This document shows, in pieces, positions 1 to 64,000 of a stretch of 64,000 bases of DNA. A model generated the notes under the pieces. That model made no database searches. It was not told the origin of the DNA and worked only from the letters and a program-made list of their open reading frames with translations. Source of the DNA: an uncultured bacterium (lineage in GTDB: Bacteria > JAHJDO01); contig CAYTGU010000005.1 in NCBI GenBank assembly GCA_964437505.1, forward strand, positions 15,645 to 79,644, given 5' to 3'. Within the stretch, counting starts at the first letter, position 1, and the number at the start of each line of letters is the position of its first letter. The position numbers and the translations under genes are program-made.

Positions 1-1157
1 TGCTTGGAACAGCTACTCCTTCCCTTGAAACATATTATAATATAGAAATAGGGAAGTATGAACTTATTGAGTTAAAAGAGCGGATAGATAAAAGAAAGCT
101 GCCTGATGTTAGGATTGTTGATATGCAGGATCGCAGTGTTCAGATTCCTGAGTCTCAGGTTTTTTCAAAGCCATTACTGAAGGCTATTAATGATAAACTT
201 TTAAAGAAAGAGCAAATAATATTATTCTTAAACAGGCGTGGGTTTTCAACGTTCATTATGTGCTATAAGTGTGGTTATGTTGCAAGATGTCCTGAGTGTA
301 ATGTTGCATTGGTTTATCATTCAAAACAGGATAAGGTACGATGTCATTATTGCAATTTTGAAGATAAACCTCCGAATATATGTCCTGAGTGTCAGGCTTT
401 CTATATGAAATACAGCGGTCATGGAACAGAGAAGATAGAGGAAGAAATATCAAACCTGTTTCCAGATGCGAAGTATCAAAGAATGGATACGGATACTACA
501 ACCCGAAAGAATTCTCATCAGGGAATATTAAAGGCATTCAGACATCATGAATTTGATATACTTATAGGAACGCAGATGATAGCAAAAGGACTGGATTTTC
601 CAAGGGTTACGCTGGTAGGAGTTATTTCTGCAGATACAAGTCTTTTTTTTCCGGACTTCCGCTCGGGAGAGAGGACATTCCAGCTTTTAACACAGATTGC
701 AGGTCGTTCAGGCAGAGGAACTGTTCCCGGAGAGGTTATTATTCAAACTCATAATCCAAATCATTACAGTATTATTACTTCGAGCACCTATAATTATAAT
801 GGTTTCTACAAAAAGGAAATGCTTTTCAGAAAAAGTCTTAACTATCCTCCTTTTAGGCACATAGTTCTTATAACCGTCAAGGGACACGACAATGCAAAAG
901 TTATAAGAGCGTCTAACGGGCTTGCTTTCCTGCTGCGGAAAGAATTGAAAGTACAGGATTGTCAACTTCTTGGACCGGCTCCGGCTCCTATGGCAAAAAT
1001 AAAGAATCAGTATCGCTGGCATATTCTCATAAAGCATAAGATGCCTGGGAAGATAAATATGTTTATTGAAAGATGTATGAAGGGATTAAAAGACAGCAAA
1101 TTGCAAATGGGCAAAACCAATATAATAGTAGATATTGATCCGATGAATACGCTATAA
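1..1157 (+). CDS. priA: Primosomal protein N' (PriA helicase), C-terminal part. The 5' end lies outside the window; the frame is open from nt 3.
   Basis: The frame is open from the window edge (LGTATPSLETY...). Helicase C-terminal motifs are present, as are the Cys-rich zinc-binding segments CYKCGYVARCPECN and CHYCN and a QIAGRSGR motif. Confidence 0.85.
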   Translation, partial: LGTATPSLETYYNIEIGKYELIELKERIDKRKLPDVRIVDMQDRSVQIPESQVFSKPLLKAINDKLLKKEQIILFLNRRGFSTFIMCYKCGYVARCPECNVALVYHSKQDKVRCHYCNFEDKPPNICPECQAFYMKYSGHGTEKIEEEISNLFPDAKYQRMDTDTTTRKNSHQGILKAFRHHEFDILIGTQMIAKGLDFPRVTLVGVISADTSLFFPDFRSGERTFQLLTQIAGRSGRGTVPGEVIIQTHNPNHYSIITSSTYNYNGFYKKEMLFRKSLNYPPFRHIVLITVKGHDNAKVIRASNGLAFLLRKELKVQDCQLLGPAPAPMAKIKNQYRWHILIKHKMPGKINMFIERCMKGLKDSKLQMGKTNIIVDIDPMNTL

Positions 1158-2239
1158 TGCTTTTTATGAAAACCCCCTTATATGACTGGCATGTTGCTAA
1201 TAAAGCAAGAATGGTTGAATTCGGCGGATGGGAAATGCCTGTTTATTATACTACTGTTTCCGATGAACATAATTGTGTCAGAGAAAACGCGGGACTTTTT
1301 GACCTGTGTCATATGGGTCAGATTAATGTTTCAGGAGACAGCGCATTAGAATTCCTGCAACGGATAACAACTAACAATATTTCCAAGATTGCTATCGGAC
1401 AGGTTCAGTATTCTTTGGTTTGCAACGATTCTGGCGGAGTTGTTGATGATATTCTTGTTTATAGGAAGAGTAATAGTTATCTCCTAATAGTAAACGCGTC
1501 TAATACTCGGAAGGATTTTGAATGGTTTAATACGCATAAAATACATGGTGTAGAGATTAGCAATATATCTAATAGTATTTTGATGTTAGCAATACAGGGA
1601 CCGAATGCCGAAAAATGTCTTCAGAAGATTGCGAATATAGATTTGAGAGAGATAAAGTACTATTGTTTTAGAATGGGGGAGATAAGTGGGACGAAGTCCC
1701 TGATATCACGAACAGGTTATACAGGAGAAGATGGGTTTGAAATATATGCAGAATGCGACACAAAGATCTGGGAAGCTATACTTGACGGGGGAAGAGAATA
1801 CGCAATTAAACCAATAGGACTTGGAGCGCGGGATACTCTGCGTTTGGAAGCAGCAATGTCTCTTTATGGACATGAATTAGATATAAATACTAATCCGTTG
1901 GAAGCTGGATTAGGACATTTTGTAGACCTTGATAAAAAAGAGTTCATAGGCAAAGATGCGATTGAAAGGATAAAGAAGGAGGGAATAAAGAGAAAACTAG
2001 TTGCGTTTCATATGCTGGAGAGAGGAATACCAAGACATGGATATAAGATATCTAAGAACGGGGAAGTAGTTGGGAAGGTAACAAGCGGCACAATGTCTCC
2101 GACTTTGAAAGAGTCAATAGGGCTGGGATATATAGAGAAAGAGTACTCGGATTTAAACACAAAGATAGATATTGTTATAAGAGATAAATATTGTGAAGCA
2201 ATCATTATAAAAAAACCATTTTATAAAAGAAGGGGATAG
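1157..2239 (+). CDS. gcvT: Glycine cleavage system T protein (aminomethyltransferase). The likely true start is the ATG at 1166 (MKTPLYDWH).
   Basis: N-terminal KTPLYDWHVANKARMVEFGGWEMPVYY and a GcvT-like length. The priA stop overlaps the start as TAATG, suggesting translational coupling. Confidence 0.9.
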   Translation: MLFMKTPLYDWHVANKARMVEFGGWEMPVYYTTVSDEHNCVRENAGLFDLCHMGQINVSGDSALEFLQRITTNNISKIAIGQVQYSLVCNDSGGVVDDILVYRKSNSYLLIVNASNTRKDFEWFNTHKIHGVEISNISNSILMLAIQGPNAEKCLQKIANIDLREIKYYCFRMGEISGTKSLISRTGYTGEDGFEIYAECDTKIWEAILDGGREYAIKPIGLGARDTLRLEAAMSLYGHELDINTNPLEAGLGHFVDLDKKEFIGKDAIERIKKEGIKRKLVAFHMLERGIPRHGYKISKNGEVVGKVTSGTMSPTLKESIGLGYIEKEYSDLNTKIDIVIRDKYCEAIIIKKPFYKRRG

Positions 2240-2241
2240 TA

Positions 2242-2634
2242 ATGGAAATAGAAGAGAAGGAATTTAAATTCACAGAAACACACGAATGGATCAATGTCTC
2301 GGGGAACACTGGCAAAGTAGGTCTCTCGGAGCATGCAGTAAAAGAATTAAATGAGGTGGTTTTTATTGAACTTCCTGAAGTTGGAGCGCAAGTTAGCAGA
2401 GGCAAACCATTTGGAACAGTTGAGTCTGTTAAAGCGGTTTTTGATTTGAATTCGCCTGTAACTGGAAAGATTATAACTGTAAACCAATTAGTGAAAGACA
2501 GCCCTGAAAATATTACTTCATCTCCATATAAAGAAGGCTGGATGATAGAAGTAGAATTGTCCGATATTTCTGAGCTCAGTTCATTAATGGACTATAAAGA
2601 ATACAAACAATTTCTTGAAAGCAAAGGAGAATGA
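2242..2634 (+). CDS. gcvH: Glycine cleavage system H protein (lipoyl carrier).
   Basis: 130 aa with a lipoyl-lysine context VESVKAV. It is positioned between gcvT and the P-protein gene. Confidence 0.9.
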   Translation: MEIEEKEFKFTETHEWINVSGNTGKVGLSEHAVKELNEVVFIELPEVGAQVSRGKPFGTVESVKAVFDLNSPVTGKIITVNQLVKDSPENITSSPYKEGWMIEVELSDISELSSLMDYKEYKQFLESKGE

Positions 2635-2640
2635 AATAAA

Positions 2641-3978
2641 TTGGTGTATATACCAAATACTTCCATGGATAAAAAAGAAATGTTAGAGACTATAGGATGT
2701 AGATCTATAGATGATTTATTTAGTGGAATAGATCAGAAAGTTAAGGTAAATGGCAAATTAAAGTTGCCGAAATCCCTGTCCGAAATGGAAGTTGCAGCCC
2801 TTATAAAAGAGATAGGAGAGAAAAATACTAATTTGAAAGATTATACATCGTTTCTTGGCGGAGGAGCGTATGAACATTTTATTCCGAGTGTTGTAAAGCA
2901 TATTACAGGCAGGTCAGAGTTTTATACTGCCTATACTCCATATCAGGCTGAAGCGAGTCAGGGGACATTGCAGGCAATATATGAATATCAGTCTCTTATA
3001 TGTGAACTTACTGGAATGGATGTTTCAAATGCATCCATGTATGATGGAGCATCAGCAGTGTCTGAAGCAGCTTTCATGGCATCAAGAATTACAGGACTAA
3101 AGAAGATTATTGTCTCAGAAACGGTTCATCCTAATTATCGTCAGGTTTTAAAGACATATACTGAAGCTGCTGATTTGGAATTGCAAGATATTGCATCCAA
3201 AGATGGAGTGACGGATATAGATATGTTGAAAGAATCGGTAGATGATAATACAGCATGTGTAATAATTCAGAATCCAAACTTTTTTGGATGTATTGAAAAT
3301 ATGGATACTATTGAGCATATTGTCCATTCTAAGAAATCGCTGTTTATTGTGTGCGTTGATCCGATATCTCTCGGCATTTTAGCTCCACCTGAAGAATATA
3401 ACGCAGATATTGTTGTTGGTGAGGGGCAGTCTCTTGGTAATAACCTTGCTTTTGGAGGTCCTTATTTAGGGATTTTTGCCTGCAAGAAGGATTTTCTTCG
3501 GCAACTGCCCGGAAGAATCGCAGGAAAAACAAAGGATAAAAATGGAAAGACAGGATATGTTCTAACTCTACAAACACGTGAACAGCATATAAGAAGAGCA
3601 AGAGCAACTTCGAATATCTGTTCTAATCAGGCTTTAAACGCTCTTGCTTGTACTGTATATCTTTCATGTATGGGAAAACAGGGTATTCCCAGTGTAGGTA
3701 ATTTATGTTTGCAGAAAGCGCATTATGCTCAAAATCAGATTGAAAAGATAGATGGATATACTTTGAAATTCAAGCAGCCGTTCTTTAAGGAATTTCTTAT
3801 ACAATGTCCCAGAAATCCTGAAGAGATTAATAAGAAATTATTAGAGCACAAGATAATTGGCGGTCTCGCAGCTAGCAAATTTTATCCTGAGTTAAAAGAT
3901 TGTATGCTTGTGTGTGTAACTGAGATGAGAACAAAAGAACAAATTGACAGATTCATTGATGTACTTGCCAATATCTGA
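2641..3978 (+). CDS. gcvPA: Glycine dehydrogenase (decarboxylating) subunit 1 (P-protein N-terminal subunit). The start may be the ATG at 2665 (MDKKEMLE).
   Basis: 445 aa with TAYTPYQAEASQG and ASMYDGASA motifs typical of GcvPA. It lies in the gcvT-gcvH-gcvPA gene order. Confidence 0.88.
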   Translation: MVYIPNTSMDKKEMLETIGCRSIDDLFSGIDQKVKVNGKLKLPKSLSEMEVAALIKEIGEKNTNLKDYTSFLGGGAYEHFIPSVVKHITGRSEFYTAYTPYQAEASQGTLQAIYEYQSLICELTGMDVSNASMYDGASAVSEAAFMASRITGLKKIIVSETVHPNYRQVLKTYTEAADLELQDIASKDGVTDIDMLKESVDDNTACVIIQNPNFFGCIENMDTIEHIVHSKKSLFIVCVDPISLGILAPPEEYNADIVVGEGQSLGNNLAFGGPYLGIFACKKDFLRQLPGRIAGKTKDKNGKTGYVLTLQTREQHIRRARATSNICSNQALNALACTVYLSCMGKQGIPSVGNLCLQKAHYAQNQIEKIDGYTLKFKQPFFKEFLIQCPRNPEEINKKLLEHKIIGGLAASKFYPELKDCMLVCVTEMRTKEQIDRFIDVLANI

Positions 3979-3979
3979 A

Positions 3980-4105
3980 TTACCAATAAAGAAGTGCAAG
4001 AAGTATTATCATAGCAACTGTTGCCAGAATAGCAAAGATATCCCATCCTTTAATTTTGTACTTTGCCTTCGTATACTTCCAACCGTCTTTTATATCTTTA
4101 AACAT
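3980..4105 (-). CDS. Small (41 aa) single-TM hydrophobic peptide: MFKDIKDGWKYTKAKYKIKGWDIFAILATVAMIILLALLYW. It is not in the ORF track because it is under 60 aa.
   Basis: I translated this by hand. A GGAGAAGGA RBS sits 4 nt upstream of the ATG. It has a Lys-rich N-terminus followed by one transmembrane helix, and sits in the convergent gap just after the ADH stop. Confidence 0.3.
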   Translation of the reverse strand: MFKDIKDGWKYTKAKYKIKGWDIFAILATVAMIILLALLYW

Positions 4106-4129
4106 TCCTTCTCCATATTAAGTTAAGAT

Positions 4130-5164
4130 TCAAAAAGAAATAAATGCCTTAATTACACCGTCTTTGTAATTGGAAACAAGTTCAAATGCTTTAGTGGCCT
4201 CTTCTGCTTTGAATCTATGAGTTATGAAAGGGTCTAATTTTATTCTGCCTTGAACAATATTTTCTACAACTTCAGGAAGCTCTCTACGCTGACGGCGAAT
4301 ATTTATAAGCGTTAATTCTTTTCTGCGCATTTTATCAGGCACAAACGACACGGTTTTTGCTTGGGGAATTCCTATCATTATTAGTTTACCGCCAGGCCTT
4401 AAAATATCCACTGCATGGTCAAGTGTCTCCTGTTTCCCTGCACATTCAAAAACGATATCAATACCGTTTTGGCAGACGCTGTTTATTTTTTCAATAATAT
4501 TTTCTTTACTTGGATTAAATCCATAGTTTATGCCAAGTTTTTTTACAACACCTAATCTTTCATTAATAAGATCAGTTCCAAATATATTTTCCGGATTTTT
4601 TAATTTTGAAAATACCAATACAGATAGTCCTATTGGTCCCAGACCAAGTATTGCGATATTCTGATGAGCTTCCTGTTTACTAATCTTTACAGCATACGAA
4701 CCAATACATAATGGTTCTGTTAAGACTGCTTGTTCAAAGCTCATAGTATCAGGAACGTTACATAAGCTGTTCTCAGGCATTACGATATATTCCGAAAAAG
4801 AGCCTTCTATTTGTCCCGGGCATCCGAGAAATTTAAGACTTCTGCAGGTATTTTCTCTGCCTGTAAGACACTGGTCACACTCCCCACAGGTAATTGCCGG
4901 GTCTATAGCTACCTTATCTCCAATTTTTATCTTTTTAACCTCAGCACCTATATCTTCAACTATCCCCGAACATTCATGTCCTAAGGTAAAGGGATATTCA
5001 ACGACCTGTGAGCCAATTTTCCCAGTCTTATAATAGTGAACATCCGAGCCGCAGATACCAACGGATTTTATTTTAATTAATACATCATCTGAATTGACTA
5101 TCTTTGGCTTGGCAACCTCCAACATCTCAAGTTTTTTGAGTGCTGCAAGTTTGATTGCTTTCAT
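4130..5164 (-). CDS. Zinc-dependent medium-chain alcohol/polyol dehydrogenase (sorbitol/L-iditol dehydrogenase-like).
   Basis: A GICGSDVHYY catalytic-zinc motif, a GHECSG motif, a CGECDQC structural-zinc motif and a GLGPIG Rossmann fold. Confidence 0.8.
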   Translation of the reverse strand: MKAIKLAALKKLEMLEVAKPKIVNSDDVLIKIKSVGICGSDVHYYKTGKIGSQVVEYPFTLGHECSGIVEDIGAEVKKIKIGDKVAIDPAITCGECDQCLTGRENTCRSLKFLGCPGQIEGSFSEYIVMPENSLCNVPDTMSFEQAVLTEPLCIGSYAVKISKQEAHQNIAILGLGPIGLSVLVFSKLKNPENIFGTDLINERLGVVKKLGINYGFNPSKENIIEKINSVCQNGIDIVFECAGKQETLDHAVDILRPGGKLIMIGIPQAKTVSFVPDKMRRKELTLINIRRQRRELPEVVENIVQGRIKLDPFITHRFKAEEATKAFELVSNYKDGVIKAFISF

Positions 5165-5165
5165 T

Positions 5166-6287
5166 TTACGTTAATATTCTTTTTACAACATCTATTGTTT
5201 TTCCTGCATCACCTGTTGCCTGTGCTTTCTTTAGCTCGTCTCGTTTAGCATATATCATCAGAGCTTTTTTCATTACATTAGCAAACAGTTCTCTAGAGAG
5301 AGACATTGCTTTTACAGGGTCCATTCTGTAAGTGAACTGATCTTCTCCAAACCATCCCTGATATCCTGTATCAATTGCTGCGTAACAGAAGTCAGCCAAT
5401 CTCCAATTATCTCCTGTTCCAGCAACTCTGTCCTCATCATTGGAGTGCAATTTTGCATTATTGACATGAAAGTTAGCTACAGGGACGCCGAACTTCTGCA
5501 CTGCATAAAGAGTAAAGGCAGGTTCTACCGCATACATCTGCTCATGACCATAGTCAACACAAACACCCATATTCCTACCTCCACATTCTTCATTAATCTT
5601 TTTGGCAACCAAAGCTGCACAATGAGTGGTAGGAATAATCATATTGCCTTCTCTTGGCTCGTGGAGTTTTGCTTCAACTCCAAATTTCAATCCAAACTTT
5701 TTAGCTTTTTTATTTATCTCGATACATCCTTGTATGAATCTGTCAAGAAGCACGCCATAGTTAGCTTGAAAGTTATAATCCCACCCATCCGAACCAGGCC
5801 AGAGAGCAACGCTTGCGCATCCAACCTCTTTTGCTATCTCAATCCCCTGAAGCACTATCTCAAGCGCATCTTTTCTTACTGTGGGATTTGCATTTGTTAT
5901 TCCCCCAAGTTTCCATTTTGGATCAGTCCAGAGGTTTGTATTCATATTTGTTGGTGTAACTTTATATTTCTTAAGAGCTTTTTTTACTTCATCTATGAGC
6001 TTTTTGTTCTTCCTGTAATTTTTGTCTATAAAAACAGCCTCGTGAAACTCTATTCCCTTTATTCCTGCTTCTGCCACTTTTTGTATTTGAGAAACTATAT
6101 CACTTTTGAAGTTCGTATTATCGCTGTTATACCCGACAGGTGCGAATCTATCGCAGAAGTCCCCTGCGCACCAATGTCCCGCAGCAAACTTTATCTCGTA
6201 TGTTTCAAAGAACTCATCAAGTTTTCCCCCTTCAAGATATCCTGAAAATTTTGGTAGTTGACCTAAGGTGTTTTTGTTTGCTTTCAT
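5166..6287 (-). CDS. Xylose-isomerase-like TIM-barrel sugar isomerase. It is a candidate L-rhamnose (6-deoxyhexose) isomerase of the RhaI type.
   Basis: 373 aa. An N-terminal FAAGHWCAGDFCDRF segment resembles the xylose isomerase metal-site region. Assignment to rhamnose isomerase is by context (kinase and aldolase in the same operon) and is inference. Confidence 0.55.
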   Translation of the reverse strand: MKANKNTLGQLPKFSGYLEGGKLDEFFETYEIKFAAGHWCAGDFCDRFAPVGYNSDNTNFKSDIVSQIQKVAEAGIKGIEFHEAVFIDKNYRKNKKLIDEVKKALKKYKVTPTNMNTNLWTDPKWKLGGITNANPTVRKDALEIVLQGIEIAKEVGCASVALWPGSDGWDYNFQANYGVLLDRFIQGCIEINKKAKKFGLKFGVEAKLHEPREGNMIIPTTHCAALVAKKINEECGGRNMGVCVDYGHEQMYAVEPAFTLYAVQKFGVPVANFHVNNAKLHSNDEDRVAGTGDNWRLADFCYAAIDTGYQGWFGEDQFTYRMDPVKAMSLSRELFANVMKKALMIYAKRDELKKAQATGDAGKTIDVVKRILT

Positions 6288-6358
6288 CCTTTAATATCCA
6301 GATTTTAAAATTACGCTTCTCATAACTGAATTAATGATAGCTTTGGAGAGATTGTTCG

Positions 6359-9349
6359 TCAAGCTAAATCTGCGGACTCAATAACTTCTACTTTACCAAA
6401 TATTCCATAGGGTGCAAACTTATAGTTATCTGTCCATTTTTCTTCATTGCAAAATTCTCCTGGTCCTGTCCATTGCAGTTTCCCTTTATAGTGAAGCGGA
6501 CCAAGCATATTTCTCAGGCTTCCTACAAGCTCAAGACTGATTTTGTTAGTGCCTTTTTTTAGAAGATTTGTAATATCCAGTCCATAAGGCTCCCAGCACA
6601 AAAGACCAGCTTGTCTATTGTTTATCTTTATATTTATTACCGTTGCCTTATGCTTATTAATCTTGAGTATATATTTCCTGCTTTTTCTCTTATCAACAGA
6701 TATATCCTGCTTATATGTTATTGCCCCAGGATAAAATGGAAAGCCTTGTTCTACCCAATCACCTGTTTTGATTGTATCTTTTTGTTTCTCAAGAACAAGA
6801 TTATTCTTATTAACGCTGAAGTCACCGAGTATATAACAATTTTCTAGCTCAACATCCTGTCTATATTTCTTTGTCACAACTAGCAGTTCATTTTTGCCTT
6901 TTTTTGCATATTTAGCTATTGGGATTAGTTTGAAACTTATATCAATGTACCATTCAGGGTTTTTATACGTAACCTTTTTGTTATTAACGAAAATATCGAA
7001 GTTTTGCGGCTCTTCGATCAACAAATTAATATTATTGACAGAAGCTAGATTTGATAAGAATTCGAATCTTAGAGAGACCTTTGCATTGTCTAAGTCTTTC
7101 ATATTCTTGTATGCTTTCCAGAATTGAACACCACTGTTACTCTTTATCTCAGGCAATCCAAAACGTTCCCTGATCTGTTCATGGGCTTTCCATACAGGGA
7201 GCATTCTGCTCCATTTATTATTATTTATCCTGTATCTACAGAAATCAAGTGTCAGAGCATTCATATGAGACAACTCGATATCCCACTTGTCCTCTGAAAT
7301 CGCTACTTTTTGTGTTTCCATTTCCTTTATTTCCACAGCTTTTGGGTTCTTCTTTGGATTTAATAATAGAAGCAATGAACCTGTTGGATATATACGTTCT
7401 TTTGTTTCAGCATATTCTGCAGTATTTGTAGTTCCAACTTCACAGACATCTCCTGTTTCAGTGTTCCATTTTTCGAAAACTCCTTTCCCTTTCATTCTTA
7501 TCGTAAGATTAAACCCTTTTCCCCTGTTTGTGTTAACCAAAAAGAGAAATCTCTTTTTGCCTATTTCTCTGAGCTGATAGATAATGTCTTTTGCGTCGTC
7601 CTTATTCTCGCCTGAAATTTGGACTTCCTTTTTCGAGACTTTATCGAGTGTTTTCTCTATTTTGTGCTTATCGTTATTTATTATCAGGGCATTTTTCTTT
7701 AAAAATTCCGTTATCTCATTATCCAGACTTCCGTCCACTCTATCCGGCAGATTTCCTATGGTTATAATTTTCCCACCTTGTATAGTAAAATCTTTTAACA
7801 GTTTAAATGTATTGCTATTCCATGTGATAGAGCAGGGGATAATTACTGCTTTATATCCAGCTTCTCCAATTACAAATTTCCCATCTTTTACTTTTCCATA
7901 TTTCTCGATTATCATCTCATCCCCGTAATCATAATCTCTGTGAATCTCAAGAAGATTTTTTGAGAGCTTCAAGAATTCCTTGTCTAATTCGTTCAACGCT
8001 TCGGTTCCTTTTGGATGATACACACTCCATGCGCTTCCTATTGGGTGAAGAACTAGAATATCTCTTATAGCTTTTCCCTGAGACAGGATAAAGCTTAGTC
8101 TGCCATAATAATCTTCTACTTTCTTGTAATACTTCCACCATGGAGATTGATAATGGATTGAAGCAGGATAATCTCTCTTTCTGCATCCTTTTAAAGAATA
8201 CAAAGATAGGTGCTGGCATCTGAAGTTTACCCCAAGCGCATACTGCCAATCACCAATCCATTTCTGTCCCTCAAAACTAAAATCCCAGCCTGTGCATCCG
8301 TAAAGTTCTGATAAAACTCTTTCCCGTCCAAGCTGATTTGCAACAGAAGAACACTGTTTTACTGTTAGAATTTCCGATATGCTTTCTGTGAGAATATCTA
8401 TCCCCGGCTGATGCATATACATATAATGTGGCATTGCTGCGCCAATGGCATCGGTTTGAGACTTCAGACTTAGTTCGGAAAGGTAATGCCCTGTTTGCTG
8501 AAGATTGTGCTTTTCGCACCAGTTATAAATATTCTCAGAAAAGCTCTTGAGGAATAGTTCCGTTGCACATTTCCAATAATTATATCTATGTTTTTTAAAA
8601 TCTCCAGTTTCATATATTAAAGAAGGCAAATTATCAATAATACTGTAATTACATCTTGACTTAAAATATTCAGGAAGTTTGTCTGTCCATGGAAGTACAG
8701 CTTTTACTTTCTTTGGTTTGATCTCATCAAAACCAGGCCAATGATGATAATTCGGCTCATCAGTAAAAATACCTGATATTACTTCCCCAAATTTTTCGCC
8801 TGCTTCTTTTAAATAAGCTTCATGAGTGCTTTTTATAAACTCCCGAACTGCTTCCTTACTCATTGTGTCAAGGTATGATGCTCCGTTATACCTTGGGCTG
8901 TCAGGAGCGTACTCAAAGGTTACAACTAATAATTTCTTTTTGGCATTTGGTATGGCCTTTACCAATATCTTTCCTTTAACGTTCTTAACATCTTTTGAAG
9001 AAATTTCCCTAAAAACAATTCCTTTATTTCTATATTTTTTGTTTTTTGATGTAACAATCCCACCTGCTGCCCCGCTCGGGTACCCGTCCTCATCATAAAG
9101 CCATGCGTTCATTCCTGTCTTTTTAGCCTCATCCACACATACTTTTATCATCTTCATCCATTCTTTAGACAAATATTCTGTAATAAGCCCAACTCTTGAA
9201 TGCATGAAAAATCCGCCCATGCCGGACTTTTTCATCTCTCTTATCTGTCTTCTTAATTCATTCTCTTCCAGCTTATCATTCCAGCTCCAGAACGGCGCTC
9301 CCCGCCAATCCTTGCCTGGATCTTTGAATGTTTTTTGTGTCTGACTCAT
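6359..9349 (-). CDS. Large (996 aa) putative glycoside hydrolase. It is a candidate alpha-L-rhamnosidase-like enzyme by context only.
   Basis: The N-terminal segment (RGAPFWSWNDKL ... EMKKSGMGGFFMHSRVGL ... WLYDEDGYPSG) reads like a TIM-barrel glycosidase catalytic domain. No signal peptide is obvious. The family was not confidently recognised. Confidence 0.4.
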   Translation of the reverse strand: MSQTQKTFKDPGKDWRGAPFWSWNDKLEENELRRQIREMKKSGMGGFFMHSRVGLITEYLSKEWMKMIKVCVDEAKKTGMNAWLYDEDGYPSGAAGGIVTSKNKKYRNKGIVFREISSKDVKNVKGKILVKAIPNAKKKLLVVTFEYAPDSPRYNGASYLDTMSKEAVREFIKSTHEAYLKEAGEKFGEVISGIFTDEPNYHHWPGFDEIKPKKVKAVLPWTDKLPEYFKSRCNYSIIDNLPSLIYETGDFKKHRYNYWKCATELFLKSFSENIYNWCEKHNLQQTGHYLSELSLKSQTDAIGAAMPHYMYMHQPGIDILTESISEILTVKQCSSVANQLGRERVLSELYGCTGWDFSFEGQKWIGDWQYALGVNFRCQHLSLYSLKGCRKRDYPASIHYQSPWWKYYKKVEDYYGRLSFILSQGKAIRDILVLHPIGSAWSVYHPKGTEALNELDKEFLKLSKNLLEIHRDYDYGDEMIIEKYGKVKDGKFVIGEAGYKAVIIPCSITWNSNTFKLLKDFTIQGGKIITIGNLPDRVDGSLDNEITEFLKKNALIINNDKHKIEKTLDKVSKKEVQISGENKDDAKDIIYQLREIGKKRFLFLVNTNRGKGFNLTIRMKGKGVFEKWNTETGDVCEVGTTNTAEYAETKERIYPTGSLLLLLNPKKNPKAVEIKEMETQKVAISEDKWDIELSHMNALTLDFCRYRINNNKWSRMLPVWKAHEQIRERFGLPEIKSNSGVQFWKAYKNMKDLDNAKVSLRFEFLSNLASVNNINLLIEEPQNFDIFVNNKKVTYKNPEWYIDISFKLIPIAKYAKKGKNELLVVTKKYRQDVELENCYILGDFSVNKNNLVLEKQKDTIKTGDWVEQGFPFYPGAITYKQDISVDKRKSRKYILKINKHKATVINIKINNRQAGLLCWEPYGLDITNLLKKGTNKISLELVGSLRNMLGPLHYKGKLQWTGPGEFCNEEKWTDNYKFAPYGIFGKVEVIESADLA

Positions 9350-9537
9350 AAATTTTCCCCTTTTCAGTGTTTTATTATTTCTTTGTGTCTTTACCGTACT
9401 GATTATAATTCATGTTGAAAAAACAAGCTATAAGGATTTTAAGAAAAACTAGGAGGGTTTTAGAATTTTCTGTATTCTCTGGGGGAGGTTTTTGTGGATT
9501 CTTTAAATATCTTTGTCATAATTTTCTTCAACGTATC

Positions 9538-10209
9538 TTATAACTCTGAAACAAGTTTTTCTTTTAACAGCATTTTTCTATACGATTCAGCTTCCATATT
9601 GTTGATCTGTTCAGATTGGTTTTTTGTAAAGAATTTCATTTTACCAAGCGATTTTGCTGCTACGAATGTCTTGCAGGCATCTTCAATGAGAAGAGTTCTA
9701 TAATAAGCCTCCTTTAAATTTGATCCAACAGTCAAAAGACCGTGATTGCACATTAGAACAGCGTTGTGTTTTTTTATAACATTTTTCACTTCTTCTGCCA
9801 GTTCTATTCCTCCCGGGAGTACATATTTTATAGTGGGAACATCACCTACCAGTGCGGCAAGATCCGGGGAGAAAGGCTTGAGTGTTATCTCTTGCATTCC
9901 AACTGCAGTAGCAATAGGAGCGTGAGTGTGAATTACAGCAGTTATATCTTTCCTTTCAAGATAACAACCTAAATGCATAGCGATTTCGCATGTCGGCTTT
10001 TTGTTTCCACATACAATATCTCCCGTTTTCAAATCAACTCCTATATAATCTGATGTTTTTGCTTCTTCAAAGCAAATGCCGCTGGCTTTCATATAAACAA
10101 TATTGTCAACTCGCGCGCTTATATTACCGCCCGGACCAACAACCAGTTCCTTGTCAGCAATCTTTTTACCTATTTCTACCAACTGTTTTCTAATTTCAAT
10201 ATTTTCCAT
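9538..10209 (-). CDS. Class II aldolase/adducin-family protein (L-fuculose- or L-rhamnulose-1-phosphate aldolase-like).
   Basis: 223 aa with a GPGGNISARV N-terminal motif and a His-rich metal site (AVIHTHAP) typical of the FucA/RhaD/AraD fold. Confidence 0.8.
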   Translation of the reverse strand: MENIEIRKQLVEIGKKIADKELVVGPGGNISARVDNIVYMKASGICFEEAKTSDYIGVDLKTGDIVCGNKKPTCEIAMHLGCYLERKDITAVIHTHAPIATAVGMQEITLKPFSPDLAALVGDVPTIKYVLPGGIELAEEVKNVIKKHNAVLMCNHGLLTVGSNLKEAYYRTLLIEDACKTFVAAKSLGKMKFFTKNQSEQINNMEAESYRKMLLKEKLVSEL

Positions 10210-10212
10210 TTC

Positions 10213-11397
10213 CTATTTCCCTTTCTCCATTTGTCTCAATGTATGATTTTGTAAAAAATATGCTCCATCCATAAATGTTTTTCTGATAGGGGTTAATTCT
10301 TCAGAGTCAAAGTCATCAACAAGTTTTTGTCCAAACTTGTTCATTTCCGTTCCTGCTATTATCGGAAGATTAAATTTTTTTGCAATTTCTACTGCTTTGT
10401 AGAGATTTTTTACTTTAATTCTTTTTTCCTCTTTGTCCTTTATATTGTAGTTTCTGTCAGGGATTATGTTCATCATTGAAATCCCCTTACCGATCAATAG
10501 ATTAAGTAATTCCTCCAGATTTTTCTCTCCATCAGAAAGTCCGTTAAGCCATGTTGCACACGGAATTCCGCCTAATTCTATTATCATCTTATTTACCGTT
10601 TGAATCTCAGGAAAGGTCGATGAATCCGGCTTTATATATGCGATACCCTCGTTTTTCATAAACTTTGAACGAATTATTTCGCACAGAACATAAGGATTAT
10701 CCCAACTGCTATTGATATCCTCTTCCTGCACTGAAAGTTTTGATCTCCAATATTTGATGAAGCTTGCAGAGTTTTTAAAAACATCTTTTGATTTATTATA
10801 AAAAGCTCTTAGGATGTGTCTTTCCGTGACGTTGTCGTTAGGAGTGAGGGGAATAACGTCTGTATCATATTCAATTCCGATATCGCTCAAATGATCATTT
10901 AATATATCCACCATTTTTCTGGTTCGCAGATGTGCTCGGTGAGACATCTCTTTTAATATTTTATTAGCAAGGGATTCAGTAGAGGGAAGTTTCGTAAATC
11001 CCGTCCCCATCAAGTAGTAGACTCCAGGTTCTCCGGGTGAATTTATCTCTTTATCTTTAAGTTCAGGAATGAAAACTCTGGTTTCTATGCCAACAGAAGC
11101 TTTTAGATTTAACAAGTCAGCTGCATAAAACAGCTCTTCAATTCCGTCCAAAACGTCAAAATCTACTACTTGGCATAACTTAATGCCATTTTTTTTGCAC
11201 AACCATGCTATCTTTATTGGCGAATAGCCATATCCGTTAAATGAAAAAAAACTGTGACAATGCATGTTTGAAATTTCTTTTTCCTTTAACCACTTGACTT
11301 TACCCTTTTTTTTGAGCTTAATAAGTTCCAAGAGAGCGTTTTTTCTTATGTCTTTATCAAAGTTATCAAGATTGGTTTCCAACAGCTCTATCATCAT
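10213..11397 (-). CDS. PHP-domain (polymerase/histidinol-phosphatase-like) metal-dependent phosphoesterase of unknown specificity.
   Basis: 394 aa with an NMHCHSFFSFNG N-terminal PHP motif. It is embedded in the sugar operon between the aldolase and SDR genes. Confidence 0.5.
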   Translation of the reverse strand: MMIELLETNLDNFDKDIRKNALLELIKLKKKGKVKWLKEKEISNMHCHSFFSFNGYGYSPIKIAWLCKKNGIKLCQVVDFDVLDGIEELFYAADLLNLKASVGIETRVFIPELKDKEINSPGEPGVYYLMGTGFTKLPSTESLANKILKEMSHRAHLRTRKMVDILNDHLSDIGIEYDTDVIPLTPNDNVTERHILRAFYNKSKDVFKNSASFIKYWRSKLSVQEEDINSSWDNPYVLCEIIRSKFMKNEGIAYIKPDSSTFPEIQTVNKMIIELGGIPCATWLNGLSDGEKNLEELLNLLIGKGISMMNIIPDRNYNIKDKEEKRIKVKNLYKAVEIAKKFNLPIIAGTEMNKFGQKLVDDFDSEELTPIRKTFMDGAYFLQNHTLRQMEKGK

Positions 11398-12188
11398 CTC
11401 ATTTCCTGTCCGCCGGTTACATTTATTGCCTGACCAGTCATGTAAGAGGCTTCATCACTTGCCAAAAAAGCTACTACATTGATAACATCGTCATAGGTGC
11501 AGCCTCTTGCTAACGGAACTTGTTCTATATATTTTTCCCTTACCTCTTCCTTTGAAATACCCCATTTTTTTGAATATTGCTCAAAGAGACTGTTTTTCCA
11601 TAAAGGAGAATCAAGAAAATTTCCGGGACAAACTGAATTAACTCTTATGCCATATGGAGCAAGATCCAGAGCAATACTTTGAGTTAGTCCTATGCCTCCA
11701 AATTTAGATGCAGCGTATGCAGAATTTTTAAAACTGCCTTTTTTACCTGATTTAGAGTTAATTTGTATAATCGTACCCTTCTTTTGTCTTTTCATCATCT
11801 TTGCTGCTTCACGTGCACATAAGAAATACCCAATGAGGTTTACATCAATCACTTTTTTCCATTCATTGAGCGGAAATTCTGTTATTTCCTTTGCGATAAG
11901 AATTCCAGCATTACTGACTAATATATCTAGATTCTTAAATTCTTTCTCAATCTTTTCAAACATACTGATTACCTGAGCTTCTTGTGTTACATCTACCTCT
12001 ATAGCAACTGCTTTAATTTTGTATTTTTCCTCTATCTCTTTAGCTACTTTTCTTGCATTTCTTTCTGATATATCTGCAACTGCTACCTGACATCTCTCTT
12101 TTGCAAAATATTCTGCTATTGCCTCTCCGAATCCTTGTCCTGCACCAGTTACTAAAACCGTTTTGCCCTTCAAACCAGGTTGTAACAT
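11394..12188 (-). CDS. Short-chain dehydrogenase/reductase (SDR) family oxidoreductase.
   Basis: 264 aa with a TGAGQGFGEAIA cofactor motif, NAG and the YAASK catalytic tetrad region. Confidence 0.85.
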   Translation of the reverse strand: MLQPGLKGKTVLVTGAGQGFGEAIAEYFAKERCQVAVADISERNARKVAKEIEEKYKIKAVAIEVDVTQEAQVISMFEKIEKEFKNLDILVSNAGILIAKEITEFPLNEWKKVIDVNLIGYFLCAREAAKMMKRQKKGTIIQINSKSGKKGSFKNSAYAASKFGGIGLTQSIALDLAPYGIRVNSVCPGNFLDSPLWKNSLFEQYSKKWGISKEEVREKYIEQVPLARGCTYDDVINVVAFLASDEASYMTGQAINVTGGQEMR

Positions 12189-12216
12189 TTTATGGAATCT
12201 CCTCTTATTTGTATTT

Positions 12217-13323
12217 TTATGGTTTTATAACCACTTTTAAAGCGTTTCCTTTTTTATCTAGCATTTTTTCCATCGCTTCAACTATGTTTTCTAAAGAAAA
12301 TATATGTGTAACTATTTTATCCATAACTAGTTTTTTGCTAACAATTAGTTTTAAAGCTTCTTCAAATTGTGATTTATGTGAAGCAAAAGCTCCGTAAATA
12401 GAAACTTCTTTGTAATGAATTATGTTCCCGTCCAATTTTAAAATAGAATTCTGTTTCGGGAATCCGGCAAAAAAGCTCAATCTTCCTTTCATAGCCATTG
12501 CACCTAAAAAATCCTCTGCTACTTTGCTAACAGAGCATGCAACTATTCCAACGTCAACCCCTTCGCCCTTAGTGATTTCTGATATACTCTGTACTAAATC
12601 AGCATCTTTAGTGGCAATATAATGGTCAAATCCAAATTCTTTTGCTTTTGTAAGCCTCTCTTCAGAATATTCAGCCAGTATAACCTTTGCTCCCTTAGCT
12701 TTTGCCAGTAGACAATGCATCAAGCCAATAGGTCCTGCTCCTACTACGGCAACGTACTCACCTCTTTTAATGTTTAGATAATTCTGCCCGTTTATTGCGC
12801 ACGAAAGCGGTTCAATCATTGCCAGATATTCATCGGAAATAGGCGCATCGCTTAGGACAGGGATTATAACACCCTGTTTTACAGCACGGTCCTGAACTAA
12901 TATGTATTCGGCAAAGCCTCCGGGATAATAATATCCAATAGGTTTGTTATTAGCGCACATATTATAATTACCTTCTCTGCAAGGTCTACACTCTTTCTTT
13001 TGGCAGCCTACTGAAGTTACCATGATTACTTTGCTTCCAATCTCGTATTCCCGATTTTTGACTTCAGAACCAATTTCTTCTACGATTCCTACGATTTCAT
13101 GTCCTATGATAAATTTGCCCTCGCCATATCCTCGAATTTGGGGAACGGATCCTTTAGTAGCGTCCTTTGTGCCTTCATACATTCTCCCGTCTGTTCCACA
13201 AACAGCGCAAGCGGTAACTTTTATAAGCACGTCGTTCTCTTTACAATTCGGCTTTGGAACGTTTTCAGTTCCCATATGTTTAGGTCTGTCCGTGTATAAA
13301 AAAGCGGCTTTCATTTCTTGCAT
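12217..13323 (-). CDS. Zinc-dependent medium-chain alcohol dehydrogenase family protein.
   Basis: 368 aa with a CAVCGTDGRMYEG catalytic-zinc motif, a CQKKECRPCREGNYNMC structural-zinc motif and a GAGPIG motif. Confidence 0.8.
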   Translation of the reverse strand: MQEMKAAFLYTDRPKHMGTENVPKPNCKENDVLIKVTACAVCGTDGRMYEGTKDATKGSVPQIRGYGEGKFIIGHEIVGIVEEIGSEVKNREYEIGSKVIMVTSVGCQKKECRPCREGNYNMCANNKPIGYYYPGGFAEYILVQDRAVKQGVIIPVLSDAPISDEYLAMIEPLSCAINGQNYLNIKRGEYVAVVGAGPIGLMHCLLAKAKGAKVILAEYSEERLTKAKEFGFDHYIATKDADLVQSISEITKGEGVDVGIVACSVSKVAEDFLGAMAMKGRLSFFAGFPKQNSILKLDGNIIHYKEVSIYGAFASHKSQFEEALKLIVSKKLVMDKIVTHIFSLENIVEAMEKMLDKKGNALKVVIKP

Positions 13324-13338
13324 TTAGTTTCTCCTGAT

Positions 13339-14814
13339 TTAGTTTTTTAATTTATGGTTTTTGTATCTTTTATAAGCTTCTTCCCAGATATCTGTTTGTT
13401 CAGGTTCATATCTGATGAGTTCAAACGAGTTTCGAACAATTTCTCTTGCCTGTTTAACGGATGAAAGCTCACCCGTTGCAATGGCCTGTATCAAAATATT
13501 GCCGATTGCAGTTGCTTCAACAGGTCCGGCAATAACTGGTTTTTGAGTTGCATTTGCGGTAAGTTGGCATAAAAGCTTATTTTGTATTCCTCCTCCGACA
13601 ATGTGGAGTACATCTATTTTTCGCTTTCGCATTTCTTCGAGTTTTTCAAGAACCTGACGATATTTAAATGCCAGACTTTCAAGAATACAGCGCAGGATAC
13701 TTCCCCTATCAGATGGAACTTTTTGATTTGTTTTGCGACAGTAATTCTGAATTTTTTCCGGCATGTTGCCAGGCTTTAAAAAAGCTGTGTCTTCAGGATC
13801 TATAAAACAGAAAAACGCTTCTGCCTTTTCTGCTTGTTTTGTTAAATCAGGGTAGGAAAGTTTTATATTTTGCGATTCCCAGCTTCTTTTGCATTCCTGA
13901 ACCAGCCAGAGTCCCATGATATTTTTTAGGAAACGAAATGTATTGTTTACGCCTCCTTCATTAGTGAAATTATTTTTTAATACTTCCTGATTTATCAATG
14001 GACTGCTTATTTCGCATCCCATTAAAGACCACGTGCCGGAACTTAAAAATGCCCAGTTATTTCCTTCAGCTGGAACAGCCGCAACTGCTGCTGCTGTATC
14101 ATGCGATGCTGTAGCAATGACAGGTATTTGAGGTATTCCCAGTTCTTTAGCTATGAACGGTAGGAGCTTTCCTGTGACAGTTCCTGGATTTACAACCTGC
14201 GGCATTATTTCACAAGGAATGTTTAAATTTTTTAGAATTTCATTACTCCATCCATTCTTGCGCGGATCATAACACTGAGTGGTAGTAGCCAAGGTAAACT
14301 CTGCTGCTTTTTCTCCAGAGAAGAAGTAACTAAACAGGGCCGCTATCGGCAGGAGACAATCCGCCGATTTAAGAAGGTAGGGCTGATTTATTTTCATCCA
14401 TAGTAGTTGGAAAAGTGTATTTATTTGCATGAATTGAACGCCTGTTTTTTCAAATACTTCTTCCCGCGGAACTTTTTTGAAACATTCTTCCATCATTCCA
14501 TCAGTCCGACTGTCCCTGTAATGCAGAGGATTTTCTAATAGATGGTTATTTTTATCAATGAGCCCGAAATCTACGCCCCAGCTATCGAATGCAATTGCGG
14601 CGATTTCAGACTTGTTGCACTTTTGCAATCCTTTTTTTATCTCATTAAAAAAGTTTATGGAGTCCCAGTAGAGAATGTTATTAAATCTTGTACCTCCTGT
14701 AGTAAATCTATGTTTCTCTTCAAGGACTATTTTCTTCCCATCAAATTTGCCAAGTATTAATCGTCCACTTTCTGCGCCTAGATCAACAGCTATGTAATTT
14801 TTGCTTTTTCCCAC
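13339..14814 (-). CDS. rhaB: FGGY-family carbohydrate kinase, rhamnulokinase-like.
   Basis: 491 aa. The N-terminus YIAVDLGAESGRLILGKF...HRFTTGG...ILYWD follows the rhamnulokinase pattern (AVDLGASSGRV...HRF..G....V.WD). Confidence 0.65.
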   Translation of the reverse strand: MGKSKNYIAVDLGAESGRLILGKFDGKKIVLEEKHRFTTGGTRFNNILYWDSINFFNEIKKGLQKCNKSEIAAIAFDSWGVDFGLIDKNNHLLENPLHYRDSRTDGMMEECFKKVPREEVFEKTGVQFMQINTLFQLLWMKINQPYLLKSADCLLPIAALFSYFFSGEKAAEFTLATTTQCYDPRKNGWSNEILKNLNIPCEIMPQVVNPGTVTGKLLPFIAKELGIPQIPVIATASHDTAAAVAAVPAEGNNWAFLSSGTWSLMGCEISSPLINQEVLKNNFTNEGGVNNTFRFLKNIMGLWLVQECKRSWESQNIKLSYPDLTKQAEKAEAFFCFIDPEDTAFLKPGNMPEKIQNYCRKTNQKVPSDRGSILRCILESLAFKYRQVLEKLEEMRKRKIDVLHIVGGGIQNKLLCQLTANATQKPVIAGPVEATAIGNILIQAIATGELSSVKQAREIVRNSFELIRYEPEQTDIWEEAYKRYKNHKLKN

Positions 14815-14923
14815 AGTAAATTCCTTATCATTCAGACTCTGGCAACATTATGCCATAATTCTTTATTTATTTAAAACAAAATTTATGATATTCTTGCGTT
14901 ATTGAAAGTGAGGGACATGGGTT

Positions 14924-16012
14924 ATGTTGAATGTTGTTATTATGGCAGGTGGAAAAGGGGAAAGATTTTGGCCAAAGAGTAGAGAAAAAAGCCCTAAACA
15001 GCTATTGTCAATAGGTTCAAAAAATACCATGCTTCAGGAAACAGTAAAAAGAGCGCAAGCTCTAACTTCTTCAGAAAATATTTTTATAGTTACACGGGCT
15101 GAGTTGGAGGGTGAGATAATTAAGCAGATTTCTCCTATTCCAAAAGAAAATATTATAAATGAACCGTTTGGTAGAAATACTGCAGCTGCAATAGGTCTTG
15201 CAAATATAGTTATTCAGAAGAGAGATAGTATTTCAAGAGATAAAAGTTCCATTATGGTTGTGTTGCCGGCTGACCATATCATAAAAGACGTCAGACAATT
15301 TAAAAAGACAATAGCTGTTGCCTCTATAGCGGCTGAAGAAGGACATCTTGTTACAATAGGTATAAAACCAAACTATCCTGAAACTGGTTACGGATATATT
15401 CATAGGGGGAACAAGGTATCTAGTGATATACAGGGTGTTTTTAAAGTGAAAGAATTTAGAGAAAAGCCTGATTTGAAAACTGCAGAAGAGTTTTTAAAAA
15501 AAGGGGAGTATTATTGGAACAGCGGTATGTTTGTATGGACAGGGAAAGAAATAGAAAAAGCATTTAAAAAGTATATGCCTAAACTTTCTCACGCTCTAAA
15601 GGTTATAGACAATTCTCTTTCATCTTCGTACCTGGATAAAGTTATAAAAGAGGAGTATGAGAAACTGGAGAAGGTCTCAATTGATTATGGAGTTATGGAG
15701 AAGGCAGAGAATGTAAGCGTTATAGAGGGGCTTTTTGACTGGAATGATGTGGGCTCATGGCTAGCTCTGGAGAAAGTTTATAAAAAAGATGATAATAATA
15801 ATATCGTTGTGGGAGATTATGTAGGCATTGATACAACTGATTGCATATTAATAGGGGATAAGAGTCCAATAACTACTATGGGTGTTTCGGATTTGATTAT
15901 TGTAAACACAGGAGATGTTGTACTTGTCTGCAAGAAAACAGAGGCTCAGAAAGTGAAAGAATTATTGAAACATATTAAGAAGAATAAAAAACTTTCCAAA
16001 CTAGTTAAATAA
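14924..16012 (+). CDS. manC: Mannose-1-phosphate guanylyltransferase (no cupin/PMI domain).
   Basis: Contains VIMAGGKGERFWP...PKQLL, the nucleotidyltransferase signature of ManC/CpsB. Confidence 0.85.
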   Translation: MLNVVIMAGGKGERFWPKSREKSPKQLLSIGSKNTMLQETVKRAQALTSSENIFIVTRAELEGEIIKQISPIPKENIINEPFGRNTAAAIGLANIVIQKRDSISRDKSSIMVVLPADHIIKDVRQFKKTIAVASIAAEEGHLVTIGIKPNYPETGYGYIHRGNKVSSDIQGVFKVKEFREKPDLKTAEEFLKKGEYYWNSGMFVWTGKEIEKAFKKYMPKLSHALKVIDNSLSSSYLDKVIKEEYEKLEKVSIDYGVMEKAENVSVIEGLFDWNDVGSWLALEKVYKKDDNNNIVVGDYVGIDTTDCILIGDKSPITTMGVSDLIIVNTGDVVLVCKKTEAQKVKELLKHIKKNKKLSKLVK

Positions 16013-17014
16013 ATGATAAAAATTTGGATTCAATTCTCGATAGGCGCAATTATAATTATTCTTGCCGGTTTTAGGTTGTCAAAGTATGGGGATATAATTG
16101 CTAAAAAGACAGGTATTGGCAGAGCGTGGATAGGAATGATATTCCTTGCCGGTGCAACAGCGCTTCCGGAATTTTTTACTACGTGTAGTTCCATAGTTAT
16201 TGAGGATGCTCCTAATTTAGCTGCAGGCAACGTCCTTGGAAGTATCATGTTTAATCTTTTTATAATTGCGATACTCGATATTGTTCAAGGGCATGGACCA
16301 ATTTTAAGGAAAGTGAATCTTGGACTGATTTTGCTTGGTGCGATTTCTGTGATCCTCTCGGTGGTGGCAATTTTGGGTATGTTGTTAAAGAATACAGTGT
16401 CAGTTTTTTCCATAGGTCCCGCAAGTTTCTTGATAGTAGGAATATATTTGATAGGTATGCGTCTTTCCTTTAGATATCAATATCGCAATTCTGATAAATC
16501 TCAGGATGTAGAAGTAAATGAAGAAAAAAAATATGAGAAAATTTCAACTTCAAAGACAATTTTCGGCTATCTGCTTTGCGCTGCGGCTATTTTTGGAGGA
16601 AGTGTATGGGTTGCTCATACTGCTAAACAAATAGCCGTAGTAACAGGATTAGGGGAAACTTTTGTTGGCAGTCTTTTCCTTGCGATAGTAACATCTCTTC
16701 CTGAGCTTATGGCAACAATAGGAGCAGTTAGAATGGGGCTATTTGATATGGCGATCGGAAATATATTTGGAAGTAATATGTTAAATATAGTGCTAATACC
16801 AATCAGCGATGTCTTATTCAGAACTGGTTCTATATATGCCTATCTATCTTCTACTCATATCCTGACAGCGATTGTAGGAATTCTTTTAACAATGATTGTA
16901 ATAATCGGGATTATTTATCGCTCCAAAAAATCCTTTCTTAAGCTTGGTTGGGATGCAATAGCTATAATTATAGTATATATTGCCAGTACATATATGGTTT
17001 TTAGGTTGAGGTAG
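16013..17014 (+). CDS. Na+/Ca2+ exchanger (CaCA/YrbG-like) family membrane protein.
   Basis: 333 aa with about 10 transmembrane helices. Alpha-repeat motifs GNVLGSIMFN and GNIFGSNMLN are present. Confidence 0.75.
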   Translation: MIKIWIQFSIGAIIIILAGFRLSKYGDIIAKKTGIGRAWIGMIFLAGATALPEFFTTCSSIVIEDAPNLAAGNVLGSIMFNLFIIAILDIVQGHGPILRKVNLGLILLGAISVILSVVAILGMLLKNTVSVFSIGPASFLIVGIYLIGMRLSFRYQYRNSDKSQDVEVNEEKKYEKISTSKTIFGYLLCAAAIFGGSVWVAHTAKQIAVVTGLGETFVGSLFLAIVTSLPELMATIGAVRMGLFDMAIGNIFGSNMLNIVLIPISDVLFRTGSIYAYLSSTHILTAIVGILLTMIVIIGIIYRSKKSFLKLGWDAIAIIIVYIASTYMVFRLR

Positions 17015-17040
17015 AATTTACGAAATAACAAGGAGGTAAA

Positions 17041-17553
17041 ATGGACTTAAAAGAGCTGATTCGGGATGTGCCTGATTTCCCAAAGAAGGGTATAATTTTC
17101 AAGGACATAACTACATTACTTAAGGATAAAGATGCGTTTAAAGAGGCGGTTGATAAACTAGCAGAAGAGTGTAAGGGGAAAAAGATTGATACAGTAGTTG
17201 CTGTAGAAGCAAGGGGCTTTATATTTGGCGGAGTGTTAGCGTACAAGCTCGGAGCAGGATTTGTCCCGCTCAGAAAACCAGGAAAGCTTCCATACAAGAC
17301 AATAAAAGAGACATACGAGCTGGAATACGGCACTGATACATTGGAAATACATGAAGACGCAATAAAATTAGGGGATAATGTATTGGTTATAGATGATCTT
17401 CTTGCAACAGGCGGAACGAGTTTGGCAACAGTTAAACTTGTTAAGAAACTTGGCGGCAATGTATCAAAGATTGTTTTTCTCATAGATCTTACGTTTTTGA
17501 AAGGCGCTGAAAAACTTGAAGGATACGACGTAAGTTCATTGATAAAATATTGA
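17041..17553 (+). CDS. apt: Adenine phosphoribosyltransferase.
   Basis: 170 aa with [13 protein letters not shown] and a [15 protein letters not shown]-binding motif. A GGAGG RBS precedes it. Confidence 0.9.
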
Positions 17554-17562
17554 TGATAATCT

Positions 17563-17638
17563 GCGCCTGTAGCTCAGTAATGGATAGAGCAAGGGATTCC
17601 TAATCCCTGTGTCGGAGGTTCGAATCCTCTCAGGCGTA
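17563..17638 (+). tRNA. tRNA-Arg (anticodon CCT).
   Basis: Manual cloverleaf: acceptor GCGCCTG/CAGGCGT (G1·U72 wobble), D arm GCTC..GAGC, anticodon stem AGGGA/TCCCT with loop TTCCTAA, and a TTCGAAT T-loop. Confidence 0.8.
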
Positions 17639-17700
17639 CTATGATGCATATTAAATTGAAAAGTGTGTATGTTTTATGTTATAAGTCTCTGTGAGTTTTT

Positions 17701-17772
17701 GGGCGATTAACTCAGCGGGAGAGTGCTACTTTCACAGAGTAGAAGTCACTGGTTCAAACCCAGTATCGCCCA
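17701..17772 (+). tRNA. tRNA-Val (anticodon CAC).
   Basis: Manual cloverleaf: acceptor GGGCGAT/ATCGCCC, anticodon stem CTACT/AGTAG with loop TTCACAG, and a TTCAAAC T-loop. Confidence 0.8.
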
Positions 17773-17808
17773 CTGTGAAATGACCGTAGCTTTTTTAGGG
17801 GGTTAGAT

Positions 17809-17982
17809 ATGAAATGCGATACGTGTGGAAAAGATGTTGCTAAGGTAAAAAGGATTGTTCTTGAGAAAGGCTATGATAGAATACAGGCAAAAGCAATTTA
17901 TAATTGCGAGGAGTGTTATAGGAAGAAAGAGACTGATATAGAGAAACGCGTTCAATCTGAGTGTAAAGAGAAAGGAAAGTAA
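17809..17982 (+). CDS. Small (57 aa) CxxC...CxxC zinc-ribbon protein: MKCDTCGKDVAKVKRIVLEKGYDRIQAKAIYNCEECYRKK...
   Basis: I translated this by hand; it is under 60 aa and so absent from the ORF track. A strong RBS (GGGGGTTAGAT) precedes the ATG. Its stop abuts the start of the next gene. Confidence 0.5.
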   Translation: MKCDTCGKDVAKVKRIVLEKGYDRIQAKAIYNCEECYRKKETDIEKRVQSECKEKGK

Positions 17983-18702
17983 ATGACAGGGCTGAAGAAC
18001 GATATTAAGTTATTGATTCAAGTCCAGGATTTAGATGTGCAAATACAAAATTTAGATACAAAGATAAAAAGAATACCCAAAGAAATGGATGCTCATTATG
18101 GGAATTTTAAGGCAAAGAAAGACGAGTTAGCAGTTCTAGAGTCAGAACTTGTTGAAATTCAGAAGAATAGAAAATTGAAAGAGGTTGAGCTTGATAGTGC
18201 TACAGAAGCAATAAAAAAATATAAAACACAACAGTCTTCTGTTAAAACGAATAAAGAATATACTTCTCTTCAGCATGAGATTGAACAAATACAAGAGAAG
18301 AATTCTATACTGGAAGACGAGATACTCTTATTTATGGAACAATCAGATGTGGCGCATAAAAATATAGAAAAAAAGGCAGAGGAGATTAAGCTGGAGAATG
18401 GAAAACTTGAACAGGAAGAGCAGGAGAATAAGAAAAAAATAGCCCGGTTTGAACAGGAACTTCAAAAAAGGCAAGAGGAGCGTACGAATTTAGTTAGTAC
18501 TGTAAATAATGCTATTGTAGCCAAATATGAAAGAATTAGGGATTTTAAGAACGGAGTGGGTATTGTAAATATTAGTGACGGAACATGTGGGGGCTGTCAT
18601 ATGGAATTACCTCCGCAGATTATAAATGATGCGAAAACTGGTAACAGAATTACTGTGTGCGAAAGATGTTCGCGTATACTGTACGTAAAGGAAGATGATT
18701 AG
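17983..18702 (+). CDS. COG1579/DUF164 coiled-coil protein with a C-terminal C4 zinc ribbon.
   Basis: 239 aa, with a long coiled coil followed by CGGCHMELP...CERCSRIL. This family commonly sits next to RNase H-like genes (as with Mycobacterium Rv2229c/Rv2228c). Confidence 0.8.
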   Translation: MTGLKNDIKLLIQVQDLDVQIQNLDTKIKRIPKEMDAHYGNFKAKKDELAVLESELVEIQKNRKLKEVELDSATEAIKKYKTQQSSVKTNKEYTSLQHEIEQIQEKNSILEDEILLFMEQSDVAHKNIEKKAEEIKLENGKLEQEEQENKKKIARFEQELQKRQEERTNLVSTVNNAIVAKYERIRDFKNGVGIVNISDGTCGGCHMELPPQIINDAKTGNRITVCERCSRILYVKEDD

Positions 18703-19209
18703 ATGGAGGAGTTAACTATATACGTTGACGGGGCATCGGCTGGTAATCCTGGGAAAGCAGGCGTCGGTGTTGTCTTTTTTCGTGAAGGGGAAAAAGTAAA
18801 GGAATGTTCTCAATACATAGGAATTACAACAAATAATGTAGCTGAATATATGGCTGTAATTTTTGCCATGCAGGAAGCTCTGATTATGGGTGTGAGAAAT
18901 ATTGCTGTTTTTACAGATAGCGAGCTTGTTGCAAATCAGGTAAATGGTGTCTATAAAGTCAAAGATAACAATTTATTTCGCTTGCATAAACAGGTTCAAC
19001 ATCTAAAAAATGGTTTTAAAAAGTTTAATATTACCCATATAGAACGTGCGGGTAATAAGGAAGCTGATAAGTTAGCAAGCAGGTCGGTTGATCGCCTCGA
19101 TGTATGTCGGGGAGGAAAGTCCGGGCTCCAGAGAGCAAGATGTCCCATAACCAGGGATGGAAGCGATTCCGAGGAAAGTGCAACAGAAAATAAACTTCCC
19201 CGCACCTAA
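18703..19209 (+). CDS. rnhA: RNase HI-like ribonuclease H (archaeal/actinobacterial type). The annotated ORF reads about 135 nt into rnpB, and the true C-terminus is uncertain.
   Basis: YVDGASAGNPGKAGVGVV...TNNVAEYMAVIFAM...FTDSELVANQ...ERAGNKEADKLA carries the RNase H DEDD catalytic residues. The ORF tail (DVCRGGKSGLQRARCP...) is encoded by rnpB P1-P4 sequence. Confidence 0.8.
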   Translation: MEELTIYVDGASAGNPGKAGVGVVFFREGEKVKECSQYIGITTNNVAEYMAVIFAMQEALIMGVRNIAVFTDSELVANQVNGVYKVKDNNLFRLHKQVQHLKNGFKKFNITHIERAGNKEADKLASRSVDRLDVCRGGKSGLQRARCPITRDGSDSEESATENKLPRT

Positions 19210-19428
19210 TTTTAGGTGCGGGGTAAAGTTGAAATGGTGTGGTAAGAGCACACCGATCTGATAGTGATATCAGGTGCATGGTAAACCCCATCTGGAGAAA
19301 GGCTAAGTAAGAGGGAAGGGACTGCTCGTCTCAATTTAACCCTTGGGTAAGCCGCTAGAGGTCGATAGCAATATCGGCGCAAGATAGATGGTCAACTATT
19401 ACAGAACCCGGCTTATAGACCTGCTTAT
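19075..19428 (+). ncRNA. rnpB: RNase P RNA, bacterial type A (rnpB).
   Basis: Contains GGAGGAAAGTCCGGGCTCC (P4 5' strand), GTGCAACAGAAA, GGTAAGAGCACACC, GGTAAACCCCA and the 3' ACAGAACCCGGCTTA. The 5' AAGCAGGTC pairs perfectly with the 3' GACCTGCTT (P1). Confidence 0.9.
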
Positions 19429-19429
19429 T

Positions 19430-20011
19430 TTATCTATAAAGTCTGTGTTTTTGTATGTAGTCTTTAACTTTCTCAGGCAGTAGGTATTTTATCGGATTGC
19501 CAGATGTTATTCTCTTTCGAATGTCAGAAGAAGAGATTTTAAGAGAGGTAATCTCCATTATCTCCGTATGGTTTTTGAAAACTTGTTTTGCTCTTTCTAT
19601 ATCATATCCTGGACGAGTTGTTACTATAAACTTACACATTCTTAAAAGCTCATCAGGAGATGCCCATCTATTTATTTCCAAAAAAGCATCTGCGCCTATT
19701 ATAAAGTATATATTAGTATCTTTTCCGTATTTTTTCATGAGCGTTTTAATCGTATCTATAGTATGTGATGCGCCTCCTCTTTTTATTTCAATATCTGAGA
19801 CCTCAAAATAAGAATTATCAGATATTGCTAATTTTATCATCTTAAGACGATGCCGAGCATCAGCAAGATTGGAAGAGGTCTTGAGAGGGTTAAGGGCTGA
19901 AGGAATAAATATTACCTTGTCAAGTTTAAATTTATTGCAAACTTCAGAAGCGCTCACAAGATGTCCATAATGAATGGGATTAAAAGTGCCGCCCATAATA
20001 CCAATACGCAT
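19430..20011 (-). CDS. nadD: Nicotinate-nucleotide adenylyltransferase.
   Basis: Contains GIMGGTFNPIHYGHL, the (H/T)xGH nucleotidyltransferase motif. Length is 193 aa. Confidence 0.88.
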   Translation of the reverse strand: MRIGIMGGTFNPIHYGHLVSASEVCNKFKLDKVIFIPSALNPLKTSSNLADARHRLKMIKLAISDNSYFEVSDIEIKRGGASHTIDTIKTLMKKYGKDTNIYFIIGADAFLEINRWASPDELLRMCKFIVTTRPGYDIERAKQVFKNHTEIMEITSLKISSSDIRKRITSGNPIKYLLPEKVKDYIQKHRLYR

Positions 20012-21249
20012 TATATTCGCACCTGCCCATTGCCGAATATAAGATATTTGTAGGTTGTGAGTTCTTCCAGTCCCATAGGTCCTCTGGCATGCAGCTTGCC
20101 TGTACTTATACCAATTTCAGCGCCCAGTCCAAATTCGCCGCCATCAGTAAATCGGGTAGATGAGTTGACGTATACAGTAGCAGAGTCTACTTCTTTCAGA
20201 AACCTGTCTGCAGATGAACTGTTTTTTGTAATTATAGCGTCAGAATGACATGACCCATATGTGTTAATGTGATTGATTGCCTCCTGTTCTGAGGAGACTA
20301 TTCTGATGGAAAGTATTAAGTCAAGGTATTCAGTTGACCAGTCTTTCTTCTTTGCCAGTTTTATTCCAGAAACAAGTTTTTTTGTTTCTCTACAGCCCCT
20401 TATCTCTACACCTGCATTCCTGAATATCTCTATCATTTGAGAAAGAAAGACTTTGGCGATATCTTTATGAACAAGAAGTGTTTCCATTGCATTGCAGACT
20501 CCCGGACGCTGAACTTTTGCGTTAAGACATACAGTTTTTGCAATATCAATATCTGCATGTTTATCAACATAAGTGTGGCATATTCCATCACTATGTTTAA
20601 TTACAGGTATGGTGGAGTTCTTAACAACAAATTTTATAAGACCTTTTCCACCGCGTGGAATTATAAGATCAATATATTCATCCAGTTTTAACATACGATT
20701 TACCATTTTACGGTCAGTGCTTTTTACCATTTGTATGCTATCAGAAGGAACTTTTGTTTTTCGCAGGCTGTTTATCATTATTTGATATAAAGCAATATTT
20801 GAATTTATGGATTCTTTTCCTCCGCGAAGAATAACAGCATTTCCAGCTTTCAGGCAGAGGCTTGCTGCGTCCACAGTGACATTAGGTCGGGATTCATAGA
20901 TTATACCTATAACACCAATAGGCACACTTACTTTTTCTATCCTTAATTTATTTGGACGGGTTGTCTTACTGAGTATTTTACCAACAGGGTCTGGGAGTTT
21001 AGTTAATTGCTTTAGGGATTTACAAATATTTTCTATTCGCTCCGAAGTTAAAGTTAGACGATCTATTAAAGCAGGGGACAGGTTGTTTCCTTTTGCACGT
21101 TTAATATCAATGATATTTGCAGATAGGATTCTAGATTTATTTTTTTCAATACCATTGGCAATGACCAGAAGAGCTTTGTTTTTTTCTTCTGTTGAAAGAG
21201 TTGCCAATACTCTTGATGCATCCTTTGCATGCTGAGCGATTTTTTTCAT
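20011..21249 (-). CDS. proA: Gamma-glutamyl phosphate reductase (glutamate-5-semialdehyde dehydrogenase).
   Basis: 412 aa aldehyde dehydrogenase fold with a ProA-type C-terminus. It overlaps proB in operon fashion. Confidence 0.88.
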   Translation of the reverse strand: MKKIAQHAKDASRVLATLSTEEKNKALLVIANGIEKNKSRILSANIIDIKRAKGNNLSPALIDRLTLTSERIENICKSLKQLTKLPDPVGKILSKTTRPNKLRIEKVSVPIGVIGIIYESRPNVTVDAASLCLKAGNAVILRGGKESINSNIALYQIMINSLRKTKVPSDSIQMVKSTDRKMVNRMLKLDEYIDLIIPRGGKGLIKFVVKNSTIPVIKHSDGICHTYVDKHADIDIAKTVCLNAKVQRPGVCNAMETLLVHKDIAKVFLSQMIEIFRNAGVEIRGCRETKKLVSGIKLAKKKDWSTEYLDLILSIRIVSSEQEAINHINTYGSCHSDAIITKNSSSADRFLKEVDSATVYVNSSTRFTDGGEFGLGAEIGISTGKLHARGPMGLEELTTYKYLIFGNGQVRI

Positions 21250-22418
21250 AATATTACCAGATTATCCCTGTGTATTACTTCATCATAGGACTTATAACCG
21301 AGTATATCTTCAATTCGGGAAGTCTTATTCCCTTTAATTTTTTCCACATCTTTGTCTGAATAGTTGACTAGCCCTCTTGCAAATTCGCTACCTCCGGTAT
21401 CAGCAATCCCTACTACATCTCCTATGCTGTACTTTCCTTTTGAAGCAATAATGCCTGTTGATAAAAGGCTCTTACCTTTGTTTATTAAAACTTGTTTTGC
21501 CCCTTCATCAACAATGATTGTTCCTCTTATATAATGAGCAAATGCTATCCATTTCTTTCGACCAGTTTTTCTTTTATCAATTTTTGGGAGGAAAATCGTA
21601 CCGACTTTTTCTCCATTCATTATTCTAGAAAGAGTATTCTTCTTTAGTCCATTAGCTATTATTACAGTTACACCTGACTGGGTTCCCATTTTGGCTGCAG
21701 TTATCTTTGTCAACATTCCTCCAGCCCCTGTTTTTGAGTCAGAAGCATACGATTCTATTTCAGATCGTATTTTGTCAACTTCAGATATAAGAGAAGCTTG
21801 TTTGCTTTTTTTAGGATCAACAGTAAACAGTCCATCAATGTTAGAAAGCATAATTAAAAGGTCTGCATCTAAGAGGTTAGCAACAAGTGCGGAAAGAGTA
21901 TCATTATCTCCAAACTTAATTTCGTCAGTTGCAACAGTGTCATTTTCATTAACAATAGGAATAACGTTCTCTTTAAATAGTTCCATTATTGTATTGCGTA
22001 TATTTAGGTATCTAAGTCTGGATTTAAAATCATCTCTTGTGAGCAGAATCTGCGCAGTATGATATCCTCTTTTTTTAAAGATCTCTTCATAAGTATGCAT
22101 TAGCTTATTCTGCCCTACGGCAGCAATAGCTTGTTTTTTTGATATTGTCAATGAATGCTTCTTAATACCTAAAGCTTTCATACCTGCGCCTATAGCTCCG
22201 GAGGACACAATAATTACTCGAATATTTTGTTTTCTAAGTTCAGCTATTTCCGTGGCAATATTGGATATTCTAGCTCTGTTTAACCCAGTGTTTGAGGTCA
22301 GCACATACGTACCTATCTTAATAACTACACATTTAGCGTTTTTTATTAACTCTTTTCTTTTCACAGCGCTTTGCCTTCTCATCGCCTTTACAGCGTTTGA
22401 GTAATTAAAATTATTCAT
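21246..22418 (-). CDS. proB: Glutamate 5-kinase with a C-terminal PUA domain.
   Basis: 390 aa amino-acid kinase fold (VIKIGT...) plus PUA. Its stop overlaps the proA start. Confidence 0.88.
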   Translation of the reverse strand: MNNFNYSNAVKAMRRQSAVKRKELIKNAKCVVIKIGTYVLTSNTGLNRARISNIATEIAELRKQNIRVIIVSSGAIGAGMKALGIKKHSLTISKKQAIAAVGQNKLMHTYEEIFKKRGYHTAQILLTRDDFKSRLRYLNIRNTIMELFKENVIPIVNENDTVATDEIKFGDNDTLSALVANLLDADLLIMLSNIDGLFTVDPKKSKQASLISEVDKIRSEIESYASDSKTGAGGMLTKITAAKMGTQSGVTVIIANGLKKNTLSRIMNGEKVGTIFLPKIDKRKTGRKKWIAFAHYIRGTIIVDEGAKQVLINKGKSLLSTGIIASKGKYSIGDVVGIADTGGSEFARGLVNYSDKDVEKIKGNKTSRIEDILGYKSYDEVIHRDNLVIL

Positions 22419-22476
22419 ATTATAACCAACTCTTGTATTTATTACTATGTTTTTGAGGAGCAGTACGCTTTTAATG

Positions 22477-23115
22477 CTATCTGCATAGGCTCATACTGTG
22501 AAGGTTTAGATATCTCCTGACTTTGTCTCCGATAGCTCCCTCTCTTATAATCGTGAGCGGGGAACTTGCAGCATTGACTATTGTTGATTCAATTCCCTCA
22601 GGTTTTGTTTCGTTGTCATCAACGAGAATGTCAACCTTGTTTTCAAACATATCGCTGAGTTTATTCAGAGATAATGATTGTTCATTATATCCTGAGATAT
22701 TAGCACTTGTTGTAGCAATAGGTACTCCTAATTCTTCTACAAGAAATCGCGGTATTGGATGATTTGGTATCCTGAAACTTACTGTATTGAATTTATCTGT
22801 TTTAAAGATGCACGCCTTGGATATTGGAATATTTTCTTTTGCTCTTAAGATAATTGTGAGTGGACCAGGCCAGAACTTGTTCATAAGCTTTCTTGCTATT
22901 GGCTGGATGTCATAAGCAATATCTCCTACTTGCTTTAAGTCTGAAATAAATAAAATTAAAGGTTTTCTACGGTCTCGGGTTTTTAGATCATAAATTTTAT
23001 CTATGGCATGTTCTATATTACATATGCATCCAATGCCATAAACAGTATCAGTTGGAAAGATTAGAATTTTACCTTTTCTTAAGACTTTAATCGCCGAGGA
23101 TCTGTTTACTTTCAT
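22477..23115 (-). CDS. tsaC: L-threonylcarbamoyladenylate synthase (YrdC/Sua5 family), involved in tRNA t6A formation.
   Basis: 212 aa with the ILIFPTDTVYGIGC YrdC signature. Confidence 0.85.
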   Translation of the reverse strand: MKVNRSSAIKVLRKGKILIFPTDTVYGIGCICNIEHAIDKIYDLKTRDRRKPLILFISDLKQVGDIAYDIQPIARKLMNKFWPGPLTIILRAKENIPISKACIFKTDKFNTVSFRIPNHPIPRFLVEELGVPIATTSANISGYNEQSLSLNKLSDMFENKVDILVDDNETKPEGIESTIVNAASSPLTIIREGAIGDKVRRYLNLHSMSLCR

Positions 23116-24175
23116 CTAGGAAGATTCCTTGCAGATTCATTTTTAACTCTTCAGGATTTGTTGCATTGGCCATAGCCTGTTCTCTGCTTACAAAGCCCTT
23201 TTTACATAATTCAACCAGAGACATATTGAATGTTTGCATACCATCTTCCATTCCACCTTGAATAGCAGATATTATCTTATTCAGCCTGTTTTCCCTTATC
23301 AGTCTGGAAACCATAGGGGTATTTATCAATATTTCCACTGCAGGTGTTACTCCACCCTGGTCCATTCGTGGTATAAGCCGTTGGCAAATAACAGCTTTAA
23401 GATTAAGAGAAAGTTGCATTCTGATCTGATGATGTTGAGACGGAGGGAAAAAATCAAGTATTCTGCTAAACACTCCTGATGTGTCAGTTGAATGAAGTGT
23501 TGTAAAGACAGTATGCCCTGTTTCTGAAGCACCTAGAGCAATATGAAAACTTTCAATATCTCTCATTTCGCCTATTAGGATAACATCCGGATCCTGGCGC
23601 ATGGCATGGCGCAGGGCAATAGAGTATGAAGATGTATCTATATGTACTTCTCTCTGATTTACAATGCTTTTTTTGTCTTTATGGAGAAACTCAATAGGAT
23701 CTTCAACGGTTATAATATGGCGATTTAATTTCTCGTTTATATAATTTATCATAGACGCGACAGTTGTCGATTTTCCACAGCTTGTTGTGCCGGAAACAAT
23801 AACTAACCCTCTGTTTGACAGTGATATTTTTTCTAATGCAGAAGGCAAATTTAACTCTTCAAATGATCCTATATCTGTTCTTACCCTTCTCAAAACTAGT
23901 CCAATCGTTCCCCTCTGATAGAAAATATTAACCCTGAAACGTCCTAGATTCTCAAGTCCGTATGAAATATCCATTTCAAACTCTTTATCAAATTTTTGCT
24001 TTTGTTGCTCATTCATTAACTCAAGGGCGATTTCTCTGGTATCTTTTGAAGAAAGTATTTCACCATATGAACATAACTCTCCATTTATTCTAATTTTAGC
24101 AGAGCTCCCTGCTTTTAGATGTAAATCCGTGCCATTTCTTTGAACTAGTTCTTTAAGATATTCTTTTGTATTCAT
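23087..24175 (-). CDS. pilT: Type IV pilus retraction ATPase PilT (twitching motility).
   Basis: 362 aa with a Walker A motif (GTTSCGKSTT), ITVEDPIEF, and His/Asp boxes of PilT/PilU secretion ATPases. Confidence 0.85.
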   Translation of the reverse strand: MNTKEYLKELVQRNGTDLHLKAGSSAKIRINGELCSYGEILSSKDTREIALELMNEQQKQKFDKEFEMDISYGLENLGRFRVNIFYQRGTIGLVLRRVRTDIGSFEELNLPSALEKISLSNRGLVIVSGTTSCGKSTTVASMINYINEKLNRHIITVEDPIEFLHKDKKSIVNQREVHIDTSSYSIALRHAMRQDPDVILIGEMRDIESFHIALGASETGHTVFTTLHSTDTSGVFSRILDFFPPSQHHQIRMQLSLNLKAVICQRLIPRMDQGGVTPAVEILINTPMVSRLIRENRLNKIISAIQGGMEDGMQTFNMSLVELCKKGFVSREQAMANATNPEELKMNLQGIFLDESKQILGD

Positions 24176-24191
24176 TTTTCCTCTTCTTCTA

Positions 24192-25301
24192 TTATTTTTT
24201 ACTTCTCAAAAATGTTGGAATGTCCAGATTGCTGTCACCACCCAGCTCTCTGTTTACTTTTTCCAGCATAACCCGATCCTTTATCATAGTTTCTTTCCCG
24301 TGAACTCCCAATGCCTTTGAAACGAATTTTACTTCCTTTTTCTCCAAAGATGGAATATCAGTAGCAATAATTGTAAGTTTCAGCATATTGTTTAGTCTTT
24401 TATCTATAATAGCTCCGAATACTATATTAGCGCTATGTATTACTGCTTTACGAACATTATCAATAATCTTTTCAACTTCTCCAAACCTGAGATCTTCACC
24501 TCCTGTTATATTGACAAGCATTGTTTTTGCACCTTTGATATCAATCCCTTCTATGAGTGGACATAGAAGAGCATTTTTAACAACAGAGGATATTCTGTCT
24601 TCACCATATGCAGTTCCCACTGCTAAGGTAGCTTCTTTGCCATGGGTTATTACCTGCTGAATGTCCGATATATCAAGATTTATTATTCCTGGAGCAGCTA
24701 CAAGGTCAGAGATTGCGCTAATAGCGTCGAATAAAGTGTCATTTGTAAATTCAAATGCTTTTGAGAAAGAAGAGTCTTTGTCAATGGTTCCAAAAAGTTT
24801 CTGGTTTGGTATGGAGATTATTGCGTTGGATTTTTCTTTTATTGCTCTTAGTCCATCTTTGGCCTGCATACATCTTTTTTTTCCTTCAAATAGAAAAGGG
24901 CTTGTAACTATTGCTATTGTTAACGCCCCTAGTTCCCTTGCAATTTCACAGATTAGTGGGGTTGCTCCTGTGCCTGTTCCGCCACCAAGTCCGCAGGTCA
25001 CAAACACGATGTCTGAGTTTTTTAATGCTTCGGCAATTTCTGCTCTGCTTTCATTCAGGCTTCGACGTCCTAAGTCTATATCAGAACCCGTTCCAATTCC
25101 TCTCGTTGTCTGCAGACCAATCTGAATTTTATGGGGAACAATAGATGTCCTAAGAGCCTGAATATCTGTGTTAATGTTAATACATTCTACTCCGGAGAGG
25201 CCTTTTTTGTATATTGCATCTACAGAATTATTACCACCTCCACCAACTCCAACTACCTTGATACTTGCGCCTACTTTGGTCTCTTCAACTATCTCAAACA
25301 T
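24192..25301 (-). CDS. ftsZ: Cell division GTPase FtsZ.
   Basis: Contains IKVVGVGGGGNN and the GGGTGTG tubulin signature. An AAAGGAG RBS precedes it. Confidence 0.95.
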   Translation of the reverse strand: MFEIVEETKVGASIKVVGVGGGGNNSVDAIYKKGLSGVECININTDIQALRTSIVPHKIQIGLQTTRGIGTGSDIDLGRRSLNESRAEIAEALKNSDIVFVTCGLGGGTGTGATPLICEIARELGALTIAIVTSPFLFEGKKRCMQAKDGLRAIKEKSNAIISIPNQKLFGTIDKDSSFSKAFEFTNDTLFDAISAISDLVAAPGIINLDISDIQQVITHGKEATLAVGTAYGEDRISSVVKNALLCPLIEGIDIKGAKTMLVNITGGEDLRFGEVEKIIDNVRKAVIHSANIVFGAIIDKRLNNMLKLTIIATDIPSLEKKEVKFVSKALGVHGKETMIKDRVMLEKVNRELGGDSNLDIPTFLRSKK

Positions 25302-25320
25302 TAGTTATATTCCGCTCCTT

Positions 25321-25554
25321 TTAGATTGCTTTCCCTAATCGCTCTGCCAGCCATACCTTGATAACAGATTGACGAGGCACCCCTAGACGCTTTGCTTCCT
25401 TATCCAATGAGTGAATCATCCAAATAGGGAAGTCCACATTAACCCTTTTCTGGTCTTGCTCAAGCCTTCTCGCCTTTGTAAGATCTAGATACTTAGAAAC
25501 GTTATTCCCTTCATCAAACTTTTTATCAAACTCTCTAGCTTTCATATATTTCAA
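25321..25554 (-). CDS. brnA: BrnA-family antitoxin (CopG/RHH-like), the antitoxin half of a BrnT/BrnA type II TA pair.
   Basis: 77 aa, overlapping the upstream toxin gene. The sequence ...LDKEAKRLGVPRQSVIKVWLAERL is a typical BrnA C-terminus. Confidence 0.7.
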   Translation of the reverse strand: MKYMKAREFDKKFDEGNNVSKYLDLTKARRLEQDQKRVNVDFPIWMIHSLDKEAKRLGVPRQSVIKVWLAERLGKAI

Positions 25555-25795
25555 CCTCCTCTTTTCGGGATTGTCTTACTGAAATAATTCTTATCTTTTC
25601 GCCGCGATAGGTAACAACTCCTGACCAATGCTTTCCAGAAATCATACCAATTACCAAATATCTTGGTTCATCACTGGTTCTTGCCGGAATTTCAATTAAG
25701 TCAGTATCCTCCCATAATAACTGCGCTTCAATAAAGTCAATACCATGTTTATTCTTATTGATTTCGCTTTTCTTAAGGTCAAACTCAAACTCCAT
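25535..25795 (-). CDS. brnT: BrnT-family toxin (DUF497/COG2929 ribonuclease toxin). The ORF is open to 25825, but the likely start is MEFEFD at 25795.
   Basis: MEFEFDLKKSEINKNKHGIDFIEA...YLVIG...VVTYR matches the BrnT N-terminal pattern (MKFEWD..K...N..KHG). Confidence 0.7.
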   Translation of the reverse strand: MEFEFDLKKSEINKNKHGIDFIEAQLLWEDTDLIEIPARTSDEPRYLVIGMISGKHWSGVVTYRGEKIRIISVRQSRKEEVEIYES

Positions 25796-25952
25796 AATAT
25801 AATTTATATACCAAAAAGATACCAATTGTCAACAAAAAAATCTCTTTTTCGTCATTGTAGAAACGTAGCGACGCTGCAATCTGTCATTCTTTTCGACGCA
25901 ACCGCTTGCTTTAGCTGGCGGTTATCTGGGCAGTCCCATTTGCTTTGTTGTG

Positions 25953-26531
25953 TTATTCTTTGATTTGATTGGGGAAGCCAGACGTTTGTTTCTTCAAGAC
26001 AATGGTGTATTCGATATGATCTTTAAATGGAATGACAAACAGCATCAGCCCTTTTTCCTCAAAGGTGGAGGATATGGTCAGGTTCCCTTCAGAATCTTTA
26101 GACATTACGCTAGTCCGGGATTTCTTTGCGATGCCAGGGAAAATGGCTAGACCAACAGTGGAGGGACTATCTGCCACATAATACAAGCAGCCCTGATTCC
26201 AGTTGAACGTCTTGGGTTGAAACACGAGCTCCTTGGTTTGAATTACTCCATTTGACCAATAGTAAACTATGGTCATCATTCGGTCTGACTCTTGCTGGAT
26301 TACTACTTCTGAATTATTTGAGATACTAGTAGCGCTAACAAAGGGATTGCCCGTCCTGAAGTATCCACTACAGTTAGATTTGAGAAAAATGTATGTCCCC
26401 GAGAAATCAGCGTGTTTGTTGTCGTACGTCTGACCTCTACCACTAGGCACAAACAATACGACACACCAGACAAGGCACCATAAAACAAATATCCCAAGAC
26501 CCCATAGACATCTATGTTTTTTTTGCATCAT
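25953..26531 (-). CDS. Hypothetical secreted or membrane-anchored protein (192 aa), with an N-terminal hydrophobic signal/anchor.
   Basis: MMQKKHRCLWGLGIFVLWCLVWCVVLFV is followed by a beta-rich domain. GC content is visibly higher than in its neighbours. No family was recognised. Confidence 0.5.
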   Translation of the reverse strand: MMQKKHRCLWGLGIFVLWCLVWCVVLFVPSGRGQTYDNKHADFSGTYIFLKSNCSGYFRTGNPFVSATSISNNSEVVIQQESDRMMTIVYYWSNGVIQTKELVFQPKTFNWNQGCLYYVADSPSTVGLAIFPGIAKKSRTSVMSKDSEGNLTISSTFEEKGLMLFVIPFKDHIEYTIVLKKQTSGFPNQIKE

Positions 26532-26557
26532 AACATTACTCCCTGCTTAATTTTCCC

Positions 26558-27772
26558 TCAGAAAAAATCTCCAAATATCTTCTTTACGCTTCCTGTCATT
26601 CTACCCATAAGGTTTTTATTTTCAAATCTTGACGTTCCTCCAAATTTTCTGAAGTAAGAACCATGTTGTAATAGGCCGACACATGTTGAATAACTTGGCT
26701 TGCCAGAGATATCTTCAAGCTGGTATGCAAGATTTGGGATGCCCATTCTTGTTGGCAGATTAAATGTATCTCTTACGGTTGAAGTCATTCCTTTAAGCAA
26801 AGAGCCGCCACCTGTGAGAACTACTCCAGAGGCAATTAGATTTACAAAGTCCGCTCTTTCTATCTCTTCCTTTACAATTCGGATGGTTTCTGTAATCCTG
26901 GGTTGAACAATCTCCGAAAGCTGATATGGGGAGAAATGATTAGAATTCTCCTGATTATTAGTATTGGTTTCCATATCTAACCCAGCGCCGTATTTTTTCT
27001 TTATTTTCTCTGCTTCAGGTGTGGAGATATGAAGGCCTATAGTTATGTCATTTGTTATATGATTACCGCCTACTGGTAGTACCTGAGAATATTTCAACTC
27101 ATCTTTTTCAAAAATAACAAAATTTGTTGTACCTGCTCCCATTTCAATCAATACAACGCCAAGCTCTTTTTCACTCTGTGATAGTACCGATTCAGAAGAG
27201 GCCAATAGATTAAATACAATATCTTCTATCTGAAATCCAGCCTGATTAACACTTTTTATGAAATTCTGTGTATGTGTTACCATGCCAGTAACAATATGTG
27301 TCATTATTTCAAGTTTCACACCATTCATGCCGATTGGATCCTTAATCTCTGTCTGGCCATCTACAATGAAGTCTTGAGGCAGAACTTGGATAATTTCCCT
27401 TCCTTCCGGCAAGGCAATTGCTTTGGCTGTTTCTATCACGTTTCGAGTATCTTCAACTGTGATCTCTCTGTCTTCTCTTCTAACTGGAACACTTCCTTTG
27501 CTGTTAACTGTATTAATATGTCCGCCTCCTATTCCCATGAATACAGATTTGATTTCTAGTTCAGATGTCTTTTCTGCCTCTCTAAGAGCTTCTTTAATAT
27601 CATTGGTTACAACATCTATATTAACAATAAGTCCTTTTTTTAGGCCTCTGGTAGGAACTATTCCCATTCCTATAATTTCTATACTATCCTCTTTGTCCAA
27701 TTTGCCAACCATAGCGCATATTTTAGAGGTTCCTATATCCAGTGCTGTTACAATGTCTTTCCGAGTTCGCAT
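26558..27772 (-). CDS. ftsA: Cell division protein FtsA.
   Basis: 404 aa actin-like ATPase with VTALDIGTSKICAMVG and DIGGGTT-like phosphate motifs. Confidence 0.92.
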   Translation of the reverse strand: MRTRKDIVTALDIGTSKICAMVGKLDKEDSIEIIGMGIVPTRGLKKGLIVNIDVVTNDIKEALREAEKTSELEIKSVFMGIGGGHINTVNSKGSVPVRREDREITVEDTRNVIETAKAIALPEGREIIQVLPQDFIVDGQTEIKDPIGMNGVKLEIMTHIVTGMVTHTQNFIKSVNQAGFQIEDIVFNLLASSESVLSQSEKELGVVLIEMGAGTTNFVIFEKDELKYSQVLPVGGNHITNDITIGLHISTPEAEKIKKKYGAGLDMETNTNNQENSNHFSPYQLSEIVQPRITETIRIVKEEIERADFVNLIASGVVLTGGGSLLKGMTSTVRDTFNLPTRMGIPNLAYQLEDISGKPSYSTCVGLLQHGSYFRKFGGTSRFENKNLMGRMTGSVKKIFGDFF

Positions 27773-27776
27773 AAGG

Positions 27777-28604
27777 TTACTTTCTGTATTTTACAGGAAT
27801 AGCATTTAAATCTTCTCCAAAACGTAGATCTATATAGAGAAGTTTTTTCTTTTGAGTTTGTCCAAGTCTGCTTAGAAGATTCTCTAATATTACGAGCTTT
27901 TCTTCAAAGCCAGTTTTGCCCATTCTTATTTTTATTTCATTGTCTTGGCATATAAAATCGAGAATCAGGGCTTTAGATCTTTTAACATTTATGTTTTTTA
28001 ACCTGCCAAATTCAGCAAGTCTTCCCACATTATAGGTTTTTATAATTGTAATAATCTTTTTTATTAATTCAGACACTTCGGGGTTTTTTATTTTCAATCC
28101 TATTATTTCAGGTAAACCTCTTGATCCATTAAGCTTAATAATTACCCCATCCTCATCTATCCCATATATATTGTGGTCGCATGAGATCTGTCCAATAGGA
28201 ATTCTCTCTTTTATATTTACTAAAATTATATTCGGAAATGAGCGCTCAATAACGACAGACTTTACATCTGGTAGGGCTTCGTAGCGTGATCTCAACCTGT
28301 TGATATCAAGAGCAAAAATATTCTCACCTTTTATATCATTAATTTCTTTTAAAATAACCACATTATCAAGAAATTTATTATTATTTACAATAACATTATT
28401 AATACAGAAGTAATTTGAATGAATAATGAATTCTTTAAATCTTAATACTATGAAAAAAGCGGCGTATATGATTAACAGTAGACCTATTATTTTGCTTATT
28501 CGTAAGGCTCTTTTTTTAATCAGCATTTTATGTGGATGCGGCGCGGCAGAGACTCTAGGTGCTATTTTAACATTCCTGCGAAGTTTTGTTTTTCTACTTT
28601 TCAT
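27777..28604 (-). CDS. ftsQ: Cell division protein FtsQ/DivIB (POTRA domain).
   Basis: 275 aa with an N-terminal TM segment, then POTRA plus the FtsQ beta domain. It lies between ddl and ftsA. Confidence 0.75.
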   Translation of the reverse strand: MKSRKTKLRRNVKIAPRVSAAPHPHKMLIKKRALRISKIIGLLLIIYAAFFIVLRFKEFIIHSNYFCINNVIVNNNKFLDNVVILKEINDIKGENIFALDINRLRSRYEALPDVKSVVIERSFPNIILVNIKERIPIGQISCDHNIYGIDEDGVIIKLNGSRGLPEIIGLKIKNPEVSELIKKIITIIKTYNVGRLAEFGRLKNINVKRSKALILDFICQDNEIKIRMGKTGFEEKLVILENLLSRLGQTQKKKLLYIDLRFGEDLNAIPVKYRK

Positions 28605-29505
28605 TTTTCCTGATTGCCAGATCCAGTAATCTCAAGCAGAGTTCCATGAAACTTATTCCAGCAGCCTGTGCAGCTTTTGGCAGCAAACTGGTTTCTGTAA
28701 GTCCTGGAATTGTATTAATCTCCAGAACATAGGGATTGAGTTTGCTGTCAAGTTTCATATCCGCTCTTGACATTCCAGAGCATCCAAGCACTTTATGGGC
28801 ATTGAGAGCTATCTGTTTTATCTGGGCGTTTTTCTCCTCTTGAAGCTTTGCAGGCACAACAAAATCCGTGGATTCTTTCTTGTATTTTGCATTAAAATCA
28901 TAAAATCCGGACTTTGGAATAATTTCAATTACCGGCAAAGCTTTCTCCTCTAAGATGCCGACAGTTATTTCTTTCCCGTCTATATATTTTTCACATATTA
29001 TATTATCATCATAACAAAAGGCAGTCTCAAGAGCTTTCTTAAATTCATCTTCTTTTCTTACAATAGATATCCCGATTGTTGAACCCTCAGTAGACGGCTT
29101 AACAACTATAGGAAAGTTCTCCAAAGGATTAATATGACATTTGCCTTTGCTCACTACTCTAAACTCTGGAGTCGGAATTCCAGCAATCTGAAACAAACGC
29201 TTGGAAGCGATTTTATCCATAGAGAGAGCGCTTGCAAGAACTCCGGAACCTGTATATGGGATGTTTAATATATCAAGCATTCCCTGTATTGTTCCATCCT
29301 CTCCGGGCTTTCCATGAAGAGCAATAAATACCAGATCTATTTTCTCTTTTATCAGCCTGTCAGGTAACTCTCTATTAACATCAAAAGCAGTAACATTCAG
29401 CTGAGCTTCTTTAAGAGCCTTTAGCACACAATTCCCACTTTTAAGAGATATTTCTCTCTCTGAAGAAGGTCCTCCCATTAAAATAGCAATACGCCTATTT
29501 TTCAT
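28594..29505 (-). CDS. ddl: D-alanine--D-alanine ligase.
   Basis: 303 aa ATP-grasp fold with HGKPGEDGTIQG and the C-terminal E..N..PG motif. Confidence 0.9.
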   Translation of the reverse strand: MKNRRIAILMGGPSSEREISLKSGNCVLKALKEAQLNVTAFDVNRELPDRLIKEKIDLVFIALHGKPGEDGTIQGMLDILNIPYTGSGVLASALSMDKIASKRLFQIAGIPTPEFRVVSKGKCHINPLENFPIVVKPSTEGSTIGISIVRKEDEFKKALETAFCYDDNIICEKYIDGKEITVGILEEKALPVIEIIPKSGFYDFNAKYKKESTDFVVPAKLQEEKNAQIKQIALNAHKVLGCSGMSRADMKLDSKLNPYVLEINTIPGLTETSLLPKAAQAAGISFMELCLRLLDLAIRKNEK

Positions 29506-30440
29506 ATCCCTATTATTTTAATTTCTTCCTCTAATTTTACACCAGTTTTTTCAAAAACTATTAATTTAATTTTTTTAATAAGTTTGAGCACATCCTGAGC
29601 GTTTGCATTGCCACTATTAATAATAAAATTGGCATGTTTCTCTGAGACCTGCGCATCTCCAACAGCAAGCCCTTTTAACCCAGCTTCGTCAATTAATCTG
29701 CCGGCAGAATGTCCATTCTGATTTTTAAATATACACCCTGCGCTTGGTATGTCAAGAACCTGTGTGGACTTTTTGTGCTCCAAAAGCTGGGATATTCGTC
29801 CATTGATTTCTTTTTCTTTTCTGCACTCTAATTTTAGCTTTACCTCAAGTATTATGTATTCGGATAGGTTAGACTTGCGATATTCAAAATGCAGGCCATC
29901 TTTTTTAAGTTCAGATACATTGCCCTTCATATCAATTACTTTTACTGATTCAACAAAATCCCCAATTGACACATGCTCTATGTTTCGGATTTCGGATTTC
30001 GGATTTCGGATTTTTTTCGTCCCTGCATTCATGCTCACTGCGCCGCCAACAGTTCCTGGGATACCTGCTGCAAACTCAAGTCCTGCAAGAGCTTCTCTTG
30101 CCGCTTGTTTTAAGACTCTTGAGAGCAAAGCACCAGTTCCGCATATAATAGATTCTCCTTTTATTTTGATACCACATAACCCATGTTCCAAATTTAACAC
30201 AACACCTCTTATCCCTTTATCACTGATCAATACGTTCGTTCCCTTGCCAATGGTTGTAACGGGAATGTTGTAACTATTACAGAACATGAGAGTGTTTTTG
30301 ATATCTGAAATATCTTTCGGATATATCCAAACATCTGCAGAGCCTCCAATTCTAAAGGAGGTATGCTTGGCTAAGAGTTCATTAAACCTGATCTCTCCTC
30401 TTATCAAATTACGGAACTCTTTAGCTAATTCTTTATTCAT
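29502..30440 (-). CDS. murB: UDP-N-acetylenolpyruvoylglucosamine reductase.
   Basis: 312 aa FAD-binding fold (GGSADVW..., GTVGGAVSMNAG). It carries an internal heptamer repeat; see the repeat feature at 29983-30010. Confidence 0.88.
   Translation of the reverse strand: MNKELAKEFRNLIRGEIRFNELLAKHTSFRIGGSADVWIYPKDISDIKNTLMFCNSYNIPVTTIGKGTNVLISDKGIRGVVLNLEHGLCGIKIKGESIICGTGALLSRVLKQAAREALAGLEFAAGIPGTVGGAVSMNAGTKKIRNPKSEIRNIEHVSIGDFVESVKVIDMKGNVSELKKDGLHFEYRKSNLSEYIILEVKLKLECRKEKEINGRISQLLEHKKSTQVLDIPSAGCIFKNQNGHSAGRLIDEAGLKGLAVGDAQVSEKHANFIINSGNANAQDVLKLIKKIKLIVFEKTGVKLEEEIKIIGI
29983..30010. repeat. Perfect tandem heptamer (TTTCGGA)x4, immediately followed by T7, inside the murB coding sequence.
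   Basis: Read directly: tgTTTCGGATTTCGGATTTCGGATTTCGGAttttttt. On the coding strand it encodes KKIRNPKSEIRN. Confidence 0.95.
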
Positions 30441-31825
30441 ATTAATTTATCGGCAAGTTTCCCTGCTACTTCGGAAATATCACCTGCTCCCATAAAAAGC
30501 ATTATATCTCCTTTCTCCATAGTATTGCTCAGATAACTGAGAATTCTACTTTTGTCAGGAATATATACGGCATTTTTATAGCCATGATTCTTCATAGTAC
30601 TAAAGATTATATCTGTATTCGCTCCCTTTATAGGAGCTTCTCCTGCGCTGTATACATCGGTTAATATAACCTTATCAGCTTTTGATAGAGACACAGCGAA
30701 CTGTTTGTAAAGTTTTTCAGTTCTTGTGTATCTATGCGGTTGAAATACAGCCACAATACGCTTTTTCTCTAAGTTTTTGGCTGTTTCTAAAACGGATTTA
30801 ATTTCAGCCGGATGATGAGCATAATCATCTATAACCATTATGTTGCCGATATGCGCCTTAATCTGAAATCTTCTGTCAACACCCCTGAAACTTTGCAGGC
30901 TTTCCTTAACTGCATCAAAGGATAATCCTATTTCCATACCAAGCGCAATTGCTGAAAGCGCATTAAGCACATTATGTTTTCCAGGAACACTGAGCGGAAA
31001 AGAGCCCAGTAATTCAGTATTTTTGTATACATCAAAACGTGTTGAAAGTCCTTCGCATATCAGGTTGTCAGCCCGTATATCAGCATTTTTGCTCATTCCA
31101 TAGGTTGTTATTGGAGTTTTAATTTTTTTTTTATGTAGTTTTGAAACCAGTTCTTTTACATTATTATTGTCAATGCAACAAAATATCCTGCCGGATTTAT
31201 CTATATGTTCTGCAAAATTGAGAAACGCATTTATAATATCTCCAAGATTCTCATAATGCTCCAGATGGTCTTCATCAATATTTGTAATAATGCCGAAATA
31301 CGGATTTAGTTTCAGAAAGGATTTATCGCTTTCGTCAGCCTCTGCTACAAACCATGGGCTTGCTCCAAAGCGGGCATTTCCCCCTAAAGAACTAATTTCA
31401 CCGCCTACAATTACTGTCGGGTCATACTCTGTTTCTATAAGCATATGCGCAATCATTGATGTTACTGTGGTTTTTCCATGACAACCTGTTACAAATATGC
31501 TCTTTTTGTTATTTGCCATTTTTGCGAGCAGTTCTGCTCTGTGAATTATTGGGATTTTTCTTTTTCTGGCCTCAACAAGTTCAGGGTTAGACTTTGAAAT
31601 AGCTGTGGAATAAACGATAAGATCCTGGCTGTTTATGTGCATGGAATTATGACCAGTGAAGATATGCGCGCCGTTTAGTCTTAGTTTATTGGTTATTGAT
31701 GAAGGTTTCTGGTCCGAGCCACTTACCTGATATCCTGATTTAAGTAGGATATAGGCAATCCCGCTCATTCCTATCCCACCAATACCAACAAAATGAATAG
31801 ATTTAGTTTCTTTTTGTATCATCAA
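30437..31825 (-). CDS. murC: UDP-N-acetylmuramate--L-alanine ligase.
   Basis: 462 aa with HFVGIGGIGMSG and GTHGKTTT Mur ligase motifs. Confidence 0.9.
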   Translation of the reverse strand: MMIQKETKSIHFVGIGGIGMSGIAYILLKSGYQVSGSDQKPSSITNKLRLNGAHIFTGHNSMHINSQDLIVYSTAISKSNPELVEARKRKIPIIHRAELLAKMANNKKSIFVTGCHGKTTVTSMIAHMLIETEYDPTVIVGGEISSLGGNARFGASPWFVAEADESDKSFLKLNPYFGIITNIDEDHLEHYENLGDIINAFLNFAEHIDKSGRIFCCIDNNNVKELVSKLHKKKIKTPITTYGMSKNADIRADNLICEGLSTRFDVYKNTELLGSFPLSVPGKHNVLNALSAIALGMEIGLSFDAVKESLQSFRGVDRRFQIKAHIGNIMVIDDYAHHPAEIKSVLETAKNLEKKRIVAVFQPHRYTRTEKLYKQFAVSLSKADKVILTDVYSAGEAPIKGANTDIIFSTMKNHGYKNAVYIPDKSRILSYLSNTMEKGDIMLFMGAGDISEVAGKLADKLI

Positions 31826-33500
31826 TCAATATAAAATCAATTAGTCTCTTATCGCTATTCACTTTAACTATTTTTGCCTTTACTGAATCTCCAAGCTGGA
31901 ATCTTCTCTTTGTGCGTCTTCCTACAAGCGCAAACTGTTTCTCAGAGAAAGTGTAGTAGTCATTCTTTAATGCGCTGACATGAACAAGCCCTTCAGCAAG
32001 AGTATCACTAAGCTCAATAAATAAGCCATATGGCTGAACACCGGATATTACCCCTTCAAATATGTCTCCCACTTTATTTTTCATAAACTCAACCTGTTTT
32101 AACTTAATTGTTTCTCTTTCTATTTTAAGAGCTATTTGCTCTCTTTCAGAAGCAATGCCTGCAATCTCAGGAAGGTTATCCATTCGGTTTTTAAACTTGT
32201 TTTTAAGAATTCTGTGAACAATTAAGTCAGGATAGCGCCTGATAGGGGAGGTAAAATGAGTATAGCAGTTTAATGCAAGCCCGAAGTGCCCAACATTCTT
32301 GGTGGAATATATTGCTTTTTGCATGCATGTTAAAAGGATCTGGCTAATAAGAACGTGGTCCTTTTCCCCATTTGTTTTATGCAGGAATCTCTGTATGTAT
32401 TTTGGATTTTTGGATTTATTTTGATCAAATTTGTAATTCAGCGTTTTTGCAAGCATTGCAAAGTCTTTTATTTTTAGGTCGTCTGGAGTTTCATGAATAC
32501 GATAGATCATAGGAACCTTATTCTTAGTAATGTATTCTGCTACGCACTGATTTGCAAGAAGCATGAATTCCTCGATCAAAACATGACTGGATAATCTCTT
32601 CTTCTTTTGAATATCAAGAACTTTCCCATTCCCGTCAAGCGAGATTTTAACCTCGGGGACATCAAAATCAATGTATCCTCTATCCAATCTTTTTTTATCT
32701 AATATCTTGCTTAGTTTGTACATAATTTTTAGAGCTGATGATATTCCTGTGTGTTTACTTGCCTCGTTAGAATATATCAATTCTTCTGCAGATTCATATG
32801 ATAACCTTGCCTTGCTTTTGATTATGCTCTCAAAGATTTCGTATTCTGTAATATTGCCCTGCGCATCTATTTTTATCATGACTGTTAAAGTTAATCTGTT
32901 TTCGTCAGGCTTTAAACTGCACAGATTCTCAGAAAGCTTGGAAGGCAGCATTGGAATCACTTTATCAGGCAGGTATATGCTTGTTCCTCTGGAAAGAGCT
33001 TGGTTGTCTATATGCTTATTTTTATTTACATAATGATCAACATCCGCTATGTGAACGCCCAGTGAGAAACCTCCTTTCTCAGTTTTCTCGATAGATACTG
33101 CATCGTCAAAATCCTTTGCATCTTCAGGGTCTATTGTAAAACATGTAAGTTCTGTTAGGTTGCGGCGCTTTTTAATTTCTTCTTTAGAAATAAACGGATC
33201 AATTCTTTCACATTCTTCTATTACTGATTTAGGAAAAGTTGGTGATATTTTAAATTCTTCTAAAATACTCTTAATAGGATCAACTATCTTTGAAGCGGTA
33301 TATCTGCCACCTCTGTCTTTCACAATTAGTCCTTGTTTGAAAATTTCCTTTACAGTGCGGCGAAATTTTGGATATGCAGTTCTGTGAATGCCCATTGTTC
33401 TTGCTAGTTCTTTTATTTTTAATGGACGCTTTGATTTTTTAAGACAAGATATAATTTTATCTGTAAGGGGACTTCGATATTCGGATTCGGAAATTTTCAC
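31803..33500 (-). CDS. rnr: RNase II/R-family 3'-5' exoribonuclease (short RNase R-like, with an N-terminal winged-helix and a C-terminal S1 domain).
   Basis: 565 aa with an RNB catalytic region (FTIDPEDAKDFDDAVS) and a C-terminal S1 domain (GDIFEGVISGV...). Confidence 0.8.
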   Translation of the reverse strand: MKISESEYRSPLTDKIISCLKKSKRPLKIKELARTMGIHRTAYPKFRRTVKEIFKQGLIVKDRGGRYTASKIVDPIKSILEEFKISPTFPKSVIEECERIDPFISKEEIKKRRNLTELTCFTIDPEDAKDFDDAVSIEKTEKGGFSLGVHIADVDHYVNKNKHIDNQALSRGTSIYLPDKVIPMLPSKLSENLCSLKPDENRLTLTVMIKIDAQGNITEYEIFESIIKSKARLSYESAEELIYSNEASKHTGISSALKIMYKLSKILDKKRLDRGYIDFDVPEVKISLDGNGKVLDIQKKKRLSSHVLIEEFMLLANQCVAEYITKNKVPMIYRIHETPDDLKIKDFAMLAKTLNYKFDQNKSKNPKYIQRFLHKTNGEKDHVLISQILLTCMQKAIYSTKNVGHFGLALNCYTHFTSPIRRYPDLIVHRILKNKFKNRMDNLPEIAGIASEREQIALKIERETIKLKQVEFMKNKVGDIFEGVISGVQPYGLFIELSDTLAEGLVHVSALKNDYYTFSEKQFALVGRRTKRRFQLGDSVKAKIVKVNSDKRLIDFILIDDTKRN

Positions 33501-33511
33501 TTTAAAATGTC

Positions 33512-33578
33512 CCCTCTGTCATTGCTGAGAGTGAAATTCTCGGCCACGCCGCTACGCTTCTCGCAATGTCATTTTTGC
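33512..33578 (+). repeat. Copy A of a ~55-nt repeat element (core ...GAGAGTGAAATTCTCGGCCACGCCGCTACGCTTCTCGCAATGTCATTTTT). It lies downstream of the MNT gene and can fold as an imperfect hairpin.
   Basis: Read directly. It is homologous to copy B (34345-34397, same orientation) and copy C (25846-25886, opposite orientation). Confidence 0.7.
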
Positions 33579-33590
33579 TATTAAATGAGG

Positions 33591-33920
33591 TCAAGAAATC
33601 TCTATGCCGAATTTTCTAATCTCAATAATAAGCGGAGAATCATGATTTCTGTATTCTTGCAGAGAAACAGGAATTGGTTCAATACGAGTATCTATCCTGC
33701 GGGTTTTTTTTAAAAGAAATTGAAGTTCGTCTGTGGTGTCCTTCCCGAATTTAGAAGAAATAATGCAAAGGTCAATGTCGCTTTCTTTTTTTGCTTTCCC
33801 TCTGGCATAGGAACCAAAAAGAATTAATTTCTCAACAGGCGTACCTTCTTCCTCTAAGAGATTTCTAAACCTTAAAGCGATATTTTGTATGTTTTTTCTT
33901 ATAGTTTTCTTTTTAGCCAT
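33591..33920 (-). CDS. Nucleotidyltransferase (MNT-type), the antitoxin partner of the HEPN toxin.
   Basis: 109 aa with the GSYARG...DIDL minimal nucleotidyltransferase motif. It overlaps the HEPN gene. Confidence 0.8.
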   Translation of the reverse strand: MAKKKTIRKNIQNIALRFRNLLEEEGTPVEKLILFGSYARGKAKKESDIDLCIISSKFGKDTTDELQFLLKKTRRIDTRIEPIPVSLQEYRNHDSPLIIEIRKFGIEIS

Positions 33921-34285
33921 AGATATATGTCCTTCGCTCTCTTAAAATATCCTTCCGTATATTCTTTAGTTGCTTTTTTGAAAAATTTGCGTTTATAGTC
34001 ATTATACCTTGCCTCAATGTTAAAACTGGTTATTTCAGCCAAAAGATCTAATTGTTCTTCAGAAAATTCGATACCACTTAATTCTGACAATCTTACTAAA
34101 TTATGTACATAAGGAGCTTGCTGTTTTGTTTTCTTGACCACCAATGATTTAATAATCTTCTCAAGAAATAAATGACAAAAGAAAAGACAATGATGATATC
34201 TCTTTGAGATGAAAAGACTTTTAGCGGTTTTAAGGTCATCTTCAGCCCCTTCAAACCAGTAATTAATCATCTCGCTAATTTTCAT
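33899..34285 (-). CDS. HEPN-domain protein, the toxin of a HEPN/MNT type II or VII TA module.
   Basis: 128 aa helical protein with the typical HEPN layout and an E..RY-like C-terminal region (NIEARYNDY). It is co-oriented with, and overlaps, the MNT gene. Confidence 0.75.
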   Translation of the reverse strand: MKISEMINYWFEGAEDDLKTAKSLFISKRYHHCLFFCHLFLEKIIKSLVVKKTKQQAPYVHNLVRLSELSGIEFSEEQLDLLAEITSFNIEARYNDYKRKFFKKATKEYTEGYFKRAKDIYLWLKRKL

Positions 34286-34344
34286 GTTTCTATTTTATCA
34301 CCTCTCTCATAAAAATCCACTAATATTTATATTTGATCAAGTCG

Positions 34345-34397
34345 GAGAGTCACAGAGAGATTGCTTCGTCGCTTACACTTCTCGCAATGACATTTTA
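34345..34397 (+). repeat. Copy B of the same repeat element (GAGAGTCACAGAGAGATTGCTTCGTCGCTTACACTTCTCGCAATGACATTTTA). It lies between the ppiD-like stop and the HEPN start.
   Basis: Read directly. It forms a direct repeat with copy A across the HEPN/MNT cassette. Confidence 0.7.
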
Positions 34398-35858
34398 GTC
34401 TAGAGATGTGGATTTAGATCGTATTTTATCAAGATTATTTACAATCTTTGCTTCCTGCTTTAGGTTTTTGAACCATTTCTCATATACTAACTGCTTCTTT
34501 TTTTGCATAAGAGTCTGTTTTATCTGTTCCTTCTGTGCATCAAATTCTTCTTTATCAGCGGCTTTTTTCTCAACAAGTTCAATCACAAATATACGTTGGG
34601 GTTCTGACACTTTTTTTATATCATCTTTTTTTAGGAGGAACACTTCTGCTATGAGTTTAGGGGCATATCCTAGGTCTTTTGCATACACTCCTCTTTCAAA
34701 AAACTCTGTTTGCTTAATCTCATAACCGGACTTTTTTGCCAACTTTTCAATGTTTTTTGCCCCGAACCGAGATTCTCTGGTTCGGGGAAATTTTTTAATG
34801 AACTCATCTGCTTTTTTCTCAGCTAGTTCCTTTGCTTTAAGAACAGTTAATCTTTTGCGTACTTCATCCTTCACTTCTTCTATCTGATCAGGTATGTAGG
34901 ATGGTTTTAGATCCACAAGTCTTAATATACAAAATCCTTTAGCTGTTTTAACAGGGTTGCTTATATCATCTTTGCTAAGAGAAAATGCGCTTTGAGAAAA
35001 CTCACGGGAATGGCCTATTTCTAAAATTTCCTCTGTTTCTGCGAAATACCCGGTCTGCTTTGATGAGAGGTTCTCTTTCTTCAATACCTCTTTCCATTTA
35101 TTTTCTTCTCCCAGGTCAATAGAAAGATCATATGCTCTCTCTTCATCTTTAATAAGAACGTATTCTATATTAACCCTATCAGGCTGCTTGAACGACTTTT
35201 TATTCTTAGAAAAATATTCAGTAATATCTTCATCATTCACAGATACCTTAGTTTCGAATTCATCTACACTGAAGCGTATATATTTGATTTTTACTTTTTC
35301 GTTTTTTACCATAAATTCGTCTAAAATTACATTGTCGCTTATTATAACTGGCTCAGTGATTCTTTTCCAAAGATGCTCAAGTGCAAGAGATTGCCTAATC
35401 CCGTTCTCAATTCTTTGCCACTGAGAAGCAGGGATGCCGTTTACATACTGTTCAAACTTTGCCTTATCAAACCCGCCTTTCTTGTTTTTAAATACAGGAT
35501 CTTGTTTTATCCTATCTATAATCTCTTTATCTGATATTTTTATACGCTGTTTCTTTATCTCCTGCATAAGGAGTCTTTGGTCTATTAATTGATTTAGAAC
35601 CTGTTTCTCTAAGTCCAGATTTTTTTTGATTCTGTCAAATTGATCTCCATACATTTTTCTATAATTTCTCTCCGTACTTATTAGAGCATAGCTGAACTCT
35701 TCATGCTTGATAACATCTCCATTCACTTTTGCTACAGCAATATTCGTTTTTGCTTTGAATGTCATATGCATTCCCCATGAAAAGAATATTGTAGCTAGGA
35801 AGCTTAATGCCGTTATCCACATTATTGGCTTCATGTTCTTTCTTATAGACTTAAGCAC
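34395..35858 (-). CDS. Periplasmic chaperone / peptidyl-prolyl isomerase PpiD-like (SurA N-terminal-like plus PpiC rotamase domains), N-terminally membrane-anchored.
   Basis: 487 aa with an N-terminal TM segment (IMWITALSFLATIFF) and a parvulin-type domain. Confidence 0.7.
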   Translation of the reverse strand: MLKSIRKNMKPIMWITALSFLATIFFSWGMHMTFKAKTNIAVAKVNGDVIKHEEFSYALISTERNYRKMYGDQFDRIKKNLDLEKQVLNQLIDQRLLMQEIKKQRIKISDKEIIDRIKQDPVFKNKKGGFDKAKFEQYVNGIPASQWQRIENGIRQSLALEHLWKRITEPVIISDNVILDEFMVKNEKVKIKYIRFSVDEFETKVSVNDEDITEYFSKNKKSFKQPDRVNIEYVLIKDEERAYDLSIDLGEENKWKEVLKKENLSSKQTGYFAETEEILEIGHSREFSQSAFSLSKDDISNPVKTAKGFCILRLVDLKPSYIPDQIEEVKDEVRKRLTVLKAKELAEKKADEFIKKFPRTRESRFGAKNIEKLAKKSGYEIKQTEFFERGVYAKDLGYAPKLIAEVFLLKKDDIKKVSEPQRIFVIELVEKKAADKEEFDAQKEQIKQTLMQKKKQLVYEKWFKNLKQEAKIVNNLDKIRSKSTSLD

Positions 35859-35882
35859 TGTTTTTTCTCCTGATTCAAAAAG

Positions 35883-35956
35883 TACGCCAGGAGGGATTCG
35901 AACCCCCGGCCCTCTGCTTAGAAGGCAGATGCTCTATCCAACTGAGCTACTGGCGC
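35883..35956 (-). tRNA. tRNA-Arg (anticodon TCT).
   Basis: Reverse complement GCGCCAGTAGCTCAGTTGGATAGAGCATCTGCCTTCTAAGCAGAGGGCCGGGGGTTCGAATCCCTCCTGGCGTA. The anticodon loop is CTTCTAA and the acceptor stem again has G1·U72. Confidence 0.8.
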
Positions 35957-36052
35957 AGGCATAATTGCAGGTATGTTAGCAAAAAGCGCAACCCAGTTCA
36001 AGGTACAAATTCCAATAGACAAAACAGCATGTAATGTTATAATCGGTCTGTT

Positions 36053-36715
36053 ATGAAAAGAGGGTTTTTATTAACATTGGAGGGACCTGAGGGTAGTGGG
36101 AAATCCACGCATTCCAAGTTACTCGCTAGTTATCTTACTCAGAAAGGAATTAAGATTTATTGCACAAGAGAGCCGGGTAGCACAGCATTAGGAGAAAAAA
36201 TGAGGCAATTACTGCTCTCTCCTATGCACAAGAATATGTCAATAAGGACCGAATTACTGCTGTATGAAGCAGCGCGAGCGCAGCATGTTGATGAGATTAT
36301 TATCCCTGCATTAGGGAAAAACATTGCTGTAATCTGTGATCGTTTCTATGATGCTACATTTGCATATCAAGGGTATGGAAGAAAAATAGATCTGAATATT
36401 GTAAAGTACATAAATGACTTTGCTGTGAACAAGGTAAAACCAGATCTGACAATTCTTTTGGATATTGATGTGAATGTTGGGTTAAAAAAATCCTCGCATT
36501 TATCAAAGGATTCTTTTTTGGGAGGAGAGAGTGACAGGATTGAGCAGGAAGATATTGAATTTCATAAAAGAGTGCGGGAAGGATATCTCAATCTTGCAAA
36601 AAGAGAGCCGGAACGTATAAAGGTGGTAATGGTAAAAGATGAGATTAGCAAGACACAGTTAGAAATTCAGAGATATGTAGACGATTTATTGAAAAGAAAT
36701 AATTATGTCATTTAA
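36053..36715 (+). CDS. tmk: Thymidylate kinase.
   Basis: Contains LEGPEGSGKST (P-loop) and DRF, with a lid region. Confidence 0.9.
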   Translation: MKRGFLLTLEGPEGSGKSTHSKLLASYLTQKGIKIYCTREPGSTALGEKMRQLLLSPMHKNMSIRTELLLYEAARAQHVDEIIIPALGKNIAVICDRFYDATFAYQGYGRKIDLNIVKYINDFAVNKVKPDLTILLDIDVNVGLKKSSHLSKDSFLGGESDRIEQEDIEFHKRVREGYLNLAKREPERIKVVMVKDEISKTQLEIQRYVDDLLKRNNYVI

Positions 36716-37739
36716 TGATATTGTTGGACAAGAAATACCTATAAGACTTTTGCAGAATTCGTTAAAACATAGAAGAGTCTCTCATGCTTATCTATTTATT
36801 GGTCCGCGTGGAGTGGGTAAAAAGTTAACAGCAATTAATCTTGCCAAGGCATTGAATTGTGAAGAGTCCGCTAAGGTTCCTTGTGATAGATGTGTAAGTT
36901 GCAAAAAAATAGATGCTTCCATACATCCGGATGTAAAATGTATTTATCCAACAGGGCCTTCTTTATCCATAACAATCGATAATATTAGAGAATTAAGAAC
37001 ACAAATATCGTTTAAAACATATGAGGGGAAGAAAAAAGTATATATTATTGCAGAAGCAGAAAATATGGGACTTCAAGCTGCAAATTGTCTTTTAAAAACA
37101 CTGGAAGAACCCCCCGATAATTCTATACTAATCTTAACTTCTACAGACTCACATCTGCTTTTACAAACTATAGTTTCACGTTGTCAAACAGTTCCTTTTA
37201 GCAGAATAGAGCTTCGAAGAATTGAAAACTTTTTAATAGAGCATCATAGAGTAAACAAATCTCTTGCTCGTTTCATAGCCAATTTATCCCAGGGTAGTTT
37301 AGGTGAGGCGCTTAAGTTGAAAGATGATACTCAAATACCTCTCATAAAGACAAAATTAATGGATGTTCTTAATAGATTGAGGAATGAAGATGTACTTGGT
37401 CTTGTAGGGGAGTTCAATAAGGAAATCTTTGCTAATGGTCATGATGAGAAGAGGATGGATGTTGCAGAATATAGAAATAAGTTACATATAGGCTTGGACA
37501 TGCTTACAACATGTCTCAGAGATATTGCGATATTGAAACAAGCTAGAGAACAAGTTCCTCTTATTAATTTGGATATTAGAGAAGATCTAAAACAACTGGA
37601 GAATCAGTTCTCTCTGTCTCAGATTGATGGCTTTTTGAACACAATTACTGATATGAAGATGTATGTAAAGAACAATGTTAATCCTCAACTTATTTTAGAA
37701 AGACTACTTTTGGACATGCAAGGGAAGGTAGATGCATAA
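36705..37739 (+). CDS. holB: DNA polymerase III subunit delta' (clamp loader).
   Basis: 344 aa AAA+ fold with GPRGVGKK and a C..C..C zinc module. It follows tmk as in many bacteria. Confidence 0.8.
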   Translation: MSFNDIVGQEIPIRLLQNSLKHRRVSHAYLFIGPRGVGKKLTAINLAKALNCEESAKVPCDRCVSCKKIDASIHPDVKCIYPTGPSLSITIDNIRELRTQISFKTYEGKKKVYIIAEAENMGLQAANCLLKTLEEPPDNSILILTSTDSHLLLQTIVSRCQTVPFSRIELRRIENFLIEHHRVNKSLARFIANLSQGSLGEALKLKDDTQIPLIKTKLMDVLNRLRNEDVLGLVGEFNKEIFANGHDEKRMDVAEYRNKLHIGLDMLTTCLRDIAILKQAREQVPLINLDIREDLKQLENQFSLSQIDGFLNTITDMKMYVKNNVNPQLILERLLLDMQGKVDA

Positions 37740-38511
37740 GATAACGCAGGTTAGAATTTGCAGAGACAGAACACTATGGCTTGATGTTGGGAATACTATT
37801 CCTAAATACAATGATTACTGCTTAATAGAGACAGATGGAGATAAATATTACGCTAAAGTTGCATCAGGCATACGAGAGGTAGCTGATTGTATATGTTCTA
37901 AAGACAATGGACAAATCATTAGAGTTGCAACAGAGAATGATATAAGTCAGATACAGGATATATTGGAACGAGAGAAAAAGTCATTGGCGATATGTTTAGA
38001 AAAAGCAGATAAACACGGTCTTCCAATTAGAGTTATAGATGCAAAATTCGCACACGACAGAAGTAAAATAATCTTTCATTTTGTAGCAGACAACAGAGTG
38101 GATTTTAGAGACCTGTTAAAAGATATTGAACACACATTAAAAACGAGAGTAGAATTAAGGCAAATAGGCGTGCGGGATAGAGCGAAAATTGTTACGGGAT
38201 GTGGGCATTGTGGGAGAGTTCTTTGTTGTGCAAGCTTTATTAAGGAGTTTCAGGCAGTTACTATTCAAAATGCTAAATCTCAGAATTTCCACTTAGACCC
38301 TTCAAAAATATCTGGTTTATGTGGACGCTTGATGTGCTGTCTGAGATATGAATCGGAGTTGTATCAAGAGATGAGAAAATCCTTTCCCAAAATAGATACA
38401 ACGGTGAATACAGAACACGGACAGGGGAAGGTCGTTGATTTAAATATACTCAGAAGCAGTGTTACTGTAGAATTGGAGAGTGGTAAAAGGTACGAACATA
38501 AGATAAAATAG
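37732..38511 (+). CDS. ricT: PSP1-domain protein (YaaT/RicT-like).
   Basis: Contains CGHCGRVLCCASF and GLCGRLMCCLRYE PSP1 C-terminal motifs. It sits in the conserved holB-yaaT neighbourhood. Confidence 0.75.
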   Translation: MHKITQVRICRDRTLWLDVGNTIPKYNDYCLIETDGDKYYAKVASGIREVADCICSKDNGQIIRVATENDISQIQDILEREKKSLAICLEKADKHGLPIRVIDAKFAHDRSKIIFHFVADNRVDFRDLLKDIEHTLKTRVELRQIGVRDRAKIVTGCGHCGRVLCCASFIKEFQAVTIQNAKSQNFHLDPSKISGLCGRLMCCLRYESELYQEMRKSFPKIDTTVNTEHGQGKVVDLNILRSSVTVELESGKRYEHKIK

Positions 38512-38528
38512 GGAAAGAGGATGATATT

Positions 38529-39305
38529 ATGAGAATTTTTGCTATTGGAATGCATCCTGATGATGTAGAGTTTATTATGGCAGGGACTCTTGCTCTGCTA
38601 AAGAAGAAAAGGCATAAGATAACCATTGCAACTGTAGGGTCAGGAGATATGGGATCTGTTGAATATGTTCCAGCAGACCTGAGTAGAAAACGCTATATGG
38701 AGGCTAAGGCATCAGCAGAACTGCTTGAAGCAGAATACATTAGTTGTGGCATATCCTGTTTGCATGTTGTGTTTGATAATCCAACAAGGTTTATGGTTAC
38801 GGAAATGATACGAAAAATAGACCCTGACATTGTTATTACTATGTCTCCTCAGGATTATATGAAGGATCATGAGATAACTGCTGATTTGGTCTGGGATGCG
38901 TGTTTCAACGCGTCAATTCCCAATTATCATACTTGTTTGGTAAATCCAGCAAAAGCAACATCTAAGATTCCATATTTATACTATGGAGATCCATTGGATT
39001 TAACGGATAGATTCGGTAATTCTATAGAGCCTGAGTTTTATATAGACATTAAAGATGTGATGGAAACCAAATCAAGTATGTTAAAGAAACATGAAAGTCA
39101 ACGGTCATGGTTAAAAAGGCAGCACGGCATGGACAAATATACAGAGACTATGAAAGAACTTTCACGCAGAAGAGGAAACGAGATTGGCATAGAACATGCC
39201 GAAGGATTCAGACAACATAAAGGACATCCATTTCCTCAGGATAATATTTTAGAGAAATTGTTGAAAAACAAGGTTAAATATAAAAAGCAAGATAACGGAG
39301 GATAA
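38529..39305 (+). CDS. PIG-L/LmbE-family N-acetylglucosaminyl deacetylase.
   Basis: Contains [11 protein letters not shown], the H-P-DD metal motif of LmbE-like deacetylases. Length is 258 aa. Confidence 0.75.
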
Positions 39306-39307
39306 CT

Positions 39308-40258
39308 ATGGATTTAATGAGCACAATTAAAGGATCTTTGTTAGAAAATTTCTTCCCGCAAGGATGGGATATGGAGAAGCTGGACAAATGTTGTGATAAT
39401 CCCCCTGAGTCTATTACTGAGCGTCAGAATTGGTGGAATAAGCAGTTTGAACCTGTTCCATGCGAAACCTTGAGTGATTTCGATACCATGATGGGGCATG
39501 AAATAGCCATAGAGATTAAAAGGGCGGGAGATGAGGGCAGGAAGATAGCATTTATATTGCCTGTTGGTCCTATGGGAATGTATAAATGGGCTGTTTATTT
39601 TCTAAAAGAATGGAATGTGGATTGCAAACATGTTTATGGATTTAATATGGATGAATGGAGCGATAAAGATGGAAATACATTGCCTTCTGATAATACAGGG
39701 GCTTTTCAAAATGCAATGCAGCAAGCTTTTTACGGACCGCTCGGAGATCTAACTGTTCCCAAAGGACAGCGGCATTTTGCTACAAAGGAAATGCTCTCCA
39801 CATATCCTGAGAAGATAAGAGAACTCAAGGCAGAAGGAGCGGAGCTTGTAGTTGTCTTTGGTATTGGAAGAGTATTTCACATTGCATTCTGGGAGCCGCA
39901 TTTTGCCAGCGAGTTTTCAGGAGAGGAAGAATGGAAGAAGCAGGAATACAGACTGGGAGCAAAGTTGCATCCTCTGACTATAGAGCAGAACGCAGTAACC
40001 AGTTTTAAGAGCAGGACAACACTTGTTCCGTGTTTTGCAAATACAATTGGTCCTGGTCTATTCCTTAAGGCGAATAAAATAATCGGCGGATGTGACGGGA
40101 CATTAGGCAGGGGAATGATGTGGCAGGGATTATCTCTCTGGGTTACTTTAAGACACGGACCAAGCATCTGGATTCCTTCCAGCTTTATGCCTACTTTGGC
40201 AGGAAAACTCTTCTTTATGAAAGAGCTTGCAGGTCCATTAGTAGCAGACTGTAATTGA
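39308..40258 (+). CDS. Glucosamine-6-phosphate deaminase/isomerase (NagB)-like family protein.
   Basis: 316 aa with [11 protein letters not shown]...VYGFNMDEW, which resembles the NagB G.TP...Y...FNLDEY core. Confidence 0.55.
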
Positions 40259-40282
40259 TTTATGTAAAAACATAAAGTCTTT

Positions 40283-40368
40283 GCCGGAGTGGTGGAACTG
40301 GCAGACGCGCCGGACTCAAAATCCGGTGGAGCTTAAACTCCGTGAGGGTTCGACTCCCTCCTCCGGCA
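40283..40368 (+). tRNA. tRNA-Leu (anticodon CAA), with a long variable arm.
   Basis: Acceptor GCCGGAG/CTCCGGC, anticodon stem CCGGA/TCCGG with loop CTCAAAA, and a TTCGACT T-loop. Length is 86 nt. Confidence 0.8.
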
Positions 40369-40393
40369 CTAAACAAACATTTAGGGGAATGTT

Positions 40394-41890
40394 ATGAAAA
40401 AGGAATTAATTATAAGCGTAGACGCTTATGAAGTAAGGACAGCGTTGTTGGAAGAAGGTGTCTTGGCTGAGTTTGCTATTGAAAGAAAAGGGGAAAGACG
40501 CATTGCAGGCAATATTTACAAAGGCAAGGTAAAAGCCATACTGCCAGGTATACAATCCGCATTTGTAGATATAGGGCTGGAGAAAAACGGATTTCTGCAC
40601 GTTAAGGATATAGCAACTCCTTCAGCAGTACTGGAAGATGTAGAAGAGTGCGAAGGAAGTGGTGGAATAGTTTCAAAGAGATCTCAAAAAGAGTCTATAT
40701 CAGATATTCTGACTAATGATCAGGAAATACTTGTTCAAGTTATAAAGGAACAATTGGGAACAAAAGGAGTGAAGCTGTCGTCTTTTATTTCTATACCTGG
40801 TAGATTCTTGGTTTTGATGCCAACAGTTAATCATATAGGTGTATCCAGAAAAATAGATAATCAAAATGAAAGATATCGCTTAAAAGAGATTGCTAAAAAA
40901 ATCAGACCTGAGAATATGGGGCTTATTATTAGAACAGGAGGTGCAGGAAAGACAGAAAAAGAGTTCGCTGATGAAATTAATTATTTGGTAAGACTCTGGA
41001 GAAGGATTCAAAAAAGGGCGAAAATATCTGAGGCATTGACCGTGGTTTACCAAGAGTATAATTTGATCCACAGGCTTGTGCGGGACTTACTGCGTCCTGA
41101 CATTCAAACAGTGTTGATAGATTCAAGTGATGAATATAACAAGTTGAGACAGTTTGTGGGTGGAGTATTGCCTGAAATGAAATCTCGTATAAAATTATAC
41201 AATGAGAAACAGAAGTTATTTGATAAGTATAATCTAGAAAAAGAGATAGATAAAGCGTTGCAAAATAAAGTAAGACTAAAAAGTGGTGGATGGATATTAA
41301 TTGAACAGACAGAGGCTCTTGTTTCTATAGACGTAAACACAGGGAAATATGTGGGGAAAACCTCCTTAGATGATACAGTTTTAAAAACTAATCTTGAGGC
41401 TGCTGTAGCGATAGCTCGTCAACTTCGTCTCAAGGATATGGGAGGAATTATAATAATCGATTTTATTGATATGAAGTATGAAAAGCATAAACATAAGTTA
41501 TTGCAAGTTTTTAAAGATGCTTTAAAAAGGGACAGAGCTAAGACTACAGTAGCGCAATTAAGCAAACTTGGTCTTGCCGAAATGACCAGACAAAGAGTTA
41601 AGCAAAGTGTCATTGATTACTTATTCCAAGTTTGTCCTTATTGTAAGGGAAAAGGCAATATAAAGTCGTTAGCAACTACATGTATTGAGTTACAGCGAAG
41701 AATAGAGCAATTATGTGCGACCAGATCAATGCGGACTGTTTGGGTAAAGATTCACCCATCTATATCTTCTTATCTTACAAAGCATTATAGAAAAACATTG
41801 ATTGGGTTGGAATTAACACATAATAAAAAAATCATTCTGGAATCGGATCTAAGCATGCATATAGAGGCTTCGGAAGTAAAATGTTTGTAA
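40394..41890 (+). CDS. rng: Ribonuclease G/E family endoribonuclease.
   Basis: 498 aa with an N-terminal S1 domain (GNIYKGKVKAILPGIQSAFVDIG) followed by the RNase E/G catalytic core. Confidence 0.85.
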   Translation: MKKELIISVDAYEVRTALLEEGVLAEFAIERKGERRIAGNIYKGKVKAILPGIQSAFVDIGLEKNGFLHVKDIATPSAVLEDVEECEGSGGIVSKRSQKESISDILTNDQEILVQVIKEQLGTKGVKLSSFISIPGRFLVLMPTVNHIGVSRKIDNQNERYRLKEIAKKIRPENMGLIIRTGGAGKTEKEFADEINYLVRLWRRIQKRAKISEALTVVYQEYNLIHRLVRDLLRPDIQTVLIDSSDEYNKLRQFVGGVLPEMKSRIKLYNEKQKLFDKYNLEKEIDKALQNKVRLKSGGWILIEQTEALVSIDVNTGKYVGKTSLDDTVLKTNLEAAVAIARQLRLKDMGGIIIIDFIDMKYEKHKHKLLQVFKDALKRDRAKTTVAQLSKLGLAEMTRQRVKQSVIDYLFQVCPYCKGKGNIKSLATTCIELQRRIEQLCATRSMRTVWVKIHPSISSYLTKHYRKTLIGLELTHNKKIILESDLSMHIEASEVKCL

Positions 41891-41916
41891 TACTATGACA
41901 TGGTGGGCATTCAAGT

Positions 41917-41945
41917 TTGACAATTGCTTACGTGTATGCTACTCT
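41917..41945 (+). promoter_or_regulatory. Candidate sigma70 promoter for rplU: TTGACA-N17-TACTCT.
   Basis: Read directly upstream of the GTG start of rplU. The -10 element is weak. Confidence 0.3.
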
Positions 41946-41973
41946 CCGTCAACAATTAAAAAGGGGATATAAA

Positions 41974-42306
41974 GTGCAAGCAGTTATTGTTACGGGTGGC
42001 AAGCAGTTCAAAGTTTCAGAAGGTGATGTTATAAAAACAGAAAAGATCGAAAAAAAGGTTGGTGACAAGATTAGTTTTGAACCTATCTTTATTTCTGATA
42101 AAGAAACTGTATCCGTAGATAAAGATTATCTAAAGGATGCGAAGGTTCATGGGGAAGTTGTCTCACAGATTAAAGGGAAGAAAATTATAGTATTTAAAAA
42201 GAAAAGACGCAAGGGTTACAGTCGTAAGATTGGACATAGGCAGCTTTTGACAGAGGTTAAGATTGGGAAAATATCTCTTGCAAAGGAAGAGAAAAAAAGT
42301 GCGTGA
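41974..42306 (+). CDS. rplU: 50S ribosomal protein L21. The GTG start at 41974 is preferred over the track's ATG at 41917.
   Basis: (M)QAVIVTGGKQFKVSEGDVIK matches the L21 N-terminus. An AAAAAGGGGA RBS sits 7 nt upstream of the GTG. Confidence 0.85.
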   Translation: MQAVIVTGGKQFKVSEGDVIKTEKIEKKVGDKISFEPIFISDKETVSVDKDYLKDAKVHGEVVSQIKGKKIIVFKKKRRKGYSRKIGHRQLLTEVKIGKISLAKEEKKSA

Positions 42307-42937
42307 TAAAAAACTAGAATCTGACATCATAGACCTAAAGGAATTTATTCGACTTTGGGTTACATTTGGAGAGTTTCTAAAACAAGGCGAAGAGAATTTA
42401 AATGCACAAAAAGAGCAGGAGTTTATGGAGGCGAAAAGTCTTCTAGCGCGTAAGTATGAGTCAGTAAGCGGGGTACTTGAAGGTCAATACAGTCCTGATA
42501 ATAAAATATCAAGTATACTAAGTCAATCAGTTTCATTGAATAATATAGCTTCCTCAGATATGCAATCCAGAAAACTGGAGAATGACTGGCATGTTTCTTA
42601 TATATTCCTGAATAAACGATTGGGAGGGCTTGAAGGGCAGAAAGAGAAGTTAGCTAAAATCAGCACACTAGGAACTATAATTATACCAAAAATCAGAAGA
42701 GGACTAATTAAGCTTTTCGTTTTTGTAGTACTAATAGCTATTTTGACAGCAGGAGCTTATATTGGATATAGAGTGCTTTTTGTGAAGGCTGTTGTAGAAC
42801 CTGAGGTAAAAACAAATGTTCCTGTACAAGTAGCAGAGAATGTTGTTGAGAACAAGACCATTATTACTAATATTAGAAATATATTGAACGAAATAGCGGA
42901 TAAGATAAAGAAGGATGGACGAAGTGAAATCAAGTAG
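42263..42937 (+). CDS. Hypothetical single-pass membrane protein. It sits where rpmA (L27) is normally found. The start is uncertain (possibly GTG at 42299 or a later ATG).
   Basis: One TM helix (LIKLFVFVVLIAILTAGAYIGY) and no recognisable family. Its 5' end overlaps the rplU stop. Confidence 0.45.
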   Translation: MGKYLLQRKRKKVRDKKLESDIIDLKEFIRLWVTFGEFLKQGEENLNAQKEQEFMEAKSLLARKYESVSGVLEGQYSPDNKISSILSQSVSLNNIASSDMQSRKLENDWHVSYIFLNKRLGGLEGQKEKLAKISTLGTIIIPKIRRGLIKLFVFVVLIAILTAGAYIGYRVLFVKAVVEPEVKTNVPVQVAENVVENKTIITNIRNILNEIADKIKKDGRSEIK

Positions 42938-42949
42938 AGGAATTCAATA

Positions 42950-43225
42950 ATGACAAAGAGAGACATTGTAATAAAGATTTCTGAAGAGTTGGGAGTGACT
43001 CAAGTTATTGTAGCAAAAGTGGTTGATAGACTGTTACACCATGTATGTGATAGTGTTCTCAAAGGAGAAAAGGTGGAATTGCGTAACTTCGGTGTTTTTG
43101 AACAAAAGTCGAGAAAAGCCAGACTGGGCCGTAATCCAAAGACTGGGCAGGAAGTACCTATCCCTGCAAGAAAAGTTGCCTACTTCAAACCAGGAAAAAT
43201 AATGAAAGAAAGGATGCTTGGCTAA
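42950..43225 (+). CDS. hup: HU/IHF-family nucleoid-associated DNA-binding protein.
   Basis: 91 aa with the ...RNFGVFE...GRNPKTG..V.IPA... beta-arm signature. Confidence 0.88.
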   Translation: MTKRDIVIKISEELGVTQVIVAKVVDRLLHHVCDSVLKGEKVELRNFGVFEQKSRKARLGRNPKTGQEVPIPARKVAYFKPGKIMKERMLG

Positions 43226-43240
43226 AAGAGATATGTCCTT

Positions 43241-43282
43241 GAGGTATAAGGCTCGGCTTTTTAGTGTCCGAGTCTTATTTTT
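43241..43282 (+). terminator. Candidate rho-independent terminator after hup.
   Basis: An imperfect hairpin GGCTCGG-cttttta-gtgtCCGAGTC followed by a TTATTTTTTTT run. Confidence 0.45.
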
Positions 43283-43295
43283 TTTGTGATAAAAG

Positions 43296-44297
43296 ATGAA
43301 AAAGTTAACGTATAAAAAAGCTGGTGTGGATATAAAAAAAGGGGACAAATTTGTAGACGTAATAAAGCCTCTTGCGAAATCCACTTTTGATAAAGGCGTA
43401 CTTAGCGGTTTAGGCGGTTTTGCTGGTTTCTATGAGCCCGATATTACTGAGTATAGCAAACCAGTTCTTCTTGGCGCAACAGATGGTGTTGGCACAAAGC
43501 TTGAAATAGCATGCAAGTGTAAAACATACAACACTGTTGGCATAGATTTAGTGGCAATGTGTGTGAATGATCTTGTTGTGCAGGGCGCAAAGCCTTTATT
43601 CTTTCTTGATTATTTAGCTACAGGGCGTCTTAATGTTAAAAGTGCGGCAAGTGTTGTAGAAGGGATTGTCAAAGGATGCAAGGATGCTGAGTGCGCTTTG
43701 CTTGGTGGAGAAACAGCAGAAATGCCCGGATTTTATAAGCCGGGCGAATATGAGCTTGCAGGCTTTACAGTAGGGATTGTGGACAAGAGCAAAATAATAA
43801 CCGGAGCAAAAATCACTTCAGGCGATGTCATAATAGGACTTCAATCCTCAGGGCTGCACAGCAATGGATTCTCTTTAGTAAGAAAGGTGTTTAATATTGA
43901 TAAGATTGGTTCGCAATTAAAGAAGGAGCTTTTGACACCTACCAGAATTTATGTAAAGGTCATTATGAAACTTTTGGGAAAATGCAAGATAAAAGGAATG
44001 GCTCATATAACGGGTGGAGGTATTGAAGGAAATCTTGCAAGGGTTCTGCCAAAAGACTGCCAGGCTCATATAAATAGAAAAAGCTGGAAAACACCTCATA
44101 TATTTGAACAAATTCAGAAAGAGGGGAATATTGAAGTAAAGGAAATGTTTAAAGTGTTTAATATGGGCATTGGGATGATACTAGTGGTCTCCAAAAAAGA
44201 GGCTGACAAAGTAATGTCTTTTCTCTCTAAAATAGGAGAAAAAGCTTATTTGCTCGGAGAGATTTCTAAAGGCAAGCGTAAGGTAAAATTGATTTGA
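43296..44297 (+). CDS. purM: Phosphoribosylformylglycinamidine cyclo-ligase (AIR synthetase).
   Basis: 333 aa with a YKKAGVDI N-terminus and GLGGFAG..., the PurM fold. Confidence 0.9.
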   Translation: MKKLTYKKAGVDIKKGDKFVDVIKPLAKSTFDKGVLSGLGGFAGFYEPDITEYSKPVLLGATDGVGTKLEIACKCKTYNTVGIDLVAMCVNDLVVQGAKPLFFLDYLATGRLNVKSAASVVEGIVKGCKDAECALLGGETAEMPGFYKPGEYELAGFTVGIVDKSKIITGAKITSGDVIIGLQSSGLHSNGFSLVRKVFNIDKIGSQLKKELLTPTRIYVKVIMKLLGKCKIKGMAHITGGGIEGNLARVLPKDCQAHINRKSWKTPHIFEQIQKEGNIEVKEMFKVFNMGIGMILVVSKKEADKVMSFLSKIGEKAYLLGEISKGKRKVKLI

Positions 44298-44908
44298 TTA
44301 TGGGAAAAGCAAAATTAGGGGTTTTGGTCTCAGGTAGAGGATCCAATCTTCAGTCTATTATTGATAATATTGAAAAAGGGAAATTGAATGCGGAAATAGC
44401 TGTTGTTATAAGTGATGTGGAGGATGCGTATGCTCTGGAAAGGGCAAGAAAGCACAATATAAGAACTTGTTTTGTTAATTCAAAGGACTTTAAAGCCCGA
44501 GGTAGATTTTTTGATGAAATAGGAAAGACTCTGGAAAAGAACAGTGTTGAATATGTGATTCTTGCAGGATTTATGAGAATAATTCCTTTATCATTGATAA
44601 ATGCATACAAAAATAAAATATTAAATATTCACCCTGCGCTCCTTCCTTCTTTTCCGGGATTGGGTGTGCAGAAAAAAACACTGGAATATGGGGTAAAATA
44701 CTCTGGCTGTACAGTGCATTTTGTTGATGAAGGGTGTGATACAGGTCCTATAGTTCTACAAGCAGTTGTTCCTGTGCTTGAGGACGATACTGAGGAAACT
44801 CTGTCTCAGCGCATTCTTAAAGAAGAACATAAAATTTATCCAGAGGCTATTGATATGGTCATAAATGGCAAGGTAAAGATTGTGGGGAGAAGGGTGATAA
44901 GAAAGTGA
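44294..44908 (+). CDS. purN: Phosphoribosylglycinamide formyltransferase.
   Basis: 204 aa with SGRGSNLQ, NIHPALLP and SGCTVHFVDEG formyltransferase motifs. Confidence 0.9.
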   Translation: MIMGKAKLGVLVSGRGSNLQSIIDNIEKGKLNAEIAVVISDVEDAYALERARKHNIRTCFVNSKDFKARGRFFDEIGKTLEKNSVEYVILAGFMRIIPLSLINAYKNKILNIHPALLPSFPGLGVQKKTLEYGVKYSGCTVHFVDEGCDTGPIVLQAVVPVLEDDTEETLSQRILKEEHKIYPEAIDMVINGKVKIVGRRVIRK

Positions 44909-45771
44909 AAAAGAGATTATTTAATAAAGTTTGTATATTTGGGGTCGGGCTTCTTGGCGGTTCCATAGGTATGGCAATTAAAAAGAATGGGCTTGCCAAT
45001 AAGGTTATTGGTATTGGCAGAGATATTGCAAAACTTAAAAAAGCTGTTTCTGCGGGAGCAGTTGATAGAGTTACAACCGATTATATAGCAGAAGTTAAGG
45101 ATGCGGATCTGATAATTCTGTCAATGCATATAAATTCTTCTATTGAAGCTGCAAAAAAAATAGCGCCTTTTTTAAAAAAAGGAACGATAGTTACTGACGT
45201 AGAAAGTACAAAGGAACTGTTTTGCCGGAAGATGCAGGAGATATTGCCTGATGGAATACATTTTGTCGGCGCGCATCCGATAGCCGGATTAGAAAGGCAC
45301 GGTGTTGATGTTGCAACCAATAGATTATTTGATGGAACAGTGTGTGTAATTGCAAAGACCTCAAAAACAAATAAAAATGCGCTCCTAAAAGTTACAAAGC
45401 TATGGAATAAAGCAGGAGCCAATGTTGCCTTTTTCTCACCAGGTCAGCATGATAAGCTCGTTGCTCTTACAAGTCATCTGCCTCATATAACAGCTGTATC
45501 GCTTATTAATGCTTTGGGCAAAAAAGGTACAGTAGATAAAGATTTAAAACTTGTTATTGGAAACGGGTTTAAAGACACAACCAGAATTGCTTCAAGCTCT
45601 CCTCAAATGTGGCAGGAAATATGTAAGACAAATAAAAAGAATATCTTGGATGTTTTATCGGGATTCCAAAGAGAACTGGATAAGATATACAAATTAATAG
45701 ACAAATCTGACAGCGAAAAACTAATCAAAGAATTTGAAAAAGCTAGGTCAATAAAAAACATTCTAGAATAA
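44905..45771 (+). CDS. tyrA: Prephenate/arogenate dehydrogenase.
   Basis: 288 aa with a Rossmann motif (IFGVGLLGGSIG) and GAHPIAG. Confidence 0.8.
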   Translation: MKKRLFNKVCIFGVGLLGGSIGMAIKKNGLANKVIGIGRDIAKLKKAVSAGAVDRVTTDYIAEVKDADLIILSMHINSSIEAAKKIAPFLKKGTIVTDVESTKELFCRKMQEILPDGIHFVGAHPIAGLERHGVDVATNRLFDGTVCVIAKTSKTNKNALLKVTKLWNKAGANVAFFSPGQHDKLVALTSHLPHITAVSLINALGKKGTVDKDLKLVIGNGFKDTTRIASSSPQMWQEICKTNKKNILDVLSGFQRELDKIYKLIDKSDSEKLIKEFEKARSIKNILE

Positions 45772-45774
45772 AGT

Positions 45775-47130
45775 ATGTATAAACCTCCATTAATAATAAC
45801 TCCTATAAAGAAATTATCCTGCACTATTTGTGTTCCCGGAGACAAATCAATTTCTCATCGCGCTGTTATTCTTGGCTCTCTTGCAAAAGGCACAACAAAA
45901 ATAACAGGTTTTCTTAAGAGCGAAGACTGCATGAGAACTGTTGAAATCTTCAGGCAGCTGGGTGTTGATATATCGATGGTCGGAAATGAGATAGTGATAA
46001 CTTCGAATGGTCTCCATGGACTAAAAGAGCCAAAAGAAGATTTATATGCAGGTAATTCAGGAACGACAATGAGACTTATGCTCGGGGTTCTGGCAGGTCA
46101 GAAGTTTACTGCAAGGATTACAGGCGATGATTCTCTTTGCAAAAGACCTATGCAAAGGGTCACAGAGCCATTAAGAAGAATGGGGGCTAAGATTACAGGT
46201 ACCGTTAAAAGTGACAACGAATATGCTCCTGTTACAATTAGTGGGGAACAGCTCTCACAAAAAAGAATAACACCGTCATTAATTCCCAGTGCACAGGTAA
46301 AATCCGCAATTCTTTTAGCAGGTTTATATGCAAAGGGTAAAACTTCAGTTTTAGAATTTTCTAAATCACGAGATCATACTGAAAGAATGCTCAAATATTT
46401 TGGAGTAAATTTGGAGATAGAAGGAGAAATAGGAGAAGGATACAAAGTGTCAATAGACGGTCACTCTCAATTGAAGTCTAAGGACATAGTTATCCCCGGA
46501 GATATTTCTTCTGCCGCGTTTTTTATTGTCGCTGCTTCATGTTTGAAAGATTCGAAAATTTTAATTAAAAATGTAGGAGTAAATCCTACGCGGACAGGTA
46601 TAATTGATGTAATGGAAGGGATGGAGGCTAATATAGAATTAAAAAACGAAAAGACAATTTCAGGAGAACCACGGGCGGATATTCTTGTTAAAAGCAGCAG
46701 GCTTAAGGGAACTACTATTGAACCTAATGAAATTCCAAGAATAATTGATGAAATTCCTATAATTGCGGTTGCTGCTGCATTTGCTAAAGGAAAGACTGTA
46801 ATCAAAGGAGTCTCTGAATTGAAAGTTAAAGAAAGCAATAGGCTCATGGCAATTGATAACCTATTTCACTACTTTGGAATGGAGCTTAATGATTGTAGTT
46901 CTGAAAGTCTGGTTATCCCGGGAGATCAAGTTAAAAACATGAAATCTAAACTCTTTGCCTTTAACAGCCTTGGAGACCACCGAATAGCTATGACAGGAAT
47001 TATTATGGGTCTTATGGCAAAAGGAGAAACAAAGATAGGGGATACAGATTGTATTAATACGTCTTTTCCTGACTTTATAAAAACATTGAAAAAAATGACT
47101 TCTGAAGGAACGATTAAAGTTGAGAAATAA
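45775..47130 (+). CDS. aroA: 3-phosphoshikimate 1-carboxyvinyltransferase (EPSP synthase).
   Basis: 451 aa with PGDKSISHRA and LGNSGTTMRL motifs. Confidence 0.9.
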   Translation: MYKPPLIITPIKKLSCTICVPGDKSISHRAVILGSLAKGTTKITGFLKSEDCMRTVEIFRQLGVDISMVGNEIVITSNGLHGLKEPKEDLYAGNSGTTMRLMLGVLAGQKFTARITGDDSLCKRPMQRVTEPLRRMGAKITGTVKSDNEYAPVTISGEQLSQKRITPSLIPSAQVKSAILLAGLYAKGKTSVLEFSKSRDHTERMLKYFGVNLEIEGEIGEGYKVSIDGHSQLKSKDIVIPGDISSAAFFIVAASCLKDSKILIKNVGVNPTRTGIIDVMEGMEANIELKNEKTISGEPRADILVKSSRLKGTTIEPNEIPRIIDEIPIIAVAAAFAKGKTVIKGVSELKVKESNRLMAIDNLFHYFGMELNDCSSESLVIPGDQVKNMKSKLFAFNSLGDHRIAMTGIIMGLMAKGETKIGDTDCINTSFPDFIKTLKKMTSEGTIKVEK

Positions 47131-47782
47131 AATAACGATAGCTATTGACGGGCCTGCCGGTTCAGGTAAAAGCAGTGTTTCAAAGATTGTTGCAAGAAGG
47201 TTGGGGCTTTTGTATATAGACACAGGCGCTATGTACAGAGCGTTGACACTTAAGGCTATGAGAAATGGTATTGACATGAAAAAAGAGACAGATCTGGTAG
47301 AACTTGCGCATAATACGGAAATTGAGCTAATTCATCAGGAAGAGGAAACTGTTGTTTTACTTGATGGACGAGATGTAACAGAGGAAATAAGAGGAACTGA
47401 TGTAACAAATAATGTCTTTTATCTTGCCAGAACAGAAGGGGTAAGAGAGTGCATGAAGAAATTGCAGAGGAAAATTGCAGAAAAAGGTAATGTTGTAATG
47501 GAGGGACGGGATATTACAACGGTTATATTGCCTGATGCTGACTACAAGTTTTATCTGGATGCTTCTTTTGAGGAGCGGGTAAAAAGACGCAGGAAAGAAT
47601 TAGAACAAGATGGTCAGCAAGTTGTAAAATCAGAACTTTCAGAGGATATAAAAGTGCGGGACAAAAAAGATTTAACAAGAAAAATAGCGCCTTTAAAAAA
47701 AGCAGAGGATGCTATTATTGTTGACTCAACAGGAATGAGTTTGGAAGAAGAAGCAGAAACAGTCATATCCTATATAAAATGA
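47120..47782 (+). CDS. cmk: Cytidylate kinase.
   Basis: Contains IAIDGPAGSGKSS and YIDTGAMYRA. Confidence 0.9.
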   Translation: MRNKITIAIDGPAGSGKSSVSKIVARRLGLLYIDTGAMYRALTLKAMRNGIDMKKETDLVELAHNTEIELIHQEEETVVLLDGRDVTEEIRGTDVTNNVFYLARTEGVRECMKKLQRKIAEKGNVVMEGRDITTVILPDADYKFYLDASFEERVKRRRKELEQDGQQVVKSELSEDIKVRDKKDLTRKIAPLKKAEDAIIVDSTGMSLEEEAETVISYIK

Positions 47783-48387
47783 TATATACAGTAGCTAAAT
47801 TAATTTCATATATTTTCTGTAAGATTTATTTCAGATTAGAAGTGAATGGTGCTGATAATATCCCTGAAAAGGGGGGAGTGTTAGTGGCTTCAAATCATGG
47901 CAGTTTCCTTGATCCTGTTATTGTAGGTGTTGGAATATCGAGACAAACTTATTACCTGACAAAACAAAGCTTGTTTGAGATTCCTATATTTAGATTGTTA
48001 ATCAAAGCTTTGCATACTATTCCTGTAAGGCGTGAGTTGGTGAGTGTTTCTACCTTTAAAGAATTAATTAAATCCCTGAATGCTAAAAAAGTTATTATTT
48101 TATTTCCCGAAGGGACAAGAAGTCTGGATGGAAAACTAGGTCAAGGAAAAGTTGGTGTGGGTATGATTGCTTTAAAAGCAGATGTTCCCATTATACCTGC
48201 ATATATAGATGGAGCAATAAAGGCTTTTCCTAAAAATGGAAAATGGATATATCCAAAGAAGATTAGAGTTATATTTGGCAAGCCAATTATGCCAAATTGT
48301 AAAGATCTAAATAAAAAAAACTATCGAGAGATAAGCACTCAAGTAATGCAGTCTATAAGTAGTCTAAAAGAAAATATCGCTTGCTAA
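47779..48387 (+). CDS. plsC: 1-acyl-sn-glycerol-3-phosphate acyltransferase.
   Basis: 202 aa with NHGSFLD (the HX4D motif) and FPEGTRS. Confidence 0.85.
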   Translation: MIYTVAKLISYIFCKIYFRLEVNGADNIPEKGGVLVASNHGSFLDPVIVGVGISRQTYYLTKQSLFEIPIFRLLIKALHTIPVRRELVSVSTFKELIKSLNAKKVIILFPEGTRSLDGKLGQGKVGVGMIALKADVPIIPAYIDGAIKAFPKNGKWIYPKKIRVIFGKPIMPNCKDLNKKNYREISTQVMQSISSLKENIAC

Positions 48388-48460
48388 TAGGAAAACAGTC
48401 TGCTATTTTGTAGGAATAAATTTTGGGACATTTCGAAAAAATGAGGAGGATTTTAGTTTA

Positions 48461-50074
48461 ATGCAAAAGACTAAGGAAGATTTAGAAGCATTATATGAAC
48501 AGAGTTTTAAAAATATTAAAAAAGGGGATGTGGTAAAGGGTGAAATTATTGAAATAGGACGAAATGAGGTAGTAGTGGATATAGGGTATAAGTCTGAAGG
48601 AGTAATCCCCATTGATGAATTTAAGGATGCATCTAAGCTAAAGGTTGGAGATGAGACCGAAGTTTTACTTGAGAAAATTGAAGATGAATCAGGCGTAGTT
48701 GTCTTATCAAAAGAAAAGGCTGGCCAAATGAAGTTTTGGAACGAAATCGTGGCGGCATTTTCAGAGGAAAAAAGCGTCACAGGCAGACTAATAAGAAAGA
48801 TAAAAGGTGGATTTTCTGCAGATATCGGAGTTGAGGGGTTCTTACCTACTTCACAGTCAGATATTAAGATAATTGCTGATTTTGAAAATATGGTTAATAA
48901 GGATTTAGAGTTTAAGATCATAAAATTGAATAAAATGCGTAGAAATGTTGTGCTTTCTCGCAATGCGTTGTTTAAGAAGACACAAACAGAGGATAGAGAA
49001 AAACTTTTTGGAGAGCTAAAGGAAGGACAGATTAGAAAAGGATTCATTAAAAATATAACAGATTTTGGAGCCTTTGTTGACCTTGGAGGAATTGATGGAT
49101 TGCTTCATATAACAGATATATCATGGGGGCGCATATCGCATCCTTCAGACGTGCTTTCTCTTGGACAGGAGATAGAAGTTATGATTTTATCAATTGATAA
49201 AGAAAAGAATAGAGTATCTCTCGGTCTAAAGCAGAAAGCTACCAATCCGTGGTTAGATATAGATAAAAAATATCCTATTGGTTCAAAGGTTAAAGGAAAA
49301 GTAGTGAATATTACTGCCTATGGGGCTTTTGTTGAATTAGAAGAAGGAATAGAGGGCTTAATGCATATATCTCAGATGTCATGGACTAAAAAGATTATGC
49401 ATCCGTCTGAAGTTGTAAATGTGGGAGATGTAGTAGAAGCTATAGTTTTAAGTCTTGAAAAGGGAGAGGAAAAAATTTCTTTAGGTATGAAACAGTTAGA
49501 AGTAAATCCGTGGGAAAAGGTAGAAAAAAAATATCCTGTTGGAACAAGGATTAAAGGCCTAATTAGGAACATAACTGATTATGGTGTATTTGTTGAAGTA
49601 GAAGAAGGAGTAGATGGTCTGGTACATATCTCGGATTTATCATGGTCCACGAGGGTAAATGATCCGTCAAAAATATTTAAAAAGGGTGATGAAATAGAAG
49701 TTGTTGTTTTATCTATAGACTCAGATAATAAAAAAATATCGCTAGGTGTAAAACAGCTTACACCTGACCCTTGGGAAAAGTTATCTGATAAATACGAAGT
49801 TGGAATGAATATGGAATGTAAAGTAATAAAGATAACTAAATTTGGTATTTTTGTTGAGCTGGAACAAGGAGTAGAAGGGTTGGTTCATGTTTCAGAGCTG
49901 GCTGAAGAAGAGAATCTGGAGAAAAAATATAAAATTGGCATGAAGATCACTGCTAGAATAGTTAGAATTGATTTACGGGAAAGGAAGATAGGTCTAAGTA
50001 TAAAGGAATCTGACAATAAGCAGGAAAAAGAAGAAATAAAAATTGAAGACAAGCAAACTAAAAAAGAAGAATAG
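48461..50074 (+). CDS. rpsA: 30S ribosomal protein S1.
   Basis: 537 aa with multiple S1 repeats (G..V.G.V..I...G.FV). An AGGAGG RBS precedes it. Confidence 0.9.
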   Translation: MQKTKEDLEALYEQSFKNIKKGDVVKGEIIEIGRNEVVVDIGYKSEGVIPIDEFKDASKLKVGDETEVLLEKIEDESGVVVLSKEKAGQMKFWNEIVAAFSEEKSVTGRLIRKIKGGFSADIGVEGFLPTSQSDIKIIADFENMVNKDLEFKIIKLNKMRRNVVLSRNALFKKTQTEDREKLFGELKEGQIRKGFIKNITDFGAFVDLGGIDGLLHITDISWGRISHPSDVLSLGQEIEVMILSIDKEKNRVSLGLKQKATNPWLDIDKKYPIGSKVKGKVVNITAYGAFVELEEGIEGLMHISQMSWTKKIMHPSEVVNVGDVVEAIVLSLEKGEEKISLGMKQLEVNPWEKVEKKYPVGTRIKGLIRNITDYGVFVEVEEGVDGLVHISDLSWSTRVNDPSKIFKKGDEIEVVVLSIDSDNKKISLGVKQLTPDPWEKLSDKYEVGMNMECKVIKITKFGIFVELEQGVEGLVHVSELAEEENLEKKYKIGMKITARIVRIDLRERKIGLSIKESDNKQEKEEIKIEDKQTKKEE

Positions 50075-50097
50075 CAAAATTGGGAAGAGATTATAAG

Positions 50098-50128
50098 CGA
50101 AGGTGCATGTAAAAGTGCACCTTTTTTA
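50098..50128 (+). terminator. Rho-independent terminator after rpsA.
   Basis: GAAGGTGCA-tgtaaaag-TGCACCTT hairpin (8-bp stem) followed by TTTTTT. Confidence 0.7.
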
Positions 50129-50133
50129 ATGAG

Positions 50134-51045
50134 ATGATAGCTTTTTTTGTCCTAATATTTAGTTTATGTGTAGGTAGTTTTTTAAATGTATGTATTTATC
50201 GAATCCCTAGGCAAAAGTCTATAGTGTTGCCATCGTCCCTATGTCCAAAATGCTCTAAGAGCATAAAATGGTTTGATAATATTCCACTGATAAGCTATAT
50301 CCTACTTAGAGGCAGATGCAGGTTCTGTAAAGAGAAAATATCTGTGCAGTATTTTATTGTTGAGCTTCTCACAGGAGTTCTATTCCTGTTACTGTATTTT
50401 AAATTTGGCATTAAACCCAAATTTTTTATATACTCGCTTCTTTTTGCTGTATTCATAGTTGTTTCTTTTATCGATATTGAGTGGATGCTTATTCCTGATT
50501 TTTTTTCTCTTTTCGGAATTGCATTCGGGCTTTTAGTAAGTTTTCTTTATCCTCCATTAATGAATTCACTATCAAACCTTGAAGCTTTTCTAAAATCCTT
50601 AGGAGGGGCTTTATGTGGGGGATTAAGTCTTACATGTGTGGCTTTTTTTGGCTGGTTTGTCTTTAGAAAAGAGGCAATGGGGGGCGGCGATATCAAGTTA
50701 ATAGCAATGATAGGAGCATTTATTGGATGGCAGTCTACTTTAATGACTCTTTTTATCTCGTTTCTCACAGGCGCATTTTTTGGAGTAAGCTTCCTAATTG
50801 TAATAGCGATAGAAAGAACAGGCACAACACTTAGGAGAATAAAAATGAAGAGTAGGGGACTCACAAAAACTCAACTTTATTTCATAGTGTCTTCTAAGAG
50901 CCTGATTCACCAATTGAGTCGTAGAAGAGGGACTGCGATCCCATTTGGTCCATATATTGTGCTTGGAGCAATTTTATCCATATTATATGGAGATAAGCTT
51001 CTTAAAATTTATCCTATTGTTCTCCAGAAGATATGGGGCATGTAA
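50134..51045 (+). CDS. pilD: Type IV prepilin leader peptidase / N-methyltransferase (A24 family).
   Basis: 303 aa with an N-terminal tetra-Cys module (C..C...C..C) and a GGGDIKL aspartyl motif. A roughly 35-aa insertion precedes the conserved PFGPY. Confidence 0.85.
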   Translation: MIAFFVLIFSLCVGSFLNVCIYRIPRQKSIVLPSSLCPKCSKSIKWFDNIPLISYILLRGRCRFCKEKISVQYFIVELLTGVLFLLLYFKFGIKPKFFIYSLLFAVFIVVSFIDIEWMLIPDFFSLFGIAFGLLVSFLYPPLMNSLSNLEAFLKSLGGALCGGLSLTCVAFFGWFVFRKEAMGGGDIKLIAMIGAFIGWQSTLMTLFISFLTGAFFGVSFLIVIAIERTGTTLRRIKMKSRGLTKTQLYFIVSSKSLIHQLSRRRGTAIPFGPYIVLGAILSILYGDKLLKIYPIVLQKIWGM

Positions 51046-51057
51046 GGGAGACTGACA

Positions 51058-52509
51058 GTGGAAGAAAAATCAGTATTTGGACTTGGGAGAGATGGAAGAA
51101 GAGGCTATACTTTACCTTTATGTGATGTATTAGAGAGGGATATTTTAGAACTAGTTCCTGCAAGATTCATCAGGAAGAATGCTCCCAACTTGCCACAGCT
51201 TACAGAGTTAGAAGTTATAAGACATTTCACAAGACTTTCAAAGGTCAATTTCAGTGTTGATTCCGAACTGTATCCTTTGGGTTCTTGTACAATGAAATAC
51301 AATCCAAAAATCAATGAAGAATTAGCAGAGTCCATAGATTTTAGATGTATTCATCCTTTTGCCTCAGAAGAGTTATCTCAAGGAGCATTACACATTCTTT
51401 ATCATATGGACAGGCTCCTTTCAGAGATTGGGGGTATGGCAAAAACATGTATGCAACCAGCTGCTGGTGCACATGGTGAGCTTACAGCAATGATGATGAT
51501 AAAAGCGTATTTTAAAGATAAAAAAGAGAAGAGGGGAAAGGTGATAGTTCCTGATTCGGCACATGGGACGAATCCTGCTAGTGCTGCATTATGCGGTTAT
51601 GAAGTAGTTGAGGTTAAATCTGATAATAGAGGAAACATTGATGTAGAATCTTTAAAGAACGTTGTTGACGAAAAAGTCGCATGCCTTATGTTGACTAATC
51701 CAAACACATTAGGACTGTTTGATGAACATATTATGGAAATATCCGAGATCATACATTCAAAAGGTGCTCTTTTATATTATGATGGTGCAAATATGAACGC
51801 AATACTTGGTATTGTACGGCCGGGTGATATGGGGTTTGATATAATGCATTATAATCTTCATAAAACCTTTTCAACACCTCATGGCGGAGGCGGCCCTGGC
51901 TCAGGTCCAATAGCATGTAAAGAACACCTAAATCCATATTTGCCTTTACCACTGATAGAAAAAGATGAGGAGGATAATTACTATTTTAAGTATAATTGTC
52001 CAAAATCAATAGGCAGAATGCACTCATTCTATGGCAATTTTCTAGTAATATTTAAAGCGTATGTATATATCAGAATGCTTGGACCAGATGGGCTTAGAGA
52101 TGTTAGTGAGAATGCTGTGCTTAATGCAAATTATTTATTGGCTAAATTAAAAGATAATTTTGATATATCATATGACAGGAATTGCATGCATGAATTTGTT
52201 TTATCTGCGCAACGATTTAAGGGAAAAGGAGTAAGAGCACTGGATATTGCAAAAAGATTGTTGGATTATGGCATACATCCTCCAACAGTGTATTTTCCTT
52301 TAATTGTGCACGAAGCACTGATGATAGAGCCAACAGAAACAGAGACAAAAGAAACACTAGATGAATTTGTAGATGTAATGGCCAAAATAGCGCAAGAGAT
52401 AGAAAACGCCCCTGAAAAGGTTGTAAATGCACCGCATAAGACTTCTTTATCAAGGCTGGATGAGGTTGAAGCTGCAAGACACCCTGATTTACGATGGTCA
52501 GCGGATTAA
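51058..52509 (+). CDS. gcvPB: Glycine dehydrogenase (decarboxylating) subunit 2 (P-protein C-terminal subunit), located about 47 kb from gcvPA.
   Basis: 483 aa with a PLP-binding region (YNLHKTFSTPHGGGGPG) typical of GcvPB. Confidence 0.88.
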   Translation: MEEKSVFGLGRDGRRGYTLPLCDVLERDILELVPARFIRKNAPNLPQLTELEVIRHFTRLSKVNFSVDSELYPLGSCTMKYNPKINEELAESIDFRCIHPFASEELSQGALHILYHMDRLLSEIGGMAKTCMQPAAGAHGELTAMMMIKAYFKDKKEKRGKVIVPDSAHGTNPASAALCGYEVVEVKSDNRGNIDVESLKNVVDEKVACLMLTNPNTLGLFDEHIMEISEIIHSKGALLYYDGANMNAILGIVRPGDMGFDIMHYNLHKTFSTPHGGGGPGSGPIACKEHLNPYLPLPLIEKDEEDNYYFKYNCPKSIGRMHSFYGNFLVIFKAYVYIRMLGPDGLRDVSENAVLNANYLLAKLKDNFDISYDRNCMHEFVLSAQRFKGKGVRALDIAKRLLDYGIHPPTVYFPLIVHEALMIEPTETETKETLDEFVDVMAKIAQEIENAPEKVVNAPHKTSLSRLDEVEAARHPDLRWSAD

Positions 52510-53649
52510 GTTTCTTATTTTCTGAAACTCTTCCCACATTGCCCAAAAGTTTTTCGCAGGGACATCTGCCTGAATATTGTGAATAGCGGAAAATACATAT
52601 CCTCCATCTTTGGCAAGTATGTCAACGGATTTTTTTACATCATCTCTAACCTGTTGAGGTGTTCCATGAGGCAGAGTCTCCTGGGTATTAATTCCTCCTC
52701 CCCAGAAACAAATGTCTTTTGAAAATTCTTTTTTTAATTTTTCTGCGTTCATACCTGTAGCGTTGGTTTGCACAGGATTTAATATATCTACCCCTATATC
52801 AATAAAGTCCGGGATTATCTCTGATATGGCGCCGCAGCTATGAAAGAAAATTTTCGCTTGAGGAGCTTTTGATTTGATAAAAGACAACAGCTTCTTTTGT
52901 CTCGGCTTGAGAATTTCTCTATACATATCAGGTGAGACCAATAAACTTTGCTGTGTCCCAAGGTCGTCGCATTCAGCAATAATATCTGCTCGCTTTCCTG
53001 CAAATGAAAGAACTCTATCCCAGTATCGCATTTTTATTTCCAGTATTTTGTCAATCAAGTACTCAGCCATTTTTTTAGAACAAGCCAAATCCATGTAAAA
53101 ATTTTCGTAGCCTCTTATCCTAAAAGCCATCTCAAATAATCCTGCGCAATTGCGGTCAACTACAAGCGCTTTATCATCGGGGATAGCACCAAGCTCTTTT
53201 CTTAATATATCAAAGTTAACTGTCTTCTCAGGATCTGGAAAATCATACGATTTCAAATCCTCAATGGTTTTTGCATTCTGAAGAGGATATGCAGTATTTT
53301 CGTTAAAATAAAAATCCAACTCTGTGTTCATACTCCATGTTATACCCCATTCATCCAGATAACTTATTGTTTTACCCTTTTTGATTGCTTTCTTCTCAAG
53401 ATTGTAAATACGTGGCGGACCAAGTCTCACAGTATCTACTTCTAAATAATCAAGAACTTGTTTTGACGGAATGACAATTTGTTGTATGTCATCATGCATT
53501 ATAAAATCGCAAGAAAGATTCCGCAATTTCATAGCATTTATAAAAGCAATTTTTGTAATTGCAGTTACTGTTGTTCCTGAGAGATCACAAGGAATTTTAT
53601 CAGGTACAGAATGTTCAATTGCTCTTAAAACTCGCTCCCTTGAATTCAT
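52498..53649 (-). CDS. Uroporphyrinogen decarboxylase (URO-D) family protein (HemE/MtaA-like).
   Basis: 383 aa (beta/alpha)8 URO-D fold family. Its specific function was not assigned. Confidence 0.6.
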   Translation of the reverse strand: MNSRERVLRAIEHSVPDKIPCDLSGTTVTAITKIAFINAMKLRNLSCDFIMHDDIQQIVIPSKQVLDYLEVDTVRLGPPRIYNLEKKAIKKGKTISYLDEWGITWSMNTELDFYFNENTAYPLQNAKTIEDLKSYDFPDPEKTVNFDILRKELGAIPDDKALVVDRNCAGLFEMAFRIRGYENFYMDLACSKKMAEYLIDKILEIKMRYWDRVLSFAGKRADIIAECDDLGTQQSLLVSPDMYREILKPRQKKLLSFIKSKAPQAKIFFHSCGAISEIIPDFIDIGVDILNPVQTNATGMNAEKLKKEFSKDICFWGGGINTQETLPHGTPQQVRDDVKKSVDILAKDGGYVFSAIHNIQADVPAKNFWAMWEEFQKIRNLIR

Positions 53650-53820
53650 GCGAAAAATTTTAACATAATAACAAACACATGTCTTTAGAATAAATCACTT
53701 TTTTGTTTAAATTTTCACTGTAGCTGTACTGTTTCAGAAAATGAAATCGGGAACAAGGTCTTTAGTCATATTGCTTATTATTTTCTTTTGCAGGATGTTT
53801 TTTAATGATAATATGACTAT

Positions 53821-55269
53821 ATGGAGAATATCAATGTTAAAGACAATTTAATGCAAAGGGCATCAAAAATCATTTGTAATTATAGAATGATTTCAAAAAG
53901 AGACAGTTTACTTGTCGGTGTTTCAGGAGGACCTGATTCTGTCGTTCTTTTATATCTTCTCATGGAACTCAAAGATAAGTATAATCTTCAGCTTTATATA
54001 GTTCATCTAAATCATATGCTTAGAGGAAATGAATCTGAAGAGGACGCAAGGTATGTGAAAAGACTAGCAAAAAAGTTAAAGCTTCCTGCTTTTATTGGGA
54101 ATAAGGATGTGAATAAATTCGCAAAAGTAAACAAACTGTCCTTAGAAGAAGCCGCCAGAATTCAAAGATATGATTTTTATGAACAAATAGCAGACAAATT
54201 GAATATAAGAAAGATCGCCTTAGGCCACACTGCAGATGACAATGCAGAAACTGTTATCATGAGATTATTAAGAGGTGCAGGAGAGACAGGATTAACAGGC
54301 ATCTATCCTGTTAGACATATTGGAAACTTAAAAGTGATTCGTCCGTTACTGAATATTTACAGAGTAGAGATTGAAGCGTTTCTAAAAGAGAAAAAAATCA
54401 GTGTGCGTACTGATTCCTCTAATGTGGACAGCAAATTTCTCAGGAATAAAGTCAGATTAAATTTAATACCACTTTTAGAGAAAAGCTATAATCAAAATGT
54501 AAAGCAGGTATTAATTAATACGGCTGATATTTTAAGAGAAGAGAATGAATATCTTGAAGAGATTGCAGAGAAGTTTTATTCCGAAAGCATTCGGAAGACT
54601 GTCTTAGGTAAAAGTAATGAGAATATACAGCTGGATATCAGTAAAATTAGAAGTTATCCTCTGGCAATTCAAAGAAGAGTTATTAGATATGGGATTAAAG
54701 AACTGACTGGAAGTCTAAGGCAAATTACATATCTGCATTGTAATGAAGTATTAAAACTGTTAAAGGGCAATCTAGCTTATGGGCAGATAGACTTACCTAA
54801 TGGATTAGTAGTGGAACGGATGCGTAGAGAGTTGGTTATTCGCAGAGGCAAGGCACAGAATATACGTAGCATAATCTATCCTGTTAAGATTCCGGGAGAA
54901 ACTATTATTTCTGAGCTTGGAGTAAAACTAGTCTGCACAATTTACATCAAAAAGAGCAACATCAAACTCTCTAGACATGGGCAGCAATATCAGGAGTACC
55001 TTGATTACGGCAAAATCAAGGAACCTGTTTTTATAAGAAGTCGAAAAAACGGAGATACATTTCAGCCGTTGGGAATGATTGGGAAAAAGAAGATAAAGGA
55101 TTTTCTCATAGACCAAAAAATTCCTCAGCCTGAAAAGAACAGGGTTCTGCTTCTAACTGATAAAATAGGTATTATCTGGATTGTAGGTTTTAGGATTAGT
55201 GATAAATTTAAGGTTACAGAAAAGACAAAACAAGTTTTAAAAGTGAGATTCTTAAAAATAAAGAAATGA
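53821..55269 (+). CDS. tilS: tRNA(Ile)-lysidine synthetase.
   Basis: Contains VGVSGGPDSVVLL, the PP-loop SGGxDS motif, in a 482-aa protein with a TilS-like C-terminal domain. Confidence 0.85.
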   Translation: MENINVKDNLMQRASKIICNYRMISKRDSLLVGVSGGPDSVVLLYLLMELKDKYNLQLYIVHLNHMLRGNESEEDARYVKRLAKKLKLPAFIGNKDVNKFAKVNKLSLEEAARIQRYDFYEQIADKLNIRKIALGHTADDNAETVIMRLLRGAGETGLTGIYPVRHIGNLKVIRPLLNIYRVEIEAFLKEKKISVRTDSSNVDSKFLRNKVRLNLIPLLEKSYNQNVKQVLINTADILREENEYLEEIAEKFYSESIRKTVLGKSNENIQLDISKIRSYPLAIQRRVIRYGIKELTGSLRQITYLHCNEVLKLLKGNLAYGQIDLPNGLVVERMRRELVIRRGKAQNIRSIIYPVKIPGETIISELGVKLVCTIYIKKSNIKLSRHGQQYQEYLDYGKIKEPVFIRSRKNGDTFQPLGMIGKKKIKDFLIDQKIPQPEKNRVLLLTDKIGIIWIVGFRISDKFKVTEKTKQVLKVRFLKIKK

Positions 55270-55281
55270 CGGAAAGGGGAT

Positions 55282-56244
55282 TTAATTCAGCAATTTTTCA
55301 ACGTGATTTATCAAATCTTTTACACCTTCTCCGGTCAGCGCAGAAATAGCAGATATATTCTTTGAATGCAGCTTTCTTTTAAAATCTTTAAGATTGACTT
55401 GCGCAGTAGTCATATCCATCTTATTAGCAACTATTATTTGGGCTCGATCACCTAAATTGTGTAAAGATAATTCCTTATTAATAGCATTAAATTTTGAATG
55501 TGAGTTTTTATCAGACATATCAATAAGATGTAGAATGATTTTTGTTCTGCTGATATGAGCCAAAAACTTGTTCCCCATTCCTTTTCCCTTGTGCGCACCT
55601 TCTATTAACCCTGGAATATCGGCAGCTACGAAGGATGAGTCATGTATTTTTACAACTCCCAAAAGCGGCTCTATGGTGGTAAATGGATAATCAGCTATTT
55701 TAGGCCTGGCATGTGATATGCGAGAAAGCAAAGTGGATTTTCCTGAGTTTGGATATCCAACCAGCCCAACATCAGCGATTAGGCGTAGCTCTAATCTAAT
55801 ATCCTTTTCTACTCCTTCTTTGCCTTGTTCTGCGATTCGCGGAACGCGTCTGGTAGATGTGGCAAATTTGGCATTTCCTTTTCCTCCTCTTCCGCCACGC
55901 GCAACTATGACACTATCAGCAGGATGACTAAGATCTGCAATAATTCTATTATTTTCTCTTATAATTGTTCCAACAGGTACATTTAATATAAGGGCAGGAC
56001 TGTTTTTGCCAAACATTTTTTTGCCTTTGCCATGTTGGCCATGTTTGGATTTGATATGTCTTTTATGAAGAAAATTGATAAGAGTTCTTTGATGTGGGTC
56101 AGCTTCAACAATGATGTCTCCTCCCTTTCCACCATCTCCTCCGTCAGGACCGCCTTTGGGAACGTGTTTTTCCCTGCGGAAGCTTACACATCCGTTACCA
56201 CCGTCGCCTGCTTTTACGTGTATGACAACATCATCAACAAACAA
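55282..56244 (-). CDS. obg: GTPase Obg (short form lacking a C-terminal extension).
   Basis: FVDDVVIHVKAGDGGNGCVSFRREKHVPKGGPDGGDGGKGGD Obg fold, followed by a GYPNSGKST G1 motif. Confidence 0.9.
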   Translation of the reverse strand: MFVDDVVIHVKAGDGGNGCVSFRREKHVPKGGPDGGDGGKGGDIIVEADPHQRTLINFLHKRHIKSKHGQHGKGKKMFGKNSPALILNVPVGTIIRENNRIIADLSHPADSVIVARGGRGGKGNAKFATSTRRVPRIAEQGKEGVEKDIRLELRLIADVGLVGYPNSGKSTLLSRISHARPKIADYPFTTIEPLLGVVKIHDSSFVAADIPGLIEGAHKGKGMGNKFLAHISRTKIILHLIDMSDKNSHSKFNAINKELSLHNLGDRAQIIVANKMDMTTAQVNLKDFKRKLHSKNISAISALTGEGVKDLINHVEKLLN

Positions 56245-56245
56245 A

Positions 56246-56689
56246 TTATGCCTTTATTACCCATGTTTTTACTTCTGCTGTTACTTTTGGGTGAAGCTTG
56301 ATTTGGATATTAAAAACACCTAACTTTTTTATTGGTTCTTTTAATATGATTTTCTTCTTATCAATCTCTATTCCTTCCTGCTTTAGCATGTTTGCAATAT
56401 CAATAGAAGTAACAGAGCCATACATTTTTTCATCTTCTCCAACTTGAACAGGGATGGTTAAAGATAAACCAGAAAGCTTTTTTGCTATCTCTTCAACTCC
56501 TGCTTTTTCCTCCTGTATTTTTCTTCCTTTAGCTTTTTTAATTTGTTCTGCAACTTTCTCAGCACCTGGAGTTGCTTTAAGAGCTAATCCGTGTGGTAAT
56601 AGATAGTTTCTGCCATAGCCGTCTGCAACCTTTACTATATCTCCTATGCTTCCTAATTTGTCAATATCCTGTTTTAAAACAACCTTCAT
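56246..56689 (-). CDS. rplI: 50S ribosomal protein L9.
   Basis: MKVVLKQDIDKLGSIGDIVKVADGYGRNYLLP, the L9 N-terminus. Confidence 0.9.
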   Translation of the reverse strand: MKVVLKQDIDKLGSIGDIVKVADGYGRNYLLPHGLALKATPGAEKVAEQIKKAKGRKIQEEKAGVEEIAKKLSGLSLTIPVQVGEDEKMYGSVTSIDIANMLKQEGIEIDKKKIILKEPIKKLGVFNIQIKLHPKVTAEVKTWVIKA

Positions 56690-56701
56690 TTTATTCTCCT
56701 C

Positions 56702-57649
56702 TCACATTATACTATTTAGAATGGTTTTTGTCTTATTGAGACTTTTTTTGTCTTCTACATTGAGTATCTGAATACTCTTATCAATTCTTGAGATAAGTCC
56801 TGATAATACTCTCTTTGGTCCTACTTCGATAAATGTTCTAATTCCTGCTGATATCATGTTTTTAATTGAATCTTCCCATAGTACAGAGCCTGTTATTTGT
56901 TTAGTCAATGTCTCTTTTATATCAGAGGGCTTTGTTATCGGTTTTGCAGAAACATTTGCATATACGGGAATATTTGCAGTTTTAATGTTAAAATTTTGCA
57001 GTTCATCGTATAATTTTTCCTTTGCAGATTGCATTAGACAGGAATGAAACGGACCGCTCACTGCTAGTTTGATTACTTTTCGCACTCCTGCGGCAGTAGC
57101 TTCTTCTATTGCCTTATCAATAGCTTTATACTGGCCGGATACGACAATTTGCCCGGGACAATTATAATTAGCGATTTGTATAACTCCATATTTAGATGAG
57201 ATTTTGCAAATATTTTTAACTTGTTTAGTATCTAATCCAATAATTGCTGCCATTATGCCAGGGTGTTGCTTGGATGCTTCCTGTATAAATAGACTTCTTT
57301 TCTTAACAAGTAATAATGCGGATTCCATATCCAATGCATTTGAAGCTACCAAAGCGGAGTATTCCCCTAAACTGTGACCTGCAACAAAAGAAACAGAGTC
57401 TTTTTTAAGAAACTTATTAAGTACTGCTAAACAGGCAATACTCGCTGTAAGTATCGCTGGCTGGCAATTCTCTGTAGCACTCAAATTTTCTATAGGACCT
57501 TCAAAACACAATTTTGCAATATCATATCCGAGAACTTTATTTGCACATTGAAAGATATCTTTAGCACATGAATAATTATGGTAAAAGTCTTTTGCCATTC
57601 CAACATATTGGGAACCTTGACCGGGAAACACATACGCGATTTTCTTCAC
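56702..57649 (-). CDS. fabD: Malonyl-CoA:ACP transacylase.
   Basis: Contains FPGQGSQ and the GHSLGEYSAL active-site serine motif. Confidence 0.9.
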   Translation of the reverse strand: MKKIAYVFPGQGSQYVGMAKDFYHNYSCAKDIFQCANKVLGYDIAKLCFEGPIENLSATENCQPAILTASIACLAVLNKFLKKDSVSFVAGHSLGEYSALVASNALDMESALLLVKKRSLFIQEASKQHPGIMAAIIGLDTKQVKNICKISSKYGVIQIANYNCPGQIVVSGQYKAIDKAIEEATAAGVRKVIKLAVSGPFHSCLMQSAKEKLYDELQNFNIKTANIPVYANVSAKPITKPSDIKETLTKQITGSVLWEDSIKNMISAGIRTFIEVGPKRVLSGLISRIDKSIQILNVEDKKSLNKTKTILNSIM

Positions 57650-57650
57650 T

Positions 57651-58640
57651 CTACCACCTTATAATAGCTGATGCCCATGTAAGACCAGCGCCAAAAGCGT
57701 CCAGAAGTATTATCTGTCCATCTTTTAATTTTCCCGAAGCTGCTGCTTCAGCTGTTGCTATTGGTACTGAAGCACCTGAAACATTTCCATATCTGGTAAC
57801 ATTTATCCATACTTTTTCCAAAGGAGCGTTAAGTCTTTGCGCTAAAGCATTTATAATTCTCAAGTTTGCCTGATGAGGAATAACAAGATCTATATCTTCG
57901 TTTTTTAGATTACATTCAGAAAGCACCTTATCTGCGGCACTTGTCATTGCCCTAACAGCAAGTTTAAAAACAGAATTCCCGTTCATTTTTAGAAAATGCA
58001 ATTTGTCATCTACTGTTTTATGTGTTGCAGGAAATTGTGAACCTCCGCCAGGCATATTCAGCAGATCCCAAGCTGACCCATCAGCACCAAGATATGAACC
58101 CAAGATAACCCTCCTGTTATTCGCGGCGCGTCCAATAACAGCGGCACCTGCTCCATCTCCAAATAGTACACAGGTTGTACGATCTGTCCAATCTGCAATT
58201 CTGGAGAGCGTATCTGCGGCAACAATTAAAACTCTTTTAAATGTATTACTTTCAACAAAACTTTTTGCCATTGTTAAAGCGTAAATAAAACCACAGCAGG
58301 CTGCGTTGACGTCAAATGCGCACACAGTTTTAGCTCCTATTTTATCCTGAAGAATGCACGCGGTGGAAGGGAATGGCATATCAGGGGTTATAGTAGCAAC
58401 AATAATACAATCTATTTGTTTTACATCGACTCCAGCATTTTTAAGAGCTTTCTGAGAAGCAAACATAGCAAGGTCAGAGGTGGTATGTTTATCATCAATT
58501 ATACGTCTCTCTTTTATACCTGTTCTTGTTGTAATCCACTCATCAGACGTATCCACCATTTTTTCAAGGTCTGCATTCGTAAGAATTTTTTCCGGCACAT
58601 AAAAACCAGTTCCCAAAATACCTACTTTAATATTATCCAT
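57651..58640 (-). CDS. fabH: 3-oxoacyl-ACP synthase III.
   Basis: 329 aa with AACCGF (active-site Cys) and the GNTSAASVP-like motif (GNVSGASVP). Confidence 0.9.
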   Translation of the reverse strand: MDNIKVGILGTGFYVPEKILTNADLEKMVDTSDEWITTRTGIKERRIIDDKHTTSDLAMFASQKALKNAGVDVKQIDCIIVATITPDMPFPSTACILQDKIGAKTVCAFDVNAACCGFIYALTMAKSFVESNTFKRVLIVAADTLSRIADWTDRTTCVLFGDGAGAAVIGRAANNRRVILGSYLGADGSAWDLLNMPGGGSQFPATHKTVDDKLHFLKMNGNSVFKLAVRAMTSAADKVLSECNLKNEDIDLVIPHQANLRIINALAQRLNAPLEKVWINVTRYGNVSGASVPIATAEAAASGKLKDGQIILLDAFGAGLTWASAIIRW

Positions 58641-58644
58641 TTTT

Positions 58645-59631
58645 TTAGTTTCTTAACCTCTCTTTTATATGTTCATTAACATGGTTGTTTACGAATTTCT
58701 CAGCTACCAAAATGCTGTTTTTGATAGCCAGAGAAGAAGAATTGCCATGAGCTTTTATACATACACCGTTAATTCCAAGAAAAGGCGCACCGCCATATTC
58801 TGCATAGTTCAGACTTTTTTTGAAGTTCTTATAAGCGCCTCTACTCAACATAGCTCCAATTTTAGAGAGAAAACTACTTTTCAGTTCATTGCGTAGTTTA
58901 AGATATATATTTTCTCCCAGTCCTTCAGTAGCCTTAAGGATTATATTGCCAATAAAACCATCACAAACAATAACATCAACTTTACCATTAAAAATATCTC
59001 TTCCCTCTACATTGCCAACAAAGTTAATTGGCGCTTTTTTTAATTCTTCATATGCTTTTTTTGTTAAGTCATTTCCTTTATGTTCCTCTTCTCCAATGTT
59101 CAAGAGACCTACTTTTGGAGTTCCTTTTTTCAAGATATACTTGCTGTATTCATTTCCCATTATTGCAAATTGGTAAAGGTTCAAAGGGCTACAGTCCACA
59201 TTTGCGCCTACATCAAGCAGTAGGGAAGCTTCACTTAGAGTAGGCATCAAGATAGCGATTGCTGGGCGCTCTATACCCTCTATTGTTCTTATATAGATTG
59301 CAGCAGATGCCATGTATGCTCCTGTATTGCCAGCTGATACTACAGCGTCTGCTTCTTTATTTTTAACCAGCTCTATTGCTTTGATCATAGATGAATCTTT
59401 TTTTCGCCTGATAGCTTGAGAAGGAGACTCATGCATTGCTATGACTTCAGATGCATGTTTAATCTGAATATTGGAACCAGTATATTTACGTTTTGTTAAC
59501 TCCTTTTTTATTATTTTTTCATCACCAACCAGTATCAGATCAAATGGCTTGTTTTTGGCAGCATCTAAAGCCCCTTCTATAACCACAGAAGGACCTTTAT
59601 CAGCGCCCATAACATCTATGGCTATTTTCAT
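58645..59631 (-). CDS. plsX: Phosphate:acyl-ACP acyltransferase PlsX. The ORF is open to 59655, but the internal start MKIAIDVMGAD at 59631 is preferred because it avoids overlap with rpmF.
   Basis: Contains the IAIDVMGADKGP PlsX N-terminal signature. Confidence 0.85.
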   Translation of the reverse strand: MKIAIDVMGADKGPSVVIEGALDAAKNKPFDLILVGDEKIIKKELTKRKYTGSNIQIKHASEVIAMHESPSQAIRRKKDSSMIKAIELVKNKEADAVVSAGNTGAYMASAAIYIRTIEGIERPAIAILMPTLSEASLLLDVGANVDCSPLNLYQFAIMGNEYSKYILKKGTPKVGLLNIGEEEHKGNDLTKKAYEELKKAPINFVGNVEGRDIFNGKVDVIVCDGFIGNIILKATEGLGENIYLKLRNELKSSFLSKIGAMLSRGAYKNFKKSLNYAEYGGAPFLGINGVCIKAHGNSSSLAIKNSILVAEKFVNNHVNEHIKERLRN

Positions 59632-59632
59632 A

Positions 59633-59818
59633 TTATGAAGCCTTCTTAATTTCAATTACTTTTTTACCATTATAGTACCCACAATGAGGACAAACTATAT
59701 GTGGGGATTTGACCTGATTGCAATGTGAACATGTACACATTGCAGGTAATGACAATTTTTTATGTGTGCGTTTTTTATCCCGTCTTGATTTTGAGAACTT
59801 TCTTTTTGGAAGTGCCAC
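59633..59818 (-). CDS. rpmF: 50S ribosomal protein L32 (GTG start).
   Basis: 61 aa. MALPKRKFSKSRRDKKRTH matches the L32 N-terminus, and a C..C...C..C zinc ribbon is present. An AAAGGAG RBS precedes it. Confidence 0.85.
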   Translation of the reverse strand: MALPKRKFSKSRRDKKRTHKKLSLPAMCTCSHCNQVKSPHIVCPHCGYYNGKKVIEIKKAS

Positions 59819-59848
59819 TGTTATTCTCCTTTTTTTCTAAGTTGTTTC

Positions 59849-59868
59849 GGGTCGGATTTATCCGACCC
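59849..59868. other. Perfect 8-bp hairpin GGGTCGGA-ttta-TCCGACCC between the pta stop and the rpmF start.
   Basis: Read directly. There is no U-tract on the minus (transcribed) strand, so it is not a classic intrinsic terminator. Confidence 0.5.
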
Positions 59869-59886
59869 CTACATTTATTCTTAATA

Positions 59887-60882
59887 CTAGGCAGAGTGAG
59901 CTTGTATTGCTGCAATAGCAGATATATTAACAATATCATCTACATTGCATCCCCTGGACAGGTCATGCGCAGGTTTTCGAAGTCCCTGCAGTAGGGGGCC
60001 TAGAGCTTGTGCTTTTGCTAAACGTTGAGTAAGTTTATACGATATATTACCTGATTCTAAATTCGGGAATATTAATACATTAGCTTTCCCTGCAACATTA
60101 CTCTGGGGTGCCTTTATTTTTGCAACTTCCGGAACAATAGCAGCATCTGCTTGTAGCTCTCCGTCAATTTGTAGATCGGGACACATTTTTCTTGCAAGTT
60201 CAGTAGCTTTTATTACTTTATCAATAAGACCATGAGATGCGCTTCCATTTGTTGAGAATGAGAGCATAGCAACCCTTGGCTCAGATTTTATGAACATACA
60301 GGCTGTTTTTGCGGACGCTATGGCGATACTAGCAAGCTCTTCGGATGTTGGATCTGGTACAATGCCTGCATCAGCGTATATAAAAATACCATGCTCTCCA
60401 TAAACGCAGTCTGGAACAATCATAACAAAGCAGCTTGAGACTACTTTTATACCATTTGCAGGACCTATTAGCCAGATTGCAGCACGCAAGACATTTGCAG
60501 TAGAATTTACTGCTCCTGATACTGAACCGTCAGCCATGCCTTTTCTTACCATCAAAGCGGCGTATAAGAGAGGCTGCTTAATATGTGTACAGGCGTCTTC
60601 TTTACTTGTGCCTTTATGTTTCCTGAGATTATAAAATAATTCAATGTCTTCATCTGTTACTTTTTGTTTTGGATCAATTACTTTCACGTTTTCTATATTT
60701 ATACCAGCATGTTTTGCTACCTTAATTAGATTCTCTCTTTTTCCTAATAGGATAGGGTCAGCAATCTTCTCTTTTTTCAGTATGGATGCAGCTTGTATTA
60801 CTCTTAGATCCTGTGACTCAGGTAGGACTATTCTTTTCCTGTCAGACTTTGCTTTATTTCTGATTTCTTCTATTAAATTCAT
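59887..60882 (-). CDS. pta: Phosphate acetyltransferase (short Pta, PTA_PTB family).
   Basis: 331 aa with a RIVLPESQD N-terminus and a C-terminal DLSRG..V.DIVN motif. Confidence 0.8.
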   Translation of the reverse strand: MNLIEEIRNKAKSDRKRIVLPESQDLRVIQAASILKKEKIADPILLGKRENLIKVAKHAGINIENVKVIDPKQKVTDEDIELFYNLRKHKGTSKEDACTHIKQPLLYAALMVRKGMADGSVSGAVNSTANVLRAAIWLIGPANGIKVVSSCFVMIVPDCVYGEHGIFIYADAGIVPDPTSEELASIAIASAKTACMFIKSEPRVAMLSFSTNGSASHGLIDKVIKATELARKMCPDLQIDGELQADAAIVPEVAKIKAPQSNVAGKANVLIFPNLESGNISYKLTQRLAKAQALGPLLQGLRKPAHDLSRGCNVDDIVNISAIAAIQAHSA

Positions 60883-60971
60883 ATCAGATTTTCCTATTTA
60901 AAAGGTCTCACACTATACCAACTCACTCTAGTTTTGTCAAAACAAAATCCTGTTATAGCTAAAAATTTCGC

Positions 60972-61000
60972 TTGACATCTTCTGATAGGCTGTATACAAT
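60972..61000 (+). promoter_or_regulatory. Near-consensus sigma70 promoter (TTGACA-N17-TACAAT) with a perfect 10-bp palindrome TTGTATACAA (a GntR-type GT..AC operator) overlapping the -10.
   Basis: Read directly 27 nt upstream of the GntR regulator start. Confidence 0.55.
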
Positions 61001-61026
61001 TGTAATGCAATATAAAAAGGTTCTAG

Positions 61027-61656
61027 ATGAAAGATACATTAATAAAACAATTATATAAAAAAATTAGACTAAGCATTCTGAATGGTGCGATAAAGCCTCA
61101 TGAGAGAATTGTTGAACAGGTTCTCGCCAAAAAATATAAGGTTAGCAGGACTCCTATTAGAGAAACTCTGCGTTTGTTAGAAAACGAAGGATTGATCACA
61201 GTTATCCCTAATGTGGGAACATTTGTAAAACAACATTCTCTGGATGAGATAAAACAGATTTATGAAGTACGAGCATTATTAGAAGGTTGCGCTGCAAGAT
61301 TAGTTTCTCTGCGTATCAAAGATGAGGAAATAAAAAAGCTGGAGAATATTGCTAAAAAGAATGAAGAAGCTATACAGAACATGGATTGTGATACTTTGGT
61401 GAAAACAGACAGGGAGTTTCATGAGTTCATTATGAAAAAGTGTGAAAATAAAGAACTTGCCAGGATTATGGAATTATACGATTTTCAAACAACAAGTTTA
61501 TATACCAAAAGTATTAGACATGGGGAATATTCAGGAAAAAATCTAAGCTATTCACATCTGCCAATTATAGAAGCTATTAAAAAAAGAAACCCAGATTTGG
61601 CAGAAAAACTGGCAAGAAGACATATAGAGGAAGCAAAAGAGAGGTTGCTGAGGTAA
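61027..61656 (+). CDS. GntR-family transcriptional regulator (FadR/FCD subfamily).
   Basis: 209 aa with an N-terminal winged HTH (ERIVEQVLAKKYKVSRTPIRETLRLLENEGLI) and a helical FCD-like C-terminal domain. Confidence 0.8.
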   Translation: MKDTLIKQLYKKIRLSILNGAIKPHERIVEQVLAKKYKVSRTPIRETLRLLENEGLITVIPNVGTFVKQHSLDEIKQIYEVRALLEGCAARLVSLRIKDEEIKKLENIAKKNEEAIQNMDCDTLVKTDREFHEFIMKKCENKELARIMELYDFQTTSLYTKSIRHGEYSGKNLSYSHLPIIEAIKKRNPDLAEKLARRHIEEAKERLLR

Positions 61657-61708
61657 TGTCTTCCAGCTGCTAATGGTTCACAGTTGATTTAAAAGATTAA
61701 TCCAAATA

Positions 61709-61963
61709 ATGATGAAACAAACATACAATCTTGGGATAATTGGTAAAGTAGATGCAGTGATACTTGCACGTGATGATGGAGAAAATCATCTCTCTATGGC
61801 AAAGCCTTTTATTGAAAAGGATATCCCTATATTAATTGATAAACCCCTTACTGATAATGCAGAAGATCTGAAGGAATTTATACAATATTATGAAAAAGGG
61901 AAATTAATTATGTCATGCTCAAGTATCTTGCGGTTTACTGGGGACTGCGCAATATTCGTGTAA
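61709..61963 (+). pseudogene. Fragment of a Gfo/Idh/MocA-family oxidoreductase. The N-terminal Rossmann region is truncated and the C-terminal domain is missing.
   Basis: ...VDAVILA...LIDKPLTDNAEDLKEF resembles the EKPLA region of Gfo/Idh/MocA. The ORF is only 84 aa. Confidence 0.5.
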
Positions 61964-62184
61964 ATGCAGTAGTTCCAGGAGCATTTCCGCATTCAAAAGC
62001 ACGATGGTGTGCAGATAATCCAGAGTTCCCAGCTTTTTTAGAGCGTTTGGCAGATAAGGTACCGCTTGGACGTATAGGACGTCAGGATGAAATGGCTGGC
62101 GCAGTTATTTTTCTTGCTTCTGACGAAGCGTCGTATGTAACGGGACACACTTTAGTTGTAGATGGTGGATGGACAGCGTGGTAA
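61915..62184 (+). pseudogene. C-terminal fragment of an SDR-family dehydrogenase, fused or juxtaposed to the preceding fragment.
   Basis: IRVNAVVPG...PLGRIGRQDEMAGAVIFLASDEASYVTGHTLVVDGGWTAW is a canonical SDR C-terminus. The N-terminal cofactor-binding half is missing. Confidence 0.6.
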
Positions 62185-62209
62185 TCAATATAATCAGAGG
62201 AGAGAAAAG

Positions 62210-62992
62210 ATGAAAATGCGAGCAAGCAGGGTACTGCAGAAACTTCGTGCAGGTGAAATAGTGAGTTGTTTTAAATTAAACTTGTCCTGTGGTCGTGCCG
62301 CAGATATTGCAGCCATGAGTGAGTTTGATTGTCTCTGGCTGGATATGGAACATGTGCCTAGTGACTGGTCTGTAATAGAAAAACAAATCTGGGCGGCTAA
62401 AGCTCATGACGTTGATGTCATGGTGCGTGTATCCCGTGGTGGGTACAGCGATTACATCAAACCTTTGGAATTGGATGCTTCTGGTATCATGGTGCCTCAT
62501 ATCATGAGCCTGGCAGATGCAGAGAACGTTGTCAGGATGACTAGATTTCATCCTGTTGGTCGCCGTCCCGTTGACGGTGGCAATACAGATGGTGCATACG
62601 GCAAGATTGATTTTGTCAAATATCTTAAACAGGCAAATGAACAAAGATTTGTCGCCGTACAGATAGAGGACCCTGAACCGTTGGATGACTTGGAAGCCAT
62701 TGCTTCTCTTGAAGGTATAGACATGATCTTTTTCGGACCAGCGGATTTTAGCCATGGGATTGGCGCACCTGGTGAATGGAATTGTACCAAGTTGGTGGAG
62801 ACACGCAAGCGCATAGCTGAAGTCTGTACAGAGCATGGAAAATTTGCAGGTACTATTGGGAGCATTGATAATTTAAATGAGCTTATCAGTATGGGTTATC
62901 ACTTTATTAGTGTAGGCGCCGATGTAGTGGGTCTCGGTCAATATTGTGACAGGGTAATGATGGAATTCAGAAATGCATTATTAGGTAAATAA
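62210..62992 (+). CDS. HpcH/HpaI-family aldolase (2-keto-3-deoxy-sugar-acid aldolase, e.g. KDR/HpaI-like).
   Basis: About 260 aa with a TIM-barrel class II aldolase pattern (...LWLDMEH..., ...VRV...). A CAGAGGAGAG RBS precedes it. Local GC is visibly higher. Confidence 0.7.
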   Translation: MKMRASRVLQKLRAGEIVSCFKLNLSCGRAADIAAMSEFDCLWLDMEHVPSDWSVIEKQIWAAKAHDVDVMVRVSRGGYSDYIKPLELDASGIMVPHIMSLADAENVVRMTRFHPVGRRPVDGGNTDGAYGKIDFVKYLKQANEQRFVAVQIEDPEPLDDLEAIASLEGIDMIFFGPADFSHGIGAPGEWNCTKLVETRKRIAEVCTEHGKFAGTIGSIDNLNELISMGYHFISVGADVVGLGQYCDRVMMEFRNALLGK

Positions 62993-63263
62993 ATTTACTT
63001 AAAATGTCATCGCTTTCGCTTATTTGTGCTTTACGCCTTATATTGCAGATTGTTTTATTACCTCTGGATCTTTGAAAATTTTTTCTAACATGGTAGCCTC
63101 CCTTTCTGGCTTTTATAGCCAATAGGAGAGTACCATATTATGTTAAGCTATTAAAGAAACGAATAATCGTAACTGTCGTGTACACCCAGATTTATTCACA
63201 GAGCGAAACTTACCATAACCCAGTGCTTATCATAAAACACATGATCAGATCAAGAAAGCCGGG

Positions 63264-63623
63264 ATGATTGAAGAGGCAAAGTTTGTTTTGTCTTGCGATG
63301 AATACAAGTATGAGATCAGCGAAGCTATGCGTGATGCTGCTAAGAAAACAAAGACTGGCATTGGAGCGAATCTCGCGCTATTAGACGCAGCAAGGCGATA
63401 TGAAACCAGAGTATGGTGCGATATCTATAACCTTGGCGGAAGTCATGGTCGAATTGGTAATGCTTATCGCCATTTAGCGGATCACGTAAATTTTGGTAAC
63501 AGTTTAGCTGTGGAAAGTAATGGAAAAATTTGGATGAGAAAATCGGCAACTAAATTTGAAAGAAGTAAAGATAATAGTCAGGGCGATCTTGTTTGTAGCA
63601 GATTAAATTGTCTTGAAAGTTAA
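63264..63623 (+). CDS. Hypothetical protein (119 aa), possibly a gene fragment.
   Basis: An ORF with no recognised family. It lies in a degraded GC-richer region next to a transposase remnant. Confidence 0.3.
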   Translation: MIEEAKFVLSCDEYKYEISEAMRDAAKKTKTGIGANLALLDAARRYETRVWCDIYNLGGSHGRIGNAYRHLADHVNFGNSLAVESNGKIWMRKSATKFERSKDNSQGDLVCSRLNCLES

Positions 63624-64000
63624 GGAGTTAATCCTTTGGTAAGAAGAGTTATGAGAACTTGTTTTGGGTCCAAGCCTTTGAGTTTGGCAGTTTGGATAAT
63701 AGTTGAAATAAGAGATACGTTCTTGGTTCTCTGGTCAGAGCGATTGCCGAAGATAATTTCGTTCAGCAAGCACTTTGGAAGGGGATTCTCCGTTAAGATG
63801 AGGACAAGATTTGGAGAAAGGGCAATGCTGAACTCTTGCTGCAACAGGATGAGAATAACTCATTCTTTGAATTCGCCTTTTTTAATTAATTGGACGTTTA
63901 TGTCTGTAAGTTCTTCAATGAGGTCTCTATGATGATAGTAATTGTTGAGAAGTTTTTGAACTTGCTTGCGAAGTTTAGGAGGAATAGTCGTTCTCTTCTT
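63620..64000 (-). mobile_element. IS66-family transposase (TnpC) C-terminal remnant. The reading frame is interrupted by an in-frame TGA at 63860-63862 and continues past the window edge.
   Basis: ...NEIIFGNRSDQRTKNVSLISTIIQTAKLKGLDPKQVL matches the conserved IS66 TnpC tail (YLFAGSDEGGERAA.IYSLIGTAKLNGIDPEAYL). The upstream in-frame part is ...LIKKGEFKE*VILILLQQ. Confidence 0.55.

Follow-up and report, generated by a model that had tools for sequence, protein, structure and literature searches.

A composite two-module locus, most likely for the release and degradation of a 6-deoxy sugar such as L-rhamnose, with an unusual isomerase and a predicted PHP-fold enzyme

A string of eight minus-strand genes in the 64-kb window (the whole stretch of 64,000 nucleotides analysed here, from an uncultured, deep-branching bacterium) most likely releases and degrades a 6-deoxy sugar such as L-rhamnose. 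Our preferred reading, to which we assign a probability of roughly 0.65, is the catabolism of a glycosidically bound 6-deoxy-L-hexose, with L-rhamnose the likeliest, by a locus built from two modules. All eight ORFs were recovered where an earlier note, made from the sequence alone, had placed them, and they are arranged with their spacers and divergent neighbor as follows:

14924-16012, manC-like gene, divergent neighbor, with NTP_transferase and ManC_GMP_beta-helix domains
14815-14923, no strand, manC/kinase intergenic spacer, candidate site of module A regulation
13339-14814, minus strand, RhaB-family FGGY kinase, 491 aa, first gene of module A
12217-13323, minus strand, Zn-dependent medium-chain dehydrogenase of the polyol/threonine-dehydrogenase type, 368 aa, module A
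11394-12188, minus strand, SDR of the sorbitol-6-phosphate dehydrogenase (SrlD) type, 264 aa, module A
10213-11397, minus strand, predicted PHP-fold metal enzyme of a widespread uncharacterised family, 394 aa, module A
9538-10209, minus strand, class II (Zn) aldolase, FucA-like, 223 aa, last gene of module A
9350-9537, no strand, spacer between the modules, 188 nt
6359-9349, minus strand, GH106-family glycosidase of the Ram106B type, predicted cytoplasmic, 996 aa, first gene of module B
5166-6287, minus strand, probable aldose-ketose isomerase with a xylose-isomerase fold, small uncharacterised family, 373 aa, module B
4130-5164, minus strand, second Zn-dependent medium-chain dehydrogenase, 344 aa, last gene of module B

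The domain calls of the earlier note hold, with strong Pfam matches in seven of the eight proteins (FGGY_N/C, ADH_N + ADH_zinc_N twice, adh_short, Aldolase_II, Glyco_hydro_106, and AP_endonuc_2) and the PHP assignment made by structure prediction only. Negative GC and AT skew spans precisely the eight-gene block, with the sign flipping at either end. The genes are tightly packed inside each of two blocks (a 4-nt overlap between the SDR and PHP-like genes, 3 nt from there to the aldolase gene, and 1 nt between the isomerase and second Zn-ADH genes), and the 188-nt gap separates the aldolase and glycosidase genes. No mutarotase, transporter, or regulator was found in the 64-kb window, the remainder of which carries housekeeping genes, in line with the note's remark that the operon lacks a transporter and a regulator; its divergent manC is likewise borne out as a manC-like gene by the two domains listed above.

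The string had been described as a single operon. Its eight genes do share a strand, but they represent a juxtaposition of two modules (A, 9538-14814; B, 4130-9349) that are separate in close relatives and adjacent in this lineage only; the locus is thus composite. In one relative (L013), manC is divergent from genes for the kinase, ADH, SDR, PHP-like protein, and aldolase, and module B is absent; two further close relatives (L008, L014) have the ADH, SDR, PHP, and aldolase genes together with a DeoR regulator and lack the kinase. In two others (L093, L094), glycosidase, isomerase, and dehydrogenase genes lie beside gcvP without module A, and in L093 an SDR takes the position of the module B ADH. 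A separate non-coding block is conserved upstream of each module. The manC/kinase spacer, which contains the inverted repeat TGGCA-N6-TGCCA at 14840-14855, is ~95% identical to its L013 counterpart, where the proteins are 86-88% identical. An ~85-nt block in the 9350-9537 spacer is conserved (~80% identity) upstream of the glycosidase gene in L094, despite a different upstream gene there; promoter and terminator matches in this spacer were no better than chance.

Judging from distant characterised relatives, the module B glycosidase is probably an α-L-rhamnosidase. It matches PF17132 (E=1.7e-17), and its family profile aligns in four collinear stretches with BT0986 (5mqm, E=3e-33), such that the base E593 corresponds to E348, E538 to H288, and E561 to D318. 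Characterised GH106 members are α-L-rhamnosidases, and those of the Ram106B type are reported to show the same pattern: His for E538, Asp for E561, and the base Glu kept (PMC6828813). Tm_Ram106B (TM1074), which shares this pattern, is similarly an intracellular GH106 enzyme without a signal peptide, encoded with rhamnose catabolic genes in Thermotoga maritima (PMC6828813), although that cluster differs in possessing RhaA, RhaB, and RhaD along with ABC transporters. A direct reading of the N-terminus of the window glycosidase found no signal sequence. Its homologues occur within Chloroflexota RhaA/RhaB loci (L028, L030, L092), where they adjoin an ASRT-family gene.

The neighboring TIM-barrel protein is probably the isomerase for the released sugar. 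Its PDB matches include 3ktc (E=2e-26), class I xylose isomerases (E=1e-23), and the P. stutzeri L-rhamnose isomerase (E=6e-10), and its H82, E205-x-K207, D245-x-x-H248, and D284-x-D286 align with the catalytic and metal-binding residues of xylose isomerase. The family is small (only 607 representatives among 1.84 billion) and occurs elsewhere with genes for an aldehyde:ferredoxin oxidoreductase, an aldolase, an isomerase, a RhaB-like kinase, and Ldh_2, which make up a complete isomerase/kinase/aldolase/lactaldehyde/lactate set; in metagenomes, ADH8-like genes recurrently adjoin it. An arabinose-like branch at 40% identity is found with a ribulokinase and an AraD-like gene and also carries a HAD phosphatase. 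Because of this branch, and because the two RhaI models gave only 57 and 44 bits, far under cutoff (531 for the former), the isomerase need not be specific for rhamnose.

The kinase is probably a 6-deoxy-L-ketohexose 1-kinase acting on rhamnulose or fuculose. It scores 506 bits against the rhamnulokinase model TIGR02627, just under the cutoff of 528, versus 161 for fuculokinase (E. coli type), 115 for xylulokinase (XylB), and 70 for glycerol kinase, and is 39.5% identical to E. coli RhaB, 27% to FucK, and ~50% to Chloroflexota kinases adjoining RhaA or FucI. As FucI-linked kinases score as high on that model (474-495 bits) as RhaA-linked ones (494-502 bits), it cannot separate rhamnulose from fuculose. 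The aldolase (Aldolase_II, 153 bits) retains the catalytic Glu together with three Zn-binding His residues; its best NCBIfam match is of the FucA type (130 bits, all matches being below cutoff), E. coli-type RhaD gives 49 bits, and the RhaEW models are absent from its 25 best matches. The SDR exceeds the cutoff of the sorbitol-6-phosphate dehydrogenase model NF009050 (392 versus 307 bits), a result that points to a sugar phosphate rather than lactaldehyde as its substrate; it gives only 191 bits on the C-terminal half of RhaEW (RhaW) and matches Erwinia amylovora SrlD (5o3z) with 253 bits. The two Zn-ADHs, 26% identical to each other, each combine ADH_N and ADH_zinc_N: that of module A is closest to IolM-like (192 bits) and Tdh (190 bits) models, all far under cutoff, and that of module B is Tdh-like (218 bits, under cutoff).

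These results support the earlier reading of the locus as one for phosphorylative 6-deoxyhexose utilisation of the rhamnose type. None of the three outcomes that the note had named in advance as speaking against it appeared: the kinase does not score best as a xylulokinase or glycerol kinase, the TIM-barrel protein is closest to aldose-ketose isomerases, with the E-x-K and D-x-D motifs kept, rather than to sugar-phosphate epimerases, and the GH106 match makes the glycosidase rhamnose-related. Its more specific label does not hold up. The RhaI/RhaEW variant, known from Bacillus subtilis, Chloroflexus aurantiacus, and rhizobia (PMC3870299), also combines an isomerase of the xylose-isomerase superfamily with a class II aldolase and an SDR, but the window isomerase falls far short of RhaI, the aldolase is FucA-like rather than RhaE-like, and the SDR is closer to SrlD than to RhaW. 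The split arrangement that the note envisaged, with a stand-alone RhaE-like aldolase adjoining PHP and SDR genes, does exist in Anaerolineae (Chloroflexota) loci, but not in the window. The isomerase, 1-kinase, and class II aldolase logic is shared with Escherichia coli rhaBAD/rhaM, from which the window differs in that its isomerase is not RhaA, its aldolase is not RhaD, it lacks the mutarotase, transporter, and AraC-type regulator, and it adds the SDR, two Zn-ADHs, and the PHP-like gene.

The PHP-like protein, predicted by structure modeling to adopt the PHP phosphoesterase fold, has more than 5000 homologues, all unnamed. It is 12-17% identical to COG0613-type PHP phosphoesterases (BAD_1165, 3e0f/3o0f; Cv1693, 2yb1; RNase AM, 9etk), which differ in acting in a nucleotide/RNA rather than a sugar catabolic context and in having a motif I Asp and motif II His where it has Phe; weak alignments (E=0.004, 0.039) place F53 and F80, and N353 by position in the model only, at the third-metal ligands. 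A phosphatase gene inside an operon of isomerase, kinase, and class II aldolase-family genes has a parallel in AraL, a HAD-family sugar phosphatase encoded in the B. subtilis arabinose operon, though the window protein, much better conserved between phyla than AraL, is predicted to have the PHP and not the HAD fold. Across 81 PHP-linked loci we found an aldolase in 48, orthologues of the SDR in 45 (334-380 bits), a RhaB-like kinase in 22, RhaA in 14, RhaM in 9, FucI in 7, and RhaI in 4; RhaA, FucI, and RhaI representatives passed their NCBIfam cutoffs, and the RhaM representative passed the Pfam cutoff only (72 bits versus 99.6 on TIGR02625). In Chloroflexota, the gene sits with an SDR, an aldolase, and an atypical 574-aa ADH to which the module A ADH is only 21% identical, and ~40-47% of these loci have RhaA, RhaM, RhaI, FucI, or RhaB-like genes. 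Recognisable 6-deoxyhexose genes occur in 35 of 75 distant loci and in only 13 of the 33 loci with complete flanks, 19 of which have lyxose/mannose isomerase, mannitol-1-P-dehydrogenase-like, PfkB, or DUF89 genes.

In the pathway that we propose, the cytoplasmic glycosidase would act on an imported oligosaccharide or glycoside to set the sugar free, the isomerase would convert the aldose to the 2-ketose, the kinase would yield the ketose 1-phosphate, and the aldolase would cleave this to dihydroxyacetone phosphate and L-lactaldehyde. This aldehyde may be oxidised to lactate and/or reduced to propanediol by the SDR and module A Zn-ADH, or these enzymes may instead act on a sugar phosphate; the module B Zn-ADH would work on some product. 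The PHP-fold enzyme might perform a further step on a phosphorylated intermediate, by default the hydrolysis of a sugar phosphate, either as a safety valve or as a regular step of the pathway.

The present evidence does not separate L-rhamnose from L-fucose, and the same logic may possibly serve L-fucose or another 6-deoxyhexose through a fuculose kinase and fuculose-1-phosphate aldolase, as in Streptococcus pneumoniae. Among solved structures, FcsK (4c23, 340 bits, ahead of E. coli RhaB 2cgj with 326 bits) and FcsA (4c24, 91 bits) of that species match the kinase and aldolase best; the latter is nearer to E. coli FucA (28% identity, full length) than to RhaD (26%, partial), and the kinase is equally close to FucI- and RhaA-linked Chloroflexota kinases. 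The S. pneumoniae operon itself uses FucI, FucU, and GH29/95/98 and is without GH106, the xylose-isomerase-like isomerase, PHP, and SDR. L-rhamnose is favored by the GH106 glycosidase, by the RhaA genes adjoining its Chloroflexota homologues, by the kinase's identity to RhaB, and by the greater frequency of RhaA, RhaM, and RhaI than of FucI beside the PHP gene.

Two further readings assign module A a different chemistry. It is unlikely, if conceivable, that the kinase, SDR, and PHP-like protein make up a branch of their own that needs no aldolase, in which the SDR and/or Zn-ADH would oxidise C4 of the 6-deoxyketohexose 1-phosphate and the PHP-like enzyme, its third metal lost with the ligand replacements noted above, would hydrolyse the 2,4-diketone to dihydroxyacetone phosphate and L-lactate, a phosphorylated counterpart of the 4-dehydrogenase and diketo-hydrolase steps of the non-phosphorylative rhamnose/fucose pathways. 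Consistent with this, the trio stands alone with no aldolase nearby in some loci (L042, L023) and is present in aldolase-less FucI loci (L056, L072, L083); the SDR resembles an oxidiser of a secondary alcohol in a sugar-alcohol phosphate; pyruvate-dehydrogenase-type E1/E2/E3 genes, which often follow, fit a lactate/pyruvate product; and one trio serves RhaA and FucI loci alike, whose ketose phosphates differ at C4 only, a difference that oxidation would remove. Against it stand the aldolase genes of the window and of 20 of the 33 complete-flank loci, the weakness of the alignments behind the metal-site argument, and the chemistry itself: to our knowledge, characterised PHP-fold members all hydrolyse phosphoesters, and none cleaves C-C bonds. 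It is more improbable still that module A is a hexitol or sugar-alcohol-phosphate pathway of polyol dehydrogenases, a sorbitol-6-phosphate-type dehydrogenase, a phosphatase, and an aldolase that merely neighbors the rhamnosidase module. The SDR's model match, the type of both Zn-ADHs, the kinase-less relatives with a DeoR regulator, and the many Chloroflexota PHP cores with mannitol-1-P-dehydrogenase-like, PfkB, DUF89, or lyxose/mannose isomerase genes but without any rhamnose gene would agree with it; yet module A opens with a RhaB-family kinase that is conserved in L013, 6-deoxyhexose genes recur in the distant loci, a PTS or hexitol transporter is absent, and the module B isomerase family associates elsewhere with RhaB-like kinases and aldolases.

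Since the canonical pathway requires no PHP enzyme, at least one conserved gene of the locus stands unexplained by it. The locus of this bacterium, most likely one for a 6-deoxy sugar such as L-rhamnose, is a variant of a known pathway that employs an unusual isomerase and a metal enzyme of predicted PHP fold, widespread yet unstudied.

All eight minus-strand reading frames of the sugar locus were recovered exactly where the earlier note had placed them, and Pfam searches bore out its calls of an FGGY kinase, two Zn-ADHs, an SDR, a class II aldolase, a GH106-like glycosidase and a xylose-isomerase-like TIM barrel protein; likewise, the divergent neighbor of the kinase gene is manC-like, and the operon holds neither a transporter nor a regulator gene. 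Of the pathway reading offered there, the kind of pathway, a 6-deoxyhexose route, stood, and both the RhaI/RhaEW subtype and the single ancestral operon fell: the locus is a known kind of pathway in a new form, and the RhaI/RhaEW subtype is wrong. The genes form a string of two tight blocks, with one 4-nt overlap, gaps of 3, 15, 28, 1 and 71 nt, and 188 nt between the aldolase and glycosidase genes. GC and AT skew are both negative across the eight-gene block and change sign at each end, in a strand-specific manner. The parts of the locus are as follows:

4130-9349, minus strand: module B, coding in transcription order for the GH106 glycosidase, the xylose-isomerase-like protein and the second Zn-ADH
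9350-9537: spacer between the two modules
9538-14814, minus strand: module A, coding in transcription order for the kinase, the first Zn-ADH, the SDR, the PHP-like protein and the aldolase
10213-11397, minus strand: gene within module A for the 394-aa PHP-like protein
14924-16012, divergent from the kinase gene: manC-like gene

The remainder of the window is given over to housekeeping genes (a cell-division/murein cluster, fatty-acid synthesis, aromatic amino-acid synthesis, RNase P RNA and tRNAs). The stretch derives from metagenomic data (ENA ERZ27316109, JGI 3300023262). Its FtsZ shares 83-96% identity with a handful of bacterial MAGs and at most 46% with all others, and because of this drop we regard the organism as belonging to a deep lineage. 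The otherwise conserved ftsQ-ftsA-ftsZ cluster is interrupted at 25321-25795 (minus strand): ftsA (26558-27772) and ftsZ (24192-25301) are separated by a BrnT-toxin/CopG-antitoxin pair and a 192-aa ORF that has no Pfam match; a HEPN/nucleotidyltransferase (MNT-like) pair at about 33591-34285 (minus strand), between the SurA-like and RNB-family ribonuclease genes, looks like a second toxin-antitoxin-type pair. Adjoining the sugar locus is the gene for subunit 1 of the glycine-cleavage P protein (gcvP; 2641-3978), which follows gcvT-gcvH, with that for subunit 2 (51058-52509) 47 kb away, far downstream. An Rfam search of the locus detected no riboswitch or other RNA element, and a promoter/terminator scan returned no more sites than shuffled sequence, with no convincing site in the 188-nt gap.

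The kinase, previously labeled rhamnulokinase-like, scores below both rhamnulokinase equivalog models, narrowly so for TIGR02627 (506 bits, cutoff 528; NF007925: 444 bits, cutoff 639); on the rival FGGY models it reaches 161 (E. coli-type FucK), 115 (XylB) and 70 bits (GlpK), and is thus closer to RhaB than to any of these. Its identity with E. coli RhaB is 39.5%, compared with 27% for FucK, and among solved structures the S. pneumoniae L-fuculose kinase matches it best (340 bits; RhaB, 326 bits), an enzyme that itself falls in the same subfamily as RhaB and the window kinase. Chloroflexota kinases adjoining FucI match the rhamnulokinase model as strongly as RhaA-linked ones, in the same near-miss range, and a neighbor-joining tree of the kinases grouped the window enzyme with neither the RhaA-linked nor the FucI-linked set. 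Judged from sequence, it is predicted to be a RhaB-family 6-deoxyketohexose kinase of a type in which rhamnulose and fuculose kinases are not separable.

A RhaEW-type aldolase and SDR, as proposed earlier, were not recovered. Among the 25 best model matches of the aldolase (weakest 45 bits) there is no RhaEW, and the top matches are FucA-type, although every cutoff is missed (best 130 bits against 264 for NF005302; 75 against 400 for TIGR01086). Its best PDB match is S. pneumoniae FcsA, and it is 28% identical to E. coli FucA, with whose E73, H92, H94 and H155 its E75 and H-x-H and H motifs align. It retains the catalytic glutamate and the three histidine zinc ligands, and is of neither the RhaD nor the RhaE type. 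The SDR is encoded by a separate gene rather than as the fused RhaW half, scoring 191 bits on positions 412-670 of TIGR02632, a value that many generic SDR models match or surpass. It passes the SrlD model (NF009050: 392 bits, cutoff 307) and matches the solved E. amylovora SrlD with 253 bits; nevertheless, the gene context, with no PTS and no sorbitol genes, argues against sorbitol-6-phosphate as the substrate, and the PGAP-style name 'sorbitol-6-phosphate dehydrogenase' is probably wrong here. Both Zn-ADHs are of the polyol/threonine-dehydrogenase type without a more specific assignment.

The glycosidase matches Pfam PF17132 (64 bits, gathering score 29), as do all of its more than 7000 homologs, whose sole name is 'glycosyl hydrolase'. 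A profile of 28 sequences aligned with BT0986 (PDB 5mqm; E=3e-33) in four collinear stretches running from the N- to the C-terminus, placing the catalytic base E593 of BT0986 on E348, which is invariant in the 28 homologs. The BT0986-type calcium-binding residues E538 and E561 are absent, with H288 and D318 in their stead. In the Ram106B subfamily of intracellular, metal-dependent α-L-rhamnosidases, such as T. maritima TM1074, the corresponding positions are substituted in this way and the members are still rhamnosidases (PMC6828813); with the base glutamate kept and H288 and D318 replacing the two glutamates, our protein shares the TM1074 pattern. It carries no signal sequence. Homologs occur in three Chloroflexota RhaA/RhaB loci (L028, L030 and L092; L-numbers denote loci in other genomes or metagenomes) and on plasmids of Monoglobus and Paenibacillus, where the glycan-degradation surroundings leave specificity unfixed. 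In L028 and L092, the GH106 homolog, just upstream of RhaA, has on its flanks a nitroreductase-family gene and a gene of the ASRT (Anabaena sensory rhodopsin transducer) family, a member of which is also found in the T. maritima rhamnose cluster.

Nor is the xylose-isomerase-like protein a RhaI, for which it scores 57 bits against a cutoff of 531 (TIGR02635) and 44 against 647 (TIGR02629), where the genuine RhaI of locus L038 reaches 581 bits on the RhaI model. Its closest solved relatives are 3ktc, a structural-genomics 'xylose isomerase' (E=2e-26), and the class I xylose isomerases (E=1e-23), ahead of the P. stutzeri L-rhamnose isomerase (E=6e-10). It has the hallmarks of the xylose isomerase superfamily, namely the TIM barrel, the catalytic histidine and the E-x-K, (D/E)-x-x-H and D-x-D metal motifs: H82, E205-x-K207, D245-x-x-H248 and D284-x-D286 are in register with the xylose-isomerase residues H54, E181/K183, E217/H220 and D255/D257 in Actinoplanes numbering. 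The family is small (607 representatives at E<1e-3 among 1.84 billion, 33 of them at E<=1e-30), and a metagenome scan yielded 80 loci in two branches. Loci of the branch with 55-65% identity code for an aldehyde:ferredoxin oxidoreductase, a class II aldolase, the isomerase, a RhaB-like kinase that scores about 500 bits on TIGR02627, and a dehydrogenase of the Ldh_2 family; together these make up a full route leading from deoxyhexose via lactaldehyde and lactate to pyruvate. Members of the branch with about 40% identity immediately precede the gene for a genuine ribulokinase, which exceeds its model's cutoff at 627 bits, and the cluster often includes genes for an AraD-like protein, a HAD phosphatase and an SSF transporter (metagenome loci L145, L150, L154, L159, L163, L166 and L170-L173). 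This cluster is arabinose-like and suggests a non-orthologous replacement of the L-arabinose isomerase AraA. From the two contexts, therefore, the family provides the isomerase in isomerase/kinase/class II-aldolase-family pathways; substrate specificity probably differs between the branches, and the window protein is probably a new type of deoxyhexose isomerase.

The remaining member of module A is modeled with the fold of COG0613-type PHP phosphoesterases, with a sub-threshold match to Pfam PF02811 (19.6 bits, gathering score 26.4; E=1.3e-3). H46-x-H48 and E105 are invariant in its family, and two independent weak alignments (3e0f, E=0.004; E. coli RNase AM by hhalign, E=0.039) put F53 in place of the motif I aspartate and F80 in place of the motif II histidine, while after the last strand an invariant E351-x-N353 occupies the expected place of the D-x-H. 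In these weak alignments the protein thus lacks the full trinuclear ligand set (H-x-H...D, H, E, H, H, D-x-H). The motif I aspartate, motif II histidine and D-x-H positions bind the third metal in characterized PHP phosphatases, and this site has apparently been lost, which would account for the failed Pfam match. The homologs number more than 5000, all named 'hypothetical', and reach about 48% identity in Anaerolineae; tblastn against 72,556 plasmids gave no match. Our literature searches turned up neither a PHP/SDR/kinase combination nor a phosphatase step in rhamnose catabolism, and no phosphatase is mentioned in a comparative study of rhamnose pathways from 2013. This is a conserved enzyme family without an assigned reaction and without a place in the textbook pathway.

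When species-representative genomes were scanned, at least 593 relatives of the PHP-like protein came to light; the 80 best of these come nearly all from Chloroflexota MAGs, the others being from single genomes of a planctomycete, Hydrogenedentes and Zixibacteria and from three close 'bacterium' relatives. We clustered the neighbors within 8 kb at 81 PHP-like loci and confirmed their identities with Pfam and NCBIfam.

Table. Partners encoded within 8 kb of the PHP-like gene (number of the 81 loci)
Atypical 574-aa MDR dehydrogenase: 53
Class II aldolase, about 253 aa: 48
SrlD-like SDR: 45
Zn-ADH: 24
RhaB-like kinase: 22
Pyruvate-dehydrogenase-type E1: 19; E2: 15; with E3 in 3
DeoR regulator: 18
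Mannitol-1-phosphate-dehydrogenase-like: 17
DUF89/ARMT1: 14
RhaA: 14
RhaM: 9
FucI: 7
PfkB kinase: 7
D-lyxose/mannose isomerase: 6
RhaI: 4

Ribose-type ABC transporters are also frequent around the gene. At least one 6-deoxyhexose gene is present in 13 of the 33 loci whose flanks extend 8 kb or more in both directions, and in 35 of all 75 distant loci. The PHP-adjacent Chloroflexota aldolase matches solely the N-terminal (RhaE) half of the RhaEW models, so a split arrangement of RhaE-like aldolase, PHP, ADH and SDR is real in Chloroflexota; the FucA-like aldolase of the window is a different protein. The 574-aa Chloroflexota ADH was rejected as an ortholog of the first Zn-ADH of the window (21% identity in two short stretches). 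In L042 and L023 the genes for the PHP-like protein, SDR and kinase form a stand-alone trio, and the three are also present in FucI loci with no aldolase nearby. Two Chloroflexota operons (L065 and L073) combine a RhaD-like aldolase (167 bits, cutoff 170) with the RhaE-like one, and the second aldolase may therefore serve in something other than rhamnulose-1-phosphate cleavage; both have an inositol-3-phosphate-synthase-like gene between those for the 574-aa ADH and the SDR. In or beside the Chloroflexota PHP/ADH/SDR core, URO-D-like (in one case fused to a LacI regulator), pterin-binding and B12-binding proteins recur (L010, L017, L018, L022, L047, L060, L083 and others). These are parts of a corrinoid methyltransferase system and hint at demethylation of O-methylated sugars.

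Comparison with close relatives of the window organism separates the two modules. In two of them the glycosidase, isomerase and dehydrogenase genes (the last an ADH in one, an SDR in the other) adjoin gcvP-gcvH-gcvT-priA, as in the window, with unrelated genes rather than module A preceding them. A third has manC divergent from the kinase, ADH, SDR, PHP and aldolase genes, followed by unrelated genes, and two more have a DeoR gene divergent from those for ADH, SDR, PHP and aldolase, with no kinase. The window and the relative L013 share about 95% identity in the manC-kinase spacer, and ahead of the glycosidase gene some 85 nt match the corresponding block of L094 at about 80% identity, despite a different upstream gene. 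Since the modules stand apart in relatives and each has its own conserved upstream region, the eight genes are two units joined in this lineage. The conserved manC-kinase spacer contains a perfect inverted repeat, TGGCA-N6-TGCCA (14840-14855; 28-44 nt upstream of the kinase start), a candidate operator. We dismissed TGGCATAATGTTGCC as a sigma-54 promoter, since its GG-to-GC spacing is one base below the sigma-54 consensus. Upstream of the glycosidase module, L093 and L094 code for prepilin-type N-terminal/SBP_bac_10 proteins and 1500-aa proteins, with Laminin_G_3 and GH42 domains in L093 and no Pfam match in L094; this points to surface glycan capture, genes for which are missing from this position in the window.

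The best-supported model for the locus is a phosphorylative 6-deoxyhexose pathway. In it, a cytoplasmic GH106 enzyme would free the sugar, the xylose-isomerase-like enzyme would isomerize it, the RhaB-family kinase would make the 1-phosphate, the FucA-like aldolase would cleave this to DHAP and L-lactaldehyde, and the dehydrogenases would handle the aldehyde; the PHP-like enzyme would by default hydrolyze a sugar phosphate. A rival and unproven possibility draws on analogy with the non-phosphorylative rhamnose and fucose pathways, which have 4-dehydrogenase and diketo-hydrolase steps: here a 4-dehydrogenase and a hydrolase would form a branch leading to DHAP and L-lactate. Such a branch has no precedent in the PHP fold, yet it fits the stand-alone trio and its use with both RhaA and FucI, along with the sugar-phosphate type of the SDR and the remodeled PHP-like metal site.

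The most far-reaching reading joins these strands: the trio and at least one ADH would constitute an undescribed phosphorylative deoxyhexose branch; the PHP-like protein, its third metal site lost, would no longer be a simple phosphatase and might instead be, for example, a hydrolase converting a 4-oxidized 6-deoxyketohexose 1-phosphate to DHAP and L-lactate; and L-rhamnose (or L-fucose) isomerases would have in the isomerase-like protein a third type, not orthologous to the others. We give this combination roughly a one-in-eight chance. The pathway reading is directly testable with a few recombinant enzymes.

Glycans of plants, algae and bacteria contain rhamnose and fucose as major constituents, and the catabolism of these two sugars is usually regarded as solved. 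The PHP-like family is nevertheless locked into sugar operons of Chloroflexota and several candidate phyla, where it is accompanied by an atypical ADH and an SDR of the SrlD-like kind, so that one or more conserved enzymatic steps are unaccounted for. Were the branch to DHAP and L-lactate true, it would unite the routes for rhamnose and fucose and spare the cell free lactaldehyde. The isomerase family, for its part, appears to stand in for RhaA/RhaI in some lineages and for AraA in others, and recognizing this would improve the annotation of sugar use in uncultured bacteria.

Follow-up and report, generated by a model that had tools for sequence, protein, structure and literature searches.

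An RNase HI reading frame that runs into rnpB

The window, a 64,000-nt stretch of a contig from an uncultured bacterium, contains a run of co-oriented genes on the forward strand. It opens with tRNA-Arg(CCT) (17563..17639, +; ARAGORN, and 62.8 bits against the Rfam tRNA model) and tRNA-Val(CAC) (17701..17773, +; ARAGORN), followed by a 57-aa ORF with two CxxC pairs (17809..17982, +). This small ORF has no family match in Pfam or NCBIfam; in relatives a gene of 53 or 57 aa is called at the same place. Its stop codon abuts a COG1579/DUF164 gene of the CT398/CdsZ and HP0958/FlgZ type (17983..18702, +), whose product matches PF24481 (65.5 bits, cut-off 27) and PF02591 (47.5 bits, cut-off 29.1), Pfam matches that describe a coiled-coil hairpin with a C-terminal C4 zinc ribbon. 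Against the NCBIfam CdsZ equivalog it scored 100 bits, under the cut-off of 275. The ATG of an RNase HI gene (rnhA; 18703..19209, +) directly follows the TAG of the COG1579 gene, leaving zero-length spacers among the three protein genes. Next comes rnpB (19076..19431, +), and a convergent nadD-like nucleotidyltransferase gene (19430..20011, −; ORF list and Pfam) closes the locus. Because the nadD-like stop codon (19430-19432) lies 4 nt past the P1 3′ strand and the RNase HI gene overlaps the other end, rnpB is boxed in on both sides. The order COG1579 zinc-ribbon gene, RNase H gene, rnpB, first proposed from the sequence, is borne out by these Pfam and Rfam matches.

Rfam cmscan identified rnpB as a complete type-A RNase P RNA (RNaseP_bact_a, RF00010; 291.2 bits, gathering threshold 100, E = 3.4e-94), matched without truncation over model positions 1-367 of 367. 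The RNase HI ORF encodes 168 aa and ends at a TAA (19207-19209), so the two genes share 134 nt on the same strand (19076..19209), which are at once codons 125-168 of RNase HI and the part of rnpB that extends from P1 into the P12 loop. The overlap is thus real, as the original prediction had held: the covariance model sets the rnpB 5′ end at 19076, inside the ORF and not downstream of its stop, and the ORF list confirms that no stop precedes 19207-19209. The P1 5′ strand was also correctly placed, as AAGCAGGUC (19077-19085) pairs with GACCUGCUU (19418-19426), with 9/9 pairs kept in 10 relatives. The predicted read through P1-P4 holds as far as it goes, but the frame continues farther. It spans the 5′ strands of P1, P2, P4, P5/P7, P10/11 and P12 together with the entire P3, P8 and P9 hairpins and J11/12, and its TAA forms bases 1-3 of the P12 hairpin loop. 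The three rnpB frames run 135, 75 and 15 nt to their first stop (stop included), and since at least 44 codons are open in 8.7% of rnpB shuffles, an open frame of 44 codons is unremarkable.

Both genes otherwise look ordinary. It is well supported, on sequence grounds, that rnpB is a normal type-A RNase P RNA: the P4 strands GAGGAAAGUCCGG ... ACAGAACCCGGCUUA and the J-regions are conserved, P1 closes the ends (positions 1-9 with 342-350) in 10/10 sequences with one U-A to U-G change, and 22/105 predicted pairs carry compensatory changes on both sides among 10 relatives, which amount to few independent events because the sequences are close relatives. RNase HI matches PF13456 (87.9 bits, cut-off 21.6) and PF00075 (62.3 bits, cut-off 25.8) over residues 2-128. 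D9, E48, D72 and D122 form a DEDD active site that is invariant across 37 aligned homologs, and the protein is probably an active type-1 RNase H. Scores against the NCBIfam equivalogs PRK07238 (113 vs 326 bits), RnaseHI_Halo (101 vs 300) and RNAseHI_Thmprot (83 vs 140) make it a family-level relative only, the equivalog of none of the three. Its closest named homologs come from Omnitrophota/Omnitrophica and NPL-UPA2 MAGs (52-56% identity).

The RNase H domain had been expected to end ahead of rnpB, and it does not. The D122 codon (19066-19068) lies only 8 nt upstream of rnpB, so that residues 125-130 are encoded by P1/P2. The AF2 model has pLDDT >90 to about residue 130, with a last helix at residues 115-130, and Foldseek aligned it with 4e19 (TM 0.95, rmsd 0.8 Å) and 3hst (TM 0.93). 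Alignment with RNase H sequences of the PDB carries the homology to residue 131, past the rnpB 5′ end. The folded domain accordingly extends over residues 1-130 (18703-19092); its last helix is predicted to be completed by ASRSVD (125-130), the six residues encoded at the very start of rnpB.

The junction in relatives and the expression of rnpB

When the junction was aligned in 11 relatives, the only differences were indels located between TTAGC and AAGCAGG and amounting to 0, +1, +4 and +17 to +26 nt. The forms with a spacer (17-26 nt) retain their own TAA and encode SKICK, SKSLEMHK or SESLKNI ahead of it. The fused forms encode proteins of 129-133, 149, 150 or 168 aa, as set by the frame in which rnpB is entered; the stops met are a TGA in P2 (129/130 aa, the 130-aa form ending in KQVG), a TAA in the P8 loop (149 aa), a TAG in the P8 3′ strand (150 aa) and the TAA in the P12 loop (168 aa), and the RNase HI lengths match the first stops of the three rnpB frames. 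All sequenced members of the clade abut rnpB (with a 1-nt gap in L169) or overlap it by 3 to 134 nt. The suggestion that the overlap is an unusual one-off was therefore not sustained, as it is clade-wide and recurs independently in other lineages, where overlap lengths include 29, 70 and 80 nt: 70 nt in L087 and L172, with P4 read as EESP, 29 nt in L171, and 1-3 nt in L012-type loci, L085, L086 and L112.

Fused and spacer forms are interleaved in a neighbor-joining tree, which is only suggestive because it carries no bootstrap, and the interleaving could have come from recombination instead of repeated deletion. The genome itself is compact in the window, about 94% coding with many gene overlaps of 1-4 nt. 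In the clade ancestor, RNase HI probably extended by a few further residues to a TAA of its own, which touched rnpB base 1. Small junction deletions, possibly aided by the repeated AGCA/AAGCA bases there, would then have removed the 17-26 nt spacer, so that the RNase HI ORF enters rnpB directly and ends at the first stop of its frame. It is well supported by these comparisons that the overlap is a side effect, specific to the lineage, of a very tightly packed gene cluster.

A consensus scan of 16900-20100 found nothing terminator-like on the + strand, with hits no more frequent than in shuffles; the sole 'terminator' it returned lies on the − strand and corresponds to P12 of rnpB. The same scan, again with no more hits than in shuffles, gave no consensus promoter on the + strand between 18311 and rnpB. 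We consider it an even bet that rnpB is co-transcribed from a promoter at the tRNA genes and released endonucleolytically. The whole run would then be transcribed as one precursor, ribosomes reading rnhA would continue through the opening third of rnpB, and a cut near 19076 would free the RNase P RNA, whose 3′ end would lie at the U-rich tract after P1. As the cut transcript would lose the rnhA stop, any given transcript could act as message for rnhA or as precursor of the ribozyme, but not as both. Co-transcription is favoured by the zero-length spacers, the lack of a + strand terminator and the conservation of the cluster across phyla (see below), and maturation of rnpB out of the rnhA mRNA by a cut inside the coding region is plausible. 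We infer both the translation of the tail and the mode of rnpB 5′ end formation from sequence features.

A possible though less probable alternative is that rnpB is transcribed alone from an internal promoter within the last conserved rnhA codons. The only candidate element is TGaTAAGTT (19065..19073, +; −11 to −3 relative to rnpB), a weak extended −10-like motif within the A-D-K-L codons that was read from the sequence and not reported by the consensus scan. The primary 5′ end would then be the mature end, or would fall 2-5 nt inside P1; the rnhA mRNA would be a separate, longer transcript running through rnpB, no cleavage of the coding region would occur, and the two products would not be mutually exclusive. 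In favour of this reading, transcription of E. coli rnpB begins at the mature 5′ end. Elsewhere, in lineages that bear a spacer, rnpB is preceded at 11-16 nt by an excess of TAnnnT boxes (15/42 hits in 6/45 positions, p = 2e-4), which suggests that rnpB often has its own promoter even after RNase HI; examples at −16 to −11 are TATAAT in L100, L118, L141 and L152, and TTGACA-17-TAAGAT in L016. L008 has TAAATT at −12 to −7, preceded by TG (TGaTAAATT) and thus at canonical distance, and the 11 relatives hardly differ over the 27 nt leading up to the junction.

Against an internal promoter, TAAGTT matches TATAAT at only 3/6 positions. Relatives carry TAAATT at that site, L165 has TGAATT, and the hexamer stands 2, 3, 6, 19, 27 or 28 nt from rnpB, so that within the clade no −10-like element keeps a constant spacing to rnpB. 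The start predicted in the window would moreover cut 2-5 nt off the invariant P1 5′ strand. Conservation of GCTGATAAATTAGC needs no promoter, since it reflects AT-rich codon usage for the conserved A-D-K-L-A. A search of the literature on Borrelia and Leptospira transcriptomes yielded no usable statement on the rnpB 5′ end. Taken together, we assign a probability of roughly 0.6 to the complete reading of a compact cluster, spacer loss, a passenger tail, and co-transcription with processing.

The rnpB-encoded tail

Beyond the completed helix, RNase HI carries a tail of about 38 residues (CRGGKSGLQRARCP) that is basic, rich in Cys, Arg and Lys, contains two Cys, and includes the segments SGLQR, CPITR and DGSDSEESATENK. 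Residues 137-168 have pLDDT <50 in the AF2 model and are predicted to be disordered. When variable columns were counted by codon position, the domain gave 30/15/59 (p = 5e-7 vs uniform), while the overlap gave 5/5/7 and thus no third-position bias (p = 0.79); the contrast between domain and tail lies in the expected direction but is not significant alone (Fisher p = 0.30; 17 variable sites). The part of rnpB that encodes the tail contains compensatory pairs in P3, P8, P9 and P12. It is well supported that selection on RNA structure, not on protein, dictates the tail sequence. Because junction indels set its length, the RNA co-varies and third-position bias is lacking, the tail most likely arose as a by-product of repeated microdeletions and is under no constraint; judging from the model, plausibly only residues 125-130 are needed from the rnpB-encoded part, as the end of the last helix. 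The original prediction had offered, as one option, an rnhA without a proper stop of its own and with a tail that has no function. This fits the relatives, in which spacer forms keep their TAA and fused lengths follow the frame only, and it agrees with the codon-position and pLDDT results.

We regard as very unlikely, and disfavour, the reading in which the 38 residues have been selected for dual coding and lend the RNase H a new property, for example nucleic-acid binding or a tether to RNase P RNA or protein. The basic composition and two Cys of the tail could be read in this way, as could the retention of the 168-aa form in six 90%-identity clusters and the presence of P4-derived tails in other lineages. 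Against this, the tail is absent from sister lineages at 79-95% identity, whose proteins have 129-133 aa, conservation is confined to where the RNA is conserved, with changes that are RNA-compensatory, and P4 is read in another frame elsewhere (EESP vs GGKSG), yielding unrelated peptides; the even codon positions and the low pLDDT point the same way.

That RNase HI is a decaying pseudogene with a lost stop, or the missing stop a sequencing or assembly artefact, is largely refuted, because, although an in-frame stop takes the place of the invariant Tyr49 codon in L006, a related contig, the exact 168-aa protein occurs on 8 contigs from independent samples, its four catalytic residues are intact, its domain shows strong third-position bias and its fold model is confident. 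Four of these contigs come from as many different samples, giving at least four in all; the contig is carried in JGI 3300023262, SRR7529407, ERZ27315835 and ERZ27315768. A sequencing error or frameshift hiding an earlier rnhA stop, a concern raised at the outset, is rejected on these grounds. An alternative code masking a stop is likewise rejected: no in-frame stop of any kind precedes 19207, and TGA, TAA and TAG each terminate ORFs within the window, indicating the standard genetic code.

Linkage across phyla and comparison with known systems

At 27/80 species-level loci, rnpB comes after RNase HI on the same strand, often with COG1579 and tRNA-Met/Val upstream; the rnhA-rnpB adjacency is widespread. 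COG1579 lay directly before rnpB at 18/57 further loci, and tRNA-Val(CAC), usually with tRNA-Met(CAT), stands ahead of COG1579 in many other phyla. The cluster of tRNA, zinc-ribbon protein, RNase HI and rnpB is conserved across many phyla. Of the 80 metagenome matches, 57 aligned only with the query segment that rnpB encodes, lying within residues 115-168 and for the most part at 137-166. They are in-frame translations of rnpB genes and were rejected as RNase H relatives. The 57 loci were used only as a sample of rnpB, which is biased because RNase H-bearing loci were ranked separately.

Our literature search turned up no description of rnpB being overlapped by an ORF or linked to rnhA, and the sole related item was a figure legend (Fig. 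3B of Pereira et al. 2011, PMC3372290) in which tRNA-Met and rnhA are coloured beside flgZ (DUF164) homologs of several phyla. That paper does not take up rnhA-rnpB linkage or overlap; the present analysis measures the four-part order tRNA, COG1579, RNase HI, rnpB over many loci and resolves the junction to the base.

The linkage matters more than the overlap. In many phyla it physically links RNase P RNA to both this RNase H subfamily and the uncharacterised DUF164/COG1579 family, offers a concrete, testable lead on the function of DUF164, which to our knowledge still has no molecular function, and bears on the expression of RNase P RNA beyond E. coli and B. subtilis. A bolder proposal, which we think improbable, is that tRNA-Met/Val, COG1579, RNase HI and rnpB form an ancient stable-RNA operon, shared across phyla, in which the 3′ end of the COG1579-rnhA message gives rise by maturation to RNase P RNA and both proteins act in RNase P RNA/tRNA biogenesis. 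If this were true, COG1579 and RNase HI might serve, for example, in precursor binding or in R-loop removal at heavily transcribed structured-RNA genes; in lineages such as that of the window, the cut freeing the ribozyme would remove the rnhA stop, and RNase H synthesis and ribozyme maturation would compete for each transcript. The overlap alone carries little weight, although it shows an extreme of packing: one third of an essential ribozyme doubles as coding sequence, at no apparent cost. It also holds a twofold warning for annotation: deposited RNase HI proteins bear rnpB-encoded tails, and translated rnpB yields spurious protein matches.

The RNase HI of the window belongs with the structures 3hst, 4e19 and 3u3g (the group of the Rv2228c N-domain, Halobacterium RNase H1 and LC11-RNase H1), with which it shares a fold of about 130 residues lacking the basic protrusion as well as the DEDD active site (39-41% identity, TM 0.88-0.95). 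It departs from this group in that P1/P2 codons complete its last helix and a 38-aa disordered extension follows, and it lacks the fused CobC/acid-phosphatase domain that Rv2228c has. In M. tuberculosis the COG1579 gene Rv2229c lies upstream of Rv2228c, as in the window. The tail can be set beside the dual-function RNAs SgrS/SgrT and RNAIII/hld, where the same bases are likewise translated and part of a functional RNA structure; their peptides are functional and conserved, whereas the codon-position counts (5/5/7), the tail-less sisters and the predicted disorder give no sign of protein-level selection on the tail peptide.

The rnpB of the window resembles E. coli M1 RNA and the RF00010 family in its full-length match, P4, J-regions, P1 closing helix and covariation. 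E. coli rnpB is free-standing, whereas here the first 134 nt lie inside a same-strand upstream ORF, a convergent gene ends 4 nt past P1, and the consensus scan detects no clear promoter of its own. Further parallels are offered by 3′-UTR-derived sRNAs such as CpxQ, which are released from an mRNA by processing, and by thrU-tyrU-glyT-thrT-tufB of E. coli, a mixed tRNA-mRNA operon. The window RNA differs from the CpxQ type in being an essential 356-nt ribozyme, one third of which lies within an ORF, and its processing is putative. What it has in common with these systems is that gene and RNA lie on the same strand with no terminator between them, here overlapping within a region (16900-20100) whose + strand has no terminator-like site in the scan, that tRNAs and mRNAs can form one unit, and, as in CpxQ-type RNAs, that the upstream stop codon can fall inside the RNA.

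Reading of the RNase HI frame into rnpB

The RNase HI open reading frame (ORF; rnhA) starts at an ATG, encodes 168 aa and ends with TAA at 19207-19209 (18703..19209, +), inside a complete bacterial class-A RNase P RNA gene (rnpB) placed by Rfam at 19076..19431 (+; 291.2 bits with the gathering score at 100, E = 3.4e-94, model positions 1-367 of 367). The 5′ strand of P1 (AAGCAGGUC, 19077-19085) pairs with GACCUGCUU at 19418-19426, and 9/9 P1 pairs are kept in ten related sequences. With the ORF stop and the Rfam- and P1-supported start of rnpB, the overlap is 134 nt, equal to codons 125-168. The overlap claimed in the original prediction is therefore real, the covariance model starting rnpB at 19076, upstream of the ORF stop; the ORF does read through P1-P4 as proposed, but continues past P4 to the P12 loop. 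It takes in P3, P8 and P9 entirely, J11/12, and the 5′ strands of P1, P2, P4, P5/P7, P10/11 and P12, whose loop opens with the three bases of the ORF's TAA. In the three frames of this rnpB the first stop is reached after 135, 75 and 15 nt, counting the stop itself, and 8.7% of shuffled rnpB sequences remain open for at least 44 codons; an open frame of such length in rnpB is not itself remarkable.

The ORF product matches Pfam RVT_3 and RNase_H, both above cut-off, over residues 2-128, and all 37 homologs compared keep D9, E48, D72 and D122. It reached no NCBIfam equivalog cut-off and is a type-1 RNase H at family level, with no named equivalog. The domain had been expected to end at the start of rnpB; homology with the nearest solved structures, LC11-RNase H1 (3u3g), the Rv2228c N-domain (3hst) and Halobacterium RNase H1 (4e19), instead extends to residue 131, past the rnpB start at codon 125. 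The D122 codon (19066-19068) lies only 8 nt upstream of rnpB. The AlphaFold2 model (TM 0.95, rmsd 0.8 Å versus 4e19) has pLDDT >90 up to about residue 130, with a final helix of residues 115-130, and pLDDT <50 for residues 137-168. Since D122 lies so close to rnpB and the helix reaches residue 130, residues 125-130 (ASRSVD), encoded by P1/P2, are predicted to finish the terminal helix.

Variable columns in six frame-0 sequences are distributed over codon positions as 30/15/59 in the RNase H domain, a strong third-position bias (p = 5e-7 versus uniform), and as 5/5/7 in the overlap (p = 0.79), the contrast between the two not being significant with 17 variable sites in the overlap (Fisher p = 0.30). 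RNAalifold gave 105 pairs, 22 with compensatory changes, among them P3, P8, P9 and P12 inside the tail, and the P1 strand is just as invariant in relatives where it is non-coding. The evidence speaks against constraint on the tail as protein, and the overlapped bases behave as RNA; the absence of codon-position bias and the RNA-type compensatory changes favor the non-functional tail that had been offered as an alternative.

Junctions in close relatives and other lineages

When junction DNA was aligned for ten relatives (protein identity 79-95%), all differences were confined between ...GCTGATAA(A/G)TTAGC and AAGCAGGTCGG, the invariant beginning of rnpB, and were of three kinds: direct fusion, small insertion and spacer. 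L005, L007 and L170 share the direct fusion of the window and encode 168 aa; L168, also fused directly, ends at 150 aa because the P8 hairpin acquired a TAG by compensatory change. Inserted bases, 4 nt in L008 and 1 nt in L167, shift the frame to yield 130 or 129 aa (...KQVG*), ending at a TGA within the P2 strand GGUUGA. Spacers of 17 to 26 nt (L165, L166, L169) encode SKICK*, SKSLEMHK* or SESLKNI*, and each brings a TAA of its own, which overlaps the first rnpB bases in L165 and L166 and ends 1 nt upstream of rnpB in L169. P0010, 149 aa long, ends in the tail GKESPGSREQGVP, which fits the second rnpB frame, closed by a TAA in the P8 loop. Boundaries set by the covariance model bear out overlaps of 134, 80, 16 and 3 nt in this one clade, along with a 1-nt gap in L169. 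In a neighbor-joining tree of RNase H domain plus rnpB (no bootstrap), fused and spacer-bearing forms are intermixed in both subclades. The spacers of L165, L166 and L169 are alike. The simplest reading is a short ancestral spacer with its own stop, repeatedly lost through small deletions. The best account of the overlap is loss of the spacer in a compact genome, with the fusion tolerated as a by-product and not a designed feature.

The overlap, called unusual in the original prediction, is not a single case and recurs in other lineages: 70 nt in L087 and L172 (Omnitrophota type), where P4 is translated as ...EESPSSKG, 29 nt in L171, and 1-3 nt in the L012 type, L085, L086 and L112. P4-derived peptides occur, in two different frames, in 18 of the best 120 protein homologs, one of them NCBI-annotated, so that rnpB-derived C-terminal tails stand in deposited RNase HI proteins. 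Translated rnpB also mimics conserved peptides (EESATENK, GGKSG, EESP; L028-L084, P0028, P0064 and others) and seeded 57 spurious "protein" matches in a metagenome scan. It is a pitfall for annotation.

Production of the RNase P RNA

The three protein genes upstream of or overlapping rnpB have zero spacers between them, and a consensus scan of the + strand found no terminator-like site, and no consensus promoter from 18311 to rnpB. A convergent nadD-like gene has its stop at 19430-19432 (−). This is 4 nt past the 3′ strand of P1 and still within the Rfam match, at the 3′ end of rnpB (19418-19431, +), and a separate terminator hairpin has no space there; a T-rich run follows P1 in relatives. 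The window is ~94% coding, with many gene overlaps of 1-4 nt. The sole "intrinsic terminator" reported in the region (19198-19223, −) is the P12 hairpin on the opposite strand, a false positive. Read by eye, TTGAAA, an 18-nt spacer and TGtTATAAG lie between tRNA-Arg and tRNA-Val (17656-17685, +), a possible promoter for tRNA-Val and downstream genes, which the scan missed because its last base is G.

Taken together, the lack of spacers, of a terminator-like site and of a consensus promoter, the convergent gene and the compact coding suggest a single precursor that begins at the tRNA genes and includes rnpB. Translation of rnhA would run on into the first third of the ribozyme, and an endonucleolytic cut near 19076 would free the RNase P RNA, leaving the rnhA message, short forms likewise, without a stop codon. 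We assign such processing a probability of roughly 0.5.

The main rival, less probable than processing, is a promoter inside rnhA that drives rnpB. In its favor, the window has a weak TGaTAAGTT (19065-19073), and L008 a TGaTAAATT at the canonical distance; against it, elements of this type stand 2 to 28 nt from rnpB within the clade, are missing from L165, and coincide with AT-rich codons of the conserved A-D-K-L-A. Also in its favor, TAnnnT boxes in spacer lineages, some of them perfect TATAAT, are enriched 11-16 nt upstream of rnpB (15 of 42 hits in 6 of 45 positions, p = 2e-4), suggesting that rnpB often has its own promoter even in the cluster. This is probably so in L100, L118, L141, L152, L101, L014, L016 and L120, which carry strong -10 boxes (TATAAT, TATACT, and TTGACA-17-TAAGAT in L016) at a distance of 11-19 nt from the rnpB start given by Rfam, within the short spacer that follows RNase HI. 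Processing and an internal promoter could also act together.

A sequencing error hiding an earlier rnhA stop is ruled out by the identical 168-aa protein on 8 contigs (the four listed come from four different samples), with the 168-aa form present in six 90%-identity clusters, and the window gives no sign of an unusual genetic code, since its ORFs end at TGA, TAG and TAA alike; the finding is real and the sequence correct. In the close relative L006 (contig Ga0075121_1021574, 62-565), which has the fused junction of the window, the RNase HI frame is interrupted by a stop at the codon of the invariant Tyr49, reflecting either a read error or a pseudogene variant carried by that population.

The tRNA-COG1579-RNase HI-rnpB cluster and known systems

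Among 80 species-representative genome loci encoding this RNase HI type, 27 show rnhA-rnpB adjacency, with the P4 motif on the same strand and no more than 400 nt beyond rnhA; the COG1579 gene lies directly upstream of RNase HI in 21/80, and 13/80 have both. A full RF00010 match was obtained in 37/37 RNase HI-rnpB loci listed with Rfam-placed boundaries, with spacings from a 134-nt overlap to a 247-nt gap, gaps of 0-40 nt being common. The arrangement occurs in phyla that include Omnitrophota, Eisenbacteria, Thermodesulfobacteriota and other delta-type lineages, Saccharibacteria, Actinomycetota, Latescibacterota, Bacteroidota, Chloroflexi and Gemmatimonadota. COG1579 also directly precedes rnpB, ending ~20-180 nt before it on the same strand, in 18 of 57 additional rnpB loci lacking RNase H (L028, L029, L031, L033, L036, L037, L039-L041, L043, L045, L047, L049, L051, L057, L067, L068, L073), a sample biased by its origin in a metagenome scan in which loci with RNase H were ranked separately. 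The COG1579-rnpB linkage may be the cluster core, with RNase HI an optional insert. A same-strand tRNA-Met(CAT), often followed by tRNA-Val(CAC), stands just before COG1579 in many phyla, in 17/40 loci checked (L085, L086, L087, L089, L096, L012, L132, L153, L114, L115, L144, L102, L112 and L073 among others); the window (17563-17773) has tRNA-Arg(CCT) where others have tRNA-Met, plus tRNA-Val(CAC). The four-part order looks ancient. Directly upstream of COG1579, a 57-aa ORF (17809-17982, +) with two CxxC pairs (MKCDTCGK...NCEECYRK) has no match in Pfam or NCBIfam, and close relatives have a gene of 53 or 57 aa called at this position. We regard this cross-phylum cluster, which connects two poorly understood proteins with RNase P RNA, as a more valuable result than the overlap.

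Each part is ordinary for its family (RF00010, type-1 RNase H, COG1579/DUF164). In Pereira et al. 2011 (PMC3372290), a figure legend places tRNA-Met and rnhA beside DUF164 genes and, in Borrelia burgdorferi, the RNase P RNA gene downstream of the DUF164 gene; neither rnhA-rnpB linkage nor overlap is discussed there, and our literature search found no description of an ORF reading into rnpB. The arrangement would be alike in function to stable RNAs at the 3′ ends of messages and to mixed tRNA-mRNA operons. With no sign of constraint on the translated tail as protein, it does not qualify as a true dual-function RNA. It is a protein gene that overlaps the same-strand RNA gene downstream of it, an overlap known in kind.

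What the first reader, a model, noticed from the sequence alone, without database searches (positions are those of the whole stretch)
25302..26557. Foreign-looking 1.2-kb insertion splitting ftsA from ftsZ, carrying a BrnT/BrnA toxin-antitoxin pair and a secreted hypothetical protein
ftsA and ftsZ are normally adjacent and co-transcribed. Here they are separated by about 1.25 kb containing a 192-aa signal-anchored hypothetical protein, a BrnT toxin and a BrnA antitoxin, all on the same strand as the division genes. The inserted DNA looks clearly GC-richer than the flanks by eye (roughly low-to-mid 40s % versus about one-third). The brnA stop lies only 19 nt from the ftsZ RBS and start, so ftsZ transcription would have to come through, or originate inside, an autoregulated TA operon. 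A TA module wedged into the core division operon could couple toxin activity or antitoxin autoregulation to FtsZ levels.
Basis: partly seen in the sequence, partly recalled or inferred. Interest (0 to 1): 0.72.

Follow-up and report, generated by a model that had tools for sequence, protein, structure and literature searches.

The report
Toxin-antitoxin cassette between ftsA and ftsZ
In an uncultured bacterium the two core division genes ftsA and ftsZ are split by a patchwork of acquired DNA, including a working-looking BrnT/BrnA toxin-antitoxin cassette with its own promoter, and related species show this junction is a recurrent insertion and deletion hotspot.

Summary
On the minus strand ftsA (26558-27772) and ftsZ (24192-25301) are 1256 nt apart. 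The gap holds a 192-aa ORFan, brnT and brnA. The brnA stop is 19 nt from the ftsZ ATG.

The gap is a mosaic, not one insertion:
- an 11-nt junction remnant;
- a promoterless copy of a lineage-restricted gene whose homology covers only its coding sequence;
- a 56-nt hairpin element;
- a 536-bp BrnTA cassette with a conserved promoter and operator;
- a 19-nt spacer whose last 17 nt are the tail of a deleted 263-274-aa gene (orf274), now supplying the ftsZ ribosome-binding site.

Twelve related species-level lineages show at least eight junction states. Four are empty, with ftsA TAA overlapping the ftsZ ATG. The others carry orf274, TIR-like, DUF4258, DUF5677-like or GC-rich foreign genes.

The same cassette, with sharp ends, sits in four other genomic contexts, once in a genome whose ftsA|ftsZ junction is empty. 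It is under purifying selection (dN/dS 0.08-0.37).

No terminator-like site is predicted between the cassette promoter and ftsZ, so read-through into ftsZ is structurally plausible but untested. The GC contrast is weaker than stated (40.1% against 36.8%), though third-position GC is clearly deviant for the ORFan and brnA.

Verdict: a known TA family in an unusual, hypervariable place. Moderate interest.

The parts
26558..27772 (-). ftsA, the left conserved flank. Its stop codon is TGA. In empty-site relatives the stop is TAA and overlaps the ftsZ ATG.
   Evidence: TIGR01174 383 bits. Junction sequences compared.
26598..26625 (-). Promoter-like site inside the ftsA 3' end (TTGAAA-16-TAGAAT, 10 of 12 matches). 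It is a candidate ancestral promoter proximal to ftsZ and would now read into orf192. L008 and L010 keep a 10/12 site (TTGAAA-16-TAAAAT).
   Evidence: Consensus scan only. Overall the scan found no more sites than chance. Sequence checked.
26532..26557 (-). Left junction. GGGAAAATTAA (26547-26557) is shared 10 of 11 with the sequence that follows ftsA in L027, L029 and L034. The next 15 nt carry the orf192 ribosome-binding site (AGGGAG).
25953..26531 (-). orf192, a lineage-restricted ORFan with an N-terminal hydrophobic helix. Positions 25981-26530 are 90.7% identical in nucleotides to a gene in L013, which lies in a cluster with a secretin. The homology covers only the coding sequence. The last 8 codons and the stop come from local DNA.
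   Evidence: Only 2 homologs among 5.8 billion proteins. L013 context. blastn boundaries. dN/dS 0.32. GC3 z 5.5. AF2 model pLDDT 39, helix 9-27.
25897..25952 (-). 56-nt element with a hairpin, AACCGC(C)-N10-(A)GCGGTT. It also lies upstream of the brnTA cassette in L020-L024. Its 27-nt core lies downstream of the cassette in L014-L016. There is one copy in the window. Function unknown.
   Evidence: Alignment A2. Pattern searches. RNA fold. No Rfam match.
25857..25896 (-). 40-nt spacer. It contains GAATGACAGA, also found about 40 nt upstream of the cassette in L026. This may be a trace of a shared insertion history.
   Evidence: Alignment A3. Sequence check.
25321..25856 (-). BrnTA cassette, 536 bp. 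Homology to the copies in four other genomic contexts starts at AATGAC and ends at the brnA stop codon.
   Evidence: Alignments A2 and A3. Contexts.
25803..25832 (-). Cassette promoter and putative BrnA operator. -35 TTGACA at 25827-25832; -10 TATATA or TATAAA at 25803-25810, preceded by TG. Direct repeats TTGGTAT lie at 25819-25825 and 25808-25814, 11 nt start to start.
   Evidence: Nearly invariant across the lineage copies, while synonymous divergence is about 0.3. TTGAC and two GGTAT half-sites are kept even in the Thermoguttaceae and Babeliales copies. Coordinates.
25535..25795 (-). brnT, the toxin gene (86 aa).
   Evidence: PF04365 4.8e-24. Matches solved toxin 7vd7_A at 2e-5. dN/dS 0.08-0.37.
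25321..25545 (-). brnA, a ribbon-helix-helix antitoxin gene (74 aa). It overlaps brnT by 11 nt and has the RBS GAGGAGG.
   Evidence: NF047399 3.1e-36; PF12441 2e-7. dN/dS 0.08-0.25.
25302..25320 (-). 19-nt spacer AAGGAGCGGAATATAACTA. Its last 17 nt equal the 3' end of orf274 in L029 (...GGAGCGGAATATAACTA|ATG). It is the remnant of a deleted gene and carries the ftsZ Shine-Dalgarno sequence.
   Evidence: junction comparison of the window with L009, L026 and L029..
24192..25301 (-). ftsZ, the right conserved flank.
   Evidence: TIGR00065 328.6 bits.

Best explanation
The ftsA|ftsZ junction of this deep-branching uncultured lineage is an insertion and deletion hotspot. The window shows one of its occupancy states.

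What fills the 1256-nt gap (shown):
- a promoterless copy of a lineage-specific secreted or membrane protein gene (orf192), with homology limited to its coding sequence;
- a small hairpin element;
- a self-contained 536-bp BrnT/BrnA type II toxin-antitoxin cassette;
- a 19-nt spacer whose last 17 nt are the 3' end of an older resident gene (orf274). This remnant now supplies the ftsZ ribosome-binding site.

How it most likely works (inferred):
- BrnT is an RNase-type toxin neutralised by the ribbon-helix-helix antitoxin BrnA. This follows from what is known of the family.
- BrnA, alone or with BrnT, represses the cassette promoter through the two TTGGTAT repeats that overlap the promoter spacer and -10.
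- No terminator-like site is predicted between ddl and the pilT-like gene on the coding strand. ftsZ should therefore be transcribed by read-through from upstream dcw promoters and from the cassette promoter.
- ftsZ translation starts from its own Shine-Dalgarno sequence. The TAATG overlap with ftsA seen in empty-site relatives is lost.
- The cassette persists mainly as a selfish addiction module. Essential genes on both sides leave little room for imprecise deletion.
- Cargo probably turns over by homologous recombination in the conserved flanks and by microhomology deletion.
For: Anatomy and identities.

Accessory nature and hotspot:
- Empty junctions reading TTCTAATG, or TTTTAATG in L010, occur in L008, L010, L025 and L030.
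- Other cargo: orf274 in L009; orf262 plus orf274 in L029; a GC-rich reverse gene plus brnTA plus orf274 in L026 (same species as L011 and L028); a TIR-like gene in L027; three genes including DUF4258 in L033; a reverse gene in L031.
- These states interleave on the ftsA tree, whose two main clades have 100% bootstrap support.

orf274 remnant: 17 of 17 nt identical to the L029 orf274 3' end, at the same distance from the ftsZ ATG.

Cassette as a unit:
- Sharp homology boundaries across five contexts.
- One copy lies between a methyltransferase gene and mnmE in MAG GCA_030611945.1. That genome's ftsA|ftsZ junction is empty.

Cassette function: dN/dS 0.08-0.37. The promoter and operator show 1-8 mismatches per 50 nt while dS is about 0.3, and the operator motif is conserved across phyla.

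Read-through: no terminator-like site on the minus strand in 24000-29600.

Foreign composition of orf192 and brnA.

orf192 origin: 90.7% nucleotide identity to a gene in a different locus, with homology confined to the coding sequence.
Against: - There are no expression data. Promoter-like matches in the region are no more frequent than in shuffled sequence (19 found, 17.4 expected). The cassette promoter rests on conservation, not on mapping.
- The terminator scan is a simple consensus scan. It could miss Rho-dependent or unusual terminators.
- The direction of change is inferred from a distance tree of one gene and from junction sequences. An insertion with a short target duplication could produce similar junctions.
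- No mobility machinery is found: no transposase, integrase, terminal repeats or target-site duplication. How the cassette relocates with such sharp ends is unexplained.
- Toxin activity and neutralisation were not tested.
- brnT composition is host-like. The cassette is therefore not recent here.
Confidence: 0.7

Rival explanations
1. Co-opted promoter. The BrnTA cassette has become the main promoter unit of ftsZ. It may have been selected to restore ftsZ expression after earlier cargo brought terminators into the gap. FtsZ synthesis would then be governed by BrnA/BrnT autoregulation and rise whenever the antitoxin is degraded.
For: - In L026 ftsA is followed by a GC-rich hairpin with a T-rich tail and then a reverse-oriented gene. 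The cassette promoter is therefore the nearest co-directional promoter upstream of orf274 and ftsZ.
- L027, L029, L031 and L033 also have terminator-like hairpins right after ftsA.
- In the window, 19 nt with no terminator-like site separate brnA from ftsZ.
- The cassette faces the same way as the next gene in all five contexts.
Against: - In the window there is no terminator-like site between ftsA and the cassette. A conserved promoter-like site lies in the ftsA 3' end, so upstream transcription can reach ftsZ without the cassette.
- A repressed TA promoter is usually weak.
- In the serC and HTH_17 contexts the downstream genes appear to have promoter-like sequences of their own, as read from alignment A2.
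- Relatives with cargo but no cassette (L009, L029) still have to express ftsZ.
- There are no expression data.
Confidence: 0.15
2. Integrated lineage-specific division genes. orf192, and orf274 in relatives, would be genuine divisome or envelope proteins belonging to the dcw operon. The TA pair would be incidental.
For: - orf274 lies directly upstream of ftsZ in three species from both clades, and a remnant is present in the window.
- Both proteins have N-terminal signal or anchor segments.
- orf192 shows purifying selection (dN/dS 0.32).
Against: - orf192 is found at this site in the window species only. Its one homolog lies in a different locus.
- orf192 and orf274 are unrelated.
- Four relatives have nothing between ftsA and ftsZ, and the window has deleted orf274. 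Neither gene is therefore needed for division.
- orf192 has the most deviant codon usage in the window.
Confidence: 0.07
3. Defence-island-like hotspot. The junction collects anti-phage or abortive-infection cargo, and BrnTA is present as a defence module. It would not be a selfish element or a regulator of ftsZ.
For: - Cargo in relatives includes a TIR-like protein (PF13676, 1.5e-5, 25.9 bits, below the 28-bit cut-off), a DUF5677-like protein (0.0056) and a DUF4258 protein (2e-7).
- TA modules are often found in defence islands (general knowledge).
Against: - PADLOC models give no meaningful hit for any cargo protein, nor for BrnT or BrnA.
- The TIR and DUF5677 matches fall below the Pfam cut-offs.
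- Several cargo genes are secreted proteins or of unknown function.
- No anti-phage role has been tested here.
Confidence: 0.08

Closest known systems
BrnT/BrnA type II toxin-antitoxin system (PF04365/DUF497 toxin with a CopG-like ribbon-helix-helix antitoxin; first described in Brucella abortus)
   Same: - Both proteins exceed the curated family cut-offs.
- The toxin gene comes first and the two genes overlap.
- The proteins are small, 86 and 74 aa.
- A conserved promoter with repeated half-sites fits antitoxin autoregulation.
- Plasmid-borne homologs are annotated as BrnT family toxin and CopG family regulator.
   Different: - The location is unusual: inside the dcw cluster, 19 nt upstream of ftsZ, with no predicted terminator in between.
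- The module behaves as a 536-bp unit with sharp ends, found in five chromosomal contexts in one lineage.
- No activity data exist for this subfamily. The match to the one solved relative found (7vd7_A) is distant, E 2e-5.
Chromosomal integration hotspots between conserved core genes, that is, variable accessory cargo between syntenic flanks (general concept from comparative genomics)
   Same: Conserved flanks (ftsA, ftsZ) and at least eight alternative cargo states in 12 close lineages. These include empty sites, cargo of deviant composition, TA modules and defence-like genes.
   Different: - The flanks are an essential, normally co-transcribed gene pair. In empty-site relatives they are even overlapping.
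- No tRNA, integrase or other mobile-element machinery is nearby.
- Each cargo state alters the transcriptional and translational linkage of ftsZ.
Integron gene cassettes, which often carry TA modules
   Same: Units whose boundaries coincide with the coding sequence (orf192, brnTA) are separated by a short hairpin element. That element appears either upstream or downstream of the TA unit in different contexts.
   Different: - The hairpin is only about 27-30 nt and does not fit the attC consensus (R'' RYYYAAC, R' GTTRRRY).
- No integrase gene appears in the gene lists of the window-identical locus or the related loci.
- The TA unit has its own promoter.
- The hairpin occurs once in 64 kb.
ftsZ promoters embedded in upstream dcw genes, for example the -140 start inside ftsA in Bacillus mycoides (PMC3762067)
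   Same: A promoter-like site lies inside the ftsA 3' end (L008 and L010 keep a 10/12 site). ftsZ depends on transcription that starts in or passes through upstream genes.
   Different: Here 1.26 kb of accessory DNA, including an autoregulated operon, lies between that site and ftsZ.

Membership tests
BrnT/BrnA type II toxin-antitoxin | Toxin with the BrnT (DUF497, PF04365) domain | tested here: met
   PF04365, 84.9 bits against a cut-off of 34.5, full-length match 1-77 of 77. Matches solved toxin 7vd7_A at E 2e-5.
BrnT/BrnA type II toxin-antitoxin | Adjacent BrnA or CopG-type ribbon-helix-helix antitoxin | tested here: met
   NCBIfam NF047399 BrnA equivalog, 123.4 bits against a cut-off of 60. 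PF12441, 32.1 bits against a cut-off of 28.
BrnT/BrnA type II toxin-antitoxin | Bicistronic operon with the toxin gene first and coupled, overlapping genes | tested here: met
   The brnA ATG (25545) lies 11 nt inside brnT (stop at 25535-25537), preceded by GAGGAGG. All related copies have the same architecture.
BrnT/BrnA type II toxin-antitoxin | Autoregulated promoter bound by the antitoxin or the complex | tested here: inconclusive
   TTGACA-16-TATATA with two TTGGTAT repeats 11 nt apart. It is nearly invariant within the lineage, and TTGAC plus the GGTAT half-sites are kept across phyla. Binding and repression cannot be tested here.
BrnT/BrnA type II toxin-antitoxin | Toxin arrests growth (RNase activity) and the antitoxin neutralises it | not testable with these tools
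   Indirect support only: purifying selection on both genes (dN/dS 0.08-0.37).
Integron gene cassette | attC recombination site (R''/L''-L'/R' with GTTRRRY) at the 3' end of the cassette, and an intI integrase nearby | tested here: not met
   The hairpin AACCGCC-N10-GGCGGTT is about 27 nt. Its flanks (AGATAAC, GTTGCGT) do not fit the consensus, as read. No integrase appears among the called genes of L001 or the related loci. The window outside this region was not screened for intI.
Insertion sequence or transposon | Transposase gene, terminal inverted repeats, target-site duplication | tested here: not met
   No transposase lies in the gap. No terminal inverted repeats or convincing flanking direct repeats were found. 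The cassette flanks differ in all five contexts and share no target motif.
Chromosomal integration hotspot (variable region between conserved core genes) | Conserved syntenic flanks with different accessory content in close relatives, including empty sites | tested here: met
   At least eight states in 12 lineages. Four empty sites interleave with filled ones on the ftsA tree.
dcw-cluster core gene (for orf192) | Conserved presence and position in related genomes | tested here: not met
   orf192 is present at this site only in the window species. Its single other homolog lies in a different locus.
Known anti-phage defence systems (PADLOC) | Match to a PADLOC-DB protein model | tested here: not met
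   No hit for BrnT, BrnA, orf192, orf274, orf262 or rev268. The TIR-like protein gave only a spurious weak hit.

The most novel reading that the evidence does not exclude
In this lineage ftsZ has been cut off from ftsA by repeated cargo insertions, several of which bring terminators. The BrnTA cassette would then have been recruited as a portable promoter for ftsZ. FtsZ supply would be set by antitoxin-controlled autoregulation. Stress that degrades BrnA would release an RNase toxin and derepress ftsZ at the same time. The addiction module would also lock the accessory DNA into the most conserved gene pair of the division cluster.
Probability: 0.15. Interest if true: 0.75.

Novelty: new member of a known kind. 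Interest (0 to 1): 0.45.

Why it matters
ftsA-ftsZ is among the most conserved gene adjacencies in bacteria, and the pair is usually expressed as a unit. This lineage shows that the junction can tolerate repeated gain, swap and loss of accessory genes. Each state rewires how ftsZ is transcribed and translated: overlapping stop and start codons, a borrowed ribosome-binding site, terminators after ftsA, or a TA promoter directly upstream.

If the TA promoter contributes materially to ftsZ expression, this would be a natural case of a selfish module wired into cell-division control. Even if it does not, the locus offers two things. It is a compact natural series for studying how essential operons absorb insertions. 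It is also an example of a 536-bp TA cassette that relocates with precise ends and no recognisable mobility genes.

Tried and rejected
- Structure of orf192. A single-sequence AF2 model had mean pLDDT 39.3, and only the N-terminal helix was confident. It was too poor for a fold search, so none was run. With only two homologs, no useful alignment was possible.
- Family searches. Pfam, NCBIfam and PADLOC found nothing for orf192, orf274 or rev268.
- RNA families. Rfam found nothing in the gap, even at E up to 1.
- Mobile-element vehicles. The phage collection had no match. Plasmid BrnTA homologs reach only 65-69% nucleotide identity, so no vehicle was identified.
- Integron reading of the hairpin. 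Rejected: too short, no attC consensus, single copy.
- Transposon reading. Rejected: no transposase, terminal repeats or target duplication.
- REP/RAYT lead.
  - GTAGGG...GGCTT.CC hairpins follow ftsA in several relatives.
  - An IS200-like Y1 transposase gene lies between murB and ddl in L031.
  - The window has none of these hairpins, so they do not explain the window's state.
- Homology between orf192 and the 274-aa gene of L009. None found.
- Recent transfer of brnTA between the window and L026 lineages. Synonymous divergence of the cassette is 0.31, against 0.42-0.63 for ddl, ftsQ and ftsA. This is suggestive only, because the cassette has few sites.
- Taxonomy. Source records say only 'MAG: bacterium'. 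The nearest named FtsA proteins are about 45% identical (Geobacterales, NC10), so the phylum remains unassigned.
Full report
**1. What is in the sequence**

All genes of the region lie on the minus strand, in this order:
- ddl 28594-29505
- ftsQ 27777-28604
- ftsA 26558-27772
- a 192-aa ORF 25953-26531 (orf192)
- brnT 25535-25795
- brnA 25321-25545
- ftsZ 24192-25301
- a pilT-like ATPase gene 23087-24175

Profile searches confirm the identities:
- FtsA: TIGR01174, 383 bits.
- FtsZ: TIGR00065, 329 bits.
- BrnT: PF04365, 84.9 bits against a cut-off of 34.5, full-length match.
- BrnA: NCBIfam equivalog NF047399, 123.4 bits against a cut-off of 60, and PF12441, 32.1 bits against 28.

Other features of the gap:
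- brnA starts 11 nt inside brnT, behind a GAGGAGG site.
- The brnA stop is exactly 19 nt from the ftsZ ATG.
- orf192 matches no family in Pfam, NCBIfam or PADLOC.
- Only the N-terminal hydrophobic helix of orf192 (residues 9-27) is modelled with confidence.
- The same gene order recurs in independent ENA, JGI and Logan assemblies, so it is not a chimera.

**2. Composition**

- The insert is 40.1% GC against 36.8% for the window, the 95th percentile of equal-sized windows. The flanking ftsA and ftsZ are 37.7% and 38.5%.
- Third-position GC separates the parts better. The 53 host ORFs average 0.297 (sd 0.032, maximum 0.386). orf192 is 0.472, brnA 0.413 and brnT 0.333.
- Codon adaptation gives z -5.9 for orf192, -4.2 for brnA and -0.2 for brnT.
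- orf192 and brnA therefore look foreign. brnT looks host-like.

**3. Relatives: the junction is a hotspot**

Relatives came from four sources: a scan of one genome per species with FtsA, a metagenome scan with the back-translated FtsA C-terminus, an FtsA protein search, and look-ups of the FtsA relatives it found. Together they gave 12 species-level lineages with 83-95% FtsA identity. Beyond these, the nearest named FtsA proteins are only about 45% identical (Geobacterales, NC10). The lineage is therefore deep and unclassified.

| State of the ftsA-ftsZ junction | Loci |
|---|---|
| Empty; ftsA TAA overlaps the ftsZ ATG (TAATG) | L008, L010, L025, L030 |
| One 263-274-aa secreted protein gene (orf274) | L009 |
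| Terminator hairpin, 262-aa DUF5677-like gene, orf274 | L029 |
| GC-rich hairpin, about 1.1 kb of roughly 55-60% GC DNA (by eye) with a reverse 268-aa gene, brnTA, orf274 | L026 (same species as L011 and L028) |
| Terminator hairpin, TIR-like 250-aa gene (PF13676, 1.5e-5, below cut-off) | L027 |
| Hairpin, 254-aa gene, 155-aa gene, DUF4258 gene | L033 |
| Hairpin, then a reverse gene | L031, L032 |
| orf192, hairpin element, brnTA, orf274 remnant | window |

One further contig, L034, ends 11 nt after ftsA.

On an ftsA neighbour-joining tree the two main clades have 100% bootstrap support. Empty and filled states interleave within them.

**4. The gap is a mosaic, and one event was a deletion**

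- **Spacer next to ftsZ.** The 19-nt spacer reads AAGGAGCGGAATATAACTA. Its last 17 nt are identical to the 3' end of orf274 in L029 (...GGAGCGGAATATAA CTA ATG), at the same distance from the ftsZ start. L009 and L026 have close variants there.
- **What that implies.** The window lineage once carried orf274 upstream of ftsZ and lost it. The remnant kept the Shine-Dalgarno sequence that ftsZ now uses.
- **orf274 is probably ancestral.** It occurs in both clades.
- **Left edge.** The 11 nt after the ftsA stop (GGGAAAATTAA) match the post-ftsA sequence of L027, L029 and L034 at 10 of 11 positions.
- **Empty sites.** The empty junction TTCTAATG is what a deletion between the left CT(G/A)A and the right CTAATG would leave. 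L010 has its own variant, TTTTAATG. I therefore infer at least two independent deletions. The opposite polarity is not excluded.

**5. orf192**

- Among about 5.8 billion proteins it has one other homolog, P0002, 87% identical.
- That gene sits in a different locus (L013), among unknown genes and a secretin gene.
- Nucleotide identity is 90.7% over window 25981-26530. This span runs from the start codon to the point where the L013 gene stops. There is no flanking homology. The window ORF then reads on for eight more codons.
- dN/dS is 0.32.
- orf192 is unrelated to orf274.
- It is thus a captured, promoterless gene copy. It is not a conserved division gene.

**6. The BrnTA cassette**

BrnT proteins 90-95% identical to the window's occur in four other contexts:
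- between a methyltransferase gene and mnmE (L014-L016);
- after a 935-aa gene and before HTH_17 and patatin genes (L018, L019);
- upstream of serC and serA (L020-L024);
- in the L026 junction.

L014 belongs to MAG GCA_030611945.1. That is the same genome as L010, whose ftsA|ftsZ junction is empty.

Properties of the unit:
- **Boundaries.** Homology begins sharply at AATGAC, 61 nt upstream of the brnT ATG, and ends at the brnA stop. The unit is 536 bp, window 25321-25856.
- **Promoter.** The leader carries TTGACA, a 16-nt spacer, then TATATA preceded by TG. Two TTGGTAT repeats lie 11 nt apart, overlapping the spacer and the -10.
- **Conservation.** The leader shows 1-8 mismatches per 50 nt between copies whose synonymous divergence is about 0.3. 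TTGAC and the two GGTAT half-sites persist in copies from Thermoguttaceae and Babeliales MAGs.
- **Selection.** Both genes are under purifying selection, dN/dS 0.08-0.37.
- **Age.** Between the window and L026, cassette dS is 0.31, against 0.63 for ftsA, 0.42 for ddl and 0.48 for ftsQ. This weakly suggests later exchange.
- **Mobility.** No transposase, integrase, terminal repeats or target duplication accompany the unit.
- **Hairpin element.** A 56-nt element with a hairpin (25897-25952) lies upstream of the cassette in the window and in L020-L024. Its 27-nt core lies downstream in L014-L016. It does not fit an integron attC site. Its role is unknown.

**7. Consequences for ftsZ**

Shown:
- The overlapping stop and start codons seen in empty-site relatives are gone.
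- ftsZ has its own Shine-Dalgarno sequence, from the orf274 remnant.
- No terminator-like site is predicted on the coding strand anywhere in 24000-29600.
- A promoter-like site lies in the ftsA 3' end at 26598-26625. L008 and L010 keep a 10/12 site.

Inferred:
- ftsZ mRNA arises by read-through from upstream dcw promoters and from the cassette promoter.
- The share contributed by each is unknown.
- In several relatives terminator-like hairpins follow ftsA. In L026 the cassette promoter is the nearest co-directional promoter upstream of orf274 and ftsZ. The co-opted-promoter idea therefore stays open, at perhaps 15% probability.
- Promoters for ftsZ inside upstream genes are normal in other bacteria, for example the -140 start inside ftsA of Bacillus mycoides (PMC3762067).

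**8. Comparison with what is known**

- The TA pair is a regular member of the BrnT/BrnA family. Plasmid homologs in Catenovulum, Vibrio and Aliivibrio are annotated the same way.
- Variable cargo between conserved flanks is a familiar pattern.
- The place is what is unusual.
- Full-text searches found no report of a TA module or a cargo hotspot between ftsA and ftsZ. The paper library is incomplete.

**9. Verdict**

The DNA is accessory and BrnTA is genuine. It is, however, a multi-event mosaic that includes a deletion remnant, at a lineage-wide hotspot. Coupling to FtsZ level is untested.
- Novelty: a new member of a known kind, in an unusual location.
- Interest: moderate, 0.45.

Noticed in passing
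window 33591-34285 (minus strand): A second toxin-antitoxin-like pair lies between the surA-like gene and the RNase R-like gene, just upstream of the dcw genes. It consists of a HEPN gene (128 aa) and a nucleotidyltransferase/MNT gene (109 aa). In relative L034 the SurA-like and RNB genes abut, with no such pair.
   Followed up: partly
L009 9221-10036; L026 12295-13104; L029 4039-4830: orf274 is a 263-274-aa protein with a signal peptide and conserved Cys and His motifs (HYAHTSHGGQ, SMWSWCCQQ). It has no Pfam or PADLOC match. It sits directly upstream of ftsZ in three species from both clades. It may be an ancestral lineage-specific gene of the division cluster.
   Followed up: partly
L031 3445-3999 and 6980-6997; L026 10270-10287; L033 4309-4326; L014 4924-4941: REP-like GC-rich hairpins beginning with GTAGGG (GTAGGGGCGGGGCTTGCCTCCGCCC) follow ftsA in several relatives. 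An IS200-like Y1 transposase gene (PF01797, 6.7e-7) is inserted between murB and ddl in L031, and two such hairpins lie inside its ORF. None occur in the 64-kb window.
   Followed up: partly
L027 1168-1920; L033 6165-6395; L029 5078-5866: Cargo at the same junction in relatives includes three candidates for defence or toxin functions. They are a TIR-like protein (PF13676, 1.5e-5, just below cut-off), a DUF4258 protein (2e-7) and a DUF5677-like protein (0.0056).
   Followed up: partly
L013 5673-5821: A second, partial copy of the last 149 nt of the orf192-like gene lies 1.5 kb downstream of the full copy in L013. It is 94% identical to the window in nucleotides. This coding segment is therefore itself repeated in its native locus.
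   Followed up: no
window 23087-24175; L010 4290-4910: A pilT-like ATPase gene directly follows ftsZ in the window and most relatives. It is absent in L010, where the Sua5/YrdC-family gene follows ftsZ. The downstream side of ftsZ is therefore also variable.
   Followed up: no
L035 2501-4052 (Thermoguttaceae MAG context): In a planctomycete MAG the homologous brnTA lies in a small TA cluster. It is followed by an unknown 123-aa gene, a second BrnA-like gene and a hicAB pair.
   Followed up: no
whole window: The organism is a deep, unclassified lineage. Beyond a tight group at 83-95% FtsA identity, the nearest named FtsA proteins are only about 45% identical (Geobacterales, NC10). Source records are titled only 'MAG: bacterium'.
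   Followed up: partly
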